A stretch of DNA of 64,000 nucleotides from an uncultured Candidatus Saccharibacteria bacterium (lineage in GTDB: Bacteria; Patescibacteriota; UBA1384; JAMDBS01; DAOVQR01), in NCBI GenBank assembly GCA_964481135.1, contig CAYZSW010000002.1, positions 29,283 through 93,282 on the forward strand, written 5' to 3'. Position numbers and translations under genes: made by a program. Below, piece by piece: positions 1 to 64,000 of the stretch. The notes under the pieces are model-generated. The model made no database searches. It was not told the origin of the DNA and worked only from the letters and a program-made list of their open reading frames with translations. Position 1 is the first letter of the stretch; every line of letters begins with the position of its first letter.

Positions 1-900
1 CACCATTTTACCATCGAATTTTTTGTTTAATGTTGTCTTAAAACTACTTTCATTCCCAAACTTGTCTTTTTCTTTAACAACGACCAAACCACTATCTAAA
101 AACATGCTTGTTATATCAATAGCGTCCTGAAGATAACCTCCAGGGTTGTTTCTTAAATCAAGTATTATTTTATTAATACCATTATCTTGAAATTTTTTCA
201 ATGCTTCTTTGGTTAAAGTAAGAGTATCGTCTCCAAATTGATTGATTTCTATATATCCTATTGAATCTTTTATTTCGTATTTAACACTTTTTACTATTAT
301 CGTATCTCTTTTAATTTCAAAATCTTTTGTATCTTCCCATCCACTTCTAAAAACAGTTAATTTGACTTTTGTACCCTTTTTGCCTCTTATTTTATCAATA
401 GCTTCATAAAAACCCATGTCTTTTGTTTCTTCGTTGTCAATTTTTAATATAATATCCTGCGCTTTTAAACCAGCTTTTTCTGCAGGTGATTCAGGAAGAG
501 GAGCTACTACGACTACAAGACCATCTTTAGATTCAATTTGTGCTCCTATTCCGTCAAAAGAGCCGTTCATATCATCTAAAAATCTTTTTGATTCGCTTGG
601 ATCCATAAATAAACTGTATGGATCATCTAAAGAATTTATCGCACCAGAAATTGCACCATACAACATTTTTTGATCATCAGTTTTCCCGTAATACTTCTCT
701 TTTACTACATCCCAGGCATTCCAAAACATCGAAAAATCAACATCCTCGGGCTTACCTAAATTCATATTCAAAATTTTTGGTTTATAACCTTCTTCAAAAA
801 CTAAGTTCCTGTGTCCTACTAAATAACCAATAAAATAAATTATTAGTATTGCAACAATAATTCCAGTAATTCTAAAAAATTTTTTATATTCTTTTTTCAT
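1..900 (-). CDS. C-terminal processing (tail-specific) peptidase, S41 family; N-terminal ~300 aa only (gene runs off window start)
   Basis: Own translation of the minus strand from ATG (complement of 898-900): MKKEYKKFFRITGIIVAILIIYF (signal anchor) ... PDZ-like GIGAQIESKDGLVVVVAPLPESPAEKAGLKAQDIILKIDNEE ... S41 motif ILDLRNNPGGYLQDAID. Absent from the ORF track because there is no stop in the window. Start overlaps the mnmA stop (ATGA). Confidence 0.8.
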   Translation of the reverse strand, partial: MKKEYKKFFRITGIIVAILIIYFIGYLVGHRNLVFEEGYKPKILNMNLGKPEDVDFSMFWNAWDVVKEKYYGKTDDQKMLYGAISGAINSLDDPYSLFMDPSESKRFLDDMNGSFDGIGAQIESKDGLVVVVAPLPESPAEKAGLKAQDIILKIDNEETKDMGFYEAIDKIRGKKGTKVKLTVFRSGWEDTKDFEIKRDTIIVKSVKYEIKDSIGYIEINQFGDDTLTLTKEALKKFQDNGINKIILDLRNNPGGYLQDAIDITSMFLDSGLVVVKEKDKFGNESSFKTTLNKKFDGKMV

Positions 901-2150
901 TTAATTATCGCCCCTCCAATCAATTGACTTTTATTGTAAAAAACAACCGATTGGCCAGAAGTAATTGCACGAACTGGCTTATTAAATTCAATTTTAATAT
1001 TTTTATATTGTTCTTTTGTTTTATCAAAATTTGATAATTCAATTATTTTACATTTTTCTTTTTTATGAGAATATCTAATTTTTGCATCAATAACTAATCC
1101 CGGTTTAGGTGGTTGAGAAATAATCCAGTTTAATTTTTCAGCTACTAGCGTTTTTGAGCATAAATCTTTTTCCTCACCAATAACTAGCTGATTTTTTCTT
1201 ACATTTAATTTTACCACAAAAACTTTTTTTATACTATCTTTATCAAATCTTAAATCTGAAATCTTAAATCTTAAATCTCCTCCCAGATTCTTTCTTTGAC
1301 CAATTGTATAATAACACAATCCTTTGTGTCTACCAATAATGTTTCCTGCCAAGTCAATAATATCGCCAGGCTGATTTAATTTTTTTACATAGCTAGATAA
1401 AAAATCTGAAATAGATTTACCAACAAAACAAATATCCTGTGATTCTTTTTTCTGATAGGTTGGTAAATGATTTTTTTTAGCAATTTTTCTTACTTCTTCC
1501 TTTGTATAATCTCCTAATGGAAAAAGAATCTTTGATAGTTGCTGCAAACTCAATTGCCATAAAAAATATGTTTGATCTTTGTTTTTGTCTTTTGCTTTAA
1601 ATAAATTCGCTATTTGCTTTTCGCTATTTGCTTTTTGGCTTTTAATATTTGAAATTTGAGTTTTGAGATTTGAGTTTTGAGTTTTTAGCTCGCACGCTAT
1701 GCGTGCATAGTGACCAGTAGCAATTTTATCGCATCCCATTTTTTTTGCTTTATCAATTAACCATCCAAACTTTATCTTTTTATTACATAATACACACGGA
1801 TTTGGAGTTCTCCCACTTTCATATTCAGAAATAAAATAATCTACAACTTCTTTTTTAAACTCTTTTTTCACATCAAAAACAAAAAAAGGAATATCAAGTT
1901 TATCACAAACCGCCCGAGCACTTTCCAATGCCTCTAGATTGCAACAAGTGTTTTCAGAAATGTGTTGATTTGTGTTCTGTTTTGTATGTTCTTGTGTAGA
2001 ACTCCAAAACTTCAAAAATACTCCTACTGGAGCATAACCCTGCTGTTTTAATAATAATGCTGCCACCGAAGAATCAACTCCCCCACTCAAGGCAACCAAA
2101 ACTTTCATTTTATTCTTTGAAATTTGACGAGAAGTTTTATTATTTAACAT
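897..2150 (-). CDS. mnmA: tRNA-specific 2-thiouridylase MnmA, with a ~35-aa low-complexity insertion
   Basis: PP-loop VLVALSGGVDSSVAA, conserved ATGHYARI, C-terminal MnmA domain. 417 aa versus ~365 typical; the extra KTQNSNLKTQISNIKSQKANSEKQIANLFKAKDKNKDQ is encoded by the tandem mini-repeat at 1609-1695. Confidence 0.9.
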   Translation of the reverse strand: MLNNKTSRQISKNKMKVLVALSGGVDSSVAALLLKQQGYAPVGVFLKFWSSTQEHTKQNTNQHISENTCCNLEALESARAVCDKLDIPFFVFDVKKEFKKEVVDYFISEYESGRTPNPCVLCNKKIKFGWLIDKAKKMGCDKIATGHYARIACELKTQNSNLKTQISNIKSQKANSEKQIANLFKAKDKNKDQTYFLWQLSLQQLSKILFPLGDYTKEEVRKIAKKNHLPTYQKKESQDICFVGKSISDFLSSYVKKLNQPGDIIDLAGNIIGRHKGLCYYTIGQRKNLGGDLRFKISDLRFDKDSIKKVFVVKLNVRKNQLVIGEEKDLCSKTLVAEKLNWIISQPPKPGLVIDAKIRYSHKKEKCKIIELSNFDKTKEQYKNIKIEFNKPVRAITSGQSVVFYNKSQLIGGAIIK

Positions 2151-2730
2151 ACTGATTAATAATTTCCATGACTTTTTTCTTGGTTTGTATTTTTGTTAAA
2201 TCGGTTGTATCAAGCAACTTAACATTTTTATATTTACTAAAACATTTTATTGTTCTTTCTCTAATAAAATCCCACTCTTTGTCTTTATAAGAAGTCATTT
2301 TTCCAGATCTCTTAAAAAGCCTATCAACTAATTGCTTAGATTTGCAATTCATAATAATAAATAAATCATTATTTGTAATTGGATTTTTTTTAGACAATTT
2401 TTTTGTCCAGTTTTTTATAATATCCCTCTTTTTCTTATTAATTTTTCCAACTTTATATAAAATATCTGCAAAAATAAATTCTTCTTCTAAATGTCTTTCA
2501 AAAATGGATATTTGGTTATTATTTTTATTAAGAGTATCTCTATCGGAATAATAAAGAGCAAAAAGCATAGAGCGAGTAAATCCGTCTTCTTTGACTTCAT
2601 CTGTTAAATTATCCCAAAAATCTTCTCTGACAATTTTTAATTTAGGATCTTTAATTGATTCAATAAATGTAGTTTTACCACTACAAACATCACCAATTAA
2701 ATAAATTCTTTTTATTTTTCCTTTTTGCAT
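2140..2730 (-). CDS. P-loop deoxynucleoside kinase-like protein
   Basis: Walker A IYLIGDVCSGKTTF, then FERHLEEEFIF (ERS-like) and a KRSGK lid-like segment; about 196 aa, as in the dNK/dGK family. Confidence 0.5.
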   Translation of the reverse strand: MQKGKIKRIYLIGDVCSGKTTFIESIKDPKLKIVREDFWDNLTDEVKEDGFTRSMLFALYYSDRDTLNKNNNQISIFERHLEEEFIFADILYKVGKINKKKRDIIKNWTKKLSKKNPITNNDLFIIMNCKSKQLVDRLFKRSGKMTSYKDKEWDFIRERTIKCFSKYKNVKLLDTTDLTKIQTKKKVMEIINQYVK

Positions 2731-3197
2731 TTTTTGATTTCCATTTTCGTAGCTTTACCACTTTTATCTAAATAATTTGAAACCGCAGCTTTTATACCCT
2801 GTTCTGCTAAAAGCGAACAATGATGTTTTAATGGTGGGAGTCCACCTAGAGTTTTTACCACATCTTTATTTGTTAAATTCATTGCATCTTTTATACTTTT
2901 TCCTTTTGCAAGTTCAGTAATGACACTTGAAGTTGCAATCGCTGCCGCACAACCCAATGTTTGAACTTTAATATCTTTAATATATTCTTCGAATTCAGCT
3001 TTTGGCTTTTGGCTTTTCGCTTTTTGCTTACCTACCTTAATGTAGACCTTCATTACATCTCCACATTTTGGATTTCCAACAGTACCAACTCCATCAGCAT
3101 TCTTAATCTTACCGATATTTTTTGGATTTTGAAAATGTTTTATTAATTTATCACTATATGTATCAAATTGATCAACCATATTGTTCCTTAGTAACAT
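2712..3197 (-). CDS. iscU: Fe-S cluster assembly scaffold IscU/NifU-like
   Basis: GNPKCGD, GCAAAIATSS, HCSLLAE motifs. An internal KQKAKSQKPKAEFEE segment is encoded by the repeat at 2999-3030. Confidence 0.85.
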   Translation of the reverse strand: MLLRNNMVDQFDTYSDKLIKHFQNPKNIGKIKNADGVGTVGNPKCGDVMKVYIKVGKQKAKSQKPKAEFEEYIKDIKVQTLGCAAAIATSSVITELAKGKSIKDAMNLTNKDVVKTLGGLPPLKHHCSLLAEQGIKAAVSNYLDKSGKATKMEIKKCKKEK

Positions 3198-3212
3198 GAA
3201 TTTAGTAACAAG

Positions 3213-3569
3213 TTATTTAATAGATTTAATAAAACCATTAAGTAATTTTGCCACTTCAATTCTTAGATTATTTATTATTTCGTGTTCCTTATTATTTATA
3301 TATTTTAATTGCTTAGATAAATCTAAATAATATTCAACTTCAGTTAAAGATCCCCTAGCATTATATAAAAATCTAATTTTGTCTTTAGTAGTTCTTCGAG
3401 CCCACCCTTCTACAATATTAGCTACAACTGATACTGATGCTCTTCTAATTTGAGAGACTAATCCAAATAATTCTAATTTTGGATATTTTTTAGTAATTTT
3501 ATAAATATTAATAACTAATTGATTAGCTTTTTGGTATACATTTAATTTTTTATACCCAATATTTTCCAT
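3213..3569 (-). CDS. four-helix-bundle protein (23S rRNA intervening-sequence protein family)
   Basis: 118 aa. LNVYQKANQLVINIYKITKKYPK...GLVSQIRRASVSVVANIVEGWAR...FLYNARGSLTEVEYYL matches the family signature. Confidence 0.7.
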   Translation of the reverse strand: MENIGYKKLNVYQKANQLVINIYKITKKYPKLELFGLVSQIRRASVSVVANIVEGWARRTTKDKIRFLYNARGSLTEVEYYLDLSKQLKYINNKEHEIINNLRIEVAKLLNGFIKSIK

Positions 3570-3605
3570 AATGTTACTAATTACTTGTTACTAGTTTACT
3601 TGTTA

Positions 3606-4790
3606 CTAACTAAATGGACTCATTTCTCTTAATCTTTTTACAATCTTTTTTAATGTTTTAATTGTATAATCAATATCTTTTTTTGTAGTCACCTCTCCAA
3701 TAGTAAACCTAATTGATCCATGTGCATCTTCGTGCTTTAAACCTAGTGAAAGCAACACATGAGATGGTTCTAAACTTCCAGAAGTACAAGCAGATCCCGA
3801 ACTTGCAGCAATTCCCGCCATATCAAGGTGAAGTAGTATTGCTTCTCCTTCAATATATTTAAAACTAATATTAATATTGTTAGGACTTCTTAATTTTGCA
3901 TCACCATTAAGTCGAGTATCAGGAATTTCTTTTAAAATCCTATCTATAAAATAATCCCGAAGCTTCGCTAGCTGATGGCTGATAGCTGACGGCTGATAGC
4001 TTAATAGTTCTATGGCTTTAGCCATCCCAACTATTCCCGAGGTATTATATGTCCCACCCCGTAAATTATGCTCTTGTGCTCCGCCAATATTTTGATGATG
4101 TAACTTTACACCTTTTTTAACAAATAACGCGCCAATTCCTTTTGGTCCACCAAATTTATGAGCAGACAAACTCATCATATCAACACCGAGTTTTTTCACA
4201 TCACCATCAAAATATTCAATTGCCTGCACTGCATCGGTATGAAAATACAGCTTTTTGCCTTTAGCTTTTAGCTTTTGGACTAATTTGCCAATTTCTTTAA
4301 TTGGTTGAACTGTGCCGATTTCATTATTAACATACATCATTGATATTAAAACTGTATTTTTTCTAATTGCATCACTGACACTTTTAACATTTATGACACC
4401 TTTAATGCTTGGCTTTAGATAAGTAACTTCTACCAAACCTTTTTTTTCTAAATCACGGCAAACATCAATTACTGCATGATGTTCAAAAGCACTGGTTATA
4501 ATATGTGGTTTAAAATTTTTGTATGTGTAGTAAATCTCCTCAATCAAACCTCTTATTGCTAAATTATCACTTTCTGTTCCTCCTGATGTAAAAATTATTT
4601 CTTCCGGCTTACAATTTAAAAATTTAGCAATAGATCTTCGTGATTCTTCAATTGCTTTTTTTGCATCTCTTCCAAACTTATGAATACTAGATGCATTTCC
4701 AAATTCTTGCGAAAAATAAGGCATCATTGCCTTTAAAACTTCTTTTTTTACTGGGCTTGTAGCCGCATAATCTAAATATATATTTTTCAT
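3606..4790 (-). CDS. iscS: cysteine desulfurase IscS/NifS (class V aminotransferase)
   Basis: IYLDYAATSP, NASSIHKFG, SAHKFGGPKG (PLP-Lys), C-terminal SSGSACTSG. I place the start at the ATG at 4788-4790 with SD AAGGA 5 nt upstream. The ORF-track start at 4847 is a TTG that would read through the intergenic repeat 4803-4830. In-frame repeat-derived insert at 3967-4010 (LLSYQPSAISHQLAKL). Confidence 0.9.
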   Translation of the reverse strand: MKNIYLDYAATSPVKKEVLKAMMPYFSQEFGNASSIHKFGRDAKKAIEESRRSIAKFLNCKPEEIIFTSGGTESDNLAIRGLIEEIYYTYKNFKPHIITSAFEHHAVIDVCRDLEKKGLVEVTYLKPSIKGVINVKSVSDAIRKNTVLISMMYVNNEIGTVQPIKEIGKLVQKLKAKGKKLYFHTDAVQAIEYFDGDVKKLGVDMMSLSAHKFGGPKGIGALFVKKGVKLHHQNIGGAQEHNLRGGTYNTSGIVGMAKAIELLSYQPSAISHQLAKLRDYFIDRILKEIPDTRLNGDAKLRSPNNINISFKYIEGEAILLHLDMAGIAASSGSACTSGSLEPSHVLLSLGLKHEDAHGSIRFTIGEVTTKKDIDYTIKTLKKIVKRLREMSPFS

Positions 4791-4843
4791 AAAATCCTTA
4801 ATTTCGAAATTCGAATATCGAAACTCGAAACAATTTTCTAAAT

Positions 4844-5107
4844 TCAAATTTTCAAATTTTTGTCATTAGAATTTGTTTCGGATTTCGGATTTCGTGCTTC
4901 TGATTTAAGTTCAGCCACAAGCTGTTTGACGCATCCCCTACACTCTCCTGTTAAGCATTCATATTCGTCTGGTGAAATAACAACTGCAACAGGTTTTGAA
5001 TAACGCATTACATGGTATGTCTGCCCTTTTTCTACATCTTTAATAATTTTCGAAACATCTGATTGCAACTTATTAACAGTTACTGTTTTTTGATTTGTCT
5101 TTTTCAT
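4844..5107 (-). CDS. Phd/YefM-family antitoxin-like small protein (orphan; C-terminal tail repeat-derived)
   Basis: VTVNKLQSDVSKIIKDVEKGQTYHVMRYSKPVAVVISPDEYECL resembles the Phd/YefM fold signature. The C-terminal SEARNPKSETN is encoded by the TTCGGATTTCGGATTTCG repeat. No adjacent toxin gene. Confidence 0.45.
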   Translation of the reverse strand: MKKTNQKTVTVNKLQSDVSKIIKDVEKGQTYHVMRYSKPVAVVISPDEYECLTGECRGCVKQLVAELKSEARNPKSETNSNDKNLKI

Positions 5108-5213
5108 ATATATCTTTCTGTTACATGTTACTAATTACTTATTACTATGTATAAGTAATATAACATCTTATATAATATTAGTCAATAAATATTTAATTAT
5201 TAGCACCTTAAGC

Positions 5214-6359
5214 TTAAAGTTTTAAGCTTCTTTTATAATTATCCAAATAAAGCCAAACTAATGCACCATAACGAATAAAAACTAAAGTTTGCAGATACAC
5301 TGGATTCGCTTTTAAGAAAAAAATAAATAAAACTATAAACAAATTTGGTATCTCAAGTAAATAAAAAGCTCTTTTATCTATTTTATTAAATGAAAGTGCC
5401 AAAAAAGGAAGTAAATATAAATTATACTGTGGTGAATAAATTCTATCCGTAAGCAAAAAAATTAAAATTACGGCTAAGCATAAATAAATCAAATCTGCTT
5501 TTTTAAGTTTTATGTATGTAAAAATATATAATCCCGCAAATAAAATCAAACTAAACCAACCTGCAAAACTACCCAAATATTTATAAAATATCCACCAATA
5601 AGTTCCTGCCGTTGGATCTTTTGACAAATTACTGCCAATTTGCCAAGTATAAGGAAAAATCCAATTATTAAAATTTTGAAGTATATATGGCAAATTCAAT
5701 AAAACTACTATTACAATAAAAAGAAGTCCTAATTTAACCCAATTCTTTCTTGGTGATTTTAAAATAAAAATTGGTAATAAAAATACTGGAAATACTTTCA
5801 TTACAGTTCCAAGTGCCAACGCAGAAATTGCCCAATAGTATTTTTGTCTATAAAATAAATAAACTGCTAAAACTATTAGAAACACAACAGGTAAATCATA
5901 ATTCAAAAACGAATAAAATATAAAACTTGGCGCCAAAATCCAAAAAAACCAGATACTCAAAACTCGATATTTGATATTCGATATTTGAATATAATTTTTC
6001 GAAGCTCGAGGCTCGAAGCTCGAAGCTCGATTAACAATCTTCCAAAGTAAATATGTAATCCCAACTGCGCATAAGGTTAAAATTATTGCATTAACTGTAA
6101 AATATTGGGTATAGCTTAAATACTTATCAAACCTAAAAACTTCATAAAAAAATCTAAGTCCTGCGGGATATTCAGGAGGATAAACCAATCCTTTTCCCAA
6201 ATAATTAATCCAAAAATTCCAAAGATCACCTGGATATGTAGTAAAATTATTATAAAACCACATATAAACCTGTTCCTGATATCGAATCAAATACCCAGGA
6301 ATAAGTGCAACCATAGTACCTAAAATTAATAAAAATAAATTTTTATTTTGTTTTGTCAT
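5214..6359 (-). CDS. polytopic membrane protein (possible GT-C-like glycosyltransferase / DUF-type), with a repeat-derived insert
   Basis: More than 10 predicted TM helices, W/F/Y-rich. Function not recognisable. The repeat at 5955-6030 is in frame. Confidence 0.5.
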   Translation of the reverse strand: MTKQNKNLFLLILGTMVALIPGYLIRYQEQVYMWFYNNFTTYPGDLWNFWINYLGKGLVYPPEYPAGLRFFYEVFRFDKYLSYTQYFTVNAIILTLCAVGITYLLWKIVNRASSFEPRASKNYIQISNIKYRVLSIWFFWILAPSFIFYSFLNYDLPVVFLIVLAVYLFYRQKYYWAISALALGTVMKVFPVFLLPIFILKSPRKNWVKLGLLFIVIVVLLNLPYILQNFNNWIFPYTWQIGSNLSKDPTAGTYWWIFYKYLGSFAGWFSLILFAGLYIFTYIKLKKADLIYLCLAVILIFLLTDRIYSPQYNLYLLPFLALSFNKIDKRAFYLLEIPNLFIVLFIFFLKANPVYLQTLVFIRYGALVWLYLDNYKRSLKL

Positions 6360-7285
6360 ATATTGAACAATTTTTTACAATTATCTGTAGTTATTTTTTC
6401 CACTTCCCCTACATCAACGCCTTTAATCTCTGCTATTTTTTGAGCAATAATTGGAATACACGCTGGTTCATTTCTTTTTCCACGATATGGGTCAGGAGCC
6501 AGAAACGGACAATCTGTTTCAAGTACAATATTTTTTAATGGAATTTTTTTAATAATATTTTGCAATTCATTCGAATTCTTAAAAGTTACAATTCCATTTA
6601 CCCCAATATAAAATCCCATTTTAATAAATTCTTTTGCTTGAGCTAAATTCCCAACAAAACAATGAGCAACACCTCGAAAATCAGATTTAAGATTTAAATT
6701 GTAAGATTTAAGTATTTGAAGCATTTCATCATATCCACCATATTGATCATCTTCACTTCCTCGGCAATGAAGTACTAATGGTAAATTATTCTCTATCGCA
6801 AGATCAATATGCTCTTTGAATACTCTCTTCTGAATCTCTTTCTCTGTCATCTCGAACTTGTCGAAAGATTTACGAGATCCTTCGACTCGCTTTGCTCGCT
6901 CAGGATGACAACGAGTCAAATGAAAATAATCAAGCCCCGTTTCTCCTACTCCTACAACCACATCTTTATTCTCGTCAATCAGCTTTTGATATTTATCTTT
7001 ATTAAACTCTTCTTTTTTTGTTGTAAATTTATATTCTTTTCCATCAAATTTTGCGCTTTCAGTTATATCTTGCATTAAATGTATGGGATGACATCCAACC
7101 ACCGCAAATAAATTAGCTTTTAGCTTTTGGCTATTAGCTATTTGAATCGTTTTTAATGAGGTCTTGTAATTACTCCCAACATTAACTATCTTTTTTACTC
7201 CAGCATTAAAAGAACGTTCTAAAACGTTCTTGATATCATTTTCGTATTCTTTAAAATTCAAATGTGCGTGAGAGTCAATATACAT
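6356..7285 (-). CDS. tatD: TatD-family metal-dependent DNase/hydrolase (elongated by insertions)
   Basis: MYIDSHAHLNF start, HCF/GEIGLD-like motifs, C-terminal ETDCPFLAP. 309 aa versus ~260 typical. The repeat at 7124-7150 is in frame. Confidence 0.85.
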   Translation of the reverse strand: MYIDSHAHLNFKEYENDIKNVLERSFNAGVKKIVNVGSNYKTSLKTIQIANSQKLKANLFAVVGCHPIHLMQDITESAKFDGKEYKFTTKKEEFNKDKYQKLIDENKDVVVGVGETGLDYFHLTRCHPERAKRVEGSRKSFDKFEMTEKEIQKRVFKEHIDLAIENNLPLVLHCRGSEDDQYGGYDEMLQILKSYNLNLKSDFRGVAHCFVGNLAQAKEFIKMGFYIGVNGIVTFKNSNELQNIIKKIPLKNIVLETDCPFLAPDPYRGKRNEPACIPIIAQKIAEIKGVDVGEVEKITTDNCKKLFNI

Positions 7286-7317
7286 AAGTTTATAGTTTTA
7301 AGATTAAAGTTATAAGT

Positions 7318-7676
7318 TATTTTTTATTATTAATTAAAGCTTTTTCTAATCCGTATAGCATTCTTGAACATTCTTTATATTCATTAACAAAATATTCTAA
7401 TTTTTCTTTTGTTAAATATTTTTTCTTATATACTATTCTAAGATGATGAATAGTTTCTCTAATTTATCCTTGTGAACGGCTAATACATTCAGTATAAATA
7501 TTTGTATGTTTATTGCCAAATCCTTCGGCTACATTTGCCGGTGCAGAATTGGACGATCTTCTTAATTGCGACCCCAATTCATATAATTCAAATTGAGGAA
7601 AGATTAATGTTAACTCATGAACTTCTAAAGTAATTTTAAATAACCTTTTATATACTTTTAAATCTTCTATTTACAT
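7318..7676 (-). pseudogene. four-helix-bundle (23S-IVS family) paralog interrupted by two in-frame TAA codons
   Basis: Own translation of the minus strand: M*IEDLKVYKRLFKITLEVHELTLIFPQFELYELGSQLRRSSNSAPANVAEGFGNKHTNIYTECISRSQG*IRETIHHLRIVYKKKYLTKEKLEYFVNEYKECSRMLYGLEKALINNKK*. Same family as 3213..3569. TAA is otherwise a real stop in this genome. Confidence 0.45.
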
Positions 7677-7709
7677 TTTTATCTTCTCCGAGTCTTTAAT
7701 CTTACAACT

Positions 7710-9161
7710 TTAATCTTTAATCTTAATAAATAAAGGACGGACTTTTCTTAGCTTTGTTTTTGAAAATTCTTTATCAATTATATCAGCTGTTTTTGGCATA
7801 ATTGGTTTTAAAAAAAATGCAATCTGTCGGATACAAACAACTAAATCCTTTAAAATTATTTCTAGCTTTTTTGGATCGGTCTTAGCAATTTCCCAAGGTT
7901 TTGTTTTTTCAACATAAGAATTAGCAGAATTAACAATCTGAAAAATATTTTTTATTGCCCTATCAAATTTATAATTTTCAATTTCTTTCCAAATAACACC
8001 TGGTTTAATTTGTAGACATTTTTCTAAAACTTCCTGCTTTTCTTGAACTTGAATATCATATTTTTCACATAAATGAGAAACTCTCGAAACTAAATTACCT
8101 AAACCATTAGCTAATTCATTATTGTATTTTTCTTCCAGATCTTTAATTGATACATTTCCATCTACTCCGAAAGGAAATGCAGAAAGTAAGTAGTGTCTTA
8201 CAGCATCAGCTCCGTATTTTTCAACTAATTTATTCGGATCAATAACATTACCCAAAGATTTACTCATTTTTTGACCATTAATTGTAAAATAGCCGTGAGC
8301 AAAAATAGTTTTCGGTAAAGGCAATCCAGCACTTAATAACATTGCTGGCCAAATAACTCCGTGGAACCAAAGAATATCTTTTGCCATCAGGTGAACATCC
8401 GCCGGAAACCACTGGGTATCTTTGGGAGGGGTTTTGCTGTAAATTTGTGGTCCAGAATAATAATTTAAAAGCGCATCAAACCAAACATAAATTGTCTGTT
8501 TTTTGTCCCAAGGAACAGGAATACCCCAAGTAACTTCTTGACGAGACAAACTAACATCATCAAGTCCTTTTTTGATTTTATTATAAACCTCATTATGACG
8601 TGATTTTGGTAAAATTTGATACTCACCCTTATCAAGTGCTTTTAATAATTTTGTTTGATATTTTGAAAGTTTAAAAAAATAATTTTCTTCTTTTTGTTTA
8701 ATTGGTTTTTTATTTGGATGAAGCTTACATCTACCATTTACTAAATCTGCTTTTATCAGATATTTTTCGCATCCTACGCAGTAATATCCTGAATAAGTAT
8801 CTTTGTAGATATCACCGTTTTCGTAAATCTTTCTTAAAATATTTTTAACAAATTTAATATGTTTTTTGTTAGTAGTACGAATAAAATAATCATAATCAAT
8901 ATTTAAGTTATTCCAAGCTAATTTAAATTTAGGTATCAACTCATCACAAAATTTTTCAGGGCTTTTATTGTTCATTCCAGCAGCTTCAGCAATTTTTGCT
9001 CCATGTTCATCTGTTCCTGTTAAAAAGAAAACTCGTTTTTCATCTAGTTTAATCTTATAATAACGAGCTATAACATCAGCCGCTATTGTAGTATAAGCAT
9101 GACCAATATGCGGTTTATCGTTTACATAGTAGATAGGTGTTGTTACATAAAATTTCTTCAC
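7710..9161 (-). CDS. metG: methionyl-tRNA synthetase (short form)
   Basis: HIGH motif PHIGHAYT, KMSKS, Zn-knuckle CVGCEKY...CKLH. Confidence 0.95.
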   Translation of the reverse strand: MKKFYVTTPIYYVNDKPHIGHAYTTIAADVIARYYKIKLDEKRVFFLTGTDEHGAKIAEAAGMNNKSPEKFCDELIPKFKLAWNNLNIDYDYFIRTTNKKHIKFVKNILRKIYENGDIYKDTYSGYYCVGCEKYLIKADLVNGRCKLHPNKKPIKQKEENYFFKLSKYQTKLLKALDKGEYQILPKSRHNEVYNKIKKGLDDVSLSRQEVTWGIPVPWDKKQTIYVWFDALLNYYSGPQIYSKTPPKDTQWFPADVHLMAKDILWFHGVIWPAMLLSAGLPLPKTIFAHGYFTINGQKMSKSLGNVIDPNKLVEKYGADAVRHYLLSAFPFGVDGNVSIKDLEEKYNNELANGLGNLVSRVSHLCEKYDIQVQEKQEVLEKCLQIKPGVIWKEIENYKFDRAIKNIFQIVNSANSYVEKTKPWEIAKTDPKKLEIILKDLVVCIRQIAFFLKPIMPKTADIIDKEFSKTKLRKVRPLFIKIKD

Positions 9162-9294
9162 TACTTCTCCTAGTTTTATATCGTATCTAAGAATTAATAA
9201 CTCATAATCATAACTTTTAACTTAAATCTATAATACATAATTTTAAGTTTTTAGTTACAATTATCAGTTTTGAACTTTGAAATATTAGTTATTT

Positions 9295-9576
9295 TTAATA
9301 TTCTATCTCAAAACTTTTGTACAAATCTGCTTCTTTTTCTAATTCTATCCAACTAACATCAACATTTTCAACTTTGGATAATTCTGATCCTCTTTGACAC
9401 CATTTAATAAATTTATCTATTTCTTTCTTTTTTCCTTGAATAATAATTTTTACACTACCATCGGGCATATTTTTAACCCAACCAGTTAATCCTAGCTTAC
9501 GGGCCACTTCTCTTGTATTATATCTATAATTTACTCCTTGAACAATACCTGTTATTATTATTTCGACTTGATACAT
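9295..9576 (-). CDS. acyP: acylphosphatase
   Basis: 93 aa; VQGVNYRYNTREVARKLGLTGWVKNMPDGSV signature. Confidence 0.85.
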   Translation of the reverse strand: MYQVEIIITGIVQGVNYRYNTREVARKLGLTGWVKNMPDGSVKIIIQGKKKEIDKFIKWCQRGSELSKVENVDVSWIELEKEADLYKSFEIEY

Positions 9577-10268
9577 ACTACAAATTCTCCACGAATCAAT
9601 GAAGATTTTTCTTTAGAATCTTCATTATTTTTATTTTTGAAATGTTGGATTACCTGTGAAATATTTCCTCTTATTACTTCTTCAAATTTTTTAGTTAATT
9701 CTCTTCCTACAACTGCATAACGATTACCCACAAAAAGTTGCATATCTTCAAGTGTACGCAAGATTCTATATGGCGATTCATAAAGCACAATAGCATCATA
9801 CAAATCCATATTTGAGATTTTCATTAAATTGCGCATAAGAGTTTGCCTGCCTTTTTTCTGGGGTAAGAATCCTAAAAACAAAAATCTATCCGACTTAATT
9901 CCAGAAACAGAAAGTAGTGTTGTTAAAGCTGATGACCCAGGAATAGGTATAACATTAATACTATTTTCAATCGCATTTTCAACCAATATTCCACCTGGAT
10001 CATTTATTCCTGGCGTACCAGCATCTGTTACAATTGCAATGTTTTTACCCGATTTTAGCATCTCAACAATCTCATTAATTTTTGTAATCTTTGAATGTTG
10101 ATGATAAGAGATTGTTGGAGTTTTGAGTTCATATTTGTTTAATAAAATTCTTGTATGTCTAGTATCTTCGCAAGCAATTAAATCAACATCGCGCAAAGTA
10201 TTTAAGGCGCGAATCGTAATATCTTCTAAATTTCCAATTGGTGTTGCCACCACAAACAAAGTTCCCAT
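9558..10268 (-). CDS. rsmI: 16S rRNA (cytidine1402-2'-O)-methyltransferase RsmI
   Basis: GTLFVVATPIGNLEDITIRALNTL...IACEDTRHTRILL. Confidence 0.9.
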   Translation of the reverse strand: MGTLFVVATPIGNLEDITIRALNTLRDVDLIACEDTRHTRILLNKYELKTPTISYHQHSKITKINEIVEMLKSGKNIAIVTDAGTPGINDPGGILVENAIENSINVIPIPGSSALTTLLSVSGIKSDRFLFLGFLPQKKGRQTLMRNLMKISNMDLYDAIVLYESPYRILRTLEDMQLFVGNRYAVVGRELTKKFEEVIRGNISQVIQHFKNKNNEDSKEKSSLIRGEFVVCIKSK

Positions 10269-10283
10269 TTTCTAAACCTTACT

Positions 10284-11132
10284 CTATTTATTAAAATTAG
10301 AATGCAATATATTAAATAATTTTATCCAGTCTTCTAAACTTAAATCTTCAGCTCTAAGAGATTTTTCAATACCAGCTCTATTTAATATATCAATAATTTG
10401 ATTTTTTGGTAAATTCAATCCATATCTCAGAGGATGATGAATTTGCCTTCTTTTTTGTGAAAATCCAATTTTAACTAACCTAAAAAATGCCTTAGTATCT
10501 ATATTCTTTGCTCCATGTTGCTTATTACTTGTTACTAATTTAATAATTGCACTATCAACTTTTGGTTCGGGCCAAAAACAATTACTTGGAACATAATCAA
10601 TAATTTCTGCTTTTGAATAAAACTCAACTAAAACTGTTAAAAATCCTCTTTCAGAACTTCCTGCTTTAGCGCAAATTCTTTCAGCAACCTCCTTTTGCAC
10701 CATTAAAATTAATTCTTGAGGTTTTTTTTCTGATGTTAAAAATTTTCTAATTAACGGAGAAGTAATTTGATATGGAATATTCGCCACCACTTTATAATCA
10801 TAATTAATATTCTCTAAATCATAAATTAAAATATCCTGACACACAATTTTTACATTTTTCTCTGACTTAAATTGCTTTCTTAATAGCTCAACTAGTTTTC
10901 TGTCTTTTTCTATAATTAAAACTAAGTTTGCTTTTTTAGCTAATTCATTAGTTAATACTCCTAGCCCAGGACCAACCTCTACTATATTATCTGTATCAGA
11001 AATTTTTGCGCTATTAATAATTTTGTTTAATATGTCTTGAGAGATTAAAAAATTTTGACCTAAACTTTTTTTAGCCCATAAATTATTTTCTTTCAAAATA
11101 TCTTTAATTGTGTCTTTGTTGGTTAGTACCAT
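10284..11132 (-). CDS. rsmA: 16S rRNA (adenine1518/1519-N6)-dimethyltransferase RsmA/KsgA
   Basis: KKSLGQNFLISQDILNKII, VVEVGPGLGVLT, NIPYQITSP. Confidence 0.9.
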   Translation of the reverse strand: MVLTNKDTIKDILKENNLWAKKSLGQNFLISQDILNKIINSAKISDTDNIVEVGPGLGVLTNELAKKANLVLIIEKDRKLVELLRKQFKSEKNVKIVCQDILIYDLENINYDYKVVANIPYQITSPLIRKFLTSEKKPQELILMVQKEVAERICAKAGSSERGFLTVLVEFYSKAEIIDYVPSNCFWPEPKVDSAIIKLVTSNKQHGAKNIDTKAFFRLVKIGFSQKRRQIHHPLRYGLNLPKNQIIDILNRAGIEKSLRAEDLSLEDWIKLFNILHSNFNK

Positions 11133-11199
11133 TAAGTATATTTTAACTTATATCTTGTTAAAATAACATAAAATTTTTATTTCTTCAAGGGTTATAGGG

Positions 11200-11228
11200 T
11201 TGACGAAAAAACAATTAAGTTTTATTAT
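11200..11228 (+). promoter_or_regulatory. candidate sigma70-type promoter of the V/A-ATPase operon
   Basis: TTGACG (11200-11205), 17-nt spacer, TATTAT (11223-11228), about 95 nt upstream of the first operon gene; sits in the divergent region between rsmA and the atp operon. Confidence 0.35.
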
Positions 11229-11320
11229 ATTACCTGAATTGATAATTAATATTATTAATTTTTACATACAAATCTATAAAAAATAGACATTAATTTAATT
11301 ATATAAAATAAAGAGGAAAT

Positions 11321-11623
11321 ATGAAAAATATAATTGATGATATCAAAAACCAAGAAATGAGCGCGCAAAAAATTATTGATGATGCACAAAAAAATGCAAA
11401 ACAAAACTTAGAAAAAGAAAAAATGCTTATTACATCACAGGAAGAAACCGAACTAAAAAATCATCAAAAAGTTTTAGATGAATTTATTCAAACAGCAGAG
11501 AAAGAAGCTCAAAAAGAAACTGAAGAAATAAATAAAAATAAAAAAAATCAGATTGATCGCTTGTCTAAGATAGATATTGAAAATGGAACACAAATAGTTT
11601 TAAATGAAATTTTTAATATATAA
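11321..11623 (+). CDS. atpH: V/A-type ATPase small stator subunit (H/G-like)
   Basis: 100-aa charged coiled-coil protein in first position of the operon (archaeal-type order H-I-K-E-C-F-A-B-D); SD AAGAGGAAAT upstream. Confidence 0.5.
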   Translation: MKNIIDDIKNQEMSAQKIIDDAQKNAKQNLEKEKMLITSQEETELKNHQKVLDEFIQTAEKEAQKETEEINKNKKNQIDRLSKIDIENGTQIVLNEIFNI

Positions 11624-11633
11624 ATAGGATTAT

Positions 11634-13622
11634 ATGGCCATCACACCAATGCAAAAAATTAATATTATTGGAATTAACTCTGAAAAAGAGTTAGTTTTAT
11701 CACATATTCAAAAAATGTCTTTGGTTGAGATAATCGAAATGAATCCCGATTTAATAAAACATATCTTACAAGAAGATACATACTTCCCAAAAAAAGAACA
11801 ACTGGAATTAAATATTGCTGAAGTTAAATTTTGTATAGATTTCCTAAATAAATATTATCAAGGCAAAAAACCAGGTCTTTTAGAAAGTTTTATTGGCAAT
11901 AAAATTAAAGTATCAAAAAAAGAATTTGAAAAGTTTGCCACATTAGATTACCCCAAAATTATTAACCAAATTAAATCTATAGATAATAATTTGTCAGAAA
12001 ATCAGAATAAATTAAATAAAATCCAATCAGCAATTAGTCAATTAGAAAATTTTGCTTCTCTTACTATACCAATTGGCGAACTTAAATCATTAAATAATTT
12101 TAATGTAGCTATTGGCTCTATGACCCAAAATAATTGGGATGGTTTCTATAAAAATATAAATGAACTATCAAAAGAAATTGCAATAGAGACATTTTCAAAA
12201 ATCGAAGATAAAGATAAAAAATTCTTTATTATTTACCCAAAGAATGAAGAAATTACAAAAAAAACTAATCAGTTATTGTCTCAAGCGAATTTTCAAACCG
12301 CGGATTTTATTCTAAATTATAACCAAACAATTAAAAAAGAAATTTTAGATCTGACTGATCAGAAAAACAAACTTATAACTTATATAAATCAACTGACTGG
12401 CGAAATTCAAAAATTTATGCAATATAGATTACCTTTAATGTGTTATTTTGATAAGTTAAACTGGAATAAGAATCTTAAAGAAACAACTAATTTAGCAATT
12501 GCAACAAAATATACATTTATTTTTTCCGCCTGGGCCAGAAAAGATGAAATTAATATAATTTCAGAAAACCTTAAAAAAATAAGTAGCAATATTGCAATAA
12601 TTCAAGTTGAACCAGAAAAAAATGAACAACCTCCAGTTGATCTTGAAAACAAAAAATTTGTTCAACCATTCGAAGCCGTAACAAATATCTACGGCATGCC
12701 AAAATATGCAGAACTTGATCCAACAGCATTTCTAGCACTTTTTTTTATAATATTCTTAGCACTGTGTTTAACTGATGCTGGATATGGATTAGTTTTAATT
12801 TTAATTACCTGGTGGATGCTTAAAAAAGTTGACCTTCCAGACAAAAGATTGGTTATCCTACTTCATTATGGTGGCTGGGCAACCTTAATTATTGGTGCCC
12901 TAGCAGGAGGATGGTTTGGCGTTGAAATTGATAAATTGACTTGGTCGCCTCTACAACAAGCCTTAAATTCAGTTAGAATAGTAAATCCTGTTGAAAATCC
13001 TTTGGCAATTATGGGCTTGTCTCTTGCTCTTGGAATTATTCAAATTTGGTTTGGAATTTTTATTAGTTTTTACTGGGGAATTAAACATAATCAAGTTAAA
13101 GAATCAATTTATGATAAAGTCCCATGGTTAATGCTCATTCCATCTTTAATATTTTTTGCTTTAGTAAAAACAAATGTATTCCCTACTTCATTAAGTACAA
13201 TATCAATAATATTTTTATTATTATCTGTAGCTTTAGTAGTTATTTCTAAAGGAAGAACACAAAAAAATCCACTTTTAGCAATTCCTGTTGGTGTTTTAGG
13301 ATTATACGATTTAATAGGATATTTTTCAGATACATTATCTTATTCTCGTCTCTTGGCATTAGGACTTGCAACTGGTATAATTGGCTTGGTAATTAATATG
13401 ATAGCAGATTTATTTAAAGGAATCCCTTATGTTGGATGGTTAATTTTCATTTTAGTCTTGGTTGGTGGACACACCTTTAACCTTGCTATCAATTTACTTG
13501 GGGCGTTCATTCATTCTGCCCGTTTACAATATGTGGAATTTTTTACAAAATTTATGGAAGGTGGAGGTAAAAAATTTACTCCTTTTTCCAAAAATAGTAT
13601 ATATACAAATATTAACGAATAA
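11634..13622 (+). CDS. atpI: V/A-type ATPase subunit I (a subunit)
   Basis: 662 aa; hydrophilic N-terminal half, then multiple TM helices including the conserved Arg-containing helix (SRLLALGLATG). Confidence 0.9.
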   Translation: MAITPMQKINIIGINSEKELVLSHIQKMSLVEIIEMNPDLIKHILQEDTYFPKKEQLELNIAEVKFCIDFLNKYYQGKKPGLLESFIGNKIKVSKKEFEKFATLDYPKIINQIKSIDNNLSENQNKLNKIQSAISQLENFASLTIPIGELKSLNNFNVAIGSMTQNNWDGFYKNINELSKEIAIETFSKIEDKDKKFFIIYPKNEEITKKTNQLLSQANFQTADFILNYNQTIKKEILDLTDQKNKLITYINQLTGEIQKFMQYRLPLMCYFDKLNWNKNLKETTNLAIATKYTFIFSAWARKDEINIISENLKKISSNIAIIQVEPEKNEQPPVDLENKKFVQPFEAVTNIYGMPKYAELDPTAFLALFFIIFLALCLTDAGYGLVLILITWWMLKKVDLPDKRLVILLHYGGWATLIIGALAGGWFGVEIDKLTWSPLQQALNSVRIVNPVENPLAIMGLSLALGIIQIWFGIFISFYWGIKHNQVKESIYDKVPWLMLIPSLIFFALVKTNVFPTSLSTISIIFLLLSVALVVISKGRTQKNPLLAIPVGVLGLYDLIGYFSDTLSYSRLLALGLATGIIGLVINMIADLFKGIPYVGWLIFILVLVGGHTFNLAINLLGAFIHSARLQYVEFFTKFMEGGGKKFTPFSKNSIYTNINE

Positions 13623-13734
13623 AATTTAATAGTTATAATAGCCACCGATTCTTAATCACTGATAACACTGATAAATATAATAATTCAAATCTGTGAAATC
13701 CGTGTAAAAAGATCTGTGGTAAGAAAGGAATTAA

Positions 13735-14205
13735 ATGACATTAGGATTAGTTTTAGCAATCATTGGGGCAGCATTATCTGTAGTTTTAGCAGGTATTGGT
13801 TCGATTATTGGAGTAGGTCTTGCCGGTCAAGCAGGTGCAGGTATTACTTCAGAAGAACCTGAAAAATTTGGTAAAGTACTTCTTTTAGAAGCACTTCCTG
13901 GTACACAAGGTATATATGGATTTTTAGGTACCTTTTGGGTCATGATGAAAACACAATTGCTTTCTGGTGGCGTACAAATTGATACAAATACTGGTTTAGT
14001 GATTTTACTTTCATGTTTACCTGTTGCTCTTGCTGGTTTATTTTCAGGAATTTATCAAGGCAAGGTTTCTGTTGCAGGCATGAACATTGTTTCTAAACAA
14101 CCAGGTGATTCTGGTAAAGCTATTATTTTAGCTGTTATGGTAGAAACTTATGCTGTTCTTGGGCTTTTAGCCACTATCTTATTAATTAACGGCATACAAG
14201 TATAA
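13735..14205 (+). CDS. atpK: V/A-type ATPase proteolipid subunit K (c)
   Basis: 156 aa; duplicated hairpin proteolipid with a conserved Glu (VMVETYAVLGL). Confidence 0.9.
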   Translation: MTLGLVLAIIGAALSVVLAGIGSIIGVGLAGQAGAGITSEEPEKFGKVLLLEALPGTQGIYGFLGTFWVMMKTQLLSGGVQIDTNTGLVILLSCLPVALAGLFSGIYQGKVSVAGMNIVSKQPGDSGKAIILAVMVETYAVLGLLATILLINGIQV

Positions 14206-14221
14206 TAGAAAATTTTAAAAT

Positions 14222-14295
14222 AACAAATAACACTCGTCTCGACTCGGATGTCGATCCGAGGCGGGAATGACAAATAAATTACAATATCAAAACTA
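14222..14295 (+). promoter_or_regulatory. conserved intra-operon hairpin element (copy 1, before atpE)
   Basis: ACAAATAACA...GTCTCGACTCGG...hairpin CTCGGAT-GTCG-ATCCGAG...GGCGGGA...AAATTACAATATCAAAA; a near-copy at 18205-18285 shares motifs and order. Confidence 0.45.
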
Positions 14296-14364
14296 CAATC
14301 ACTAAAAATATTTAGAATTTATAAATTAATATTTTGAATTTATTGAAAGTTTGGTGATTATAAA

Positions 14365-14979
14365 TTGATATTTACTCCCTCAAGGAGTCATATGAGCTTA
14401 GAAGACATCAAAAAGAAAATTCTTGCAGACGCAAAACAACAAGCTGAGCAAATTACTAAAGACAGTAAAAACGAAATTTCTAATTTAAGAAAATCGTCTG
14501 AAGAAAAAATTAATGAAATCAAAAAGAAAAATACTGTAAAAGCTAAATATGAAGCTAAAAACAAAGCTAGAAGTATTTTAATTAGTACAAGTATTGAAGC
14601 CAAAAATGAAATATTAAAACAAAAGAGAACAATAATTGAAAAAATACTCAATAGTAGTATTAAAAAACTTGAAAATCTCCCAGATAATGAATATAAAAAA
14701 ATTATCGGTTTGCAGATGCAAAAGCTACAATCGCTAAATCTACAAAATATTAAAATCATACCTGTTAAAAATAAAAAAGAATTAATTAGCAATATAGCAA
14801 ATGAATTATTAAATAAAAAAGCTCAAATAGGTGAAGAAACGGATAGAATTAAAGGTGGTTTTCTAGTTGAATCAGATCAAACTATTATTGATTTTTCTTT
14901 TGAAAATTTAGTTAATGAATTAAAACCTCAGCTTGAAAAAAAATTATCTGCTAATTTGTTTAAAGGATTAAATGAGTAA
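14365..14979 (+). CDS. atpE: V/A-type ATPase subunit E
   Basis: 204-aa Lys/Glu-rich helical protein with C-terminal GGFLVESDQTIIDFSFENL, typical of E subunits; correct operon position. Confidence 0.8.
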   Translation: MIFTPSRSHMSLEDIKKKILADAKQQAEQITKDSKNEISNLRKSSEEKINEIKKKNTVKAKYEAKNKARSILISTSIEAKNEILKQKRTIIEKILNSSIKKLENLPDNEYKKIIGLQMQKLQSLNLQNIKIIPVKNKKELISNIANELLNKKAQIGEETDRIKGGFLVESDQTIIDFSFENLVNELKPQLEKKLSANLFKGLNE

Positions 14980-15982
14980 CGAAAATTATGCATTCGCTGT
15001 TGCCAATATTCGTTCGCAGGAAAAAAAATTGATACAAAAAAATCAATTAGAAAGATTAATTGATGCTCCAAACGCTTCTGCTTTTTTCGAATCATTGAAT
15101 GAAACAGCATACGCAAAACATTTTACGGAAACAAAAAATCCAGAAGATTATAGCGTAATCTTAGCCAAAACAATGTTAGAAACAAAAAATCTTTTAACTA
15201 AAATCTGCCCATATAAAGAAAATCTAAATTGGCTTTGGCTTAAATATGATTTTTTAAACATAAAATTTGCCATTAAAAATTATTTAACAAAAAACCAATT
15301 AAAACTTGAAGATTTTAATAATTTAGGTGAAATTAAACCTGAAAAAATTATAAAATATTTTGAAAAAAATGAAAAAAAGTCTTTACCCGTAAATATCGAA
15401 AAAATTATTCAAAAATCAATAAAAAAGTTTGAAAAAGAGAAAAACCCTAGCCAAATAGATGAAATACTGGACCAAGAATACTTCGTATGTTTGAGTTCTG
15501 AAATCAATAAGACAAATTCAAGGCAAATTAAAAATCTAATTAAAGCAAAAATTGATTTAAATAATTTAAAACTATTAATTCGATACAAATATCTAAAAAA
15601 AACAATTAATGAATTTGAAAAAAATATTTGCAAAGGTGGTACCATATCCACAAAAGATCTGAAAAATGCATTTGACTCAAATTTCGAGGATATTCAAAAA
15701 AATGCAAAATTTATTGATTATGATTTAATTTTAAAAGCAGGAATAAAGTATCTAATAGAAGAAAAATCATATTTGATTTTCGAAAAATTATCTTACGAAT
15801 ATTTTTTAGAAAAGCTTAGATTTGCCAAATATGAAGCATTTGGCGTAGAACCATTAATTGCTTTTTGGCTAGCAAAAGACAATGAAACAAATATTATTCA
15901 AATTATCATGATAGGAAAATTAAACAATATTGAACCAAAAATTATTCATCAACAATTACATAAATTATATACGGAAAAATAA
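14972..15982 (+). CDS. atpC: V/A-type ATPase subunit C (d)
   Basis: 336 aa all-helical; operon position between E and F; overlaps atpE by 8 nt. Confidence 0.75.
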   Translation: MSNENYAFAVANIRSQEKKLIQKNQLERLIDAPNASAFFESLNETAYAKHFTETKNPEDYSVILAKTMLETKNLLTKICPYKENLNWLWLKYDFLNIKFAIKNYLTKNQLKLEDFNNLGEIKPEKIIKYFEKNEKKSLPVNIEKIIQKSIKKFEKEKNPSQIDEILDQEYFVCLSSEINKTNSRQIKNLIKAKIDLNNLKLLIRYKYLKKTINEFEKNICKGGTISTKDLKNAFDSNFEDIQKNAKFIDYDLILKAGIKYLIEEKSYLIFEKLSYEYFLEKLRFAKYEAFGVEPLIAFWLAKDNETNIIQIIMIGKLNNIEPKIIHQQLHKLYTEK

Positions 15983-16029
15983 TTTTAAATAAACTGGTAT
16001 TTCTAAAATAAGCTTTAATATAAATCATT

Positions 16030-16377
16030 ATGAACAATATAAATAATACAAAAGATAAAGAAATTATAATTATTGGAAAAGAAAATGTTGTATCATGTTT
16101 TCGTTTTTTAGGATTCAAAACATTATATATAAACGAAAAAAATGCCTTAGACAAATTTCTACAATTAAAACAAAACATTGAAAATTACGGAATCATTTAT
16201 ATAACTGAAGATTTTTATAATATATTAAAAGAAGAAATTGAAAAAATTTCACAAAAGGTTATGCCAGCAATTGTACTGATACCAAATAATTCTGGTAGTC
16301 AAAACATTGCCTACAACATGATGAAAAAAACTGTTGAACAGGCAGCTGGGTCAGACATCTTATCCAATAAAAATTAG
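16030..16377 (+). CDS. atpF: V/A-type ATPase subunit F
   Basis: 115 aa; IIIIGKENVVSCFRFLGF...IIYITEDF...PAIVLIPN pattern of F subunits. Confidence 0.75.
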   Translation: MNNINNTKDKEIIIIGKENVVSCFRFLGFKTLYINEKNALDKFLQLKQNIENYGIIYITEDFYNILKEEIEKISQKVMPAIVLIPNNSGSQNIAYNMMKKTVEQAAGSDILSNKN

Positions 16378-16424
16378 CCAAAAGCTAATAGCAAATCGCT
16401 AGTAGCTTCAACATAGGAGTTTAC

Positions 16425-18191
16425 ATGAATGGAAAAATTTCAAAAGTATCAGGACCGCTAGTAATAGCTAAAAATCTAGAAGGCGCTAGAATGTACGATG
16501 TAGCCAAAGTTTCTAAAGAAAAACTTATTGGCGAAATTATTCAAATAGATCAAGATCAAGTATCAATTCAAGTATATGAAGATACCGCTGGTCTTGGACC
16601 TAACGAAGAGGTAGAAACAACTAATATCCCTCTTTCTGTAACTTTAGGGCCAGGTCTAATTAGTTCAATTTATGACGGTATCCAACGCCCACTTGAATTA
16701 ATGCAAAAAAAAGCTGGAGCTTATATTACTCGAGGAATCGAAGTCCCAAAACTTGATTTAAATAAAAAATGGAAATTCAAACCGCTAGTTAAAACAGGTG
16801 ATAAAGTAGAAGGTGGCGATATAATTGGAGAAGTAGATGAAACATCTTTAATTAAACACAAAATCATGGTTCCACCTAGTATTAAAAATGGCACAATTAA
16901 AGATATTAAATCTGGTGAATACACTGTGCAAGATATAATTGCTGTAGTCCTGACAAAAGATAAAGAAGAATCAATAAAGATGATGCAAGAATGGCCAATT
17001 CGTAAAGCTAGACCATACAAAGATAAAATTGTTCCGAAAACGCCACTTGTAACTGGCCAAAGAATTATTGATACCTTTTTTCCAATCGCTAAAGGTGGAA
17101 CCGCTTGCGTACCTGGTCCTTTTGGATCCGGTAAAACTGTTGTTCAGCACCAACTTGCCAAATGGGCAGATGCCGATATTATTATCTTTATTGGCTGTGG
17201 TGAAAGAGGAAATGAAATGACAGATGTACTACAAGAATTCCCAGAACTTAAGGATCCAAAATCTGGCGAACCACTTATGAAAAGAACTGTTTTAATCGCT
17301 AACACATCAAATATGCCAGTAGCTGCTCGTGAGGCTTCAATTTATACTGGAGTTACTATTGGAGAATATTTTAGAGATATGGGTTACAAAGTTGCACTTA
17401 TGGCTGACTCAACTAGTCGTTGGGCAGAAGCACTCCGTGAAATGTCAGGTCGTCTAGAAGAAATGCCTGGCGAAGAAGGATATCCAGCTTATTTAGGATC
17501 AAGAACAGCAACTTTTTATGAAAGATCAGGACAAGTTAAGTGCGCCGGATCTCAAGAACGCCAAGGATCTTTAACATTAGTTGGAGCTGTTTCTCCTCCT
17601 GGTGGTGATCTTTCTGAACCAGTAACTCAAAATACTTTAAGATGCGTAAAGGTTTTTTGGGGTCTTGATGCATCACTTGCATATAAAAGACACTTCCCTG
17701 CCATTAATTGGCTTGATAGTTATTCTTTATATATTGATGATATTCAAGATTATATTAAAAAAGAAGTTTCTGAGAATTGGTTTAATCTAAGAACAGAAGC
17801 AATGGACTTACTCCAAAAAGAAGAAGCTTTGCAAGAAATCGTTCGTCTTGTAGGAGTTGAATCGCTTTCTGCTTCAGATCAGTTAACGCTAGAAACTGCA
17901 AAAAGTATTCGAGAAGATTATCTTATGCAAAACGCTTTTGATGATACAGATACCTATACTTCTCTACCAAAACAAGCTAAAATGCTAGAAGTAATTATTA
18001 AACTTCATCAAAAAAGAACAGAAATTATTAAAACCAATACCGAAATTGAACTAAAAAAATTATTTGGCCAAATAGAAAATTCACCGATGTATCAAATAAA
18101 TCAAGATATTGCTAAAATGAAATTTATCCCTGAAAAAGAAATAAATAAATATGACGAATTAATTGAAAAAATAGAAAAAACAGAAATATAA
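16425..18191 (+). CDS. atpA: V/A-type ATPase catalytic subunit A
   Basis: 588 aa; Walker A GPFGSGKTV, plus the non-homologous insert region typical of A subunits; no intein (length normal). Confidence 0.97.
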   Translation: MNGKISKVSGPLVIAKNLEGARMYDVAKVSKEKLIGEIIQIDQDQVSIQVYEDTAGLGPNEEVETTNIPLSVTLGPGLISSIYDGIQRPLELMQKKAGAYITRGIEVPKLDLNKKWKFKPLVKTGDKVEGGDIIGEVDETSLIKHKIMVPPSIKNGTIKDIKSGEYTVQDIIAVVLTKDKEESIKMMQEWPIRKARPYKDKIVPKTPLVTGQRIIDTFFPIAKGGTACVPGPFGSGKTVVQHQLAKWADADIIIFIGCGERGNEMTDVLQEFPELKDPKSGEPLMKRTVLIANTSNMPVAAREASIYTGVTIGEYFRDMGYKVALMADSTSRWAEALREMSGRLEEMPGEEGYPAYLGSRTATFYERSGQVKCAGSQERQGSLTLVGAVSPPGGDLSEPVTQNTLRCVKVFWGLDASLAYKRHFPAINWLDSYSLYIDDIQDYIKKEVSENWFNLRTEAMDLLQKEEALQEIVRLVGVESLSASDQLTLETAKSIREDYLMQNAFDDTDTYTSLPKQAKMLEVIIKLHQKRTEIIKTNTEIELKKLFGQIENSPMYQINQDIAKMKFIPEKEINKYDELIEKIEKTEI

Positions 18192-18204
18192 TATAAAAAT
18201 TACA

Positions 18205-18285
18205 AATAACAAATTACAAATTTCCAATATCAAACCTGTCTCGACTTGGTCGAGCCAAGGCGGATAAATTACAATGATCAAAATC
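18205..18285 (+). promoter_or_regulatory. conserved intra-operon hairpin element (copy 2, before atpB)
   Basis: ACAAATAACA...GTCTCGACTTGG-TCGAG-CCAAGGCGGATAAATTACAATGATCAAAA; hairpin CTCGAC-TTG-GTCGAG. Confidence 0.45.
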
Positions 18286-18376
18286 CAAATATATTAATAA
18301 TTTAAGAATTGAGATTTGAAAAATTATTTATAATTTGGTGCTTGAGATTTGCTATTTATTCCTGAAAGGAATCTAT

Positions 18377-19879
18377 ATGCAAAAAGAATACAAAACAATT
18401 AAATCAATAAGCGGACCTCTAGTTTTAGTGGATAAAACCATAGATATTAAATACGAAGAAATGGTTGAAATCGAATTACCAAGTGGCGAAAAAAGAAGAG
18501 GTAAGGTTTTAGAAATCAACGAAGACAAAGCTCTTGTACAAATGTTTGAGGGCTCATCGGAAATTCTTCCATCAGAAACTAAAGTAAAATTTTTAGGCAA
18601 AACTGCAAAAATTTCCGTTTCAGAAGAAATGCTAGGTAGAGTTTTTTCTGGAGCAGGAAAACCTATTGACGGTGGAGCTGAAATCATTGCTGACCAAGAG
18701 CTAGACATCAATGGTAACCCTTTAAATCCATATGCCAGAAATTATCCAAACGATTTTATTCAAACAGGAATTTCAACTATAGATGGATTAAATACTCTAG
18801 TTAGAGGACAAAAATTACCTATTTTTTCCGGCTCTGGTTTGCCTCACTCCCGTTTAGCTACCCAAATTGCTCGTCAAGCCAAAGTGATTGGCAAAGCCAA
18901 TCATCCTGAGCGATCCTCTGGCGGAGAGTCGAAGGATCTTAATAGAAAAGATGAAAAAGAGAAATTTGCTGTAGTATTTGCAGCTATGGGTATTACTTTT
19001 GAAGAAGCGAACTATTTTATTGAAGATTTTAAAAAAACCGGCGCTATTGAAAAATCAGTACTTTTCATTAATTTAGCAAATGATCCGGTTGTAGAGCGTA
19101 TTTCTACCCCTCGCTTGGCATTAACCTGCGCTGAATATTTAGCATATGAAAAAGGAATGCATGTGCTAGTAATATTGACTGATCTAACAAATTATTGCGA
19201 GGCTTTAAGAGAAATATCTGCAGCGCGTAAAGAGGTGCCTGGCCGTCGTGGCTATCCAGGATATTTATACACCGATCTCTCAACACTCTATGAAAGAGCT
19301 GGAAGAATCAAAGGAAAAGAAGGTTCTATTACTCAAATTCCGATTTTAACTATGCCTGAAGATGATAAAACTCATCCTATCCCAGATTTAACCGGTTACA
19401 TTACTGAAGGACAAATTATGCTTTCCCGCCAATTATACAATACCGGCGCAATGCCTCCTGTTGATGTTTTACCATCTTTATCTCGTCTAAAAGACAAGGG
19501 CATTGGTGAAGGCAAAACAAGAGAAGATCATTCTCAAGTATTGAATCAATTGTTTGCATCATACGCTAGAGGCAAAGAAGCAAAAGAGCTTGCTGTTATT
19601 CTTGGAGAAGCAGCACTTTCTGATGTTGATAAAAAATTCGTAGAATTTGCTAATCGATTTGAAAAAGAATTTGTATCGCAAGGCGAAAATGAAGATAGAA
19701 CTATTATTGAAACTCTTGATTTAGGATGGAAATTAATGAGCATTATTCCAGTTTCAGAACTTAAGCGTCTTAAACCAGATATGATCGCTAAGTATATGCC
19801 ACGGACAGAGTCCGAACGTAAAACTCAAAACGAAAAAGTTAAAACAGAAGAAAAAGAAAGAAAAAATAAATTAACCTAA
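18377..19879 (+). CDS. atpB: V/A-type ATPase subunit B
   Basis: Start placed at ATG 18377 with SD AAAGGAA. The ORF-track start at 18335 is a [17 protein letters not shown]...FSGSGLPH...[10 protein letters not shown]. Contains a GC-richer ~25-aa insert ([24 protein letters not shown]) and a Lys/Glu-rich C-terminal tail. Confidence 0.95.
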
Positions 19880-19890
19880 TTAATCTAATT

Positions 19891-19935
19891 TCCCCGCCTG
19901 CCAATCGCTTGAAGCGATAGCTAATGGCGGGCAGG
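19891..19935. repeat. GC-rich nested palindromic element (family member E1) just after the atpB stop
   Basis: CCCCGCCTGCC-A-ATCGC-TTGAA-GCGAT-AGCTAATGGCG-GGCAGG: outer CCTGCC/GGCAGG and inner ATCGC/GCGAT inverted repeats; shares the CCCGCCTGCC motif with 44745 and 59291. Confidence 0.6.
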
Positions 19936-20113
19936 TAATTAACCTAAATAAGTTCCAATATTCAATGACTAAATAAAAATATTTTTAAGAAATTAGGATT
20001 TAAGATTTATTTAGAATAATTAGGTTAATTAGAGCAATTAGAAATTTTAATAAAATTTATTATTAGATTAAAATTATCAATTTAAAAACAAATGGTATTA
20101 AAGGAAACATAGT

Positions 20114-20752
20114 ATGAAACTAAAGGTTAACCCAACCCGTATGGAACTACTGCGCTTAAAACGTCGTCTTAAAATTGCTCAAAAAGGCCACAAACTTTTA
20201 AAAGAAAAACGAGACGGTCTTATGAAAGAATTCATGGAAATAATCAAACTTGCTCAGAAAACAAGAGAGGAAATGGAACAAAAGCTTTCAATTTCATTTA
20301 AAGCATATGTTATTGCAGCTTCAAACACCAACAAGCAAGCACTTAAAACTGCCTCTATTCTTCCATCACAAAAAATTAACCTTAAATTCACTACAAAAAA
20401 TGTTATGAGCGTTCAAATTCCAAAGATCCAAATAGAAAGATCTGGCAATTGGCTTTCTTATGGATTTTACGATACATCTGGTGAACTCGATAGAGCTATT
20501 GAGAATCTACAAGATGTTGTTGAAGTTATGATAAAACTTGCAGAAATTGAAAAAGGATCACAGCTTATGGCGGCAGAAATAGAAAAAACCCGTCGTAGAG
20601 TTAATGCACTTGAACATGTTATGATTCCAAACCTAAAAGAAACCATCAAATATATCCAGATGAAACTTTCTGAACAAGAAAGATCTACGATAACTACAAC
20701 TATGATAGTTAAAGAAATAATCCAGCAACAAGAACAAAATATTTCTAATTGA
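20114..20752 (+). CDS. atpD: V/A-type ATPase subunit D
   Basis: 212 aa; MKLKVNPTRMELLRLKRRLKIAQKGHKLLKEKRDGL, typical D-subunit N-terminus; SD AAGGAAACAT upstream. Confidence 0.9.
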   Translation: MKLKVNPTRMELLRLKRRLKIAQKGHKLLKEKRDGLMKEFMEIIKLAQKTREEMEQKLSISFKAYVIAASNTNKQALKTASILPSQKINLKFTTKNVMSVQIPKIQIERSGNWLSYGFYDTSGELDRAIENLQDVVEVMIKLAEIEKGSQLMAAEIEKTRRRVNALEHVMIPNLKETIKYIQMKLSEQERSTITTTMIVKEIIQQQEQNISN

Positions 20753-20787
20753 CAATCTTTTTAGCTAATTATAAGATAAATACATAC

Positions 20788-20820
20788 ATTGATAAAAAAT
20801 TCACATTAGATAATGTGAAT
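20788..20820 (+). terminator. rho-independent terminator after atpD
   Basis: AATTCACATT-AGAT-AATGTGAATT hairpin followed by TTTAATTTTT. Confidence 0.6.
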
Positions 20821-20849
20821 TTTAATTTTTAGCTCTTTAACAAATTTTT

Positions 20850-22496
20850 ATGAAAGCGAAGGTGAAAATTATGGCAACCACCATATTCGAAGTTCTAGGT
20901 GGACTTATGCTATTTTTGTTTGGAATAAACTTTATGGAAAAAGGCCTAAAAAGTTTTTCACCCCATAAAACAAAGAAAATCCTTAAACTATTCACAAAAA
21001 ATAAAGTTTTTGGAATGTTCACAGGATTAAGTGTCACAGCAATCATCCAAAGTTCTTCCGCAACGACTGTAATGTTAGTTGGACTGGTTAGCGCCGGCAT
21101 GATAGCATTCGAGGCAACTTTGCCAGTGATACTAGGGGCTAATATCGGCACCACAATTACTGCGCAACTAATCGCATTTAAATTAACAAAATATTCCTTG
21201 ATGATTGTTAGTTTTGGTGGTTTATTTTTGATTTTTTTATCAAAAAATGAAAAACTAAAACAATTTGGACAAATTGTGTTTGGATTTGGTATGCTTTTTC
21301 ATGGCTTAAATATTATGGCAAGTTCAATGAAAGCATACGAAAATGCCGAATATGTTAGACAACTCTTTATAAGTTTTGGCCAATATCCAATTTACGCTGT
21401 TCTACTAGGAATAATCGCAACTGTAATGTTTCAGTCAAGCAGTGTTACAATTGGTATTACCATAACGCTTGCATCAACTGGATTTATCCCAATAGAAAGT
21501 GCTGTGCCAATAATTCTAGGTGAAAATATTGGAACCTGCATTACTGCAATACTAGCCAGTATTAATAAAAAGACACCAGCCAAAAGAGTAGCATACTCTC
21601 ATGCGCTCTTTAATACTATTGGCGTAATAATTGCTCTGTGTTTTCTGCAATATTTTGTTAGATTCGCAACTTGGAGCTCAACAAATATTGCCAGACAAAT
21701 TGCTAACACCCACACATTCTTTAATATTTGTATTACATTGCTATTTTTACCTTTTACTGATTATTTTGCATTATTAGTAAAAAAAATATTGCCGGAAAAA
21801 GATTTAGAAGATGATGCGTCAAAACCAAAATATCTAGATGATAATCTTCTAGAAACTCCCTCTCTGGCTATAACTGCCATAACATACGAAATTTCAAGAA
21901 TTCTTGAAATAACACAAACTATGATTGATATTGTATATAAATCGATTGAATCCAAAGACCCCGCAGATCTTGCAAAAATAGAAATAATCGAAGAAAACGC
22001 AGATAATCTACAAAAAACAGTAATTGAGTATTTAGTTAAACTAAATGCCAAAAAACTTGACGAAAACCAAGCAAATATTGCAACTGCTCTTTCTCGCCTG
22101 GTAAATGACGCCGAAAGATCAGCAGACAAAGGATTCAATCTGTCCAAACTCACTCAAAGACTTATTAATAATCAATTAACTTTAAGCGATCAAGCATGTG
22201 ATGAACTAAAAAACATTTACGAAAAAATATCACAAATGGTTGACACTACACAAAAGGCATTTAGAGATTCAGAATACGACCTTACTAAAAAAATATATTT
22301 ACTTGAAAATGAAATAAACTATCTCGTAAGAGAGTATAATGACGCTCATATGACACGACTTTGCTCAGGAATATGTCAACCTGAAGCTGGCTATATTTTC
22401 ACAGAAATCCTCGAACAATTTGAAAAAATTGGCGATGATATGAATAACTTCGCTGATGCCATAAAAGAAAAAATTGCACCACATAACAATCAATAG
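20850..22496 (+). CDS. Na+/phosphate cotransporter (NptA-like) with C-terminal PhoU-like domain
   Basis: Two repeated Na/Pi-cotransporter membrane domains (QSSSATTVMLVGL...; QSSSVTIGITITL...), followed by a soluble helical PhoU-like C-terminal half. Confidence 0.85.
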   Translation: MKAKVKIMATTIFEVLGGLMLFLFGINFMEKGLKSFSPHKTKKILKLFTKNKVFGMFTGLSVTAIIQSSSATTVMLVGLVSAGMIAFEATLPVILGANIGTTITAQLIAFKLTKYSLMIVSFGGLFLIFLSKNEKLKQFGQIVFGFGMLFHGLNIMASSMKAYENAEYVRQLFISFGQYPIYAVLLGIIATVMFQSSSVTIGITITLASTGFIPIESAVPIILGENIGTCITAILASINKKTPAKRVAYSHALFNTIGVIIALCFLQYFVRFATWSSTNIARQIANTHTFFNICITLLFLPFTDYFALLVKKILPEKDLEDDASKPKYLDDNLLETPSLAITAITYEISRILEITQTMIDIVYKSIESKDPADLAKIEIIEENADNLQKTVIEYLVKLNAKKLDENQANIATALSRLVNDAERSADKGFNLSKLTQRLINNQLTLSDQACDELKNIYEKISQMVDTTQKAFRDSEYDLTKKIYLLENEINYLVREYNDAHMTRLCSGICQPEAGYIFTEILEQFEKIGDDMNNFADAIKEKIAPHNNQ

Positions 22497-22519
22497 GTGC
22501 ACATAATCATAAAACTTAA

Positions 22520-22545
22520 AACCGACCCCCGTGGTCGGTTTTTTA
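22520..22545 (+). terminator. rho-independent terminator after the Na/Pi transporter
   Basis: AACCGACC-CCCGT-GGTCGGTT followed by TTTTTT. Confidence 0.7.
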
Positions 22546-22680
22546 CTTCTGCCCCCCCCCTGACACCTCTGACACTTTTGACACCTTTGATACTTTATTT
22601 TTAACACTTTATTTTTGACACCTCTGACACCTCTGATACTTTATTTTTGATACTTCTGACACTTTATTCCTACGGTTTTT
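22546..22680. repeat. degenerate tandem repeat array (units about 9-15 bp: CTGACACCT / TGACACTTTATTTTT / TGATACTTTATTTTT)
   Basis: Read directly: CCCCCCCCCTGACACCTCTGACACTTTTGACACCTTTGATACTTTATTTTTAACACTTTATTTTTGACACCTCTGACACCTCTGATACTTTATTTTTGATACTTCTGACACTTTATTCC, between convergent genes. Confidence 0.8.
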
Positions 22681-23605
22681 CCAAAGTAACATTAATAACA
22701 CCCGTACCAAGAGAAGCTAATTGACCGAATGCATCTGCCGATAAATCAATAATTGCACCTGATTTAATTCCTCTGTCTACAATTTTCACTCTAACACTTT
22801 TGCCATTGCTGGCTCTCACTATAACCTCAGAACCCATGGGCAAAGTATTATGTGCTGCAGTATTACCAGAAATTTGCCTATACCATGTGGCTCTACCAGT
22901 TCCAAGTATTGTAATTTTTGTTCCCTCTAAAATTACTCTATCTTCCACTTCTCTAATAATTTCTGTACTAACCAATTTTCTAGAAATCTCAATACCATTT
23001 TCTCTAGTAATATTATATATTAATTTTTTTTTACCTTTTCTGCCAGTTTGTGATATTTTTGTTACTCCCCTTTCAAGGTTTGGGTCCTTTTTTGTAACTG
23101 TTTTATAATCAATATCTTCGTATTCAAAATCACTACCAGATAAAACTCGTGTAATTTTTATTTCCATATCAAAACTTAAATTCTGATCCAAATTCACACT
23201 TATCTTGTCTTTATCCCCTACCTCAATTCCCACTTCCTCAAATAATTCAGAAACTTTAGCTTTCCAAGTTCGATAAACCTGTTCTTTTCTAGCATCAATA
23301 ACTTTTACAGGTGTTGCTCTAGTAATGGTTAAAATAGAACCCAATCCAAATTTCGGATCTGGAAACACCTCTACCCTATCCTCTGTAAAAACTTCTACAT
23401 CTAAACTTTCTATCATCTCATTTAAACTAAAAAGTCCGCTCGGTGTAAAGTAAGTTTCTTCTAAATAATCTATTTCACCTATTGTTACAACTTTTTTATT
23501 AGCATTGTCAGATATTGATAAGTTTTGATTTTGGCCAGTAACCCTTTTAGAACATATCACAAAACTGACAACTAAAATTGAAATTATAATTATAATTTTC
23601 TTCAT
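22670..23605 (-). CDS. secreted cell-wall protein with G5 domain and RlpA-like double-psi beta-barrel (YabE/3D-domain-like)
   Basis: Signal peptide MKKIIIIISILVVSFVICS; G5-like VTKISQTGRKGKKKLIYNITRENGIEISRKLVSTEIIREVEDRVILEGTK; C-terminal ATWYRQISGNTAAHNTLPMGSEVIVRASNGKSVRVKIVDRG...IDLSADAFGQL (DPBB). Confidence 0.7.
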   Translation of the reverse strand: MKKIIIIISILVVSFVICSKRVTGQNQNLSISDNANKKVVTIGEIDYLEETYFTPSGLFSLNEMIESLDVEVFTEDRVEVFPDPKFGLGSILTITRATPVKVIDARKEQVYRTWKAKVSELFEEVGIEVGDKDKISVNLDQNLSFDMEIKITRVLSGSDFEYEDIDYKTVTKKDPNLERGVTKISQTGRKGKKKLIYNITRENGIEISRKLVSTEIIREVEDRVILEGTKITILGTGRATWYRQISGNTAAHNTLPMGSEVIVRASNGKSVRVKIVDRGIKSGAIIDLSADAFGQLASLGTGVINVTLEKP

Positions 23606-23929
23606 CTTTTTTGATTATATTAAAGCCACAAAGTGTGTCAATTGTTGATAAGTTCTTGTTTAGTCAAAACAAAAATGCTTGCCCAGTAGTGAACCATAGG
23701 TTCTACTACTGGGGTGAATAACTCTGCCTAACCATAAATAATAATCATACTCGCTCCGTACATGAAAGTTCTGTAATAACGCTATGTAATAAATTACAGA
23801 AATGATTTGCGCTGAGGTTAATAAATTTATTTTTATTACACACTACTAAACTATCAACTAATCGATCAAATTATTGACATACAACGTAATTTTAATATAT
23901 AATAATTAATAATTAAAAAAGTTCCTTAA

Positions 23930-23957
23930 AAAGCCGGTGGCTTTTTTAAGATTATCC
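23930..23957. terminator. orphan bidirectional intrinsic-terminator-like hairpin in a 530-bp ORF-free divergent region
   Basis: AAAAGCC-GGT-GGCTTTT flanked by A-run and T-run. A TTGACA-(17-19 nt)-TATAAT promoter-like pair lies at 23876-23908 on the + strand, so a ~45-50-nt sRNA is conceivable. Confidence 0.35.
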
Positions 23958-24134
23958 TAGATGAAAGGAGGGTAGTTTTTCCCAAAAACCAAAGGACTCA
24001 AGCACAAGCAACAAAGGAACATGTGCGCGAGTCCTTTTTAAATTACCAAACTCTTGATTTAATCTAATTCATTTGCTACACTAACTACTTGCTTTATTAT
24101 ATAGCAAATTAACATATTAAAAGGAGGTGAAACA

Positions 24135-24308
24135 ATGATTTTAAGATATAACAAGCACTTAGAAGAAATTCGAGTGTTTTTGTCGAATCTTTCAGAAAAA
24201 CAAAAAAAAGAAAAGAAAGATTTGGCAAAAAAAGAAAAGCATGATCGGTCGGATTATTCAGATCATATCGACCGCATGACAGGTCCTAGATCTGTCGAAA
24301 GATTTTAA
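24135..24308 (+). CDS. small Lys/Glu-rich protein (57 aa), hypothetical; missed by the ORF track (<60 aa)
   Basis: Perfect SD AAGGAGGTGA 5 nt upstream of ATG; MILRYNKHLEEIRVFLSNLSEKQKKEKKDLAKKEKHDRSDYSDHIDRMTGPRSVERF; followed 15 nt later by a strong terminator. Candidate promoter TTGCTA-17-ATTATA at about 24084-24112. Confidence 0.55.
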   Translation: MILRYNKHLEEIRVFLSNLSEKQKKEKKDLAKKEKHDRSDYSDHIDRMTGPRSVERF

Positions 24309-24322
24309 ACTAAACATCACAA

Positions 24323-24357
24323 ACCGCGTGAGTACGATTCACGCGGTCTTTTTTTTA
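24323..24357 (+). terminator. rho-independent terminator of the small ORF
   Basis: ACCGCGTGA-GTACGAT-TCACGCGGT perfect 9-bp stem followed by CTTTTTTTTT. Confidence 0.8.
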
Positions 24358-24499
24358 CCCAAAATCAGTATTTTTAAAAAAGAAAAATTAGATTCTTCGA
24401 CTACGCTCAGAATGACACTAAAATATAACATCATTATATCTAAATCTTTAGATTTGAGTTATAGTTATTAGTTTTAAGTTTTAAGATTTTAGTTTTAAA

Positions 24500-27400
24500 C
24501 TATTTACTTGTCTGAGTTTTCTTTAAATATTCCATCACTTCTTGATATTTTTCATCCGTTATCTTTTGATATTCCTTAAGTATCTCAAGCACATCAGTTA
24601 ATTTTAAAAGTGATGTAAGCTTATATCCTTTTTTCGCCAAATTCTTACCCCCTCCCTGTTCTCTATCTAATACTACAACTACATCTTTAACCTTCATCCC
24701 AGCTTTTTTCATTGGCTCAATATTCTCAAACTTACTTCCACCATCTGTAATCATATCATCAATAATAATACATCTATCGCCTTTTTTATAAACTCCTTCT
24801 ATTTTTCTACCCGTACCATAAGATTTAGTTTCTCGTCTGGCATAAATCATTGGTTTATTTAAAATCCTTGACATATGAACTGTAATTGGAAGTGCTGTAT
24901 ATGGAACACCTGCCATAATATCAAACTTAATATTTTTTACTAGATTTGTCATTTCTTTGGCAATTTGTTCCATTAAATCTGGGTAAGAAACTAGCGGTCT
25001 TAAATCAATGTAAATTGGTGATTTAAGTCCTGACTTTAAAGTAAAATTACCAAATTTAATTGCTTCTTTGCTAAATAAATCTAGTACTAATTTTGCGGTT
25101 TTATGTTTATTAATTTCATCACGCAATTGTTTGGTTTTTATTCTAGAAGCTTGGGCAAAATCTTTGCCACTTGATGCATAAATAATACCACGAGCAGAAT
25201 TTATTATCATTCCAAAACCTTCGGAATTCATTCCATTTTGTACCACTTCTGCCACAGATCCACCCTGCTTACCAACTCCTGGAACTAAGAATTCCATATC
25301 TGGTGCTGCTTGACGAATTTCAGCTAACTCCTCTGGATATGTTGCGCCTGCTACCATTAAAAGATTGCCATTAGTATTCCACTGGTCTCTTACTTTTTCG
25401 AGCATGTGCATATAAACCGGTTTACCATTTACATCTTTTATATCTTGAATATCACGCGCACCAGGATTTGATGAACGAACCACCACTATAACACCTTTAT
25501 CCTTATACTTAGCAAACGGTTCAATACAATCATGCCCCATATAACCATTTACAGTTGAAGCATCAAAACCGAATGTTTCAAAAATCGCCTTAGCATATGC
25601 CTCATTAGTATTGCCAATATCACCCCTTTTAGCATCAACAATAATTGGTACACCTTTTTTGTGAGCATATTCCACTGTTTTTTTCAGAGCATCTAAAGTT
25701 TCATCTGCCTCATAAAAAGCAAAATTTGGTTTATAGGCACATACTAAATCAGCTGTGGCATCAATAACAGCTTTATTAAATTGATACACTCCTTGTGAAT
25801 TTTTAGCTAACCCTTCTGGTAATTTACTAATTGATGTGTCGAGCCCCACACAAACCATTGAATTATTCTCTCTTTGTTTTTTCCTAAGCATTTCTAAAAA
25901 TGTCATATTTTTCCTTTCTTCCCCCCTGCCCGCCATCGCAAGCCTAACTTGCTCGCTTACACACCTACGAGGTGAAAGAAGTTCCACTCCTCGTAGGTGG
26001 TTTACGATTATATTTGTATTTAATTCTAATGTTCCTCTTAATTTATTAATATCATCAATATTATTATTGTGTAAATATTCTTCTATTCCTTTAACAATTT
26101 CTTGCGTAATCTTTGGGTTCAAATAATTAGCAGTTCCAACAGATACTGCAGTTGCTCCAGCCACAATAAACTCTAAAGCATCTTGCGCATTTGATATTCC
26201 ACCCATGGCAATAATTGGTATTTTTACTGCTTGATAAACCTGATGAACCATTCTTAATGCCACCGGTTTTACAGCTGGACCCGATAATCCCCCGGTATTA
26301 TTGGTTAAAATCGGTTTTCTCTGATCCAGATTAATTGCCATTCCCATTAAAGTATTAATAAGTGATACAACATCAGCACCACCATCTTCTGCTGCCTTTG
26401 CACAGGCCTTAATATCTGTCACATTAGGAGAAAGTTTCACAATAATTGGTTTATTTGTTACTTGCCGAATTTTTTGAGTCACGAGTTTAATCTCGTATGG
26501 ATCAGTTCCAATTGCCATACCAGTATGCACATTTGGACAGGAAAAATTCAATTCCAAATAATCAATTTTTTTTTCTTTATCTAGTATCTTTGCAAGTTGA
26601 ATATATTCTTTTGAATCTTTACCGGCAATCGATATAATAAGCGGTAAAAAAACCTTATTCACACCTACGAGGTGTGAACTTCTTTCACCTCGTAGATGAA
26701 TAAGTTTTGGCAATTCATTTTTAATAAAATCTTTTACCCCAGAATTTTTGAGCCCTACAGCATTTAGCATTCCACCTTCAACTTTTATCATTGTCGGCGG
26801 CTTATGTCCCTCTCGAGGTTCAAGCGTAATAGTTTTGCAAGTTAAGGCGCCAAGTTTTTTTTCATTAAGATTTTTCGAACTTGGCCAATCTACTCCATAA
26901 GTACCCGATGCAGTGGTTACCGGATTTTGCCAAGTTATCCCCGCAATCTCAACTGATAAATTTGGTTTATTTTTCATTATAAATTTAACTTCCTTGCCTT
27001 TTACCTTATCAAAAATTCTACCTCTGTCAAATACAACATTTCCATTTACGATTGTCATGATTGGCCAACCCTTTAATTTTTTGTCAACGAATGGACTCCA
27101 CCCGCATTTTGTATAAAGTTTTTGATTATTTACTTTTTTAATTAAATTCAAATCAATTATTGTTAAATCAGCATCATTTCCAATTTTTACTTCACCCTTA
27201 TTTTTAATCCCAAATATTTTCACAGAATTTTTACAAATTAAATCAATAATTTTATTTAATGATATTTTCTTTTTGTTATAAGCATCTAATAAAAGTGGCA
27301 ACATTGTTTCTACGCCAGGAACTCCAAAAGGACTGTCATCTTTTGTTTTTTCTTCCCTGGTATGAGGCGCGTGATCTGTTCCAATTGTATCAACTATCCC

Positions 27401-28183
27401 CTCATCAATCGCCTGCCAAAGCGCTTTTTGATCCTCTTTTGTTTTAAGTGACGGTTTCATCTTCACAAAATTATTTTCATCTTTTTGAGTTAAAAATAAA
27501 TGGTGCGGTGTTACTTCTACAAATAATTTGCCTGCTTTACGCAACCTTTGTGCAATAGAATTATTTCTAATGTAATCTATCTCGTTTTTTGATGAAATAT
27601 GACATAAATATAAGCAAGTTCCTGTTATTTTAGTTAAGTTGATTGCTTTTTTCACCATCTCACCTTCTGCATGCACAGCTACCATTCTAGAATTTTTCCA
27701 AATTTCTAGTAAAGTATAATCATCTTCAATCATCATTTTTCCGGTTGAAAGATTCATGAAAACTTTAGTTGCAGCAACATTTTTAACTGTTTGAATTGCA
27801 TCAATATTATCCATGCTCGAACCAAAATAAAATCCATAGTTTACCAAACTTTTTTCCGATGATATTTTTCGCTTATTTTTTAGGTCATCTAATAATAACA
27901 TTGGTGGATTATTATTGGGCATATCAAGCACTGTTGTAATTCCTCCTGTAACTGCAGCTTTTGAACCGCTTTGCCAATCCTCTTTATAACTATCCAAAAA
28001 ATCGCGAAAATGAACATGCGAGTCAATAATTCCTGGTAAAATAACCTTGCCATTTAAATTAATAGTTCTATTTGCATAAGATAATTTTTTATTTATATCA
28101 AAAATTTTTCCATCTTTAATTTGGATGTTTATTTTTTTTAGCCCCTCCATCCAAACATAACCTCCCACTAGATTGGTTTTCAT
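24500..28183 (-). CDS. four-domain pyrimidine-biosynthesis fusion protein: dihydroorotase (PyrC) - dihydroorotate dehydrogenase (PyrD) - OMP decarboxylase (PyrF) - orotate phosphoribosyltransferase (PyrE)
   Basis: 1227 aa. aa ~40-400: DHOase (GIIDSHVHFRD...TDHAPH). aa ~410-720: DHODH (VEIAGITWQNPVTTASGTYG, NFSCPNV, GGISNAQDALEFIVAGATAVSVGTA). aa ~770-990: OMPdecase (MVCVGLDTS, KPNFAFYEA, VDAKRGDIGNT). aa ~1000-1227: OPRTase (FKSGLKSPIYIDLR, IIDDMITDGGS). Start ATG overlaps the pyrI stop (ATGA). Two palindromic-element insertions in frame (25915-26000; 26654-26704). Confidence 0.9.
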   Translation of the reverse strand: MKTNLVGGYVWMEGLKKINIQIKDGKIFDINKKLSYANRTINLNGKVILPGIIDSHVHFRDFLDSYKEDWQSGSKAAVTGGITTVLDMPNNNPPMLLLDDLKNKRKISSEKSLVNYGFYFGSSMDNIDAIQTVKNVAATKVFMNLSTGKMMIEDDYTLLEIWKNSRMVAVHAEGEMVKKAINLTKITGTCLYLCHISSKNEIDYIRNNSIAQRLRKAGKLFVEVTPHHLFLTQKDENNFVKMKPSLKTKEDQKALWQAIDEGIVDTIGTDHAPHTREEKTKDDSPFGVPGVETMLPLLLDAYNKKKISLNKIIDLICKNSVKIFGIKNKGEVKIGNDADLTIIDLNLIKKVNNQKLYTKCGWSPFVDKKLKGWPIMTIVNGNVVFDRGRIFDKVKGKEVKFIMKNKPNLSVEIAGITWQNPVTTASGTYGVDWPSSKNLNEKKLGALTCKTITLEPREGHKPPTMIKVEGGMLNAVGLKNSGVKDFIKNELPKLIHLRGERSSHLVGVNKVFLPLIISIAGKDSKEYIQLAKILDKEKKIDYLELNFSCPNVHTGMAIGTDPYEIKLVTQKIRQVTNKPIIVKLSPNVTDIKACAKAAEDGGADVVSLINTLMGMAINLDQRKPILTNNTGGLSGPAVKPVALRMVHQVYQAVKIPIIAMGGISNAQDALEFIVAGATAVSVGTANYLNPKITQEIVKGIEEYLHNNNIDDINKLRGTLELNTNIIVNHLRGVELLSPRRCVSEQVRLAMAGRGEERKNMTFLEMLRKKQRENNSMVCVGLDTSISKLPEGLAKNSQGVYQFNKAVIDATADLVCAYKPNFAFYEADETLDALKKTVEYAHKKGVPIIVDAKRGDIGNTNEAYAKAIFETFGFDASTVNGYMGHDCIEPFAKYKDKGVIVVVRSSNPGARDIQDIKDVNGKPVYMHMLEKVRDQWNTNGNLLMVAGATYPEELAEIRQAAPDMEFLVPGVGKQGGSVAEVVQNGMNSEGFGMIINSARGIIYASSGKDFAQASRIKTKQLRDEINKHKTAKLVLDLFSKEAIKFGNFTLKSGLKSPIYIDLRPLVSYPDLMEQIAKEMTNLVKNIKFDIMAGVPYTALPITVHMSRILNKPMIYARRETKSYGTGRKIEGVYKKGDRCIIIDDMITDGGSKFENIEPMKKAGMKVKDVVVVLDREQGGGKNLAKKGYKLTSLLKLTDVLEILKEYQKITDEKYQEVMEYLKKTQTSK
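25915..26000. repeat. GC-rich palindromic element E2, in frame inside the fusion CDS (PyrD-PyrF linker)
   Basis: CCCCCCTGCCCGCCATCGCAAGC-CTAA-CTTGC...CACCTACGAGG-(16 nt)-CCTCGTAGGTG (11-bp perfect IR). Encodes HLRGVELLSPRRCVSEQVRLAMAGRGEE. The left module is repeated at 44715; the IR module at 26654. Confidence 0.7.
26654..26704. repeat. 51-bp palindromic element E3, in frame inside the PyrD domain
   Basis: CTTATTCA-CACCTACGAGGTG-TGAACTTCTTT-CACCTCGTAG-A-TGAATAAG; arms about 20 bp; 51 bp = 17 codons (…HLRGERSSHLVGVNK…). Confidence 0.7.
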
Positions 28184-28647
28184 AAATAATTAATATCCTT
28201 TTCAACAAATTCTCTTTCACAAAAATGACATTTTATTGTTAAAGGTTTTTTTTCAATAACATAAAACTTTGATACGAGCGTATGTGGTTCTAAATAAGAT
28301 ATACATTTTGGATTAGGACATTTAATAATTCCTAAAAGTTCGTTTTGAAGCTTTAAATTATATTTTTTAATTACTTTAGAATTCTTAACAATATTTATTG
28401 TTGAATCAGGAACAAGAAGTGCTATTCTATTTAATTCATTCTGAGTAAATATCTTCTTATCAACTTTAATAATATCTTTTCTCCCTAATTTTTTTGAACT
28501 AAAATTAACACCTAGCATTATTTTTTCACCATTAGGTAAATTAAGTAAATCCAAAATTTTTAATGACTTCCCGGCAGGAATATGATCTATTACAGTACCA
28601 CTTTCAATTGGAGAAACTGCAAGTAAATTTTTTGATGTTTTTTTCAT
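28180..28647 (-). CDS. pyrI: aspartate carbamoyltransferase regulatory subunit PyrI
   Basis: Zn domain CPNPKCISY...CHFCEREF. I prefer the ATG at 28645-28647 (MKKTSKN), which overlaps the pyrB stop as ATGA; the ORF track's longer start is at 28671. Confidence 0.85.
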   Translation of the reverse strand: MKKTSKNLLAVSPIESGTVIDHIPAGKSLKILDLLNLPNGEKIMLGVNFSSKKLGRKDIIKVDKKIFTQNELNRIALLVPDSTINIVKNSKVIKKYNLKLQNELLGIIKCPNPKCISYLEPHTLVSKFYVIEKKPLTIKCHFCEREFVEKDINYL

Positions 28648-29585
28648 TTTACTACCCCCATCGTAAGGCATAAAAGCGCCTTTCTTACTGGTATTCCATT
28701 GGCTGCTTGTCGAAAATAAACAGCATGTTTTGTTTTATCAACATCAGTACTGATTTCATTAACTCGAGGCAAAGGATGCATAATTTTTAAATTTTGATTT
28801 GCATTTTCTAAAAGTTTTTTATCCAATACAAATATTCCCTTATATTTTTCATATTCAGCTTCATCGGGAAATCTTTCTTTCTGAATACGAGTCATATAAA
28901 GCACATTTAACTTAGGAATAAATTTACTCAACTGCTCTGTCTGGTAAAATTTAAGATTTTTCTGTTTTACTAATTTTTTGTATGTTTGAGGAATAGATAA
29001 GGCATCTGGTGCAATAAAATAAAAGGTTGTTTTAAAATGCGACATAGCTCTTACTAACGAATGTGTAGTTCTGCCATATTTTAAATCACCAGCCAATCCA
29101 ATATGTAAATTTTCAAGCGTTCCTAGTTCTTTTTTGATGGTATACAAATCAAGCATTGTTTGAGTTGGATGTTCGTTAGATCCATCTCCTGAATTTAAAA
29201 AAGGTTTATCTGTAGATTCTGCAGCCAACCTTGCTGAACCCTCTATAAAATGCCTCATCACAATAACATCCGCATAGGATTCTACCATTTTTATAGTATC
29301 AAACACACTTTCCCCTTTGGATGCAGAACTTGATTTTGCAGATGAAAATCCATTTACAAGCCCGCCTAATTGTTTCATGGCTGAATGGAAAGACAACCTA
29401 GTTCTAGTAGATGATTCATAAAACATTGATGCCATAATTTTATTTTTTAAATATTGTTTATGTTTTTTTCCATCAAATTTTTTAGCAGTGTCTAAAACAT
29501 GTAATATTTCCTGCTTAGAAAAATCATTAATCGATACAATATCTTTTTTCGTCCATCGAAATGATTTTTTTGATCTAGTTTTCAT
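28644..29585 (-). CDS. pyrB: aspartate carbamoyltransferase catalytic subunit PyrB
   Basis: STRTRLSF carbamoyl-P motif, HPLPR, 313 aa; directly coupled to pyrI. Confidence 0.9.
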   Translation of the reverse strand: MKTRSKKSFRWTKKDIVSINDFSKQEILHVLDTAKKFDGKKHKQYLKNKIMASMFYESSTRTRLSFHSAMKQLGGLVNGFSSAKSSSASKGESVFDTIKMVESYADVIVMRHFIEGSARLAAESTDKPFLNSGDGSNEHPTQTMLDLYTIKKELGTLENLHIGLAGDLKYGRTTHSLVRAMSHFKTTFYFIAPDALSIPQTYKKLVKQKNLKFYQTEQLSKFIPKLNVLYMTRIQKERFPDEAEYEKYKGIFVLDKKLLENANQNLKIMHPLPRVNEISTDVDKTKHAVYFRQAANGIPVRKALLCLTMGVVK

Positions 29586-29609
29586 TTTTTCTCCTAGATA
29601 ATATTTATT

Positions 29610-30566
29610 TTATTTATTAATTTTAAGTAACCAAAGCATAATTGCTTTTTGTATGTGCAACCGATTTTCTGCCTGATCAAATACTATTGAATTTTTGCCA
29701 TCAATAACATCTTCTGTTTGTTCCATGCCTCGCATAGCAGGTAAGCAATTCATAAAAATGACATTATCTTTAGCATAAGATAAAACTTTTTCTGTAACTT
29801 GATATGGCTTTAATTTTTTTATTCTTGTATTAGCTTTCTTAGGATCAACATGATAACTCATCCAGGAATCAGTATAAATAACATCGGCACCAGTAGCTGA
29901 TTTCTGCACATCATGAGATACTTCAATTTTTACATTTGTTTTTTTTGCAATATTTCTAGCAATATCTACAATTTCAGTTTTTGGCATAAATTCTTTATCT
30001 TTTGGGCAAACTGCCACCATGTCTATCCCCATAAGTGCACAACCATGCATAAGAGAATAAGTAACATTATTTTCACAATCACCAAAATAAACTAATTTTA
30101 GTTTTTTAAAACTTTTCTTTTTCTCAAGTATTGTTAGTAAATCTCCTAAAATCTGACACGGATGATTTTCGTCTGATAGTGCATCTATTACTGGAATACT
30201 AGCATTCTGAGCTAGTTTTTTAATATCAGAAAATTTAAACATTCTAGCCATTATAATATCAACATATCTAGATACAGTTTTGGCTGTATCCTCTATCGTT
30301 TCCTTTTTTCCAAGAGGTGAAGTTGAAACATCATAATATATCGCATGACCACCTAATTGTGTCATACCAACTTCAAAACTGACCCTAGTCCTAAGTGATG
30401 GTTTTTCAAAAATCATTAAAAGTGTTTTATCTTTTAAAGCATGCTTAAATTTTTTCGGATTTTGTTTAATCTTTTTTGCTAAATTAATAACAAACAGAGC
30501 GTCTTTTGAACTTAGATTAGCCAAAGAAAGCAAATGTTTATTTTCATGTTTCATTTTTTCCTCCAT
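29610..30566 (-). CDS. ornithine carbamoyltransferase-like (anabolic or catabolic OTCase)
   Basis: SLRTRVSFE, HPCQILGDLL (HPxQ), DVIYTDSWMS, FMNCLPA (HCLP-like). Probable true start M5 (MKHEN) with SD GGAGGA. Terminator-like hairpin AAAAAAAAGGAACTA-ATAGTTCCTTTTTTT at about 30575-30600 separates it from uvrD. Confidence 0.75.
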   Translation of the reverse strand: MEEKMKHENKHLLSLANLSSKDALFVINLAKKIKQNPKKFKHALKDKTLLMIFEKPSLRTRVSFEVGMTQLGGHAIYYDVSTSPLGKKETIEDTAKTVSRYVDIIMARMFKFSDIKKLAQNASIPVIDALSDENHPCQILGDLLTILEKKKSFKKLKLVYFGDCENNVTYSLMHGCALMGIDMVAVCPKDKEFMPKTEIVDIARNIAKKTNVKIEVSHDVQKSATGADVIYTDSWMSYHVDPKKANTRIKKLKPYQVTEKVLSYAKDNVIFMNCLPAMRGMEQTEDVIDGKNSIVFDQAENRLHIQKAIMLWLLKINK

Positions 30567-30707
30567 AAAAAAAAGGAACTAATAGTTCCTTTTTTTAAAA
30601 TAATATATAATATTTTTTTTAATATGTTTTTGCACTTTTTTGCTCCATTTTTTACATTTAAATTAAATATATACTATAAATAATATTTGTCAAATTGTGT
30701 AAAAAGT

Positions 30708-32723
30708 TTATAGTTGTTCTTTGAATTCTTCAGGTATTTCATCTATAAATCTGGACCTAATATTACTTTGGATATTTCCATAAATTAATCGAGATTGTGC
30801 ATAAGTTAAGTATAATCTTTCTTTGGCTCGAGTTATACCCACATAGGCTAATCGCCTTTCCTCTTCAAGTTCTGAAGAATCTAAAATACTTCTAGAATGA
30901 GGAAACAACCCCTCTTCCATTCCTGCAATAAAAACTACAGGAAATTCTAAACCTTTTGCATTATGAAGTGTCATTAGGGTTAAAACATCTTGGTTTTTAT
31001 TATAATTATCAATATCAGAAACTAATGCAATCTCCTCTAAAAAACTTTCTAAATTAGTATACTTTGACGCTACTGATTTTAATTCTTCAATATTTTCCAA
31101 TCTCATTTCGGCTTGCTCGGTTTTTTCATCTAAAAGCATCTTTCTATATCCGGCTTCGTCAATAACATGTTCAATCAAGTCTGCGGGTGTCATTTCTGGA
31201 ACTCTTTTCCTAAACTTTTCCATCATTTCAAAAAAATTTTGAATTTTTGAATTTTGATTTTTGAATTTATTTAGGATTTCGGATTTAGAATTTAGGATTT
31301 TTCCCAGAGTTTTAGCGCCAATCCCTCTTGTAGGAACATTAATGATTCTCTCCAGTGATACTTCATCATCAGGATTCGCAATCAAACGCAAATATGCTAA
31401 AACATCTTTAATTTCCTTGCGTTGATAAAATTGCACTGCTCCAACTATTTTATAAGGAATTGATCTTTTTAATAAAATTTCTTCAACAACTCTAGATTGA
31501 GCATTAGTTCTATATAATATAACAAAATTATTTAAGCTTTTTTGCTCAGATATTAAAGCTTCCACTTCGTCTACCACAAAATTAATTTCATCTTCATGAT
31601 CACTTGCTTCATAAATTGTAATAGGTGCTCCATCTTTTTTTTCTGTCCATAATTTTTTTTCTGTTCTACTTCGATTATATTTTATTAAATCATTCGCAGC
31701 AGATAAAATATTACCCGTTGATCGATAGTTTTGTTCGAGCTTAATAATTTTTGCATTAGAATAATCTTTCTCAAAATTTAAAATATTACGAAAATTTGCT
31801 CCCCTAAATCCGTAAATTGCCTGATAATCATCGCCTACTACACAAACATTTTTGTGTTTTTTTGCTAATGCTTTTATTAATTCATATTGAACAGTATTTG
31901 TGTCTTGATACTCATCAATTAAAATATAACGAAATATTTTCTGATACTTATTTAAAACTTCTGGAAACTTGTCAAAAAGTTCTAGAGTTAAAACCAACAG
32001 ATCATCAAAATCAAGCGCATTGGCGCGCTTTAAACGCTTTTGATACTCCGTGTAAACTTTATCGACCTTTTCTAAAAAAGGATTATCAACATAATTATGA
32101 TATTCTTTTGCACGAATTAATTCATTTTTAGCACCAGAAATAAAATTTTTAATTGCCTTCGGATTATTCTCTTTTATATCAATACTCAAATCTTTACATA
32201 TTTTTTTAATTAAACTCAAACTATCACTCTGATCATAAATTACAAAACTTCTTTCAAATCCTATTTGGTGAATTTCTCGACGCAAAATTTTTACACAAAT
32301 ACTATGAAAAGTACCCATCCACGGCAAACGTTTAGCGTTTGCCAACTCTGAAGCACGAATATCTAAATCCGAAACAATTTTCGAATTTTTTAGATTTTGA
32401 TCATTGAAATTTTGAATTTGTTTGGAACTTGTTATTTGTGATTTGTTATTTGAAATGAGTAGTCGGGCCACTCGACTACTCATTTCTGTTGCTGCTTTAT
32501 TTGTAAATGTTACTGCTAAAATATTATATGGACTTATATTTTTTTCTAAAACTAAATATGCTAATCTATGTGTTAAAGCTTTGGTCTTACCGCTTCCTGC
32601 TCCAGCTAATATCAAAACTGGCCCTTCTGTGGCCAGCACCGCTTCCTGTTGTTTTTTGTTTAAATCCTCTAAAATATCCATGTTTTTAGTATAACAAAAA
32701 AATGCGTAAATTACCGTATCCAT
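30708..32723 (-). CDS. uvrD: UvrD/PcrA-family DNA helicase, with low-complexity insertions
   Basis: Walker A AGAGSGKT, motif Ia TFTNKAATEM, later helicase motifs. Likely true start M15 (MDILEDLNKKQQEAV, ATG at 32679-32681). Inserts encoded by repeats 32379-32452 and 31237-31303. Confidence 0.9.
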   Translation of the reverse strand: MDTVIYAFFCYTKNMDILEDLNKKQQEAVLATEGPVLILAGAGSGKTKALTHRLAYLVLEKNISPYNILAVTFTNKAATEMSSRVARLLISNNKSQITSSKQIQNFNDQNLKNSKIVSDLDIRASELANAKRLPWMGTFHSICVKILRREIHQIGFERSFVIYDQSDSLSLIKKICKDLSIDIKENNPKAIKNFISGAKNELIRAKEYHNYVDNPFLEKVDKVYTEYQKRLKRANALDFDDLLVLTLELFDKFPEVLNKYQKIFRYILIDEYQDTNTVQYELIKALAKKHKNVCVVGDDYQAIYGFRGANFRNILNFEKDYSNAKIIKLEQNYRSTGNILSAANDLIKYNRSRTEKKLWTEKKDGAPITIYEASDHEDEINFVVDEVEALISEQKSLNNFVILYRTNAQSRVVEEILLKRSIPYKIVGAVQFYQRKEIKDVLAYLRLIANPDDEVSLERIINVPTRGIGAKTLGKILNSKSEILNKFKNQNSKIQNFFEMMEKFRKRVPEMTPADLIEHVIDEAGYRKMLLDEKTEQAEMRLENIEELKSVASKYTNLESFLEEIALVSDIDNYNKNQDVLTLMTLHNAKGLEFPVVFIAGMEEGLFPHSRSILDSSELEEERRLAYVGITRAKERLYLTYAQSRLIYGNIQSNIRSRFIDEIPEEFKEQL

Positions 32724-32839
32724 ACTGCATATCTCGCTACATCTCGCTCAGTAACTATTAAAATCTCATTACTACAAAAATTTTATCCATACCATAAACT
32801 CTTGAATTTTATTTATAAACACAAAATGACAAAGACATA

Positions 32840-32868
32840 CCATATTCCACTCCGTAAGTGGAATATGG
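32840..32868. repeat. exact repeated hairpin (copy 1)
   Basis: TACCATATTCCAC-TCCGTAA-GTGGAATATGGTT; the identical 33-mer also occurs at 60256-60288. Confidence 0.8.
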
Positions 32869-32939
32869 TTTATGTTTTTAGTTTTTAGTATATCAGCTAT
32901 TAGTTAACTAGTTAATAATTTATTTGTAGTAATTAGTAT

Positions 32940-33330
32940 GTTATTCATGATTTGTAAAGATTCGTAGCTATATTAAAAGACCCAGGAGTTATCTGCTTGT
33001 AGCCCTCCATTTTTTAATAAAGTGGCTGCAGTTTCTCTTGGGTCTAAGGCGATATATCGGCCTTATTGTATCTCCTTCCGGAGATATTATTCCCAAGAAA
33101 GAGTTACTTATGTGGCCTATATTACGCTGGTTGATCCTACAATCTATTTTAAGTTTCGTTTTGTTTTTGTTTAATGTGTTAGTAGGATCAGCTTGTCCCG
33201 AATTGTGAGTACATAATTAATTCGAGACATACTGACTCTACCAATAATCCCTCCTTTTTAATGTTCCCTCCTGCTTTTTCGTTGATTATAATATAATACC
33301 AATTACCAATAGACATGTCAAGCCCTTAAT
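32940..33330. ncRNA. candidate structured non-coding RNA / structured DNA region (unclassified)
   Basis: ORF-free ~390 bp with clearly higher GC than its surroundings and many local hairpins (GACCCAGGAG...TCTTGGGTC; AAGGC-GATATATCG-GCCTT; TATCTCC-TTCC-GGAGATA; GATCCTAC...GTAGGATC). I could not match RNase P, tmRNA or SRP signatures by eye. Confidence 0.3.
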
Positions 33331-33360
33331 AAAAATAAACAAATTAACAGGTTAAAATGT

Positions 33361-33441
33361 TAGATTTTAGATTTATGATTTTAGATTTAAGTTCTTACCT
33401 GTGGATAAATCAAAAATCATCCTGTGGATAACTATTTAATA
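33361..33441. promoter_or_regulatory. AT-rich 8-mer tandem repeats followed by two perfect DnaA boxes (oriC-like module)
   Basis: TTAGATTTTAGATTTATGATTTTAGATTTAAG, then TGTGGATAA at 33410-33418 and 33433-33441 (reverse complement of TTATCCACA), same orientation, 23 bp apart; immediately downstream of dnaB. Confidence 0.4.
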
Positions 33442-33534
33442 AAAGCTGAACGACGCGGATTACTACGCAGAAAAAAAGCGGAAATTTATCAGCGTAGATC
33501 TGCGTTACTATCTGCGTATATCTGCTTCTATCTT

Positions 33535-34917
33535 TTACAGTTCAATATTATCTACTTGTTTTCTTTCAATAGTTCTAAATTTAGTTTGCTCTGGATGAAA
33601 ATATAATTCTACAGATCCAATAGGACCATTCCTATGTTTTTTAACTAAAATATCTGCGATGTTTTTTCTTTCTGTGTCAGGATCATAATAATCTTCACGA
33701 TATATAAACATAACTACATCTGCATCCTGTTCAATTGATCCTGATTCTCTTAAATCTGCCAACACTGGCCGTTTATCTGGTCTATGCTCTACCGCTCTAG
33801 AAAGTTGAGACAGCGCAATCACTGGAACATTTAATTCCCTAGCAAGCCCTTTAAGACCTCTAGATATTTCAGAAATTTCTTGGACTCTATTTGTATCATT
33901 AGATGTTCTTCTACCCTGCATAAGCTGCAAATAATCGATCATAAGCAAACCCAAATTGTGCTCAGCTTGCAATCTTCTTGCTTTTGTTCGAATCTCCATA
34001 ACATTTAACATCGGCGAATCGTCAATGTAAAGTGGCGCCTCTGAAAGAATTCCCATGGCATGGCCGATCTTTGGAAAATCTAGTTCAGACAAATTGCCAG
34101 TTCTTAATTTCCAAGCATCTATGCCCGCCTGAGAACAAAGCAATCTATCAACTAATTGCTCTTTAGATTGTTCTAAAGAAAAAATACCAACACTTTTTTT
34201 TATATTTGTAGCAACAAACTGAGCAATATTTAAAGCCAATGAAGTTTTTCCCATCGATGGTCGAGCTGCTAAAATTATTAAATCTGATTCTTGCAGACCA
34301 GCTAAAATATTATCTAAATCGCGATACCCAGTTGCAATTCCTCTTAACTGACCCTTTTGTTTATGCAATTCATCAATTCTATCGAATGCTTCAGTTAAAA
34401 TTGATTTTACAGGAGTAAAGTATTGTCGAAAAAATTTTTGCGAAACTGAAAACAATTCTTTTTCCGATTGATCCAGAACATCGTCAATTTTTCTGTTTTC
34501 GTCGTAACCCATTTGAGTAATATTTATCGCTGCTTGTAATAAACGACGCAAAACTGATTTGTTTTTAATAATTTCAGCATAATGTTCAGCATGAGCAGCT
34601 GTTGGCACAGAATTTACTAAGGTTGTTAAATATGTTGCTCCGCCAACAGCATCAATTATTTTTGCTTTTTCTAATTTATCAGATAAAGTCACAATATCTA
34701 TTGGCCGACGCTCTTCAAATAATTCTACCATAGCTTGAAAAATGTTTTTATGTCTTTCCTCATAAAAATCGTCTGGGTGTAGCGCATCACCAATTTGAAT
34801 TATTGCATCTTTAGATAGTAAAACCGAACCCAAAACAGACTGTTCTGCTTCAATGCTTTGAGGCGGTATTCGTAATTCAGAATTTTTATTTGATTGTCCA
34901 ATTTTTGTTCTTTTCAT
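33535..34917 (-). CDS. dnaB: replicative DNA helicase DnaB
   Basis: 460 aa; Walker A GARPSMGKTS, LSQLSR, RecA-like C-terminal domain; no intein. Confidence 0.95.
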   Translation of the reverse strand: MKRTKIGQSNKNSELRIPPQSIEAEQSVLGSVLLSKDAIIQIGDALHPDDFYEERHKNIFQAMVELFEERRPIDIVTLSDKLEKAKIIDAVGGATYLTTLVNSVPTAAHAEHYAEIIKNKSVLRRLLQAAINITQMGYDENRKIDDVLDQSEKELFSVSQKFFRQYFTPVKSILTEAFDRIDELHKQKGQLRGIATGYRDLDNILAGLQESDLIILAARPSMGKTSLALNIAQFVATNIKKSVGIFSLEQSKEQLVDRLLCSQAGIDAWKLRTGNLSELDFPKIGHAMGILSEAPLYIDDSPMLNVMEIRTKARRLQAEHNLGLLMIDYLQLMQGRRTSNDTNRVQEISEISRGLKGLARELNVPVIALSQLSRAVEHRPDKRPVLADLRESGSIEQDADVVMFIYREDYYDPDTERKNIADILVKKHRNGPIGSVELYFHPEQTKFRTIERKQVDNIEL

Positions 34918-35222
34918 ATTGATAATATAAATAAAATTAATTTTTATATCAATTTTAAGGTTTAAAAAACTAAATTGAGGAAAACAAGTGGATAAAAAAT
35001 ATGTTTCTCCTACTATTTTTTTTAAATATGTTAATTATATTATTATATGGTTAGAGTTAAAAAGCTAGTTTGGTTAAAGAGTTAAATTATTGTGTTTAAC
35101 TGATAAACTTAACCCGATTTTCTATACTAACTTCATAGCCATTCCCATACAATAACTTATGTTATTAGCAGATCTTGTTTTTCATCTAAACCCAAATAAA
35201 TAAAATCAGCGTTTACAATACA

Positions 35223-36794
35223 TTATATATCAAACACATCCATCGCTTGTGAAACTAAATCATTTTTACTATTTTTTTTAGAAGAGTCAATTTGAGCTGC
35301 ATCAACAATTTGAGCATCATCAATCAGACAATTTATTTTGCATTTTTTACCAAAAACTTGCTCTATTTTTTCAACTAATGTTGAATAATTTTTATTTTCA
35401 GTGATTTTTTCTGCGTAAAATTTAAATTTAACGCTTATTTTAAATTCATTATTGCTTATTCCTGAAAAATTTGAATCTTTCAACAATAAAGACAATGAAC
35501 GGTTAGCTTCTCCAACTTTATCAATAAACTCATTCCATTTTTCCTGAGGATTGTAAACATCAATATCTTCGCTTTTAATTGTTTCTACTTGTTTTTTGGA
35601 TTCTTGAACAGAATTTTCTTTAATTAATTCCTTCTTAACCTCTAATTTATTCTTAATAATACCTGGGCTGATTTTCTTCTCTAATTCTAAATTATTATTT
35701 AACTTTAATGATTCTTGTTTCTTTTCACAAACCTCATATACAGCAAGCTCAAGTGGAAGCTCTGGTGAATCAATAATTTTTATTTCTTTTGAAATACCAA
35801 TAAAAATTGCCAAAATATCTAAAATTTCAGAAATCTTTATTTTTTCAGCAATATTCTTCATTCTTTTTAATTCTTTTTCAGCAACAATTAAATTTATCTT
35901 GGCCTTTGAAGAAAAAATCAATAAATTTCTTAAATAGTGAATTATTTGGTTATTAAATTCTACTAAATCAAATCCTTTAATGTGTATACTACTAATTAAT
36001 TCTAAAGCAAGTGTTATTTTTTTATCTGTTAGATATTCAATGAAATCTCCAACTTTTTCGGCGCCCACTAAACCAATAGTTTTTTCTACAATATTCAAAG
36101 TTATATTTTTTTCTCCAACGGAATTAACCTGGTCTAAAATTGAAAGTGCATCACGAAAAGAACCGTCTGATTTTTGTGCAATAAGATTTATAGCAGCATT
36201 TTCGATTTTTATTTTTTCGATTTTGACAATTTGACTTATCCTTTTTACCAAATCATTAATAAGAGCACGATTAAATTGAAATTCTTGAACTCGAGATAAA
36301 ATTGTGTCTGGCACCTTATCTGGTTCAGTTGTTGCCATAATAAATATTGCGTGTTTTGGTGGCTCCTCCAATGTTTTCAAAAGAGCATTAAAGCTTTCTT
36401 TTGTAAGCATATGAACTTCATCAATAATAAATATTTTGTATTTAGAACCAGAAGGTGCATACCGAATCTTGTCTCTTAAATCTCTAATTTCATCAATACC
36501 TCTATTACTTGCAGCATCAATCTCTAGTACATCTAGCGAATGTCCGCTTGAAATTTCCTTACAACTAGAACATTGGTTACAAGGTTCAGATTGCAGTGAT
36601 TTTCGATTAGTACAATTTAATGCTTTAGATAAAAGTCGGGCAGAAGAAGTTTTACCAGTTCCTTTTGGACCCACAAAAAGATAGCCATGGCTAGTAGCAC
36701 CTGTTTTAATGGCATTTTCTAATATTTTTTTAGTTGTATCTTGACCAACTAAATCTTTAAATTTTTGTGGTCGGTATTTTAAATACAAACTCAT
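35223..36794 (-). CDS. dnaX: DNA polymerase III subunit gamma/tau
   Basis: GPKGTGKTSSARLLSKALNC, Zn module CNQCSSCKEI, DEVHMLT box. Confidence 0.9.
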   Translation of the reverse strand: MSLYLKYRPQKFKDLVGQDTTKKILENAIKTGATSHGYLFVGPKGTGKTSSARLLSKALNCTNRKSLQSEPCNQCSSCKEISSGHSLDVLEIDAASNRGIDEIRDLRDKIRYAPSGSKYKIFIIDEVHMLTKESFNALLKTLEEPPKHAIFIMATTEPDKVPDTILSRVQEFQFNRALINDLVKRISQIVKIEKIKIENAAINLIAQKSDGSFRDALSILDQVNSVGEKNITLNIVEKTIGLVGAEKVGDFIEYLTDKKITLALELISSIHIKGFDLVEFNNQIIHYLRNLLIFSSKAKINLIVAEKELKRMKNIAEKIKISEILDILAIFIGISKEIKIIDSPELPLELAVYEVCEKKQESLKLNNNLELEKKISPGIIKNKLEVKKELIKENSVQESKKQVETIKSEDIDVYNPQEKWNEFIDKVGEANRSLSLLLKDSNFSGISNNEFKISVKFKFYAEKITENKNYSTLVEKIEQVFGKKCKINCLIDDAQIVDAAQIDSSKKNSKNDLVSQAMDVFDI

Positions 36795-36828
36795 AGTAAA
36801 TTTATTGTAACAAAAATCACCATTATAA

Positions 36829-36906
36829 CAACCTTTTACTAACCCCCGGGGTTAGCAAAAGGCTTGAACCTGCAAATTTCTAGCAAACCCCGGAAGTTAG
36901 TAATTT
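36829..36906. repeat. ~78-bp composite palindromic repeat (copy A) flanking the lipoprotein gene
   Basis: AACCTTTTACTAACCCCCGGGGTTAGCAAAAGGCTTGAACCTGCAAATTTCTAGCAAACCCCGGAAGTTAGTAATTT; about 88% identical to 37603-37684; internal hairpins CTAACCCC/GGGGTTAG. Confidence 0.75.
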
Positions 36907-36956
36907 TTAAAAATTTAATTAAAAAAAACGGGATTAATATATCCCGTAATTGTTGC

Positions 36957-37493
36957 TTAAGAAAATTTATATAAAATGGTACAAGAAACTGCAATAATTA
37001 AAATTAATAATATTGATGCCCAAGGAGATCGCTGATTTTTATAACTAATATCAACAAACCCATTGGTTATTAAAATTTTATTTTTTTCTTGTATTATTCC
37101 ATTCTTATAGTTTGTAATCTCACCTGGTGTGATTAATATTAAAGAATGGGGTGGCAATATAGGATCTTTGGAATAAAATCTTACATCTCCGTTTTTTGTT
37201 ACAATTTGATGCAAGCCAGTGTATGGTGGCAATTTACTAAATTGAAAATTCGCAACCAAATAACCATCATACTCTTTAATTTCTGTTACCTTAAAGCCAA
37301 GATCTGTTAATTGGCTTTCCACTTCTTGTCGAGAAATTTTTTGTTCAACTCCCATGCACACAATACTACCCTTACCACTTCCGTCTGGATTTAGTGTTAG
37401 GGTAATTTGTGCAGAACATCCATTAAAAATTACTGCGACAACAAACACTACCATAACACTTAACAATTTCCTAAAATATTTCAATACACTCAC
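36957..37493 (-). CDS. lipoprotein with C-terminal TM helix, hypothetical
   Basis: Signal peptide with lipobox VIFNGC-S; C-terminal hydrophobic ASILLILIIAVSCTILY; bracketed by the 78-bp repeat pair. Confidence 0.6.
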   Translation of the reverse strand: MSVLKYFRKLLSVMVVFVVAVIFNGCSAQITLTLNPDGSGKGSIVCMGVEQKISRQEVESQLTDLGFKVTEIKEYDGYLVANFQFSKLPPYTGLHQIVTKNGDVRFYSKDPILPPHSLILITPGEITNYKNGIIQEKNKILITNGFVDISYKNQRSPWASILLILIIAVSCTILYKFS

Positions 37494-37602
37494 CCTCCTT
37501 ATTTTTAAAATACTAATTATGAATTACAAAATTAGATTGATATTAACATTTTTCAATCACTATATCAAGAGTAATTATTGAGAAAATAATAATTACTTAA
37601 AA

Positions 37603-37684
37603 CTAACAACCTTTTGCAAACCTACGAGGTTAGTAAAAGGCTCGAACCTGCAAATTTCTTGCAAACCCCGGAGGTTAGTAATTT
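37603..37684. repeat. ~78-bp composite palindromic repeat (copy B)
   Basis: AACCTTTTGCAAACCTACGAGGTTAGTAAAAGGCTCGAACCTGCAAATTTCTTGCAAACCCCGGAGGTTAGTAATTT; contains an internal ~23-bp direct repeat GCAAACC-NNNN-AGGTTAGTAA, each with AACC...GGTT hairpins. Confidence 0.75.
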
Positions 37685-37846
37685 GGTGTGATTTTAAACC
37701 ACAAATAATTGACAAATTGCAAAATTATTGATAAGATTTTGTGTTTTAGTGAATCGTATTTTGCATCAGCGTCAATAAAAAAGTATGAGCAAGTGTGATA
37801 TACTAAAATAGATTCAACGGTTATTTAAAAAAAGGAGGAAAGAAAA

Positions 37847-38770
37847 ATGAAAAAATTTTCATTTTTAACACTGATTATTGTCTCGACAATAATCCTCCTA
37901 GTAGGATCTGCCTATGTGGCAGTCCAAGAGAACATCCCAACTTTTTCAACTACAACTAAAACCATAACCGCAGCTGAGATTACCCCGGAATACACGGTCG
38001 ACAATATAAACTTGAGTTCAGGCGTTGTTAAATCAACTGGGCTTAAAATATTTTACCCAACTGCAATAAATGACCCAATTTACTTTGAAGAAAAAAGTCA
38101 ACAAGATCTATTTGAGTGTGCAAAAGGAATATTGCACTCAAATAGATTTGGTCATGTTAAACCAGAAATAATAATCGACATGATCGAATTAAAAGAAGGT
38201 CAAACTATTGCTGACATTGGCGCTGCCTACGGATATGACACCTTTCCCTTTTCTCAAGTAGTTGGAAAAACAGGAAAGGTTTACTCCACAGATATTAATC
38301 CGTATGTTCTGTGGTATCAAATGCAATTGCGAACAAAAATGGCAGAAAAATACGGAGAAAAGGGTTACTATTATGATAACATTTCAATTATTCTTAATAG
38401 AACCTACGATTTAACACTGCCAAATGAAATATTAGATATTGCATTCATAAAGGATGTGCATCTACTGTTTTACGATCCAGAAAAAAAAGAAAATGGACTA
38501 GCTTCAGAAATAAATCCTGACGAAGAAGAGCAGTCCAGGATCGAAAATGCAATATATGAAGAAAATAAAAACTTCGTGTTATCGGTTAAAAAAGCAATGA
38601 AGCCTAATGCGACATTAGTTGTCATAGAAGGAAAACATGGTGGAGAAATCGCCGTAACAAAGGAAACCTTCAAAAAACTAATGAAAAAATTTGGTTTCGA
38701 AATAGTCAAAGATTACGACGAAGTAATTAGTGACTACAACTTCTACATATTGAAAAAATGCGAGGTGTGA
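37847..38770 (+). CDS. signal-anchored class-I SAM-methyltransferase-fold protein (motif I degenerate)
   Basis: N-terminal TM; IADIGAAYGYDTF (degenerate GxGxG), GKVYSTDIN (acidic post-I), DIAFIKDVH (motif IV); paralog of 41523..42494. Confidence 0.6.
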   Translation: MKKFSFLTLIIVSTIILLVGSAYVAVQENIPTFSTTTKTITAAEITPEYTVDNINLSSGVVKSTGLKIFYPTAINDPIYFEEKSQQDLFECAKGILHSNRFGHVKPEIIIDMIELKEGQTIADIGAAYGYDTFPFSQVVGKTGKVYSTDINPYVLWYQMQLRTKMAEKYGEKGYYYDNISIILNRTYDLTLPNEILDIAFIKDVHLLFYDPEKKENGLASEINPDEEEQSRIENAIYEENKNFVLSVKKAMKPNATLVVIEGKHGGEIAVTKETFKKLMKKFGFEIVKDYDEVISDYNFYILKKCEV

Positions 38771-38774
38771 ACCA

Positions 38775-39473
38775 ATGAACAACACCAAAAAAAATATTGT
38801 TTATTACATAATAACAATTATTGCTTTTCTAACAATAATTATTTCCTTCCGAATAGCGATAATTGTGAAACCTTCATCGGAAATAAAACCAGTCATACCA
38901 AAAATGAAGATTCAAGGTCTTGAATCAGATAATAGGCGAAGCAGAAGCAATAAAAAATTTTTTGAGTATATAGAAGAAGACAAATGGGATAATGCATTAG
39001 AAATGATAAAAAATAAAACCGTAGAGCCTAATGCAAAAAATCCCAATCAGTGCTATTGGACAATAGCACACTACACCGCAGACAATATAGAACGACTAGA
39101 ACAACTAATTGCCCTAGGTGTAGATGTCAACATAAAGGATGAGGTAGGTCGGACAATCCTGCACATCCAAAGCTACAGGGCTAGAACCCGTTGTATCGTC
39201 TGGAGCTTGGATAACGGAATAGACCCCAACTCCAATGACAATATAGGGCAAACTCCTTTGCACTACGCATCAAAAATGGATGCTCAGACAAAATTAGATG
39301 GGTATCCTATAGTTGAAGCGGACCACGAGCTGGCGATCCATATTCTGCTAGCTAGGGGTGCAGATCCAAAAAAAACGGATGCAAACGGCAACACTCCGTT
39401 AGATCTTGCAAAAATAAAAAATCGTCAAGATGTTTTGCCGATTTTGAATAAAGTAACTAAATCTCTCAATTGA
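38775..39473 (+). CDS. membrane-anchored ankyrin-repeat protein
   Basis: N-terminal TM; ankyrin repeats (GRTILHIQSY, GQTPLHYASKMDAQ, GADPKKTDANGNTPLDLA). Confidence 0.8.
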   Translation: MNNTKKNIVYYIITIIAFLTIIISFRIAIIVKPSSEIKPVIPKMKIQGLESDNRRSRSNKKFFEYIEEDKWDNALEMIKNKTVEPNAKNPNQCYWTIAHYTADNIERLEQLIALGVDVNIKDEVGRTILHIQSYRARTRCIVWSLDNGIDPNSNDNIGQTPLHYASKMDAQTKLDGYPIVEADHELAIHILLARGADPKKTDANGNTPLDLAKIKNRQDVLPILNKVTKSLN

Positions 39474-39483
39474 GAGATTTTTT

Positions 39484-41205
39484 TTATGGCAATCTTATTA
39501 TCATCCAATTAAATTGCATATTTTCACCATTATTATTTGAACGAATTCTAAAACCTGGTGGGATTCCAGCATTTACAGAATCAACCCAATAAATTCCCTG
39601 TGGTTGCGAGGCAGGAGTAATATATACCAAATCATTTACCGCCAAACGAGCATTACCATCTAAAGTAATATCTATATATGCCTCTACACCATCTATAGTC
39701 CATGCTCCTGTTGATTGGCCAGTCCAAGTACCACCGCCAACTACACCACCCCTAGTTTTAATACCAAATATTTGACCAATGCTAGAATTACCAATAAATT
39801 TAGCTACATAATTTTCATCATTAGTAAAAGCATTGTTTTCTACAGTTATACCAGTAGTGTTTTCTACATTTACACCTGCCTGGTTGATAGTAAATATTGT
39901 GTCATTATTAGAAGCCTCTACATTCAACATGGTCACTCTATTAAATCTTAAATCTAATACACTTGTCGCATCTATGCTATTACCTAATCGTAAAGTACCT
40001 GCTGTAACATTGCTCGGATAAATATTATCAACGATTAAATTAGCATTTTGCACCGTAATAGAGTCGGTTGCTCCAACTTCAGTAAACAATATCCTAGCAT
40101 CAGTAGCTCCTAACCCCACCCACTGTCCATCTGCAACTGTAATATTGTTGTTAAACGACCATCCTCCAGTAATTGTTTCGTTGGCAGAAAGGTCAAGTAA
40201 GTTTTGATTTTGTATGCCAGCGATAGTATTTGTTACTGCATTAAAACTAATATCACCAGTTCCTGTAATATTATTCCCTCCCATGTTAATAGCACCACTC
40301 ATGGTGCCGCCAGAAAGATTTAGTTTTGAATTTAATTGAGTTTGTAAATTTGATGTTGTACCTACTAAATATTGAAAATTTGTTGATGTAACGCCAGCTA
40401 AAGCACCACCTGAGAGAATATTAAGATCATTGGTGTTTCCAGTATAACCACCAAGTACATTAATCTCCCCTGCTGTTGCCAAAACAGTAACTGAATTAAG
40501 CTCAAATGCGCCAGTAATATTCATTGTTCCGGAAGTTGTAATATCTCCAGAAGTATTGATGGAAATATTTGATGCTAGGTCAGATCCTTGTATTTGATTT
40601 GCCAAATTAAGTGATGAATAAGTTATTGAATTTGCTGGAAGTGAAACTGATCCGCCAGTAATATTTAAACCATTTGATGCTTCTAATGTACCTGCAGATT
40701 TTATTCCAGCTGCAATATCAATTTCTCCTAAAGAATTAAGTTTTAGTATATTATTAGATCCTGTGCCAGGCGTTGCTCCTTGTAGAGCTTGAGAATTAGA
40801 TGCATTTAAAGACCACGGGGCAGAGCCTAGTTGTTTTCTAGGAGTCATCTCAGAGTCAGACCCAATTCTTACTCCTAAATAATAGTCAGAACCTGAAAAA
40901 TCAGTGTTAAGTGGAGTAATAGACCCTAGCTGTGCATCTACATAACCGCGGGTAGCATAAAGAGTATGAGTTTCTGACCAAAAAGAAGATCCGCCTGAAG
41001 ACTGGGTGTAAAGAGAAAAAGACACGGTGTAATAACCATTTGAAACAATATTACCTGATTTATTCATTAGTCGTGCTTGGTAATGTAAAGTATTAGACAT
41101 TGCCAAAGATTGAGAATAGTTAAAAAATACACATATAGATGCAATAAAAACTACTACTATAATAGTCCACCAATTCTGATTATTGTGAAATCTTTTTAGC
41201 AACAA
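39484..41205 (-). CDS. signal-anchored Gly/Ser/Thr/Asn-rich tail-fibre-like surface protein (variant 1)
   Basis: 573 aa; N-terminal anchor, beta-rich repeat region with LSGGTMSGAINMGGNNITGTGDISF; N-terminal 297 aa identical to 42611..44188, middle divergent, shared C-terminal end FNWMIIRLP. Confidence 0.75.
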   Translation of the reverse strand: MLLKRFHNNQNWWTIIVVVFIASICVFFNYSQSLAMSNTLHYQARLMNKSGNIVSNGYYTVSFSLYTQSSGGSSFWSETHTLYATRGYVDAQLGSITPLNTDFSGSDYYLGVRIGSDSEMTPRKQLGSAPWSLNASNSQALQGATPGTGSNNILKLNSLGEIDIAAGIKSAGTLEASNGLNITGGSVSLPANSITYSSLNLANQIQGSDLASNISINTSGDITTSGTMNITGAFELNSVTVLATAGEINVLGGYTGNTNDLNILSGGALAGVTSTNFQYLVGTTSNLQTQLNSKLNLSGGTMSGAINMGGNNITGTGDISFNAVTNTIAGIQNQNLLDLSANETITGGWSFNNNITVADGQWVGLGATDARILFTEVGATDSITVQNANLIVDNIYPSNVTAGTLRLGNSIDATSVLDLRFNRVTMLNVEASNNDTIFTINQAGVNVENTTGITVENNAFTNDENYVAKFIGNSSIGQIFGIKTRGGVVGGGTWTGQSTGAWTIDGVEAYIDITLDGNARLAVNDLVYITPASQPQGIYWVDSVNAGIPPGFRIRSNNNGENMQFNWMIIRLP

Positions 41206-41290
41206 CCCTCCTTAAAGAGTAGTTTTTAATACGAATATTTAAACTAAGTATACCAAAGATGGCGTAAAATTAGAATGTGGATAATTTAAT
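40330..41290. repeat. ~960-bp duplicated block (copy 1) = 5' part of the fibre gene plus ~85 bp upstream
   Basis: Apparently identical by inspection to 43318-44273, including the upstream CCAAAGATGGC...GAATGTGGATAATTTAAT (perfect DnaA-box 9-mer TGTGGATAA). Confidence 0.8.
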
Positions 41291-41522
41291 AAAATTCAGT
41301 ATAATTAAGTCATAAATGGTTACAAAGGATAAAATACTTATACAAATTTCGAAAAACTACAATTAAATGCAATTTATTCAAATACTAATTAAATTTAATT
41401 ATTGACATAGTATAAAAAAATAGGTTAATATAATAAACTTAGATAATTATTTTATGTGTTAAAAATTATCTAAGTAATTTTAATGGCTTTATTAAAAATT
41501 TGATTTAAAAGGAATGATATGA

Positions 41523-42494
41523 ATGAAAAAGTATTTTTTTGTAATTTTGACAACATTAATAATCGGCTATTTACTCGGAGGATTAACAATAACTCCAAAA
41601 ATCAATAAAATAATCGAGGTAGTAGAAGTTAAAGATACTCATACCGTAACCCTAACTCATAGTCCTAACCCTGTACCAACAATTATAGATATTGGTACGA
41701 TTCAGGTACCAGATGAAGACGAAATCGAAGCATTGCTAACTACTTCTCCCGAACCAGCCAAAAGGATTTATACAATTACAAAAAACGATGTCTTATTTTA
41801 TGAAGAACAACTAACTGTTCTGAAAAATAACGACATCTCCAATTCCATGAAACTGTTCAAGGAAGCTTATTCTTCAGCGACAATGGAAAAAATGAAAAAA
41901 ATCGATATACTTGTTGAAAACAAGTACATCGGAAAAAATAGTACTATTCTAGATTTTGGATGTGGAAACGGTAGATACACATTCAAATTTAGCGAAATAG
42001 TAGGACCGGATGGAAAGGTTTATGCCGTTGACCAAAGCATAAATGCATTAACGGCAATACTGTGTCTGGCACAAAGTGCCAAGCAAAACACTGACAACAT
42101 CATAATAAAAATAAACAACAACTATCAGTCTGCGGTCGCAGACGAGATCATAGATCTTATTTTTATTAGCGATGTTCATATTTTTCACTACGACAATCTT
42201 TCGAAAATTAATTCGGAAGGTAATAATTTTCACTATGGGTCACAAAAAGATCAAGATAAATTGTTAAAACAAATTGATGAAGAATGGACAACCTTGATCG
42301 ATTCTTTGTACAATTCGACAAAAAAAAACGGTTACTTAGTTGTAACCGAATATATGAGATGCTCTGGAAGCAAACTACGAATGAGCGAAAAAACAGTCAT
42401 TCGGCTATTTGAAAAACATAAATTTAAACTCGAAAAGAGCTTTACAGACTCCTTTAAAGAGGAGCCGATCCATTACTTAGTCTTTAAAAAATAA
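41523..42494 (+). CDS. signal-anchored class-I SAM-dependent methyltransferase-fold protein
   Basis: N-terminal TM; motif I ILDFGCGNGRYT, GKVYAVDQS, DLIFISDVH; paralog of 37847..38770. Confidence 0.65.
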   Translation: MKKYFFVILTTLIIGYLLGGLTITPKINKIIEVVEVKDTHTVTLTHSPNPVPTIIDIGTIQVPDEDEIEALLTTSPEPAKRIYTITKNDVLFYEEQLTVLKNNDISNSMKLFKEAYSSATMEKMKKIDILVENKYIGKNSTILDFGCGNGRYTFKFSEIVGPDGKVYAVDQSINALTAILCLAQSAKQNTDNIIIKINNNYQSAVADEIIDLIFISDVHIFHYDNLSKINSEGNNFHYGSQKDQDKLLKQIDEEWTTLIDSLYNSTKKNGYLVVTEYMRCSGSKLRMSEKTVIRLFEKHKFKLEKSFTDSFKEEPIHYLVFKK

Positions 42495-42610
42495 TTCAAT
42501 CAAATACCTACATTTATATAAATGTAGGTATTTTTTATTTAATAATCCTATACTTAGCCCAATTCTTAATTATGACTAATAAAAGTACAATTTATTTTCA
42601 ATAAAATATA

Positions 42611-44188
42611 TTATTGTCTAATTATAATCCAGTTAAAATCCATCGTTTCCTGAAATACACCTCCAGAATCTCTTGAAGATACTGTAAATGAATCAGCTCC
42701 AGCAGTTATCCAATAATCTCCATTTCCTACTTTCTCAGTTACTGGTGTAATTATAACCAAATCATTGCTATTTAGAAATGCTGTACTCACTGTAATAGTG
42801 CTAGGATTTGCATTACTCCACGCTCCAGTTTCTCTGCCAGACCAGTACGAATCTCCTTTAATGTAAGAATTTTCTGTTTGTAAAAGTGCATTTCTAAATA
42901 ATAATTGATCCATTGTATCATCAACAAAAACTATATCTGCTCCACCAATACCCCCCACCCCGATTGTTCGACTACTAGACATGGCAATATTACCAGATAC
43001 ATTTAATTGATCTACATTAAAATATTGCGCATTGTCAATACTAATACTACCTGCACCCGTTGCGCTAAAAGATATTCTTGGGCTTGCTGCCCCCAACCCC
43101 ACCCACTGTCCATCTGCAACTGTAATATTGTTATTAAACAACCATCCTCCAGTAATTGTTTCATTGGCAGAAAGATCAAGTAAGTTTTGATTTTGGATAC
43201 CTGCAACAGTATTTGTAACTGCATCAAAGGTAATATTGCCGGTTGCAGTTAAATTGTTTCCTCCCATAGCAATAGCTCCGCTCATAGTGCCACCAGCAAG
43301 ATTTAGTTTAGAGTTTAATTGAGTTTGAAGATTTGATGTTGTACCTACTAAATATTGAAAATTTGTTGATGTAACGCCAGCTAAAGCACCACCTGAGAGA
43401 ATATTAAGATCATTGGTGTTTCCAGTATAACCACCAAGTACATTAATCTCCCCTGCTGTTGCCAAAACAGTAACTGAATTAAGCTCAAATGCGCCAGTAA
43501 TATTCATTGTTCCGGAAGTTGTAATATCTCCAGAAGTATTGATGGAAATATTTGATGCTAGGTCAGATCCTTGTATTTGATTTGCCAAATTAAGTGATGA
43601 ATAAGTTATTGAATTTGCTGGAAGTGAAACTGATCCGCCAGTAATATTTAAACCATTTGATGCTTCTAATGTACCTGCAGATTTTATTCCAGCTGCAATA
43701 TCAATTTCTCCTAAAGAATTAAGTTTTAGTATATTATTAGATCCTGTGCCAGGCGTTGCTCCTTGTAGAGCTTGAGAATTAGATGCATTTAAAGACCACG
43801 GGGCAGAGCCTAGTTGTTTTCTAGGAGTCATCTCAGAGTCAGACCCAATTCTTACTCCTAAATAATAGTCAGAACCTGAAAAATCAGTGTTAAGTGGAGT
43901 AATAGACCCTAGCTGTGCATCTACATAACCGCGGGTAGCATAAAGAGTATGAGTTTCTGACCAAAAAGAAGATCCGCCTGAAGACTGGGTGTAAAGAGAA
44001 AAAGACACGGTGTAATAACCATTTGAAACAATATTACCTGATTTATTCATTAGTCGTGCTTGGTAATGTAAAGTATTAGACATTGCCAAAGATTGAGAAT
44101 AGTTAAAAAATACACATATAGATGCAATAAAAACTACTACTATAATAGTCCACCAATTCTGATTATTGTGAAATCTTTTTAGCAACAA
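42611..44188 (-). CDS. tail-fibre-like surface protein (variant 2)
   Basis: 525 aa; same N-terminal 297 aa as 39484..41205, different middle, C-terminal FNWIIIRQ. Confidence 0.75.
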   Translation of the reverse strand: MLLKRFHNNQNWWTIIVVVFIASICVFFNYSQSLAMSNTLHYQARLMNKSGNIVSNGYYTVSFSLYTQSSGGSSFWSETHTLYATRGYVDAQLGSITPLNTDFSGSDYYLGVRIGSDSEMTPRKQLGSAPWSLNASNSQALQGATPGTGSNNILKLNSLGEIDIAAGIKSAGTLEASNGLNITGGSVSLPANSITYSSLNLANQIQGSDLASNISINTSGDITTSGTMNITGAFELNSVTVLATAGEINVLGGYTGNTNDLNILSGGALAGVTSTNFQYLVGTTSNLQTQLNSKLNLAGGTMSGAIAMGGNNLTATGNITFDAVTNTVAGIQNQNLLDLSANETITGGWLFNNNITVADGQWVGLGAASPRISFSATGAGSISIDNAQYFNVDQLNVSGNIAMSSSRTIGVGGIGGADIVFVDDTMDQLLFRNALLQTENSYIKGDSYWSGRETGAWSNANPSTITVSTAFLNSNDLVIITPVTEKVGNGDYWITAGADSFTVSSRDSGGVFQETMDFNWIIIRQ

Positions 44189-44273
44189 CCCTCCTTAAAG
44201 AGTAGTTTTTAATACGAATATTTAAACTAAGTATACCAAAGATGGCATGAAATTAGAATGTGGATAATTTAAT
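43318..44273. repeat. ~960-bp duplicated block (copy 2)
   Basis: See copy 1; divergence begins 3' of codon ~297 and 5' of the shared upstream AATTTAAT. Confidence 0.8.
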
Positions 44274-44451
44274 TGCTAATTGCACTAACAGGGCATTGAT
44301 CTATTGAATCTTTAATGCACCCGTCATTTTTTTCTAAATCTGCGTTTTTTTTAACCTGTGATTTGTTATTTTCATCTAATTCAAACACATCAGGACAAAC
44401 ACTCACGCATGTCCCACAACCAATACAAACATCTTTATTTACTTGAACCAT
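44269..44451 (-). CDS. small 4Fe-4S ferredoxin
   Basis: 60 aa; CIGCGTCVSVCP...C...C pattern. Confidence 0.7.
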   Translation of the reverse strand: MVQVNKDVCIGCGTCVSVCPDVFELDENNKSQVKKNADLEKNDGCIKDSIDQCPVSAISN

Positions 44452-44520
44452 ATAACTCCTTTATTTTAATATTATTTATATTTACTATTATATCTAATTT
44501 TGATAATATGACAATGTTTT

Positions 44521-44595
44521 GGCCTTGTCGTCTAGTGGTTAGGACACATGCTTCTCAAGCATGCAACACGGGTTCGATTCCCGTCAAGGCTGCCA
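44521..44595 (+). tRNA. tRNA-Glu (anticodon CTC), CCA encoded
   Basis: Folded by hand: acceptor GGCCUUG/CAAGGCU, D-stem GUCU/GGAC, anticodon stem CAUGC/GCAUG with loop UUCUCAA, T-arm ACGGG-UUCGAUU-CCCGU, disc G, CCA. Confidence 0.85.
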
Positions 44596-44619
44596 AATAA
44601 ATTTTTGAAAACTAAACTA

Positions 44620-44647
44620 AAAACTGCCTATTAGGCAGTTTTTAGTT
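44620..44647 (+). terminator. terminator after tRNA-Glu
   Basis: AAACTGCCT-ATT-AGGCAGTTT followed by TT. Confidence 0.6.
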
Positions 44648-44714
44648 TAATCCTAGTTCAACATTATTTTAAAGTTGAATCAAGGATTTCAATTGAAATT
44701 GGGCGTTTCATTTT

Positions 44715-44812
44715 ACCCTCCCTTGCCCGCCATCGCAAGCTTGAGCTTTACCCGCCTGCCACGACTTGTGTCTGGCATGTCGGGCATGGCTCAGGCGTTG
44801 CAGGCGTGGCTT
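44715..44812. repeat. GC-rich palindromic element E6
   Basis: CTTGCCCGCCATCGCAAGCTTGAGC (as in E2) + CCCGCCTGCC (as in E1) + CGCCTGC...GCAGGCG inverted repeat; GC-rich island in AT-rich DNA. Confidence 0.65.
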
Positions 44813-44876
44813 CTTTATATTTAATTTTTAACTCATTAATGTTAACTGTTAATTGTTAATTGTTATTTGTTAATTA

Positions 44877-46406
44877 TTACTTATGTATAAACACCGGTGT
44901 ACCAACAGGAGCAAAATTGTAAACTGTTGCAGCAGCTCCCACTCCGAGACGAATACAACCATGCGACACAGGAGTTCCTAAGTGAGATTCACCCTCTTTA
45001 GCACCACCTGGCCACTCTGGCAACTCATGTATTCCATACCCTCCACCAATTCCCATCCAATAAGGCATATATAGTCCATATCTAGCTGACCAAGCCCTAG
45101 CATTTTTGTCAGAGACATACCTTGTTCCGACTGGTGTTGGCATACTCCATTTTCCAGTAGATACTCTGAAACTACCGTGCGGAGTTTCTCCATCAAATAA
45201 ATACATAGTTTGTGTACTTAAATTCACTTCAATATACTTACCTTCTGCAAGACCAGGGGTTCCTCCGGATAAACCTAGTTCTTTTGGCTCTACCTCAATT
45301 TCTCCTGCTTTTTCAACACTTACAATTAACTTAATTTCATTACTAATACTTTGACCATCTAATCTACTTGTTAAAATATTTTTTGTACTTGTTAATGTTT
45401 TATCTTCATCGAGTTTTCTACCATCTTGACCATTTGCAATAACTGCTTTAGTTCTTTTGTTGATTTTTTTATCAATCATTTTTTTATTGATTTTTTTTGC
45501 TAAATCTTCCTGAATAAAATTTTTAATAGCATCATCTGCAATTTCTATTGATATTGCTAAACCGACCTCAGGCTTTAAAACTAACCAACTGGCAATTTCT
45601 TCTGGACTGGCATTATATGTTTTATGCTTATCAGTATCAATAAAAACTATTTCATCTGAAATTATTTGTTCAATCTGAGGCAAAACTGTTTCGACCTGTT
45701 TTTGATTTATTTCAGGGTTAATTGATAACCAAAATATAATTATAATATTATTTTCTTTTGTACTTAAATCTTTTGCTATCTCTAATTTTAATCTTTCTAT
45801 ATCAGCCTTTTGACCAAACTCTTCCTTTTCAATAGAAATATTTCCATCTTTAACTAAAACTGTTGCGTTTTTTGGTTCTTTGTGTTGGTCTGGTGCAATC
45901 TCTTTAATTTTTTCTTCTATTTTGCCCTCAACAACATTTAAAATATAATTAAAATCTTTTCCGTAATAAAGCGACTGCATTTGCTCAATACTATTATTTA
46001 TATAATTAGAATCTCTACCGTAGCTAAATGCTTGTTTAATAGTTTTATCCAAATCAACACTCACTCCTAAATCAGCAATTTTAACCTGGCGAGATTCTCC
46101 ATTGTTTTTGATTGTAACCTGCGCCTGACCAATATTTACCAGCTTATTTTCTAATTTTAATTTTGCCTCCTGTTGAGTTTTTCCACCAACCTCATAACCA
46201 GCAATTTTTACTCCAGGAAAAAACTGATTTTCATAAGCTTTAGCATAAATTAAAGAAAGACCTACTAAAAGTCCAATAAAAATAATTAAACTAAAAATTA
46301 TTGTAACAAAAATTTTTGAACCAGATCTTTTTTTACTTAAATCACCAGAATTTTTTATATCTTGCGAAATGTTTTTATTTTGTTTTTGTTTTTTATTACC
46401 ACTCAT
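44877..46406 (-). CDS. L,D-transpeptidase (YkuD/ErfK family) with N-terminal TM and extended ectodomain
   Basis: C-terminal catalytic HGSFRVSTG...SHGCIRLG motif (His/Cys); N-terminal anchor IFVTIIFSLIIFIGLLVGL. Confidence 0.85.
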   Translation of the reverse strand: MSGNKKQKQNKNISQDIKNSGDLSKKRSGSKIFVTIIFSLIIFIGLLVGLSLIYAKAYENQFFPGVKIAGYEVGGKTQQEAKLKLENKLVNIGQAQVTIKNNGESRQVKIADLGVSVDLDKTIKQAFSYGRDSNYINNSIEQMQSLYYGKDFNYILNVVEGKIEEKIKEIAPDQHKEPKNATVLVKDGNISIEKEEFGQKADIERLKLEIAKDLSTKENNIIIIFWLSINPEINQKQVETVLPQIEQIISDEIVFIDTDKHKTYNASPEEIASWLVLKPEVGLAISIEIADDAIKNFIQEDLAKKINKKMIDKKINKRTKAVIANGQDGRKLDEDKTLTSTKNILTSRLDGQSISNEIKLIVSVEKAGEIEVEPKELGLSGGTPGLAEGKYIEVNLSTQTMYLFDGETPHGSFRVSTGKWSMPTPVGTRYVSDKNARAWSARYGLYMPYWMGIGGGYGIHELPEWPGGAKEGESHLGTPVSHGCIRLGVGAAATVYNFAPVGTPVFIHK

Positions 46407-46526
46407 TTTTCCCTCTTTATATTTGTTTTTGTTTTTAGATTAATATTTTTTATAAAAATCAATTATTAAATCATTATAGCAAAAAATTTCACCCAAGTCA
46501 AGCAAGGAGTATTTAAACAAAATATT

Positions 46527-46553
46527 AAAAAAAAGGGCGAGATGCCCTTTTGC
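46527..46553. terminator. bidirectional intrinsic terminator
   Basis: AAAAAAAAGGGC-GAGAT-GCCCTTTTGCTT. Confidence 0.6.
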
Positions 46554-46568
46554 TTAATAAACTATATT

Positions 46569-47180
46569 TCAAAAATATGGGTATTTTAATACTTTAAAAG
46601 CTATTCCTCGATCATTTAAATTAAAAGAATCTATTTCCGGAAACAGTTCTTCATAATCAGCAATTCTGTATTTTGTTTCTCCTAGATAGAAAGCAAGCAA
46701 CAGAATTTTTTGTTTTAGTTCTTCCATGTTTCTAGCACATGAAATATATTTGTGGTTTGTGATTGAAAAGAAACCATAATCAAACAGCATATCATTACAC
46801 AATTGAATGTAAAATTGTTCTTTCTTCGTAGGAATTGCATTGGTAGAAATTCCATTAACTGATTTTTTATTGGGTAGTAGCATGCCTCGGCCAACGCTTA
46901 TTGACTGAGTATCGGTTTCCGCGCGCAAAAACATACAAAAAGAACATTCTTTTCTAGAACTTATGTATTCTTTAAAAAACTTTTCGCAATTTCTTCGAAA
47001 AATACATTCTGCGGAAAATCTAATTTTACCTTCATAAAAATACTTATGCAACATTTTTCGAAAAATTATTTCAAAGTTATAGAGCTGGAAATGTGAAAGA
47101 ATATAAACCAGCGGAGCAGGAGAAAACAACGAGTTGAATTCAATATTAGCAAAACCAAGTTTACGAAGATTATAATTCAT
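46569..47180 (-). CDS. hypothetical Cys-containing protein (203 aa), family not recognised
   Basis: Clean ORF with flanking terminator; no recognisable motif. Confidence 0.5.
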   Translation of the reverse strand: MNYNLRKLGFANIEFNSLFSPAPLVYILSHFQLYNFEIIFRKMLHKYFYEGKIRFSAECIFRRNCEKFFKEYISSRKECSFCMFLRAETDTQSISVGRGMLLPNKKSVNGISTNAIPTKKEQFYIQLCNDMLFDYGFFSITNHKYISCARNMEELKQKILLLAFYLGETKYRIADYEELFPEIDSFNLNDRGIAFKVLKYPYF

Positions 47181-47343
47181 ACTTCCTCCTTATTAATGTT
47201 CAATTAAATTTACAAATAACAAAAAATGCCATTGGGGCATTCTAAGACACAAAAGAATTAATTTTTTGCATCAATATTATTTGCATAATAAGATTATACT
47301 AAAAAAAAAATTAAAATAAAAGTGGAAAACTTTTTTATAACAA

Positions 47344-47372
47344 TTGATAAGGAGAGATCTATATGATATAAT
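47344..47372 (+). promoter_or_regulatory. sigma70-type promoter of tRNA-Ile
   Basis: TTGATA (47344-47349), 17-nt spacer, TATAAT (47367-47372), about 28 nt upstream of the tRNA 5' end. Confidence 0.5.
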
Positions 47373-47400
47373 TTTTTTAGATTAATCAATAAAATACTTT

Positions 47401-47476
47401 GCGTGTGTAGCTCAGTGGTTAGAGCGCCACCCTTATAAGGTGGAGGTCGAGGGTTCAATTCCCTCCACACGTACCA
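47401..47476 (+). tRNA. tRNA-Ile with anticodon TAT (reads AUA), CCA encoded
   Basis: Hand fold: acceptor GCGUGUG/CACACGU (G1-U72), U8 A9, D-stem GCUC/GAGC, anticodon stem CCACC/GGUGG with loop CUUAUAA (U34 A35 U36), T-arm GAGGG-UUCAAUU-CCCUC, disc A, CCA. Followed by the terminator hairpin at 47483-47508. Confidence 0.75.
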
Positions 47477-47482
47477 AATTAA

Positions 47483-47508
47483 AATAAGCTAGATTTAGCT
47501 TATTTTTT
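47483..47508 (+). terminator. terminator after tRNA-Ile
   Basis: AATAAGCT-AGATTT-AGCTTATT followed by TTTT. Confidence 0.7.
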
Positions 47509-47703
47509 ATTACTAATTCACTACCCACCTACTTACCTACTGGCCTACTCTCCTACTTAACTACTCCCTATTCACCTTGACTTAACAGGTTTTTTTTGGT
47601 ACAATAATTTAATTTACTAATAATTTCTTAAAATAAAAATAAAAATGCACAATCAAAAATCCTCGGTGGGACAAAGTCCATCGGGACAAAAATTTAAATT
47701 AAT

Positions 47704-48303
47704 ATGTATAAGAATGAAATAAAAACAAGTGTTAGTATTATAGACAAAAAAGCAAAAAACTATATTATTTTTGCCACTATTTTATCTGTAATAATTTATT
47801 TTACGCTCGTATTTTTAATAATTCCATGCCGGGCTTTTGCAACAAATATTTCAGAAAGTAAATTAGTCGAACTTGTTAATCAAGAAAGAAAAACTCGAGG
47901 TCTTTCAGAACTATCACAAGATCCACAACTTTACTACGCTGCCAAATTAAAAGCACAAGACATGATAAACAAAAACTACTTTAATCATTATTCTCCTAAC
48001 GGAAAATCACCTTGGGATTTTATTCGCAATTCTGGATACGAATATCAAAAAGCCGGGGAAAATCTTGCTATGGATTTTGCTACCTCAAGCGGCATTCATA
48101 ATGCATGGATGGCCAGTGAAACACATAAAAATAATATCTTGAAACCAGATTACGAACATATTGCAATTGCAGTATTGAAAGGCAATTTCAATAATAAAAA
48201 TACAACCATGGTTGTTCAAATGTTTGGTAATCCTATGCCAGAAAATCAATATCCCGCACAATCTTTGATATTTGGCATTAGAAATTTTATTTTAGGATTT
48301 TAA
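47704..48303 (+). CDS. CAP/SCP (PR-1-like, YkwD-type) domain protein with N-terminal TM
   Basis: LVELVNQERKTRGLSELSQDPQLYYAAKLKAQDM...HYSPNG...GENLA...HNAWMASETHKNNIL...HIAIAV. Confidence 0.85.
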   Translation: MYKNEIKTSVSIIDKKAKNYIIFATILSVIIYFTLVFLIIPCRAFATNISESKLVELVNQERKTRGLSELSQDPQLYYAAKLKAQDMINKNYFNHYSPNGKSPWDFIRNSGYEYQKAGENLAMDFATSSGIHNAWMASETHKNNILKPDYEHIAIAVLKGNFNNKNTTMVVQMFGNPMPENQYPAQSLIFGIRNFILGF

Positions 48304-48336
48304 TTAAATAACTCTATCAAAAACAAACACTTACCA

Positions 48337-48364
48337 AAATCCCACCCCGCGGGTGGGATTTTGG
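48337..48364 (+). terminator. terminator after the CAP-domain gene
   Basis: AAATCCCACCC-CGC-GGGTGGGATTT. Confidence 0.7.
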
Positions 48365-49001
48365 TGTTAAGTAATATCTACATATTAGTAGGTAAATCAA
48401 TATTGGATTACTAATCCTTAATTCTAAAACTATAATAATTACTGTGTTTTTACACAAGCTTAATTAAAAAATTAATATTTATTAGATAACCATATAAATA
48501 TATTATTTACGAACGCGTTTTGAATAAGTTATCCACAGATTCGAACGAAAAATGTATGTTGACAAAAAAACCATATGTTATAAGTTGAAATTGTCTGTAT
48601 GGCAACAACACAAGATTAAACAGTTCTTAGTTCAAAATGAGCTAGGATAACTCAAACAATAATCTTAAGTTATATAGACCAGATAAAAAAATAAAAAATC
48701 CCACTAGATTCATATTGAAGAATCTGTAAGGTAAATTACTTAAAAATGGGATATCGAAAAAACTACTATTTGGATAATAGGAGGGTTTGTTATTGTATCC
48801 AAATAATACAACCAAACCTGTTATATATATTAAGAATTTTAAATAACTAATAAGCTATAAATTAAGTGATAATAAGTTAAACTCTATCTAAAACAAAAAT
48901 AAAATCTTAAACAAAAACATAGTAAAATAAATTATTTCTTAATAATATTTTACTATATTTTTTCAACTCAAATTAAATATTAAATAACTAAAAGGAAAAT
49001 T

Positions 49002-51956
49002 ATGATTTTTCTTAAATCAAAGAAATTCTCTAATTGGGTTATTTCTTTTCTAGTTGGACTACTTGTACTGCAAACCTCAATGATCACTGCCTTTCTAAAT
49101 CCAACAAAAGCAAAGGCGGCCTCAGCAAATATTACTCAAATCAATTTTACGACTCCAGAAAGAACTGTAAATCAAAATACTGCTTCTGAAGTATTAACAA
49201 CTCAAACACAAGACGCAGACGGCAATTTAACCAAAGTATCTTCAACAAAAATATTAATGCTTGAATCCAGTTCTGCCACAGGTGAATTTTCATCAAATGC
49301 AAATACTTGGTCTACTACAACAGAACTTCAAATGAATTCAGAAACTGCTAATAAAAATTTTTACTATAAAGACTCAAATCCAGGCACACATACATTAACT
49401 GTCACAGTAAAAGATAAAACAACCGGTGAATTAGAATCTTGGACACCCGCAACACAAACTATTACAATTATTACTCCAGAACCTTCTCCCTCCCCAACAC
49501 CATCTGAATCACCAGAACCATCGCCTTCACCAACACCGTCTGAATCCCCAGAACCAGATACACAAGGACCAGTGCTTAAAAATGTTGGATTTACTGCAAA
49601 TGGATCAGTAATGCCTGGTTCATTAGAAGGTGGATTTATTTTAAATGCAGACGGCAACCATTCAACAACCTACAACATCCAATTCACTGATACAACGACA
49701 ACTAGCAAACAATTAAAAGACGAACACTTCCCGTTAACACTCGTGAATAAATCTGTTGATACTCAAACACTTCTTGATTATTACGATGCAAATTATTCTG
49801 ACCCATGGAAAACTTATTTAAAAGATGCTGCACAAGGCAATGAACCCTTTGCATATATTTACGAAGGTTCAGTTAAGCTCGCAGACGGCGCTGTTTATTC
49901 ATTAACAGGAACAAATTCGGATATGCGCATACCTGGCGACTATCCAGAAGGATATTATGTAGTTTCCGGTGATATTGCCGACTCCGATGGCAACACCACA
50001 ACAGTTACCTTTAAGCTAATTGTAGATTCGTCAAAGCCAACAGTTGATATAGACCTCGACCAAAATCAATACAATGAAAATAACTTTCCTCAGCCAATAA
50101 CTGGCGATGCACAAGATGTAAGCGGAATAACCAAAGTTCAAGTAAAAATTAAAGATACTACAGCAAGTCCAGCAGTTTTTTGGAACGGATCTGCTTGGGT
50201 TACAGAATCAAACACATGGAATGATGCAACATTAGGAAATTCTTGGTCTTATCAATTTGACCCGGTTAATCTTACTTATGGTAGAAAATACGAAGTAAAA
50301 GCTCGCGCATACGACTCTTTAAATAAAGTTTCTGATGTTAAAACCAAATCATTTAATTTCGTAGATGACATTGCTCCTGTTATTACTCTTCTTGATGACA
50401 ATCCTCAAACTATTGAAGTTGGTAGTGAATATGTAGAATTAGGTGCAACTGCAGAAGATAATTACGATGGCGATATAACAGCAAACATTGATATTGACGC
50501 AAGTAATGTCGATGTTACTACACTTGGCACTTATCAAGTTGTTTACACAGTTACTGACTCAAGTGGTAATACTACAACTGAAACAAGAACTGTAAATGTC
50601 GAAGATAATGAATTACCTACTGGAACTATTACGATTAACAATGGTGCTAAAGTAACTAACAATCAAAAAGTAACTTTAGATTTTACATATAATGATGCAC
50701 ACCAAATGAGATATGGAACTCACGAATTTTCTATTGAAGATACAACAACATGGCAAGATGTAATAAACACCGCTGACTTTGACCTACCCGCAACAGGCGT
50801 TAATACAGTTTATGTTCAATACAAAGATATAGTAGGCAATGTTTCCCCAAATTATTCAGCATCAATTTACTACAATGAACTTGCTGAGAATATTAAGCTT
50901 GAAGATGTTGACAGTTCAACCACTTCTTTGACTTATGAAAATATCGAGATTAGCAATCCAAATGGAATTGCAAAAGAAGCACAAAACACAACTATTACTT
51001 TTGCACAATACACTGGGAATCCGGAAGGCAATTTCAGTGGAATTTCTGCTTTTGGAAAATTCTTTGATATCTCTGTTTTAGACAAAGACGCAATTAATTG
51101 GCCTATTATTATTAGAGTATGGTTTACTCAAGAAGATTTAGACAAAATTAATGCTACTATAGATCAAATCAAAGGATTATATTTTTGGAATGGAACTAGT
51201 TGGGAATTATATCCAAATACCTACAGAGTTGATAAGGTTCATGGTGAATACATCGGCTATGTAGAAGCACTGGTAGATCACTTTACACCAATGAGTTTAG
51301 CGGCCGACATTACAGCACCAGAAAAACCTACTAATTTTAAAGCCGAGTCACTAGATTCAAAAATTAAACTAACTTGGGATAAAGTAAATGACGCAATTTA
51401 TTATCGCGTAAGATACCGACCAGTTACCTCAAACGATACAAGCGAAGAATATTTATATTTAGATGCTCATAGCACAGAAATCGAAATTACAAATCTAGAA
51501 AATGGAAAAATGTATGAATTTGGCGTTCAAGCTGTAGATGATGTTGAAAACACAAGTGACTATGTAGTTGTAAATGCAACTCCAACAAAAGAAGAAGTAA
51601 AAGTTGCAACTGGCGTAATTGCACCAACAAAAAGAGCACGAACATATTTAGGTTGGGGTGTAGCAACTGCTCAAACTTCTGAAACACAGGATACTGATAA
51701 AGAAAAAGAAGATGAGAAAAAAGATGAAACGGAAATCGAAACAATTTCTCCAGACGGAAAAGTTGAAGGCGCAGATGATGAAACAGATACTCAGGAAAGT
51801 TCTCGGGCAGTAGTTACTATTGCAATCTTAATTATCGCGGCAGGAGCAGGCCTTGGCGGATATTACGGCTATCAATGGTGGCTTGAAAAGGAAACTCCAG
51901 AGGCTACCGTAACTACAAAGAAACCAGGCAAAAAAGACAAAGGCGGTCGTTGGTAA
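49002..51956 (+). CDS. large cell-surface protein (984 aa): signal peptide, Pro-rich tandem linker, Ig-like (DUF5011/HYR-type) and FN3 domains, C-terminal TM anchor
   Basis: Signal anchor FSNWVISFLVGLLVLQTSMITA; tandem repeat PEPSPSPTPSESPEPSPSPTPSESPEP (DNA 49481-49560); DIAPVITLLDDNPQTIEVGSEYVELGATAEDNYDGDITANIDIDASNVDVTTLGTYQVVYTVTDSSGNTTTETRTVNV; FN3-like PEKPTNFKAESLDSKIKLTWDKV...YYRVRYRP; C-terminal AVVTIAILIIAAGAGLGGYYGYQWW plus basic tail. Preceded by a 700-bp AT-rich leader. Confidence 0.85.
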   Translation: MIFLKSKKFSNWVISFLVGLLVLQTSMITAFLNPTKAKAASANITQINFTTPERTVNQNTASEVLTTQTQDADGNLTKVSSTKILMLESSSATGEFSSNANTWSTTTELQMNSETANKNFYYKDSNPGTHTLTVTVKDKTTGELESWTPATQTITIITPEPSPSPTPSESPEPSPSPTPSESPEPDTQGPVLKNVGFTANGSVMPGSLEGGFILNADGNHSTTYNIQFTDTTTTSKQLKDEHFPLTLVNKSVDTQTLLDYYDANYSDPWKTYLKDAAQGNEPFAYIYEGSVKLADGAVYSLTGTNSDMRIPGDYPEGYYVVSGDIADSDGNTTTVTFKLIVDSSKPTVDIDLDQNQYNENNFPQPITGDAQDVSGITKVQVKIKDTTASPAVFWNGSAWVTESNTWNDATLGNSWSYQFDPVNLTYGRKYEVKARAYDSLNKVSDVKTKSFNFVDDIAPVITLLDDNPQTIEVGSEYVELGATAEDNYDGDITANIDIDASNVDVTTLGTYQVVYTVTDSSGNTTTETRTVNVEDNELPTGTITINNGAKVTNNQKVTLDFTYNDAHQMRYGTHEFSIEDTTTWQDVINTADFDLPATGVNTVYVQYKDIVGNVSPNYSASIYYNELAENIKLEDVDSSTTSLTYENIEISNPNGIAKEAQNTTITFAQYTGNPEGNFSGISAFGKFFDISVLDKDAINWPIIIRVWFTQEDLDKINATIDQIKGLYFWNGTSWELYPNTYRVDKVHGEYIGYVEALVDHFTPMSLAADITAPEKPTNFKAESLDSKIKLTWDKVNDAIYYRVRYRPVTSNDTSEEYLYLDAHSTEIEITNLENGKMYEFGVQAVDDVENTSDYVVVNATPTKEEVKVATGVIAPTKRARTYLGWGVATAQTSETQDTDKEKEDEKKDETEIETISPDGKVEGADDETDTQESSRAVVTIAILIIAAGAGLGGYYGYQWWLEKETPEATVTTKKPGKKDKGGRW

Positions 51957-52020
51957 AATTAGTTAACGCTAGATATCGATAGATATACTAATTATCAAGA
52001 ACTAGTAAGTACAAACCACA

Positions 52021-52054
52021 AAAAATCTCCCAACTTGGGAGATTTTTTGTTTTT
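52021..52054 (+). terminator. terminator after the surface protein gene
   Basis: AAAAAATCTCCCA-ACTT-GGGAGATTTTTTGTTTTT. Confidence 0.75.
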
Positions 52055-52154
52055 AGCATTCTTTGCGCTAATATGAATTTCCCTGTAACCCTTGTAACAA
52101 AACCGCGGTTCTTCCCCCGACCTTTCTCTGCAAACAGGTATAAACTGGCAAAGA

Positions 52155-52601
52155 GTGATAAGTATTTATTTGAGTTATGTTATAATATATTTGATGAATA
52201 AACTAAAACAAGTGGCAAAAACTATTGGTTCAAAAATAGTTACAATTTTAATTGTAATTCTTATTTTTTTCATTATATACAATATATATAAGTCAATTAA
52301 ACAAAATTATGAGGTTAATCAGAAAATTAATTTTTTAGAAAAAGAAATTGAAGATGTCAAAAAACAAAACTATCATCTACAAAACTTAATTTTGTATTAT
52401 AACACCGATAGCTTCAAGGAACTTGAGCTTCGCAGAAAACTTGCTTTAAAAAAACAAGGCGAAACTATGGTTTTAGTACCTGAAAATAAAGGTCAAAAAA
52501 CCGATGAAGAAAAAACGCAATCCATTGAATCAAACGAAGAAAATAACCAATCCCTAACACCAAATTATGTTTTATGGTGGAGATATATTATTGGTAATTA
52601 A
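52155..52601 (+). CDS. FtsB/DivIC-like septum formation initiator
   Basis: One TM helix, coiled coil, then ELELRRKLALKKQGETMVLVPE (FtsB-type C-terminal motif) and an acidic tail. The track start is a GTG with AAAGAG upstream; an alternative ATG is at 52194. Confidence 0.6.
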   Translation: MISIYLSYVIIYLMNKLKQVAKTIGSKIVTILIVILIFFIIYNIYKSIKQNYEVNQKINFLEKEIEDVKKQNYHLQNLILYYNTDSFKELELRRKLALKKQGETMVLVPENKGQKTDEEKTQSIESNEENNQSLTPNYVLWWRYIIGN

Positions 52602-52613
52602 TTGGGAATAAGC

Positions 52614-52730
52614 TATGTTTAGGGTTAGGATATTAGTTTGGTTTAAAGATTAAGTTATTGGTATTTTAATATTAACCTAACCTAATTATCTATACTGGTT
52701 GCTTTGCTCCTACCCTTGAACCTTCTAAAA
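52614..52730. repeat. ~115-bp dispersed repeat (copy 1)
   Basis: TGTTTAGGGTTAGGATATTAGTTTGGTTTAAAGATTAAGTTATTGGTATTTTAATATTAACCTAACC...TATACTGG...CTACCCTTGAACCT; a homologous copy is at 61855-61975; GGTTAGG...CCTAACC inverted ends. Confidence 0.7.
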
Positions 52731-52892
52731 TCAATTAGCTAAATTAGAATAATGAAGATGTGTTATTTATTTTAAAACCTTGCCAATCACTTCTCTTTTT
52801 GCTATAGTAATTAAGATAGAAAATCATGTTTTATATACTTTCCTAAATTTAATATTTAGGATATATTTGTTAATTGTTAATTGTCATTATAT

Positions 52893-52966
52893 CGCGGGGT
52901 AGAGTAGTAGCAACTCGGAGGTCTCATAAGCCTCAGGCCTGGGTGCAATTCCCAGCCCCGCTACCA
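52893..52966 (+). tRNA. initiator-type tRNA-Met (CAT), CCA encoded
   Basis: Hand fold: C1·U72 mismatch at top of acceptor stem (CGCGGGG/CCCCGCU), U8 A9, D-stem GAGU/ACUC with A11:U24, anticodon stem GAGGU/GCCUC with loop CUCAUAA, 4-nt variable, T-arm CUGGG-UGCAAUU-CCCAG (unusual G55), disc A, CCA. Immediately abuts the next tRNA. Confidence 0.65.
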
Positions 52967-53042
52967 GGCTGAGTAGCTCAGTGGTTAGAGCAACGGCATC
53001 ATAAGCCGGAGGTCGAAGGTTCAAATCCCTCCTCAGCCACCA
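52967..53042 (+). tRNA. elongator-type tRNA-Met (CAT) (could alternatively be a lysidine-type Ile2), CCA encoded
   Basis: Acceptor GGCUGAG/CUCAGCC perfect (G1-C72), D-stem GCUC/GAGC, anticodon loop AUCAUAA, T-arm GAAGG-UUCAAAU-CCCUC (one A·C mismatch), disc A, CCA. Confidence 0.65.
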
Positions 53043-53273
53043 TTCGTTGCGTGTTCGAGCAAAGCTCTCCACGCGCCTCATGACAAGCCACTTCCAATAA
53101 TGCATAAATTTTATTTTTAGTAATAGCAACGAATGTCCTGAAGTAAAATTGAGATCTTTGATCAAAAATTTTACGAAGAGCAATATCAGTTAACTAATAT
53201 TAATATTTTTATTTGTATTTTCGTAACAATTTACTCGCCTTGTCGCCAACACAGGTAAATTAGTAGGACAAAA

Positions 53274-55064
53274 ATGAATAAATCAAATTTAACAACCAAT
53301 ATTATTTATATAATTATTTTAGTTTTTTTAGGTATATCCGTTTATACTTATTTTAATTTTGATTCAAATCAACAAGAAGAAGGTACGATTTCTCAAATCG
53401 CCTACGAGGTTAAACAAAACAACATTTCTAAAATTGAAGTAGATGGCAACAAAGTAGTTGCAAAATATAAAAATAATGATAATGAAATTAAAGCATATAA
53501 AGAAAATTCGGTTGGATTACATGATTATGGCATTATTCCAGAAAAAGTAGAAATCGATGTTAAGGATGATTCTCGTAATGCAATCTGGGGAACTATTCTT
53601 TCAATATTACTTCCTTTTGTTTTAATTGCTGGTCTATTATATTTTATGCTAAAACAAGCTCAAGGTGGCAATATGAAAGCCATGTCTTTTGGAAAAACCT
53701 CTGCTCGACTTTTTACAGGAAAAAAGAAAATAACCTTTAATGATGTTGCTGGTCTTAAAGAATCTAAAGAAGAATTAGAAGAAGTAGTTGATTTTTTAAA
53801 AAATCCAAAAAAATATAAAAAACTAGGAGCTGATATTCCAAAAGGGACCTTGCTTGTCGGGCCTCCTGGGTGCGGTAAAACACTTTTAGCAAAAGCAGTT
53901 GCTGGTGAAGCAGGAGTACCATTTTATTCTCTTTCAGCATCAGAATTTGTAGAAATGTTTGTAGGTGTAGGTGCATCTCGAGTAAGAGATTTATTTAAAA
54001 AAGCAAAAAGAAATGCTCCAGCACTTATTTTTGTTGACGAGCTTGATGCAGTAGGCAGACAAAGAGGAACCGGACTAGGTGGATCACACGACGAAAGGGA
54101 ACAAACTTTAAACCAAATCTTAGTAGAAATGGATGGTTTTGAAACAGAAGAAAATGTTATTGTGATCGCTGCTACCAACAGACCAGATGTACTAGATCCT
54201 GCACTTTTAAGACCAGGAAGATTTGACAGACAAGTTGTTGTTAATCTGCCAGATAAGAAAGAACGAGAAGAAATATTAAACATACACGGCAAAAATAAAC
54301 CTCTCGATAAAGATATTAATTTTGAAAAAATTGCAGCATCAACCGCAGGACTTTCTGGTGCTGATTTAAGAAATATTGTTAATGAAGCTGCAATACTAGC
54401 TGCTAAAAAAGACAGCAACAAAGTAACTCAATTAGATTTACAACATTCTATTGAAAAAGTTCTTCTCGGACCAGAAAAAAAATCCAGAGTATTAAACGAA
54501 AAAGAAAAACAAATCACTGCTTTCCACGAAGCAGGACATGCAATAGTAGGCCATGTTTTGCCAGGTTGTGAAGATGTACATAAAATATCTATTGTATCTC
54601 GTGGAAGAGCACTCGGATATACATGGAGTTTACCAAAAGAAGATATTCATCTTTATTCTAAATCAAAATTCCAAGATCAAATTGCTCAGCTTCTTGCTGG
54701 TCGCGCTGCAGAAAAAATTATTTTTAAGGAAACTACAACAGGCGCTGAAAATGATATGAAAGAAGCATCAAAATTAGCAAGAAATATGGTCACAGTTTAC
54801 GGTATGAGTGACAAAATTGGTCCCCAAACTTTAGGACAAAGAGAAGAATTAGTATTTTTAGGTCGCGAACTCGGAGAACACAAAAACTATTCTGAAAAAG
54901 TTGCTTCTATTATTGATGATGAAATAACAAAAATCATTCGCGATGCAGAAAAAAAAGCAGAAGAAATTTTAGCAAATAAAAAAATAACTTTAGATAAAGT
55001 TGCTCACAAATTATTAAAAGATGAAACTATAGATGAAAAAACATTTAGCAAAATGCTAAATTAA
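53274..55064 (+). CDS. ftsH: ATP-dependent zinc metalloprotease FtsH
   Basis: TM anchor, Walker [12 protein letters not shown] region, HEAGHA zinc motif. Confidence 0.95.
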
Positions 55065-55121
55065 TCTTTAGTAATTTTTCTAAGCTCTAAAACTTAGATT
55101 GCTTACCCGCTAAGGCCTAAG

Positions 55122-55172
55122 CTGGGAAACTAGGATTCGAACCAAGATTGACAGATTTAGAGTCCGCTGTCC
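55122..55172 (-). other. tRNA-Gln-derived 3' fragment (anticodon arm with CUA + T-arm + acceptor 3' strand; no matching 5' half)
   Basis: Minus strand: ...GACAGCGGACUCUAAAUCUGUCAAUCUUGGUUCGAAUCCUAGUUUCCCAG; aligns base for base with the 3' 50 nt of the adjacent tRNA-Gln (…ACGGACUCUGAAUCCGUCAAUCUUGGUUCGAAUCCAAGUCCCGGAG) but with anticodon CUA (amber); upstream is an unrelated hairpin (CCUGCC-GAUGA-GGCAGG) instead of a D-arm. Confidence 0.5.
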
Positions 55173-55238
55173 CTGCCTCATCGGCAGGTCGCCGACGAGA
55201 CGACTACTATCTCAAATATGAATTCATTGATCACACAG

Positions 55239-55309
55239 CTCCGGGACTTGGATTCGAACCAAGATTGACGGATTCAGAGTCCGTTGTCCTACCATTAGAC
55301 GATCCCGGA
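55239..55309 (-). tRNA. tRNA-Gln (anticodon CTG); CCA not encoded
   Basis: Minus strand: acceptor UCCGGGA/UCCCGGA (U1-A72), 3-bp D-stem GUC/GAC with loop UAAUGGUAG, anticodon stem ACGGA/UCCGU with loop CUCUGAA, T-arm CUUGG-UUCGAAU-CCAAG, disc G. Confidence 0.8.
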
Positions 55310-55461
55310 GCTGTGTGATCAATTCTATTTATCATTTTCAATATAATTTTTTATTTTTTAAGCTTCGTAAAATGTATACATATAATGCCGTTTAATCATG
55401 TCCTCATCTCCTCGGTGAGTTGCCGAAGAGGCAACTACCATTGGACGGTCTGGCAACAATT

Positions 55462-55491
55462 AAAATCACCCATAATTATAGGTGATTTTTG
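55462..55491. terminator. bidirectional intrinsic terminator between ftsH/tRNA locus and the antiporter gene
   Basis: AAATCACC-CATAATTATA-GGTGATTT with a T-run on both strands. Confidence 0.65.
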
Positions 55492-55524
55492 ATTTATTGT
55501 AAACAAACATGATTAAATTTAATA

Positions 55525-57237
55525 CTAAATTTCCTTTACACTTTTTAATGAATTATAAATCTTTTTCTGATGGCTTAGTAAGTTGTTTAAATGCTTATCT
55601 TTCTCTTCATCAAACTTTCTTTGATCAAAACCATACTTTGCAATAAGTCCAGAGGTATATCTACTGCCAAGAAAATGTGGCGTAATAACATAATCAGCTT
55701 TTTGATCGTAGTATTTAACTGCTTCTTCAGAATTGTGAGCAATCACGATTAAGATTATTTTTTTATTAATTTTCTTAATTTTTGAAATAAGGGCTGTATT
55801 AACTTCGTAATCTGGGATTGTTGAAATGACCATTTTTGTTTGGTTTAAATGAAGATTTTCTAGGACTTCTTGATCCTCTGCATCTGCATATAAACTATTA
55901 AAACCTTCTAGTTCCAAATTTTTAATTACTTCAGGATTATAATCAATTACTAAATACTTAATTTTATTTTTTACTGCTGTGTGTAAAAAATCTATTCCTA
56001 ACCTGTTACAACCAAAAATAACTAAATCGTGTTTATTGTCTTTTTTCGAAATTTCACTCCTAACATGTTTTTTTTCAAAAATTTTAATAATTGGTTCACA
56101 TAATAAATATAGTTTTTCTGAATAAATCATAGCATAAGTTGAAAAAGTAATGGTAATAATTGCAACTAAAGTAACAAGAGGTAAAATCGAACTATCAATA
56201 TGCCCTACTCTTATACCAAGAATAATTAAAATTAATGAAAATTCCGAGATTTGTGCTACAGTTAATCCTGCCAAAAATGCGTTTTTGGCAGTATATTTTA
56301 ACTGTGTCATTAAAATTATTACAATTAATGGATTGCCAATTAGCACAAACAAAGAAAAATAAATTGCTGGCATAATTACTTGAGAGATACCATTTACTGC
56401 CAATTGCGAACCAAGCAAAATAAAAAATAAAATAATAAAGAAATCTCTTAAACTTTTCATCTTACTACTAACTTCAAGCTGATATTTGGAGCTCGCCAAG
56501 GCAACACCACCAATTAATGCACCTATTTCAATAGAAAAACCAATTTTGTAAAATAGTGTTGAAATAGCCAAGCCCCAAGCAATTGTAAATAAGAAAAGAA
56601 GTTCTTGCGACTTAGCAAAATAATCTAGCAATCTGCTTAAAACATAAATACTAAATAACATAATTAGTGCGGTCAAAATTATTCCATAGAAAATTGTAGT
56701 AATAATATTTGCGCCAACATTAATATGACTTTGGGCACTAGAAGAAATAATCATAAGCATTATAACTGCCACAACATCCTGCACAAGCAAAAAACCAATT
56801 GCAATTTTTCCATATAACTTATTAATTGCTTTTTTATCAGATAAAATTTTTAAAATAATAATCGTACTTGAAAAAGTTAAAGCAATACTAATATAAACTG
56901 CACTAATAATATCAAAACCCATATATCTACAAATTAAAAAACCAATTAGTGAAGTAAAAATAATTTGCCCTAGGCCAGTTACAAGCGATACCTTACCAAC
57001 CTCTTTAAATATTTTTGGCGTCAAACTAAGACCTATAATAAATAACAAAAATGTAATACCTACCTGGGAAAGCATTTCTACTGTTTGTTTAACCTCAAAA
57101 TTATTTTTTAAAATTGTACCCACCAATAAACCGGCAATAATATATCCGATTATAAGTGGCTGTTTAATTTTATAAATAATCCCGGCAATTACCGCTGCAA
57201 TTATTATAATAATACTAAAATCTATGTATTGATTCAT
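55525..57237 (-). CDS. monovalent cation:proton antiporter (CPA2/KefB-like) with C-terminal TrkA-N (RCK) domain
   Basis: 12-13 TM helices, then Rossmann DLVIFGCNRLGIDFLHTAVKNKIKYLVIDYNPE. Confidence 0.85.
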   Translation of the reverse strand: MNQYIDFSIIIIIAAVIAGIIYKIKQPLIIGYIIAGLLVGTILKNNFEVKQTVEMLSQVGITFLLFIIGLSLTPKIFKEVGKVSLVTGLGQIIFTSLIGFLICRYMGFDIISAVYISIALTFSSTIIILKILSDKKAINKLYGKIAIGFLLVQDVVAVIMLMIISSSAQSHINVGANIITTIFYGIILTALIMLFSIYVLSRLLDYFAKSQELLFLFTIAWGLAISTLFYKIGFSIEIGALIGGVALASSKYQLEVSSKMKSLRDFFIILFFILLGSQLAVNGISQVIMPAIYFSLFVLIGNPLIVIILMTQLKYTAKNAFLAGLTVAQISEFSLILIILGIRVGHIDSSILPLVTLVAIITITFSTYAMIYSEKLYLLCEPIIKIFEKKHVRSEISKKDNKHDLVIFGCNRLGIDFLHTAVKNKIKYLVIDYNPEVIKNLELEGFNSLYADAEDQEVLENLHLNQTKMVISTIPDYEVNTALISKIKKINKKIILIVIAHNSEEAVKYYDQKADYVITPHFLGSRYTSGLIAKYGFDQRKFDEEKDKHLNNLLSHQKKIYNSLKSVKEI

Positions 57238-57269
57238 ATTTTCCCTCTTAAAGTTAAAAAAGTAAGTAA

Positions 57270-57881
57270 TTATTTTGGTTTAGCATAAATAACCAGCCGT
57301 TTTTCATCAGAACCTATTGGCCAACAAGTAAACAAAGTTAAACGATCTTCCTCTGTCTTCTGAATTATTGATACATCGTCTGAGCCAACAATCTGGCTGG
57401 CATAAACTAAATAGACAAATTCTTCTTTTTCTTTATTATTATAAAACACGATCTCATCATTTTCTTCTAATTCTCCCAGCTTGGCAAATACTTGGTTGTA
57501 ATCACCAGGAGCTCCAATTTCTGCGCTTGAATGACCAAAAATCACCATGTTACCTTTTTCACCTGGTTTAGAAGTTTGCTTTAAATGTGCTACACCTTTT
57601 TCTAAAGCTAGAAAATAATCTCTTTCTTTTTCACCAGAAACATCAAAAACTATTGGCACATCAACATTAATTTTACTAATTTTTAAATTTAAATCACTTA
57701 GAAACCCTACCTCATCCGTCTCACCCAAAACTCTTTCTTGCCTTTTAGATAAATTCAAAATAGGCTCATAAGATAAATAGTTTTTCGAAACTTCCAAAAA
57801 ATTGATTGCTAAAAAAATACCTGATATAATAAATATAATAATAAAAAAATATTTGGCTGGATAATATTTAGTTTTTTTCAT
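57270..57881 (-). CDS. sortase-family transpeptidase
   Basis: N-terminal TM anchor; GNMVIFGHS (catalytic His region), TLFTCWP (TLxTC Cys motif). Confidence 0.75.
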   Translation of the reverse strand: MKKTKYYPAKYFFIIIFIISGIFLAINFLEVSKNYLSYEPILNLSKRQERVLGETDEVGFLSDLNLKISKINVDVPIVFDVSGEKERDYFLALEKGVAHLKQTSKPGEKGNMVIFGHSSAEIGAPGDYNQVFAKLGELEENDEIVFYNNKEKEEFVYLVYASQIVGSDDVSIIQKTEEDRLTLFTCWPIGSDEKRLVIYAKPK

Positions 57882-57947
57882 ATTATTATCTTAACAAAAA
57901 TCAATATTAAACACCATATATAATTTTAACATCAAATCTGGAGGGGT

Positions 57948-59150
57948 ATGAAAAAATATCTTAATATAAAACATTCAATTGTTATTTTTAGTGTTTTAAT
58001 TTTGTCATTATTTATATTTTTTAGTATAACTTTTGCCACTTCAACTTGGACACAGGTTAATGATAGTGGCTTTGGCGATGCAACCAATGTCGGCACTTAC
58101 CCAATTGCAACTTTTAATAATTATATTTACGCTGGAACTTATAATGGAGCTGGAGGACAAGTCTGGAGAAGTTCAAATGGAACCACCTGGACTCAAACTA
58201 ATGAAAGTGGATTTGGCGACGCAAATAATCTTGCTACTTACTCTGGAATTGAGTTTAATGGTTATTTATATATTGGCACAATAAACGGAACTACAGGAGC
58301 CGAAGTCTGGAAATCAGCCAATGGAGCCAATTGGACACAGGCAAATACAGATGGATTTGGAAGTTCATCTAACGAAGCTATTCTTGCTGCAGAAGCTTTT
58401 AATAATTATCTTTATGTGGCTACATATAACACTGTAACAGGCACGCAGGTTTGGAGAACATCTGATGGAGAAAGCTGGGATCAAGCACAAGACGCCAGTG
58501 GTTTTGGATCTATTAATAATATTTATTGTAACTCATTGTATCAATTTGGAAATTACCTATATGCCTTTACCCAAAATTTTGTAAATGGTACTCAAGTGTG
58601 GCGAACATCTAACGGTCTAAATTGGACACAAGTCAATGAAAATGGGTTTGGTGATGCAGATAATTTTGAATCTTTATCACGAGCCACATTTAATAATGAA
58701 ATGTATGTAGGCACTGGCAATATTAATGGTGGACAACTATACAAAACCACTAACGGAACTACTTGGACACAAATAACTGGAATAGATGTGTTGAAAGTTA
58801 ATAATCAAGTTATCATGCCTATTCAAACTACCAGTAACCATATCTACATTGGTACTGCCAATACAAATGATGGAGGGGAAATATGGATATCCACTAATGG
58901 ATCTAGCTGGACTCAAGATAATAATTCTGGATTTGGAGATACAGATAACATAGCTGCGCTTCCTTACGCAATATTAGGAAACTATATTTATGCAGGAACA
59001 TATAATGGCACCACTGGTGGACAAATTTGGAGAAGTCAAATTCCATCAACCCCTACTCCCACTCCAACCTCAGATACAGAAGATTCAGATTCTTCGAGCG
59101 ATTCAACATCTCTAACAACTCTGCCTCGTACCGGCGCACATGCTAAATAG
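57948..59150 (+). CDS. secreted BNR/Asp-box-like repeat beta-propeller protein ending in an LPRTG motif
   Basis: Signal peptide; 7-8 repeats of about 50 aa (Y.Y.GTYNG..G.QVWRSSNGTTWTQ.NESGFGD.NN: S-x-N/D-G-x-x-W-T/D-Q); C-terminal PSTPTPTPTSDTEDSDSSSDSTSLTTLPRTGAHAK, stop TAG, then a strong terminator at 59201-59232. Confidence 0.75.
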   Translation: MKKYLNIKHSIVIFSVLILSLFIFFSITFATSTWTQVNDSGFGDATNVGTYPIATFNNYIYAGTYNGAGGQVWRSSNGTTWTQTNESGFGDANNLATYSGIEFNGYLYIGTINGTTGAEVWKSANGANWTQANTDGFGSSSNEAILAAEAFNNYLYVATYNTVTGTQVWRTSDGESWDQAQDASGFGSINNIYCNSLYQFGNYLYAFTQNFVNGTQVWRTSNGLNWTQVNENGFGDADNFESLSRATFNNEMYVGTGNINGGQLYKTTNGTTWTQITGIDVLKVNNQVIMPIQTTSNHIYIGTANTNDGGEIWISTNGSSWTQDNNSGFGDTDNIAALPYAILGNYIYAGTYNGTTGGQIWRSQIPSTPTPTPTSDTEDSDSSSDSTSLTTLPRTGAHAK

Positions 59151-59200
59151 AAAACTAGAAACTAGACAACTTGAAATTTGTAATAAATAATTAATATACC

Positions 59201-59232
59201 AAAAAAGAATGCTTTTAAAAGCATTCTTTTTT
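59201..59232 (+). terminator. terminator after the BNR gene
   Basis: AAAAAAGAATGCTTTT-AAA-AGCATTCTTTTTT. Confidence 0.75.
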
Positions 59233-59290
59233 ACAGCAATGGATTATCCACCTACGCTCTTTATATTTCACATCGAATTATTCATTCGTG

Positions 59291-59340
59291 TTCCCCGCCT
59301 GTCATGCCTGTAGCAAGGCTCTGACGGGCAGGCATTCAGG
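59291..59340. repeat. GC-rich palindromic element E7
   Basis: CCCCGCCTG-TCATGCCTG-TAGCAAGGCTC-TGACGGGCAGGCATTCAGG; shares CCCGCCTG with E1/E6; upstream lies GATTATCCACCTACGCTC (DnaA-box-like plus the CACCTACG core of E2/E3). Confidence 0.6.
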
Positions 59341-59366
59341 ATGCTTCGGACGGATTTCGCTTCGCT

Positions 59367-59600
59367 TCATTTTTCCAATTTTCCCAATTCTTCTTTGGCA
59401 ACTTTTAACTCTTCTTCTAAATCATTAACATACTCTTTAAGCATCTTTTTCTCATCTGCATCTGTTACTCTCTGAACTTGTTGCCATCCATATCCTCTTC
59501 CAAGTCCTCTACCGCGTCTTAGTCCACCATTACATGGACCCATTCCGCGTCCTGTCATTGGACCATAACCCATTGGACCTGTTCCATCAAATCTTGGCAT
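59367..59600 (-). CDS. DUF5320-family small protein
   Basis: MPRFDGTGPMGYGPMTGRGMGPCNGG... Gly/Arg-rich N-terminus plus a C-terminal coiled coil, as in DUF5320. Confidence 0.65.
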   Translation of the reverse strand: MPRFDGTGPMGYGPMTGRGMGPCNGGLRRGRGLGRGYGWQQVQRVTDADEKKMLKEYVNDLEEELKVAKEELGKLEK

Positions 59601-59630
59601 AATCTATCCTTTCTATATTAAATTAAATCT

Positions 59631-60005
59631 TTATATATTCTGAGGATACCGACCAAATCCTCTTTTAATACCTAATCTTCTTTTTAATTTTGGTGTAAAA
59701 TTTGCATTTTGACCAGAAATAATTTCAATTGCTTTTCCATTAACAAGTGCATCGGTAATTTTTTTTCTTGCTGATTTTAAAATTCTTACTACGGTAGGAC
59801 GCGATATTTTCATTTTTTTAGCTACTTCTTCTTGCTCTAAATTTTCAACATCTTTTAACCTAATTGCCTCCAGTTCATCTGCCTCTAGTTGAATGCTTTC
59901 TAACATTCTAACAGGGACTCCGACTGGTTTAAAAATTGTTGTATTCGGCCAAAATCTTACAAATCTTTTTCTAAATGGACGAGTCATATAACTCCTTTCA
60001 GTCAC
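59631..60005 (-). CDS. DUF134/UPF0251-family predicted DNA-binding protein (sigma-70 region-4-like HTH)
   Basis: FKPVGVPVRMLESIQLEADELEAIRLKDVENLEQEEVAKKMKISRPTVVRILKSARKKITDALVNGKAIEI. Confidence 0.7.
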   Translation of the reverse strand: MTERSYMTRPFRKRFVRFWPNTTIFKPVGVPVRMLESIQLEADELEAIRLKDVENLEQEEVAKKMKISRPTVVRILKSARKKITDALVNGKAIEIISGQNANFTPKLKRRLGIKRGFGRYPQNI

Positions 60006-60257
60006 AAAATTATAATTTCTAATATCTAATTTCTAAATAATATCAAAATTCTAATTATCAAATGTTAAAAACTATTTACTCTAACTCTATTGTGATAATT
60101 CAAATTTTTTATTTTTTGAATATTTGGATTTGTTTAGGATTTAGAATTTCGGTATTAGGATTTATTTATTTATAAACATAAGTTCATAAATAATATTAGC
60201 ATATGTTCATAACTTTGTCAAGTCCTAATACTCAAACTATATAAAAAACATCTCCTA

Positions 60258-60286
60258 CCATATTCCACTCCGTAAGTGGAATATGG
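60258..60286. repeat. exact repeated hairpin (copy 2)
   Basis: Identical 33-mer TACCATATTCCACTCCGTAAGTGGAATATGGTT as at 32838-32870; on the minus strand it follows the gad gene stop with a T-run about 12 nt later. Confidence 0.8.
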
Positions 60287-60390
60287 TTGGCTTATGTCAA
60301 AAAATACCTTGTTAGGGTGATTTTTGTATTTATTTATTAAACAATTAGATCAAATTATTTATCTTTTTGAACTAGCATTTAAAAAATATA

Positions 60391-61788
60391 TTAACAAACT
60401 CTGCCGCGAGTGGTAAATTTTTCGATTTTTCTTTTTGTCTTTGTATCTCCTAATTTCATTCCGGCATTTACAAAATCTTTAAGTAAAATATCAGCCATGC
60501 CACGAGAAAAGTTCTCTCTTACTACCATGCGCATAATTACAATTTTTTCGGCATTTGGAGGCAATGAATAGACAGGAATAATCCAACCTCTTTGGCGTAA
60601 TTTTTCAGACAAATCATACAAATCAAAATTATGTTTTTCTTTTAATTTCACAGCTACAACAGGTAAAAGTTGTGTTGGATTTAATGTGTCAAAAAATCCA
60701 CTATCAATTAATCTTTTAGATAAATATTCTGCATTCGCAATAACATTATTTGCAATACGAGAATATCCTTCTCTACCCAGTCGAATCAAATTATAATATT
60801 GAGCAATAACCATAGAAGACCCTCTAGAAAAGTTTAAAGTATAAGTCGGCATTTCTTCGCCTAAATAATTAACACTAAAAACAATATCTTTTGGCACGTC
60901 TTCTTCATCTCTAAAAATAAGCCATCCAATTCCTGGATATACCAAACCATATTTATGTCCAGAAACATTAATTGATTTAACTTGCTCAAGTCGAAAATCC
61001 CATAACATATCTGGATAGACAAATGGTGCAATAAACCCACCACTTGCTGCATCTACATGAATTGGGATATCCCAACCCTTTTGCTGTTTAATTTTTAAGA
61101 GATGATTATTAATACCTTCTATATCATCATACTGACCTGTAAAAGTTGTACCCAAAATTGCACCAACACAGATGGTATTTTCATCGATACGCCTAGCGAC
61201 TTCTTTTGGACCAATGATGTATCTTCCAACTTCCATTGGAATTATTCTTGGTTCAACATCAAAATATTTAGCAAACTTATCCCAACAAACATGTACATCT
61301 GCACCAAAAACAATATTTGGCTTATCAAATTTTTTCTTTTGTTTTTTTCTTCTATTAATCCATCTCCACTTATGAGCTAAAAGTCCAAGCATTATTGCCT
61401 CTGATGAACCAATAGTAGCAGTACCAACTGATTTTTTATCTTTCGGGGAATTAAAAAGTCGAGCAATCATATTAACACATCTTTGATGAATTACTTCTGT
61501 TTGCGGATATTGATCGTGATCGATAAAATTTTTGTTTATATTTTCTGCAATAAGCTTATTTGCCTCTGGTTCCATCCATGTTGTGCAAAAACTAGCCAAA
61601 TTAAGTGATTGATTACCATCCATATTAAGCTCATCATGCACTAGCTGATAAGCTGCATTTGCAGGTATTGAACGCTGTGGCATTTCAAATTTTGGAGTTG
61701 GCTGGGAAAAATACCGACTCGAATATGTGCTAATGTGTCCATGATTAGATGGATCTAAATCATCTAAATTTTGTTTGCTAGCTAACAT
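60391..61788 (-). CDS. glutamate decarboxylase (PLP-dependent group II decarboxylase)
   Basis: 465 aa; INVSGHKYGLVYPGIGWLIFR (PLP-Lys region), overall GAD-like architecture. Confidence 0.8.
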   Translation of the reverse strand: MLASKQNLDDLDPSNHGHISTYSSRYFSQPTPKFEMPQRSIPANAAYQLVHDELNMDGNQSLNLASFCTTWMEPEANKLIAENINKNFIDHDQYPQTEVIHQRCVNMIARLFNSPKDKKSVGTATIGSSEAIMLGLLAHKWRWINRRKKQKKKFDKPNIVFGADVHVCWDKFAKYFDVEPRIIPMEVGRYIIGPKEVARRIDENTICVGAILGTTFTGQYDDIEGINNHLLKIKQQKGWDIPIHVDAASGGFIAPFVYPDMLWDFRLEQVKSINVSGHKYGLVYPGIGWLIFRDEEDVPKDIVFSVNYLGEEMPTYTLNFSRGSSMVIAQYYNLIRLGREGYSRIANNVIANAEYLSKRLIDSGFFDTLNPTQLLPVVAVKLKEKHNFDLYDLSEKLRQRGWIIPVYSLPPNAEKIVIMRMVVRENFSRGMADILLKDFVNAGMKLGDTKTKRKIEKFTTRGRVC

Positions 61789-61854
61789 AATAACCCCTTT
61801 GTGATTAATTTCTAATTATTCTAATTAACCTAATTGCTCTAAACATTAATTGAA

Positions 61855-61975
61855 AATGGGTTATGGTTAGGATGTCAGCTTTGTTTAGAAGTTAAGTTAT
61901 TGATATTTTACTATTAACTTACTAATTTTATATACTGACTTCTTTACCTTTACCCTCGAACCTATTTTTTTAATC
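61855..61975. repeat. ~115-bp dispersed repeat (copy 2)
   Basis: ATGGGTTATGGTTAGGATGTCAGCTTTGTTTAGAAGTTAAGTTATTGATATTTTACTATTAAC...TATACTGACTTCTTTACCTTTACCCTCGAACCT. Confidence 0.7.
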
Positions 61976-62126
61976 TTATAAATTCGTGTTCGTGTAACTG
62001 GATGTCTTTTTCAATCCTGATAAAATTTACCAAGGAAATCATAACAAGTATTTCAATCACTACTGCAAACACTAAAGCCAAAGTAATTAAAAATCCTATT
62101 GTCATTTTTTTGTGATGTTGATGCAT
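61962..62126 (-). CDS. small membrane protein (54 aa), hypothetical
   Basis: I place the start at the ATG at 62124-62126 with SD AGGAGA 6 nt upstream (MHQHHKKMTIGFLITLALVFAVVIEILVMISLVNFIRIEKDIQLHEHEFIRLKK); the track's longer start overlaps the permease. Confidence 0.45.
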   Translation of the reverse strand: MHQHHKKMTIGFLITLALVFAVVIEILVMISLVNFIRIEKDIQLHEHEFIRLKK

Positions 62127-62139
62127 ATTGTCTCCTAAA

Positions 62140-63543
62140 TTATTTTTTAGGTAACCAACTTGGTTTTCTAAAATGGTAAACAACAAGTGGCATAGCACAC
62201 ATTATTAAGATTCCGAAAACCAAGAATAAATGATAAAAGGTTAAACCTTGTGCACTTTCTATTGGTTGTGGTGGAATAAACCCAATAGCAATAGCGAAAA
62301 TTGCAGTCAAAATTCCAACTCCAGCAGTAATCCACATACCAATTTTTCCTCCTGGCACATTAAATGACCGATGAACATAATCACGAGTATATTTTAATTT
62401 AATTGCAGAAAAATACATAAAAAGGTAAACAATCAAATATAGTTGAACCGCAAGAGCAGATAAGATCCAAAACGAACTAGATACAGATGGCATAAATAAA
62501 AATACCATTGATATCACGCTTACAATTATTCCTTGAAAAATTAAAATATGAGTTTGAACATCATTTTTATTTGTGTGTTGAAAAAATTTTGGCAGACTTC
62601 CATCGTCAGCAGTTCTTAAAAGTGATTTTGAAGGACCAGCAATCCAAGTAGATACTTGGGCTATCATCCCCGGAGCTGCCAATAATGCTAATATTGGAAC
62701 AATCCATTTTAATCCTAGCTCGCCATATACTTTCATAAATGTTTGCATAATACCAGCTGTTAAAGATATTTCATTTGCCGGTAAGATAATGGCAATCGAA
62801 AGAGCACCGAGTAAAAAAATAGAAATAATAATGATTGCTGAAATAAAAATTGCTTTTGGATAATCTTTTTGTGGATTTTCTACCTCCTGCGCATGAGTAG
62901 CAGAAACCTCAATTCCTGCAAAAAATAAAATTATTCCTGAAAAAAAGACAATATTTTGAGTATTAAATTCTGGAATAAAAGATTGTAAATTAAATGAAAT
63001 TTCTGAAGGATTACCAGCTAAAATCCATACCGCAGCAGTTATTAAAATGACAATAAAAGGAACAATTACACCAGAAATAGTTCCAATATTGGTAAGTGCC
63101 GAAGAAGCTTTCAGTCCTTTAAAATTCCAAAAAGTTGCCCCCCAATAAACAACAATGATCACAAGCATTGTATAGTAGGGATTATTTGCAAGTTCAGCAC
63201 TTCCAAATAAATATGCTAATGTTGCAGCTGTTGCAGCAAGTGCTGTAGGATAAAAAACTAAGTTTTGAGACCATTGAAGCCAGGTAGCTACAAAGCCCCA
63301 TTTTGGCCCAAATGCCTCTTTAACCCAAACATAAATTCCACCTTTTTTTGGCCAGCCGGTAGCTAATTCCGCAGAAATTAACGAAGTTGGCAACAAAAAA
63401 AGCAATGCCGCAAGTAATAAGAAAAATACAATCGATGTGCCATATTCAGCCATAAGTGGCAAACCACGCAGAGAACAAATAAGCGCCACATTAATCATTA
63501 CCAAACCAAAAACAGACAATATACCTTTTTTCTTGTTTGACAT
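62140..63543 (-). CDS. APC-family amino-acid permease, GadC-like glutamate:GABA antiporter candidate
   Basis: 467 aa, 12 TM; N-terminal MSNKKKGILSVFGLVMINVALICSLRGLP typical of GadC/APC transporters; directly upstream of the GAD gene. Confidence 0.8.
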   Translation of the reverse strand: MSNKKKGILSVFGLVMINVALICSLRGLPLMAEYGTSIVFFLLLAALLFLLPTSLISAELATGWPKKGGIYVWVKEAFGPKWGFVATWLQWSQNLVFYPTALAATAATLAYLFGSAELANNPYYTMLVIIVVYWGATFWNFKGLKASSALTNIGTISGVIVPFIVILITAAVWILAGNPSEISFNLQSFIPEFNTQNIVFFSGIILFFAGIEVSATHAQEVENPQKDYPKAIFISAIIIISIFLLGALSIAIILPANEISLTAGIMQTFMKVYGELGLKWIVPILALLAAPGMIAQVSTWIAGPSKSLLRTADDGSLPKFFQHTNKNDVQTHILIFQGIIVSVISMVFLFMPSVSSSFWILSALAVQLYLIVYLFMYFSAIKLKYTRDYVHRSFNVPGGKIGMWITAGVGILTAIFAIAIGFIPPQPIESAQGLTFYHLFLVFGILIMCAMPLVVYHFRKPSWLPKK

Positions 63544-63629
63544 ACCCCTCCATTTTTTTAAAATTAAAATTTAAATTAATTATATCACACCTAAATTTTT
63601 TATAATATAAAACTATTAAAAATTGAATA

Positions 63630-63998
63630 TTATAGGTTTTTTAAACCTCTGTGCTTAGTTGTATCTTTATAATAAATTTTTTTATATGATTCTTCATTAT
63701 TATAATCTAAAAAATGTTCTTGGTGTTCCTGAAAAAAATCTACACTTTTATAATTATGTTTAATACTACACCAATAATTTTCTGTATCTCCTGCAATTTT
63801 TGTTAAATACGCAATAAGTCCGTTAGCATACCCACAATAAACACAGCCCATTTTTTGCATTAAACTTAAATAAGATAATTTATGTCGATCAATAATAATA
63901 TATTTTGATCTTCTAACAATTGGGATTCCATAAAGCGGAAAACATATTCTATGATATATTTCAGCGCATATATCACAAATAACCAGTGGTATAAACAT
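63630..63998 (-). CDS. hypothetical Cys-rich protein (may extend beyond window end)
   Basis: C..C......C...C pattern (ICDICAEIYHRIC...GCVYCGY); not recognised. Confidence 0.4.
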   Translation of the reverse strand: MFIPLVICDICAEIYHRICFPLYGIPIVRRSKYIIIDRHKLSYLSLMQKMGCVYCGYANGLIAYLTKIAGDTENYWCSIKHNYKSVDFFQEHQEHFLDYNNEESYKKIYYKDTTKHRGLKNL

Positions 63999-64000
63999 AC

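Follow-up and report, generated by a model that had tools for sequence, protein, structure and literature searches.

The window, the whole 64,000-nucleotide stretch analysed here, comes from an uncultured digester bacterium and carries two neighbouring genes for tail-fibre-like exported proteins, g1 and g2, that are identical at their 5' ends and strongly diverged further out. This raises the question of whether the locus is exchanging receptor-binding cassettes at present, as was originally predicted, or whether it encodes two stable proteins whose common part has been kept alike. We propose that g1 and g2 are probably stable paralogous adhesin fibres with a common base, homogenised by recent gene conversion, whose tip modules have been swapped over evolutionary time.

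Organization of the fibre genes and their neighbours

39484..41205, minus strand: fibre protein g1, 573 aa
42611..44188, minus strand: fibre protein g2, 525 aa

The g1 protein consists of a signal peptide (residues 1-36), an N domain (~37-165), a shaft (166-316), a hinge (317-367), a g1-type distal module (~368-484) and a small, putatively beta-rich tip (~485-573); g2 combines g1's signal peptide, N domain and proximal shaft with a g2-type distal module and a related tip. Overall the proteins are 72% identical. Identity reaches 90% in the hinge and ~29% in the middle, where this can be aligned (g1 is longer by 48 residues), and the C-terminal ends re-converge as foreseen, with tips 44% identical at the amino acid level. 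The description of tail-fibre-like exported proteins with a common base and differing distal parts is thus borne out. An N-terminal membrane anchor had also been proposed; the only hydrophobic segment, residues ~9-36, looks instead like a cleavable Sec signal peptide, judged by eye from a KR pair, a hydrophobic core at ~residues 12-28 and then SLA followed, past the predicted cut, by MS. In each homologue the conserved domain begins a few residues past the predicted cleavage site. The full-length structure model is poor (mean pLDDT 44.7), and Foldseek returned weak leads to tailspikes and pyocin fibres.

37847..38770, plus strand: MT1, 307 aa, class-I methyltransferase fold with signal anchor; opens unit 1
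38775..39473, plus strand: signal-anchored ankyrin-repeat protein, 232 aa
39459..39480: hairpin palindrome where the ankyrin gene and g1 converge (terminator-like scan, both strands)
41523..42494, plus strand: MT2, signal-anchored class-I methyltransferase-fold protein, 323 aa, convergent with g2
42502..42533: 32-nt perfect palindrome between MT2 and g2 (terminator-like scan)
44269..44451, minus strand: small ferredoxin, 60 aa (Fer4-family matches)

MT1 and MT2 are paralogous, as supposed (29% identity, E 1e-16). Motif I is intact in MT2 (LDFGCGNG) and degenerate in MT1 (DIGAAYG). MT2 matches the Pfam families Methyltransf_31 (45 bits) and Methyltransf_25 (33.7 bits), both over cut-off; MT1 stays below the cut-off for Methyltransf_31 (23.6 bits, cut-off 27) and has a Ubie_methyltran match of 21 bits (cut-off 20.1). 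The solved structure nearest MT2 is 3dh0, an uncharacterised methyltransferase, its orthologs P0025-P0027 are 65-77% identical, and in the family alignment a D following beta2 and an H following beta4 are conserved. The ankyrin protein (Pfam Ank_4, Ank_2 and Ank_5, all over cut-offs) has an N-terminal hydrophobic helix visible in its translation. Its gene, 4 nt 3' of MT1, had been placed between the two units and in fact sits inside unit 1, between MT1 and g1; g1 is therefore directly convergent with the ankyrin gene and not with MT1, and the predicted pairing of each fibre gene with a convergent methyltransferase-fold gene holds directly for MT2 and g2. The broader association is confirmed, as most related loci have such a signal-anchored gene beside their fibre gene; this holds twice in the window and again in L001, L005 and L180-182.

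Both palindromes are likely bidirectional terminators, and short-read contigs break or fold back at the one between MT2 and g2. The ferredoxin gene lies directly 5' of g2 on the same strand, and the duplicated segment extends no further than this gene. We treat the initial suggestion of a reduced, host-dependent genome as conjecture, the window also coding for a V/A-type ATPase and a fused pyrimidine pathway. Given the low identity of MT1 to MT2 (29%) and of the distal modules to each other (~29%), we suggest that the units MT1-ankyrin-g1 and MT2-g2 are old.

A perfect repeat at the base of two diverged genes

40348..41263, minus strand: repeat R, copy 1 (exact comparison; contigs end k-1 bases inside it)
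43331..44246, minus strand: repeat R, copy 2 (exact comparison)
40106..40347, minus strand: putative older homogenised tract with hinge, copy 1
43089..43330, minus strand: putative older homogenised tract with hinge, copy 2 (by comparison with copy 1)
41264..41290, minus strand: outermost part of the upstream similarity, copy 1, with 2 mismatches; the coding strand carries TTATCCACA at 41276-41284
44247..44273, minus strand: outermost part of the upstream similarity, copy 2, abutting the ferredoxin stop codon; TTATCCACA at 44259-44267

Alignment of the two units, position by position at an offset of 2983, resolves one perfect 916-bp block, R, with edges at 40348-41263 and 43331-44246. It spans 58 bp 5' of the TTG start, including the ribosome-binding site, and codons 1-286 of both genes. 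The identical block had been put at ~960 bp; it is shorter, but it is perfect, and amino acid identity runs unbroken to residue 297 as described. On the 5' side, similarity continues for 27 bp more, with 2 mismatches, to 41290/44273, a stretch with TGTGGATAA at 41276/44259; its limit in copy 2 is the stop codon of the ferredoxin gene. The putative DnaA-box 9-mer noted upstream of both fibre genes is present and enriched (5 copies against 0.61 expected). On the 3' side, 242 bp (40106-40347 against 43089-43330) are 85% identical, and copy 1 of this tract encodes ...LSGGTMSG...AVTNTIAGIQNQNLLDLSANETITGGW.FNNNITVADGQWVGLGA. Its 36 mismatches fall at codon position 3 in 25 cases and are transitions in 23, by which pattern this is ordinary divergence. 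Past the tract, the DNA of g1 and g2 is unalignable. The window holds no other large repeat besides R, and tblastn found no additional copy or fragment of the fibre genes in it.

Recent gene conversion or recombination, as originally proposed, best explains a perfect block beside strong divergence. One such event would have equalised the 5' 916 bp of the fibre genes, and an older tract, now at 85% identity, would extend through the hinge. The donor was probably copy 2, since there the shared segment ends at the ferredoxin stop codon. The two fibres would carry the same export signal and cell-proximal base, probably under the same expression signals, with different outer ends, so that a cell would show two binding specificities at once.

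Conserved modules and a common hinge

Comparison with related loci shows a mosaic pattern. The hinge is common to g1 and L001 at 83-86% nucleotide identity, and to the phage fibre gene L183 at 77%. Between g1 and L001 the hinge and post-hinge region is 82-86% identical in amino acids (82-85% in nucleotides), against 48% of amino acids in the N domain and 12-15% in the distal part; between g2 and its own ortholog L180, identity is 63% in the hinge and 93% in the tip. The g2-type distal module is 67-93% identical in amino acids in a related species (L180-182), where an MT2 ortholog is retained beside the ortholog of the g2 distal part, and the g1-type module is 44-48% identical in P0037 and P0038. 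Because each distal module is conserved elsewhere, the middle is modular over evolutionary time and not hypervariable, contrary to its first reading as a variable region. One syntenic locus in related genomes bears a type-A tip in L006 and L184 and a type-B tip in L001 and L005. The hinge also occurs in P0013, a true phage tail fibre (PHROG tail-fibre matches, phage-like contig), and all six aligned tips have sub-threshold matches (best E 3e-5) to the C-terminal domain of a phage tailspike, Pfam K1-lyase_C. We propose that the hinge has served, over evolutionary time, as a joint for exchanging distal modules between lineages and with phages.

The N domain occurs in chromosomal genes of many bacteria, including the free-living lineages Desulfosarcina, Pseudomarimonas and Planctomycetota, and Omnitrophota proteins are members of its family. 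Residues 37-126 are modelled by AlphaFold as a beta sandwich (pLDDT 80-93), and the N-domain model has no significant structural neighbour in the PDB. The NCBIfam model NF053851 (Bdello_MAT_N) matches g1 at E 1.5e-5 and g2 at E 9e-5, which is below its curated cut-off (24.8 bits versus 60) and is confined to the profile's first half; relatives in the family match it down to E 1.6e-11.

Alternative explanations

That there is one true fibre gene, with the block placed twice or the copies made falsely identical by repeat collapse, is highly improbable. It is suggested by the source of the sequence, a metagenome assembly, by a 916-bp repeat longer than the k-mer and the read length with an interior that short reads cannot phase, and by chimeric-looking paths (L170, L002). 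However, at least five other samples or assemblers yielded contigs that, coming from either side, end exactly k-1 bases inside R and join the unique sequence flanking each copy to R: L165 at 40488, L166 at 40473, L168 at 44106, L174 over 41123-43471 and L173 over 41137-44246, the last of which holds the R - B - R edge in a single contig. All four repeat junctions are found in independent assemblies from several samples, so the duplication is not an artefact of one assembly. MT1 differs clearly from MT2, as do the two distal halves and the two copies of the 85% tract from each other. R is without difference in the four assemblies that cross it whole, although short-read assemblies collapse repeats and a few true differences inside R could in principle be merged. 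For the duplication itself, the artefact reading is largely refuted. Unequal crossover between the 916-bp direct repeats might also switch, delete or amplify the fibre repertoire at high frequency, which would make it a working system of phase or antigenic variation, much like the earlier idea of cassette exchange. Direct repeats as long as R are good RecA substrates. L170 (ERZ27252301) joins the ferredoxin side through R to the g1 distal part, as would a deletion product without MT2 and the g2 distal half, and its sample has the intervening segment as a separate contig (L178) starting 4 nt past R; L002 (ERZ27252302) and L004 (JGI 3300033172) join the g2 distal part through R to g1 upstream sequence, the junction expected of tandem amplification or an excised circle. 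These joins could mean that the locus is less stable than a plain two-paralog picture. Yet these contigs measure only 1.4-2.7 kb and terminate within unique sequence, suggesting low coverage, where an assembler may take a wrong path by chance, and contigs of other samples break cleanly at R. A deletion is irreversible, hence no switch. g1 and g2 are each intact, and their upstream regions are identical; tblastn found no silent cassettes in the window, the genes called between 28.8 and 54.4 kb include no recombinase, invertase or reverse transcriptase, and relatives keep the distal modules, which argues against programmed cassette-switching and makes ongoing exchange unlikely. The lack of a reverse transcriptase among these genes and of adenine bias in the g1/g2 mismatches agrees with the original statement that the locus is not a DGR.

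The phage-like features of the fibres allow another reading, in which g1 and g2 are true tail fibres left by a prophage, tailocin or phage particle and not cell-surface adhesins. The hinge motif common to a phage tail fibre, the tips' weak match to a tailspike domain and the Foldseek leads fit this, but both proteins begin with a Sec-type signal peptide followed by a domain of bacterial chromosomal genes, have no PHROG matches, and lack relatives in IMG/VR and among GenBank phages. Housekeeping genes (dnaX, dnaB, uvrD, ferredoxin, L,D-transpeptidase, ftsH) surround them, with no phage genes near the fibre units, as had been noted; we judge this origin very unlikely. Rather less remote, though still quite unlikely, is that g1 and g2 are redundant structural fibres of the cell envelope, S-layer-associated or serving cell-cell cohesion, that recognise no other organism. 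The N domain of free-living lineages would suit this role, no host is known for the source organism, and further exported proteins are encoded around the fibre genes (a CAP-family protein, a 984-aa Ig/fn3 surface protein and the L,D-transpeptidase). Against it, a conserved base with exchanged tips and phage-shared modules is what one expects of receptor-binding proteins that face diversifying pressure, and MAT (mosaic adhesive trimer) fibres of the same architecture bind prey glycans (PMC10769870). We therefore favour paired adhesin fibres.

Relation to known systems

MT2 and its orthologs resemble class-I SAM-dependent methyltransferases (Methyltransf_31/25) in having motif I (GxGxG), an acidic residue after beta2 and Pfam scores over the cut-offs. 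Unlike these enzymes, every protein of the clade, and of its more distant kin, has a signal peptide or anchor at its N terminus and then a Pro/Thr-rich linker, which predicts an extracytoplasmic domain, where SAM is not expected; the clade also has an insertion after beta4, and motif I of MT1 is degenerate.

Concerted evolution by gene conversion is familiar among paralogous surface-protein genes, for example tuf, opa and msp-type families. The g1/g2 pair resembles it in its perfect, sharp-edged block within otherwise old and diverged genes, and in the older, partly decayed tract beside the recent one. It differs in having only two expressed copies without an archive of silent donors, which implies homogenisation of the common part, not diversification of the variable part. 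Phage tail-fibre genes (T-even, lambdoid, P2-like) are mosaic, with a conserved N-terminal part and an exchangeable receptor-binding C-terminal part, and conserved linker sequences are their recombination joints. So too in g1 and g2 the proximal part is conserved, distal modules are swapped, and the hinge keeps high nucleotide identity across otherwise diverged genes, its motif being literally common to P0013; unlike phage fibre genes, they are chromosomal, encode Sec signal peptides, and stand without phage neighbours, relatives in those phage collections or a co-directional tail-fibre assembly chaperone.

The closest layout is that of the MAT fibres of Bdellovibrio bacteriovorus (Caulton et al. 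2024, PMC10769870), whose N domain lacks a PDB homologue and is thought to keep the fibre on the producer's surface, and which are listed for other predators and Omnitrophota as well. Differences are evident: the curated N-domain model is matched only in part and below threshold, g1 and g2 are about half the usual length (525-573 aa versus ~1000), the Pfam scan of the whole proteins gave no Peptidase_S74, the tip is a small domain weakly resembling K1-lyase_C, and the source organism is not a known predator. Neither a convergent signal-anchored methyltransferase-fold partner nor a perfectly homogenised base is described for MATs. The shared plan comprises a signal peptide followed at once by a conserved ~130-aa beta-rich N domain without PDB homologue, a shaft resembling a phage tail fibre, unrelated or exchangeable C-terminal modules ('tip swapping'), and several paralogs per genome, some adjacent. 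By analogy, g1 and g2 may be trimeric, displayed on the cell surface and adhesive to another cell. The locus is not a new kind of system; its fibres seem distantly related to those with which Bdellovibrio binds its prey.

Anatomy of the repeat

The fibre genes and their neighbours form two units, MT1-ankyrin-g1 and MT2-g2:

39484..41205, minus strand: fibre gene g1, ORF of 573 aa
42611..44188, minus strand: fibre gene g2, ORF of 525 aa
37847..38770, plus strand: MT1, signal-anchored class-I methyltransferase-fold gene
41523..42494, plus strand: MT2, signal-anchored class-I methyltransferase-fold gene

Comparison of the window with itself identifies a perfect block, R, of 916 bp (40348-41263 and 43331-44246, offset 2983 bp), which starts 58 bp before the TTG start codon, includes the ribosome-binding site AAGGAGG, and continues through codon 286. 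The identical block of the original prediction is real, with protein identity reaching residue 297, although the perfect DNA stretch is shorter than the ~960 bp proposed. The next 27 bp upstream hold two mismatches and contain, on the coding strand, the perfect DnaA-box 9-mer TTATCCACA, which is present in the shared upstream region at 41276 and 44259 as predicted. Upstream similarity of copy 2 ends where a small ferredoxin gene has its stop codon, and downstream of the block 242 bp at 85% identity (36 mismatches) are followed by DNA that cannot be aligned. The g1 and g2 proteins are 72% identical overall, and their regional identities reproduce the predicted layout of two tail-fibre-like genes with a common first part, a differing middle, and a related end. 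The window has no other large repeat, and no extra copies or fragments of the fibre genes were found in its 64 kb.

Protein identity of g1 and g2 by region
To residue 297: 100% (segment comparison)
Hinge: 90% (segment comparison)
Middle: about 29% where alignable; lengths differ by 48 residues
Last ~85 residues: 44% (segment comparison)

Reality of the duplication and alternative junctions

Exact-protein look-ups gave further contigs of this organism, assembled from other samples and by other assemblers; the JGI samples are from an anaerobic digester in Wageningen (PMC10159854, Table 1). In these independent samples and assemblies, contigs entering the repeat from any side break off precisely k-1 bases into it, so that all four junctions are present in independent data, and four contigs cross the entire repeat block with sequence identical among them. 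The duplication is real, and the identity of the two R copies is at least very nearly perfect. An assembly artefact, named as one of the outcomes that would undo the original prediction, is therefore very unlikely.

Contigs of the same organism, in window positions
L165: end at 40488
L166: end at 40473
L168: end at 44106
L174: covers 41123-43471
L173: covers 41137-44246

Three contigs join R differently. L170 (ERZ27252301; L178 is from the same sample) runs from the ferredoxin side through R into the distal part of g1, a deletion-like join, and L002 (ERZ27252302) and L004 (JGI 3300033172) run from the distal part of g2 through R to the region upstream of g1, as in an amplified or circular form. 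These contigs, with their deletion-like and amplification- or circle-like paths across R, could be real unequal-crossover variants or may reflect assembler path choice at low coverage; all three have little length and stop within unique sequence, which low coverage would predict.

Origin of the identical block

A recent tandem duplication of the whole unit was rejected: the units are old, as shown by the 29% identity of MT1 to MT2 and by the divergence of the distal modules. A single recent conversion or recombination event probably overwrote the 5' part of one fibre gene, with an older tract, at 85% today, reaching the end of the hinge. The shared segment of copy 2 stops at the ferredoxin stop codon, which suggests copy 2 as the donor.

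Other sources of variation were weighed against the same evidence. Most of the 36 mismatches of the older tract are synonymous transitions at the third codon position, and A stands at 12 of the sites in g1 and at 5 in g2; such transitions lacking adenine bias point to ordinary decay rather than DGR mutagenesis. Gene calls between 28.8 and 54.4 kb include neither a recombinase nor a reverse transcriptase, and a DGR was rejected on both grounds, in agreement with the original prediction. Cassette-based antigenic or phase variation of the pilE/pilS or shufflon kind could account for the three contigs with alternative R joins, but we consider it unlikely: g1 and g2 are both complete and have a common ribosome-binding site and upstream sequence, no silent or extra cassette lies in the 64-kb window, no recombinase was called in the 28.8-54.4 kb interval, and each distal module is conserved in relatives (L180-182 for g2; P0037 and P0038 for g1). 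Where the original prediction offered gene conversion or cassette exchange, recent gene conversion is supported, whereas ongoing cassette exchange is not, given the conservation of the distal modules elsewhere.

A prophage or tailocin fibre was rejected as well, with no PHROG match and no phage structural neighbours. Pfam and PHROGs returned no matches for the whole fibre proteins, IMG/VR held no relatives, and 50,697 GenBank phage records gave no matches; phage-like parts of g1 and g2 are limited to two short modules, the hinge and the tip. The surrounding genes encode dnaX, dnaB, uvrD, ferredoxin, an L,D-transpeptidase, a CAP-family protein, a 984-aa Ig/fn3 surface protein, and ftsH, and these housekeeping and envelope neighbours agree with the earlier claim that no other phage genes are nearby. 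The best reading is that g1 and g2 are paralogous candidate adhesins, predicted to be secreted, similar to phage tail fibres and resembling mosaic adhesive trimers (MAT) in architecture, whose proximal halves were homogenised by recent gene conversion and whose distal modules differ yet are conserved.

Modularity of the fibre family

Segment-by-segment comparison identifies a conserved hinge, ...IAGIQNQNLLDLSANETITGGW.F.NNI.VADGQWVGLGA. Between g1 and P0003/L001, the fibre of another organism, the hinge is 82-86% identical in protein and nucleotide sequence, with N domains at 48% and tips at 12%. The hinge of g2 is 90% identical to that of g1, 86% to that of L001, and 63% to that of its own ortholog L180, whose tip is 93% identical to the tip of g2. 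P0013, a protein with PHROG tail-fibre matches on a phage-like contig, carries the hinge at 77% nucleotide identity. The hinge and tip identities across relatives indicate that the fibre family is modular, with the hinge as its joint and with modules common to phages.

The C-terminal part comes in three types in this group of close relatives: type A (g1, g2, L006, P0037), type B (P0003, L005), and a third (P0004, P0005). All six aligned type-A tips have sub-threshold matches (best E 3e-5) to Pfam PF24146, the C-terminal domain of a phage K1 capsule lyase tailspike. At one syntenic locus in a related clade, the fibres of L006 and L184 end in a type-A tip, those of L001 and L005 in an unrelated tip of type B. 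The gene order there is ClpB-like ATPase, 162-aa membrane protein, fibre, an optional convergent methyltransferase-fold gene, and a ~450-aa CarboxypepD_reg membrane protein.

Fibre locus of the related clade
L001: 9200-13882
L005: 2163-5378
L006: 9130-13364
L184: 313-4206

Relatives of the g1-type distal module are P0037 and P0038, at 44-48% identity, the only two among 1.84 billion cluster representatives in an exhaustive HMMER search; when the last 207 aa were used in a word-indexed protein search, nothing was returned, self included. The g2-type module is kept in a related species together with an MT2 ortholog at 77% (L180-182). Judged by sequence, neither distal module is a hypervariable region; both are stable alleles. 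Profile searching of the PDB with the tip alignment gave noise, a PDB sequence search with g1 gave just one weak CBM3 match, and Foldseek leads from the poor full-length model, none significant, are hints towards an H-type lectin (2ce6, E 0.04), tailspikes, and pyocin fibres.

Signal peptide and N domain

The N-terminus of g1 and g2 has the layout of a Sec signal peptide: by inspection, the sole hydrophobic segment (residues ~9-36) combines a KR n-region, a hydrophobic core, and a likely cleavage site between SLA and MS, and in all homologues the conserved domain begins 2-6 residues past the predicted site. An AlphaFold model folds residues 37-126 with confidence into a beta sandwich (pLDDT 80-93), for which the PDB has no significant neighbour; modelling of the full-length monomer gave a poor result, with the shaft at pLDDT 30-50. 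Fibre-type sequence motifs are common to phage fibres and to proteins with YadA_stalk matches.

Each fibre protein has one NCBIfam match, to NF053851 (Bdello_MAT_N, mosaic adhesive trimer family chimeric fiber protein), scoring 24.8 bits for g1 (E 1.5e-5) and 22.3 bits for g2 over profile positions 3-78 of 162, against a cut-off of 60 bits. Other members of the N-domain family score 18-44 bits, all below 60, an Omnitrophota protein reaching E 1.6e-11. Scans of GTDB genomes and metagenomes place the N domain in about 160 loci, the source genome and its strain variants not among them, and their labels are mostly Patescibacteria (Moranbacteria, Saccharibacteria, and others), with Omnitrophota, Desulfobacterota, Planctomycetota, and one DPANN archaeon. 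Several GTDB records labelled 'uncultured Bdellovibrionales bacterium' (L007, L018, L021, and similar) have N-termini near-identical in pattern to Moranbacteria records, as in L021 versus L027, and the two scanned, L007 and L021, have no Bdello_MAT_N match; the taxonomic labels given to these MAGs by their depositors look unreliable.

Methyltransferase-fold partners

MT1 and MT2 are paralogs, as predicted (29% identity, E 1e-16). With 45.1 bits to Pfam Methyltransf_31 (cut-off 27) and an intact motif I, MT2 is by fold and motif a putative class-I SAM-dependent methyltransferase; MT1 is borderline (Ubie_methyltran 21 versus 20.1; Methyltransf_31 23.6 versus 27), with motif I degenerate as GAAYG. 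The family conserves an acidic residue following beta2 and a His following beta4, distant relatives have signal peptides too, and the nearest solved structure to MT2 is an uncharacterised methyltransferase. SAM is not expected outside the cell, which makes an exported SAM-dependent enzyme odd.

With the ankyrin gene placed between MT1 and g1, direct convergence of a fibre gene and its methyltransferase-fold gene is limited to g2; the original prediction of convergence in each unit holds for g2 but not for g1, and the ankyrin protein, although confirmed, sits inside unit 1 rather than between the units.

38775-39473, plus strand: signal-anchored ankyrin-repeat protein, 4 nt after MT1, predicted outward-facing

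Bacteria with cell-to-cell interactions typically have exported ankyrin proteins. A signal-anchored methyltransferase-fold gene adjoins a fibre gene twice in the window and is convergent with one in L001, L005, and L180-182; it is absent at L006 and L184 and from the other ~160 N-domain loci, and L179 has two such genes in tandem and no fibre gene. The idea that MT paralogs track tip type was rejected, as type-A tips occur both with MT genes (window) and without them (L006, L184).

We think it improbable, to the point of being a long shot, that the fibre and a convergent exported methyltransferase-fold protein form a new two-part module and also that the 916-bp blocks let populations delete or amplify g2 and MT2. 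Were this so, maturation, modification, or docking of the fibre outside the cytoplasm would be the task of the methyltransferase-fold protein, unequal crossover would vary the fibre repertoire between cells, and Bdellovibrio-type MAT adhesins would extend to uncultured digester bacteria of small size that have an accessory factor and a copy-number switch of their own.

Genomic context

The 9-mer TTATCCACA occurs in the window on the minus strand at 33400, 33423, 41276, and 44259 and on the plus strand at 48529, five times against 0.61 expected, representing four independent events, with one-mismatch versions not enriched. Two copies, spaced 23 bp from each other, lie between dnaB and an ORF of 42 aa, every copy is upstream of a gene in the same orientation, and no GC-skew switch occurs at these sites; a regulatory role may suit the 9-mer better than an origin.

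Other features of the window are as follows:

36826-36906 and 37604-37684: 81-nt direct repeat, 89% identical, ~31-nt palindrome in each copy, no further copies in the window
36957..37493, minus strand: lipoprotein-like gene flanked by the 81-nt repeats, lipobox FNGC, C-terminal hydrophobic tail
24500-28183, minus strand: 1227-aa ORF fusing dihydroorotase, dihydroorotate dehydrogenase, OMP decarboxylase, and a phosphoribosyltransferase domain
28644-30566: two OTCase/ATCase-family genes adjoining the fusion
11634-19879, plus strand: V/A-type ATPase genes (subunit I, A, B)
47401-47476: tRNA-Ile, anticodon UAU
52893-53042: two tandem tRNA-Met genes
52619-52723 and 61861-61963: dispersed repeat, 105 nt, 78%
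32838-32870 and 60256-60288: dispersed repeat, 33 nt, 100%

The 1227-aa fusion covers four steps of the pyrimidine pathway, and these genes together with the V/A-type ATPase argue against presuming that metabolism is minimal and depends fully on a host. Among bacteria, the UAU anticodon of the tRNA-Ile is uncommon.

Discussion

To our knowledge, how uncultured and possibly partner-dependent bacteria recognize other cells is largely unknown past type IV pili. If g1 and g2 are MAT-like adhesins, they are concrete candidate host-recognition proteins, and the 'conserved base plus swappable tip' of phages and Bdellovibrio would also operate in Patescibacteria-labelled and related lineages. The locus offers a clean natural case of concerted evolution confined to the cell-proximal half of a candidate receptor-binding protein.

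MAT fibres were described by Caulton et al. (2024) as a signal peptide followed by a conserved ~130-aa beta-rich N domain, without PDB homologue and presumed to bind the producer's surface, then a trimeric phage-like shaft and diverse tips subject to 'tip swapping', with examples also in other predators and Omnitrophota (PMC10769870). By analogy, we infer that g1 and g2 are displayed at the surface and bind the surface of another cell. The locus would extend this recently described family; it overturns nothing in current understanding and is not a new system. A signal peptide followed by a conserved beta-rich N domain is also found in g1 and g2, and the constant base with varied C-terminal tips recurs among their paralogs and orthologs, whereas their match to the curated MAT N-domain model is sub-threshold and covers the first half of the profile.

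Follow-up and report, generated by a model that had tools for sequence, protein, structure and literature searches.

A split tRNA-Gln gene in a Saccharibacteria genome as a probable decayed homing-type cassette with a replacement tRNA

We analysed a tRNA-Gln locus in a 64,000-nt stretch of DNA from an uncultured Candidatus Saccharibacteria bacterium (hereafter the window). The locus is best explained as a decayed copy of a homing-type cassette that targets tRNA genes and carries a replacement tRNA, a reading to which we give a probability of roughly three in four. On this reading a small selfish cassette would have split the resident, outer tRNA-Gln(CUG) gene in its D-loop, between positions 21 and 22; the copy in the window now keeps a 75-nt stump of the nuclease gene, and its outer 3' half has mutated, the anticodon passing from CTG to CTA. 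A sequence-only reading of the same DNA had seen in the locus a possible suppressor tRNA or the scar of an integrase. In the form in which they were posed, both suggestions are largely refuted by the analysis described below.

Organization of the locus

On one side the locus adjoins the end of ftsH (53274-55064), on the other a Na+/H+ exchanger gene (55525-57237), both assigned with Pfam. Our analysis confirms the earlier description of an intact tRNA-Gln(CUG) accompanied by partial copies: ARAGORN calls this tRNA and no other in the locus, and local alignment recovers the copies on both sides of it. Along the minus strand the order is: outer promoter, outer tRNA positions 1-21, a double hairpin with GACA, the GIY-YIG gene and the inner tRNA-Gln on its helix, followed by a D-loop remnant, a second double hairpin and outer positions 22-76 (Table 1). 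The inner tRNA is the functional gene of the locus. It has no encoded CCA, unlike the remaining four tRNAs of the window, all of which encode it, and its flanks add 14 bp to the acceptor stem (fold z = -7.3).

Table 1. Features of the tRNA-Gln locus, listed in minus-strand order with positions counted from the first letter of the window
Feature	Position	Strand	Basis or sequence
Promoter-like site TTTACA-17-TATAAT, 11/12	55475-55503	-	consensus scan only
Outer tRNA-Gln 5' fragment, positions 1-21	55435-55455	-	TGCCAGA CC GTCC AATGGTAG
Left 32-nt double-hairpin copy, degenerate	55403-55434	-	pattern match; family alignment
GACA, tRNA positions 22/23-26 of left copy	55399-55402	-	
GIY-YIG nuclease ORF remnant	55325-55399	-	alignment to intact L089 90-aa ORF
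Extension helix 5' strand (ATTGATCACACAGC), 14-bp helix	55310-55323	-	fold z = -7.3
Inner intact tRNA-Gln(CUG)	55238-55309	-	ARAGORN; Rfam tRNA 65.5 bits
Extension helix 3' strand (GCTGTGTGATCAAT), begins at discriminator base	55226-55239	-	
D-loop remnant (GAGATAGTAG), start of right-hand duplicated unit	55204-55213	-	
Right 32-nt double-hairpin copy	55172-55203	-	
Outer tRNA-Gln 3' fragment	55122-55171	-	CTA anticodon at 55158-55160

The outer 5' fragment comprises the acceptor 5' strand, the D-stem 5' strand and the D-loop. Its resemblance to a tRNA 5' part had been noticed before and is real: upstream GACCGTCCAATGGTAG agrees with GATCGTCTAATGGTAG of the intact tRNA at 14 of 16 positions in local alignment. 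The promoter-like site lies directly upstream of this fragment, and its sequence is kept in L089, the closest relative found. The outer 3' fragment runs from GACA through the anticodon arm, variable loop and T arm to TTTCCCA, the discriminator G and CTT. The hairpin next to the 5' fragment had been taken for a different one; a 34-nt alignment shows it to be a homologue of the one in front of the 3' fragment. Each outer fragment consists of a tRNA part and a shared 32-nt insert, placed between GGTA(G) and GACA at the junction of D-loop and D-stem, tRNA position 21/22. The pattern GTAGTNGNNTCNTCGGCNACNNNCCGANGA matches only the two insert sites in 64 kb, with 0 matches expected by chance. Because both carry the homologous 32-nt double hairpin at 21/22, the two outer fragments belong together, and the layout earlier described as a duplicated 3' half has to be redrawn, the break falling in the D-loop and not in the 3' half. 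A covariance model of the motif matches the left copy at 55399-55438 with 53.3 bits and the right copy, which is near consensus, at 55168-55207 with 62.6 bits. The last A of the left GACA is also the A of the ATG of the GIY-YIG ORF. The insert between the outer halves measures ~0.23 kb in the window and 0.43 kb in L089.

Partial tRNA copies beside an intact tRNA are a classic signature of integrase insertion, and a copy matching the intact gene at 40 of 44 positions could accordingly be taken, together with its counterpart, for the attL and attR remnants of a phage or island integrated at tRNA-Gln. The part of this proposal that stands is a mobile insertion into a tRNA gene. The anatomy of the locus already contradicts the rest: the fragments lie 28 nt and ~90 nt away from the intact gene and enclose it, one of them corresponds to the 5' part of a tRNA, and the break lies within the D-loop. 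No integrase is present within ~5 kb, the ORFs between 49 and 62 kb being a surface protein, DivIC, FtsH, the exchanger, a sortase, an ORF without a Pfam match and a decarboxylase. The inserts of 0.23 kb and 0.43 kb are not of the kilobase scale of an island. Both fragments also bear a motif that is tied elsewhere to a GIY-YIG ORF and that has 0 matches in viral contigs. We consider attachment-site remnants an extremely improbable origin of the locus.

The CUA piece and the decay of the outer halves

Local alignment of the intact tRNA with the downstream DNA gives 40 identities in 44 positions, a match that starts at GGACA of the D-stem 3' strand and extends to the T arm. The near-identity claimed for the downstream piece is borne out for its anticodon arm, its variable loop and its T arm; it fails for the acceptor 3' strand, where TTTCCCA of the CUA piece and TCCCGGA of the intact tRNA agree at three of seven positions. 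The anticodon was correctly given as CUA. ARAGORN calls no complete tRNA over this piece, and the Rfam tRNA model scores it at 19 bits (E = 0.74), against a gathering score of 29. As the sequence-only reading held, the window contains no compatible 5' half: the outer acceptor strands TGCCAGA and TTTCCCA pair at five of seven positions, with two C-C mismatches, and when the outer halves are joined in silico, ARAGORN makes no tRNA call even with its threshold relaxed.

Compared with L089, the outer 3' half of the window differs at four of 44 positions and, in addition, at three of the seven acceptor bases and in the CCA. The anticodon has changed from G to A at position 36, the T stem has acquired a U-U mismatch, and CCA now reads CTT. 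In the outer anticodon stem two changes preserve pairing as G-U, which hints weakly at some remaining constraint. The motif copies have also diverged, with 12 differences between the two copies of the window and 10 between those of L089, compared with 0 in most other loci. Among 17 comparable Gln 3' fragments, the anticodon is CTG in ten, TTG in five, CTA in one and TTA in one, and the rarity of CTA and TTA fits sporadic G-to-A decay. The CUA piece is the mutated 3' half of a dead tRNA-Gln gene, a pseudogene without function.

A functional suppressor tRNA(CUA) is not supported, given the lack of a cloverleaf in ARAGORN, the Rfam score below the gathering score, the failure of the joined halves to form a tRNA and the acceptor paired at 5/7. 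Nor is the CUA anticodon conserved: the orthologous fragment of L089 reads CTG. Of the two origins proposed for a decayed duplicate, the derivation from a Gln isoacceptor gene holds, and descent from a suppressor finds no support in the CTG of L089 and the lost pairing. The observation that TAG serves as a real stop was right: it ends seven of the 41 long ORFs of the window. There is no amber suppressor in the window and no hint of a code change. As for a phage source of the CUA piece, a blastn search against phages returned only generic tRNA-Gln. Seven IMG/VR contigs with the anticodon-arm/T-loop pattern carry ordinary intact tRNA(CUA) genes with no motif.

The same site in related genomes

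The host is a CPR bacterium, and among GTDB species representatives the best FtsH matches were MAGs labelled Saccharibacteria (68%) and Berkelbacteria (62-63%); the closer FtsH relatives, L089 and L090, came from a larger protein collection. FtsH was used as the synteny anchor instead of the Na+/H+ exchanger, whose best non-self homologues reach only 52-57% and are spread over DPANN archaea and CPR.

In L089 the FtsH is 85% identical and the locus is collinear with that of the window. Its outer halves flank an intact 90-aa GIY-YIG ORF together with the same inner tRNA, which again sits on an extension helix. Their acceptor strands TGCCAGA and TCTGGCA pair at 7/7 and are followed by G, CCA and a terminator; the outer 3' part has a CTG anticodon and, over the stretch from GGAC to the T arm, does not differ from the inner tRNA. 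Joined in silico, the two halves form a canonical tRNA-Gln(CUG), and the 5' half of the window joined to the 3' half of L089 forms a perfect one. L089 shows the locus as it was before decay. Between the two genomes the inner tRNA is identical at 72/72 positions, and the extension helix carries a compensatory change from U-A to C-G.

At the same place L090 (FtsH 75% identical) has a plain tRNA-Gln(CUG) with CCA and no insert. In L002 (68%) there is just a tRNA-Gln, which lacks CCA and sits on an extended helix. With the plain gene in L090 and the cassette in the window and L089, the site is empty in one relative and occupied in two, in a comparison of distant relatives and not of a within-population polymorphism. 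The acceptor strand of L090, TCCGAGA, is nearer to that of the inner copy (TCCGGGA) than to that of the outer one (TGCCAGA), so that the outer copy is recognized as the resident mainly by its CCA and terminator.

These relatives also bear on the possibility that the fragments and hairpins have been domesticated as a leader and trailer, serving the processing, stability or termination of the inner tRNA irrespective of mobility. Such a role would agree with the position of the promoter-like site, upstream of the outer 5' fragment and not of the inner tRNA, with the maintenance of the extension helix by compensatory change despite a dead ORF, with the near-consensus right motif, which still scores 62.6 bits, and with the retention in L002 of nothing except the tRNA on its extended helix. 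However, decay of the left motif and the outer halves is under way in the window and L089 alike (12 and 10 differences between the two copies, against 0 in most loci), and L090 does with a plain gene. We regard domestication as unlikely.

The double-hairpin motif

The consensus of the motif is TCGCC-TCNTC-GGCGA-C-CCGCC-GANGA-GGCGG, preceded by GTAG and followed by G-ACA. An exact-match scan with 21 specified bases found it in at least 118 metagenome contigs, and a near-equivalent pattern gave 0 matches in 2.9 million viral contigs. No Rfam family for the motif was found by cmscan of the window locus and five canonical loci. In 84 distinct copies, 97.8% of cells are paired in the two-hairpin fold. 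Covariation, scored at the unconstrained positions of the second hairpin, is pronounced: one pair is CG in 56 copies and UA in 21, the next GC in 67 and AU in 10, and 0 of 500 shuffles reach the observed values. The two hairpins represent one unit in opposite orientations and are separate in some loci. The covariation of its pairs indicates that the motif is read in single-stranded form, as RNA or ssDNA, rather than as a palindrome in duplex DNA.

Several other structures were considered for the motif. A single long hairpin of 11 bp shows no covariation, its central pair is unpaired in 58 of 84 copies, and shuffles do as well or better; pairing between the two variable loop bases is disfavoured by the same covariation test. 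The motif is not a high-copy MITE: the 64-kb window contains just the two copies, and ~600 kb of other CPR loci add none. Excision in silico gave a tRNA call in one of 120 contexts, and that call was spurious; since excision never restores a contiguous tRNA, the motif is not a mini-intron of working genes. Searches for a ribozyme core with cmscan (E <= 10 for the window locus, E <= 1 for five canonical loci) returned only tRNA matches and noise. Resemblances to a hammerhead-like CYGAUGAG, to a K-turn or box C and to a BHB were dismissed by eye, the core positions not fitting. An archaeal BHB intron or split tRNA was likewise set aside, given the bacterial host (FtsH, DivIC, sortase) and, by eye, the presence of two local covarying hairpins.

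It might still be asked whether the outer halves act together as a functional split or intron-containing tRNA, joined or in two pieces, which in the window would be an amber suppressor. The outer halves pair at 7/7 in L089, L202, L180, L150, L116 and L172, GC-rich hairpins at both cut sites could stop exonucleases, the extension helix could hold the pieces together, and the anticodon-stem changes of the window keep G-U pairs. Against this, the window has an acceptor paired at 5/7, the U-U mismatch in the T stem, a lost CCA, a negative ARAGORN result and TAG as the normal stop of 7/41 long ORFs. Elsewhere, T-loop inserts or degenerate motifs often interrupt the outer 3' halves further, no match to a group I, group II or other ribozyme was obtained, and a complete spare tRNA is almost always present, a tRNA with the motif alone occurring in 0 of 120 contexts among the matches listed. 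A working split tRNA seems to us very unlikely.

The GIY-YIG nuclease gene

The 90-aa ORF of L089 matches the Pfam GIY-YIG domain (PF01541, E = 6.5e-14). Its matches in the PDB are UPF0213 proteins (1zg2, E = 2e-9), an assignment taken from the labels of the PDB depositors, and SLX1. The pattern Y.Y...Y.G.T..R..EHN...YEA is conserved across 18 ORFs and contains the Tyr, Tyr, Arg and Glu motifs that define the GIY-YIG superfamily. The protein is ~88 aa long (81-90 aa) and consists of the catalytic domain only, with no DNA-binding domain. Pairwise dN/dS values are 0.07-0.15, and 0.07-0.10 in the two informative pairs; by this measure the ORF is under purifying selection. In the window the start and last codons are kept in a stump of 75 nt, ~200 nt having been deleted between two AAAAAATAAAA repeats, and there is a 2-nt insertion. 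We know of no function assigned to the widespread UPF0213 family, and the cassettes offer a testable handle on the role of such UPF0213/SLX1-like mini-nucleases.

The cassette in other genomes

The motif nearly always has a tRNA fragment, a GIY-YIG ORF or a complete tRNA next to it. In 103 of 120 distinct contexts among the matches listed, it is accompanied on the same strand by a complete tRNA, a GIY-YIG ORF or both, and in 0 of these 120 contexts does the ORF lie on the opposite strand. In 32 of 38 cases the distance from the motif to the start of the ORF is 3-20 nt. The recurrent unit is composed of tRNA(1-21), the motif and tRNA(22-26), followed by an ORF of 81-90 aa and a complete tRNA; the left copies stop 4-5 nt past the motif in most loci. 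In ~17 of the 27 ORF-bearing loci the 5' fragment equals the complete tRNA at 21/21 positions, and in 10 of the 27 a second motif with a 3' fragment follows the tRNA, as in the window. The spacing of the motifs is 400-460 nt in 13 loci. The two copies within a locus are identical in 7 of 12 cases, compared with 4% of pairs between loci. An extension helix of at least 9 bp is found on 17 of 32 tRNAs that have a motif after them, against 10 of 152 others (p = 6e-5).

The insertion position is shared by a wide range of genes. In most of the 120 listed contexts the motif follows GGTA(G) at 21/22, in at least 10 isoacceptor types; its position variants are 13/14 or the tRNA leader. Gln accounts for 51 of 93 adjacent tRNAs, and Thr, Pro, Met, Ile, Gly, Trp, Phe, Ala and Val are also represented. 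One motif locus was assigned to Moranbacteria and one to Falkowbacteria. The cassette family is widespread in CPR bacteria, and the comparisons across it show selection on the ORF, the hairpin and the inner tRNA.

Evidence of mobility comes from L141 and L190, in which a ~90% identical cassette, tRNA included, lies between unrelated genes. The homology ends at the cassette borders, beyond which the flanking genes are unrelated. With dS at about 0.8, near saturation, the left motif is identical at 36/36 positions, and the inner tRNA differs by one compensated pair and one D-loop base. The right-hand 3' fragment of L141 derives from a different tRNA-Gln than its inner gene. Homing predicts a shared insertion position in many genomes, which is found at 21/22, and empty and occupied alleles as well as unrelated contexts, which are found in L090, in the window and L089, and in L141 and L190.

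A simpler history would be three tandem tRNA-Gln genes made by slippage or unequal crossing-over, two of which decayed, with no mobile element involved. The fragments are indeed identical to the complete tRNA in many loci, and local duplication does happen: L097 and L207 are near-identical except for an extra 5' fragment of 55 nt with another GC-rich hairpin, a difference by which local duplications are ongoing. Tandem duplication, however, does not account for the same motif at the same position in Gln, Pro, Gly, Thr, Met, Ile, Trp and further genes of different lineages, and it leaves unexplained the fixed linkage of the ORF, the heterologous acceptor stems of inner and outer copies and the presence of one cassette in unrelated contexts. 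We judge duplication and decay alone to be quite improbable as the source of the locus.

Proposed mechanism

The homing-type reading can be put as follows. The whole unit would be transcribed from the promoter of the outer tRNA, and RNase P and RNase Z would free the inner tRNA, which would then cover all tRNA-Gln(CUG) function; RNase III might assist by cutting the extension helix beforehand. The nuclease gene would ride in the tRNA leader. Its putative product would spread or keep the cassette by homing, that is, by break-induced gene conversion into tRNA genes. The cassette would be tolerated because it brings or regenerates a complete tRNA, so that the loss of the target gene carries no cost. 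The double hairpin may be the 5' leader of the nuclease gene, a binding site of the putative nuclease at the level of RNA or ssDNA, or both; its possible tasks are nuclease binding, translational control and a barrier to exonucleases. In this way a selfish nuclease gene could enter an essential single-copy RNA gene without an intron, splitting the tRNA gene and giving a spare copy.

Three features fit less well. Since the inner tRNA keeps the presumed target (AATGGTAGGACA), immunity through target disruption fails to explain self-protection. Standard homing does not account for the duplication of ~45 nt, motif included, at both junctions, nor for the host-specific bases 22-26 between motif and ORF. 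These gaps leave room for an RNA-scaffolded nuclease or for hairpin-end transposition. The hairpin and the 21-nt tRNA 5' fragment always found ahead of it might form an RNA or ssDNA cofactor of the GIY-YIG protein, the 21-mer giving target recognition and the hairpins serving as a protein scaffold, much like the omega-RNA of TnpB and IscB; alternatively, the hairpin copies might be the ends of a single-strand, hairpin-recognising element driven by the GIY-YIG enzyme. We hold either variant to be unlikely, and keep homing as the preferred account.

Comparison with known systems

The nearest parallel to a homing cassette of this kind is SegB of phage T4, a free-standing GIY-YIG homing endonuclease in a tRNA gene cluster (PMC2330249). 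In both cases a GIY-YIG gene lies among tRNA genes with no intron or ribozyme, and with SegB a neighbouring tRNA gene is co-inherited with the nuclease gene by gene conversion. SegB, however, is a phage protein with extra DNA-binding regions, whereas the cassette protein of ~88 aa is a catalytic domain only, of UPF0213/SLX1 type. Unlike SegB, the cassette lies inside a tRNA gene, in cellular CPR genomes, where it leaves 5' and 3' fragments that overlap and brings along a conserved double hairpin.

Tyrosine-integrase islands and prophages share with the cassette the tRNA-gene target, the partial tRNA duplicates and a tRNA function carried on the element. The cassette differs from them in having no integrase, a size of ~0.45 kb and a break in the D-loop, and in providing either a complete extra tRNA or a second copy of the 5' part where integrase islands supply a 3' end. 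Group I introns with homing ORFs, which occupy the anticodon loop of bacterial tRNA genes, are likewise selfish nuclease inserts in tRNA genes, but the cassette has no ribozyme core (Rfam), sits in the D-loop and shows no evidence of splicing, and it rescues function by a second gene copy. IS200/IS605 and REP/RAYT elements resemble it in their short GC-rich end hairpins, with covarying stems and the same orientation, on a small element; they differ in their HUH transposase and in the lack of a tRNA target or tRNA duplication.

CPR rRNA genes contain insertions that code for GIY-YIG proteins and do not belong to the group I or the group II introns (PMC11270868). They belong to the same radiation and the same superfamily, and they too are non-intron insertions into a structural RNA. 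In contrast, their target is rRNA, no double hairpin or spare copy is described for them, and tRNA is mentioned 0 times in that paper. None of the analogues compared joins the D-loop split, the spare tRNA, the UPF0213-type mini-nuclease and the double hairpin. We found no published description of the cassette in the literature searched, the coverage of which was incomplete, and the family is apparently undescribed. It can account for tRNA pseudogene fragments and for CCA-less tRNAs with extended stems in CPR genomes, and annotators may regard tRNA fragments with odd anticodons beside intact tRNAs in these genomes as cassette debris.

Variant arrangements

A word-indexed protein search with the 90-aa ORF yielded 14 relatives, several of which depart from the recurrent unit. 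In L214 the motif stands at position 13/14, in L215 the hairpins are split between D-loop and T-loop, and in L216 the order is ORF, motif, tRNA. L217 is a tRNA-Val locus with a different hairpin, and L210 holds a copy of the ORF without any tRNA.

Hairpin inserts in tRNA fragments

Fragments of tRNA genes in the compared loci carry several kinds of small hairpin insert. One is a second family of GC-rich hairpins of the CTGCCCGCC...GGCGGGTAG type, 35-45 nt long, which lie within the dead fragments and differ from the double-hairpin motif of the cassette. The outer 5' fragment of L089, a related locus whose cassette retains an intact ORF, is broken twice by an insert of this type.

Double-hairpin inserts of ~31-35 nt are also found in the T-loop of dead 3' fragments, directly 3' of GGTTC, and part of them have the UCNUC/GANGA loops of the double-hairpin motif. 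These inserts suggest that the small hairpin unit is able to insert alone at GGTNN sites. At another position, a tRNA-Phe 3' fragment bears a 27-nt hairpin, TTTACCCCGCCG...CGGCGGGG, at the canonical intron position 37/38; the same fragment occurs in locus L128 without the hairpin. L097 and L207, which are nearly identical, differ by a 55-nt indel consisting of an additional tRNA-Gln 5' fragment that bears a further, different GC-rich hairpin. Here a unit of fragment plus hairpin was recently gained or lost, with the ORF unchanged.

In some cassettes the nuclease ORF enters the complete tRNA gene, which supplies its stop codon.

Coordinates of the features in the window and in the compared loci (L-numbers)
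Feature	Location	Strand	Remarks
Nuclease ORF stop	L214 1730-1780		TAA of D-loop sequence GTCTAATGG
Nuclease ORF 1201-1467	L217 1440-1470		overlaps first ~20 nt of tRNA-Val gene (start 1447)
CTGCCCGCC...GGCGGGTAG-type inserts	L089 2810-2900	-	others: L196, L200, L108, L172, L141, L169
T-loop double-hairpin inserts	L119 647-688; L195 547-588		also right-hand fragments of L155/L209, L152
tRNA-Phe-like fragments with TTTACCCCGCCG...CGGCGGGG	L114, L133, L168
Na+/H+ exchanger/TrkA-N gene	window 55525-57237	-
tRNA-Ile (UAU)	window 47401-47476	+	also in related CPR loci L006, L013, L017, L018
Two tRNA-Met (CAU) genes	window 52893-53042	+	zero spacer; directly upstream of ftsH

The tRNA-Gln locus and its surroundings

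The same sequence was independently assembled in a Logan contig of 3989 nt (SRR10872647), which ends within the inner tRNA-Gln, ~283 nt past the exchanger stop codon. This end is probably an assembly break due to the repeated tRNA segment.

Close relatives of the Na+/H+ exchanger/TrkA-N gene beside the locus are lacking: apart from itself, the best matches are 52-57% identical and scattered among CPR bacteria and DPANN archaea (Nanoarchaeota, Pacearchaeota, Woesearchaeota). In L090, a relative with a plain tRNA-Gln(CUG), the orthologous stretch from FtsH through tRNA-Gln to the sortase is without it. The gene looks like a lateral acquisition, inserted adjoining the tRNA-Gln locus.

Seven large phage contigs from IMG/VR (89-385 kb) encode intact tRNA(CUA) genes, labelled 'Pyl' by ARAGORN, that have an anticodon-arm and T-loop pattern in common with the CUA fragment of the window. 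The phage genes encode the ordinary suppressor tRNAs that go with TAG recoding in these phages, and they have no kinship with the window fragment.

The AUA codon in bacteria is mostly decoded by a modified tRNA-Ile(CAU), which makes the tRNA-Ile(UAU) gene of the window noteworthy. The tRNA-Met(CAU) pair and its location are kept in L089, L090 and three other compared loci (L002, L004 and L006).
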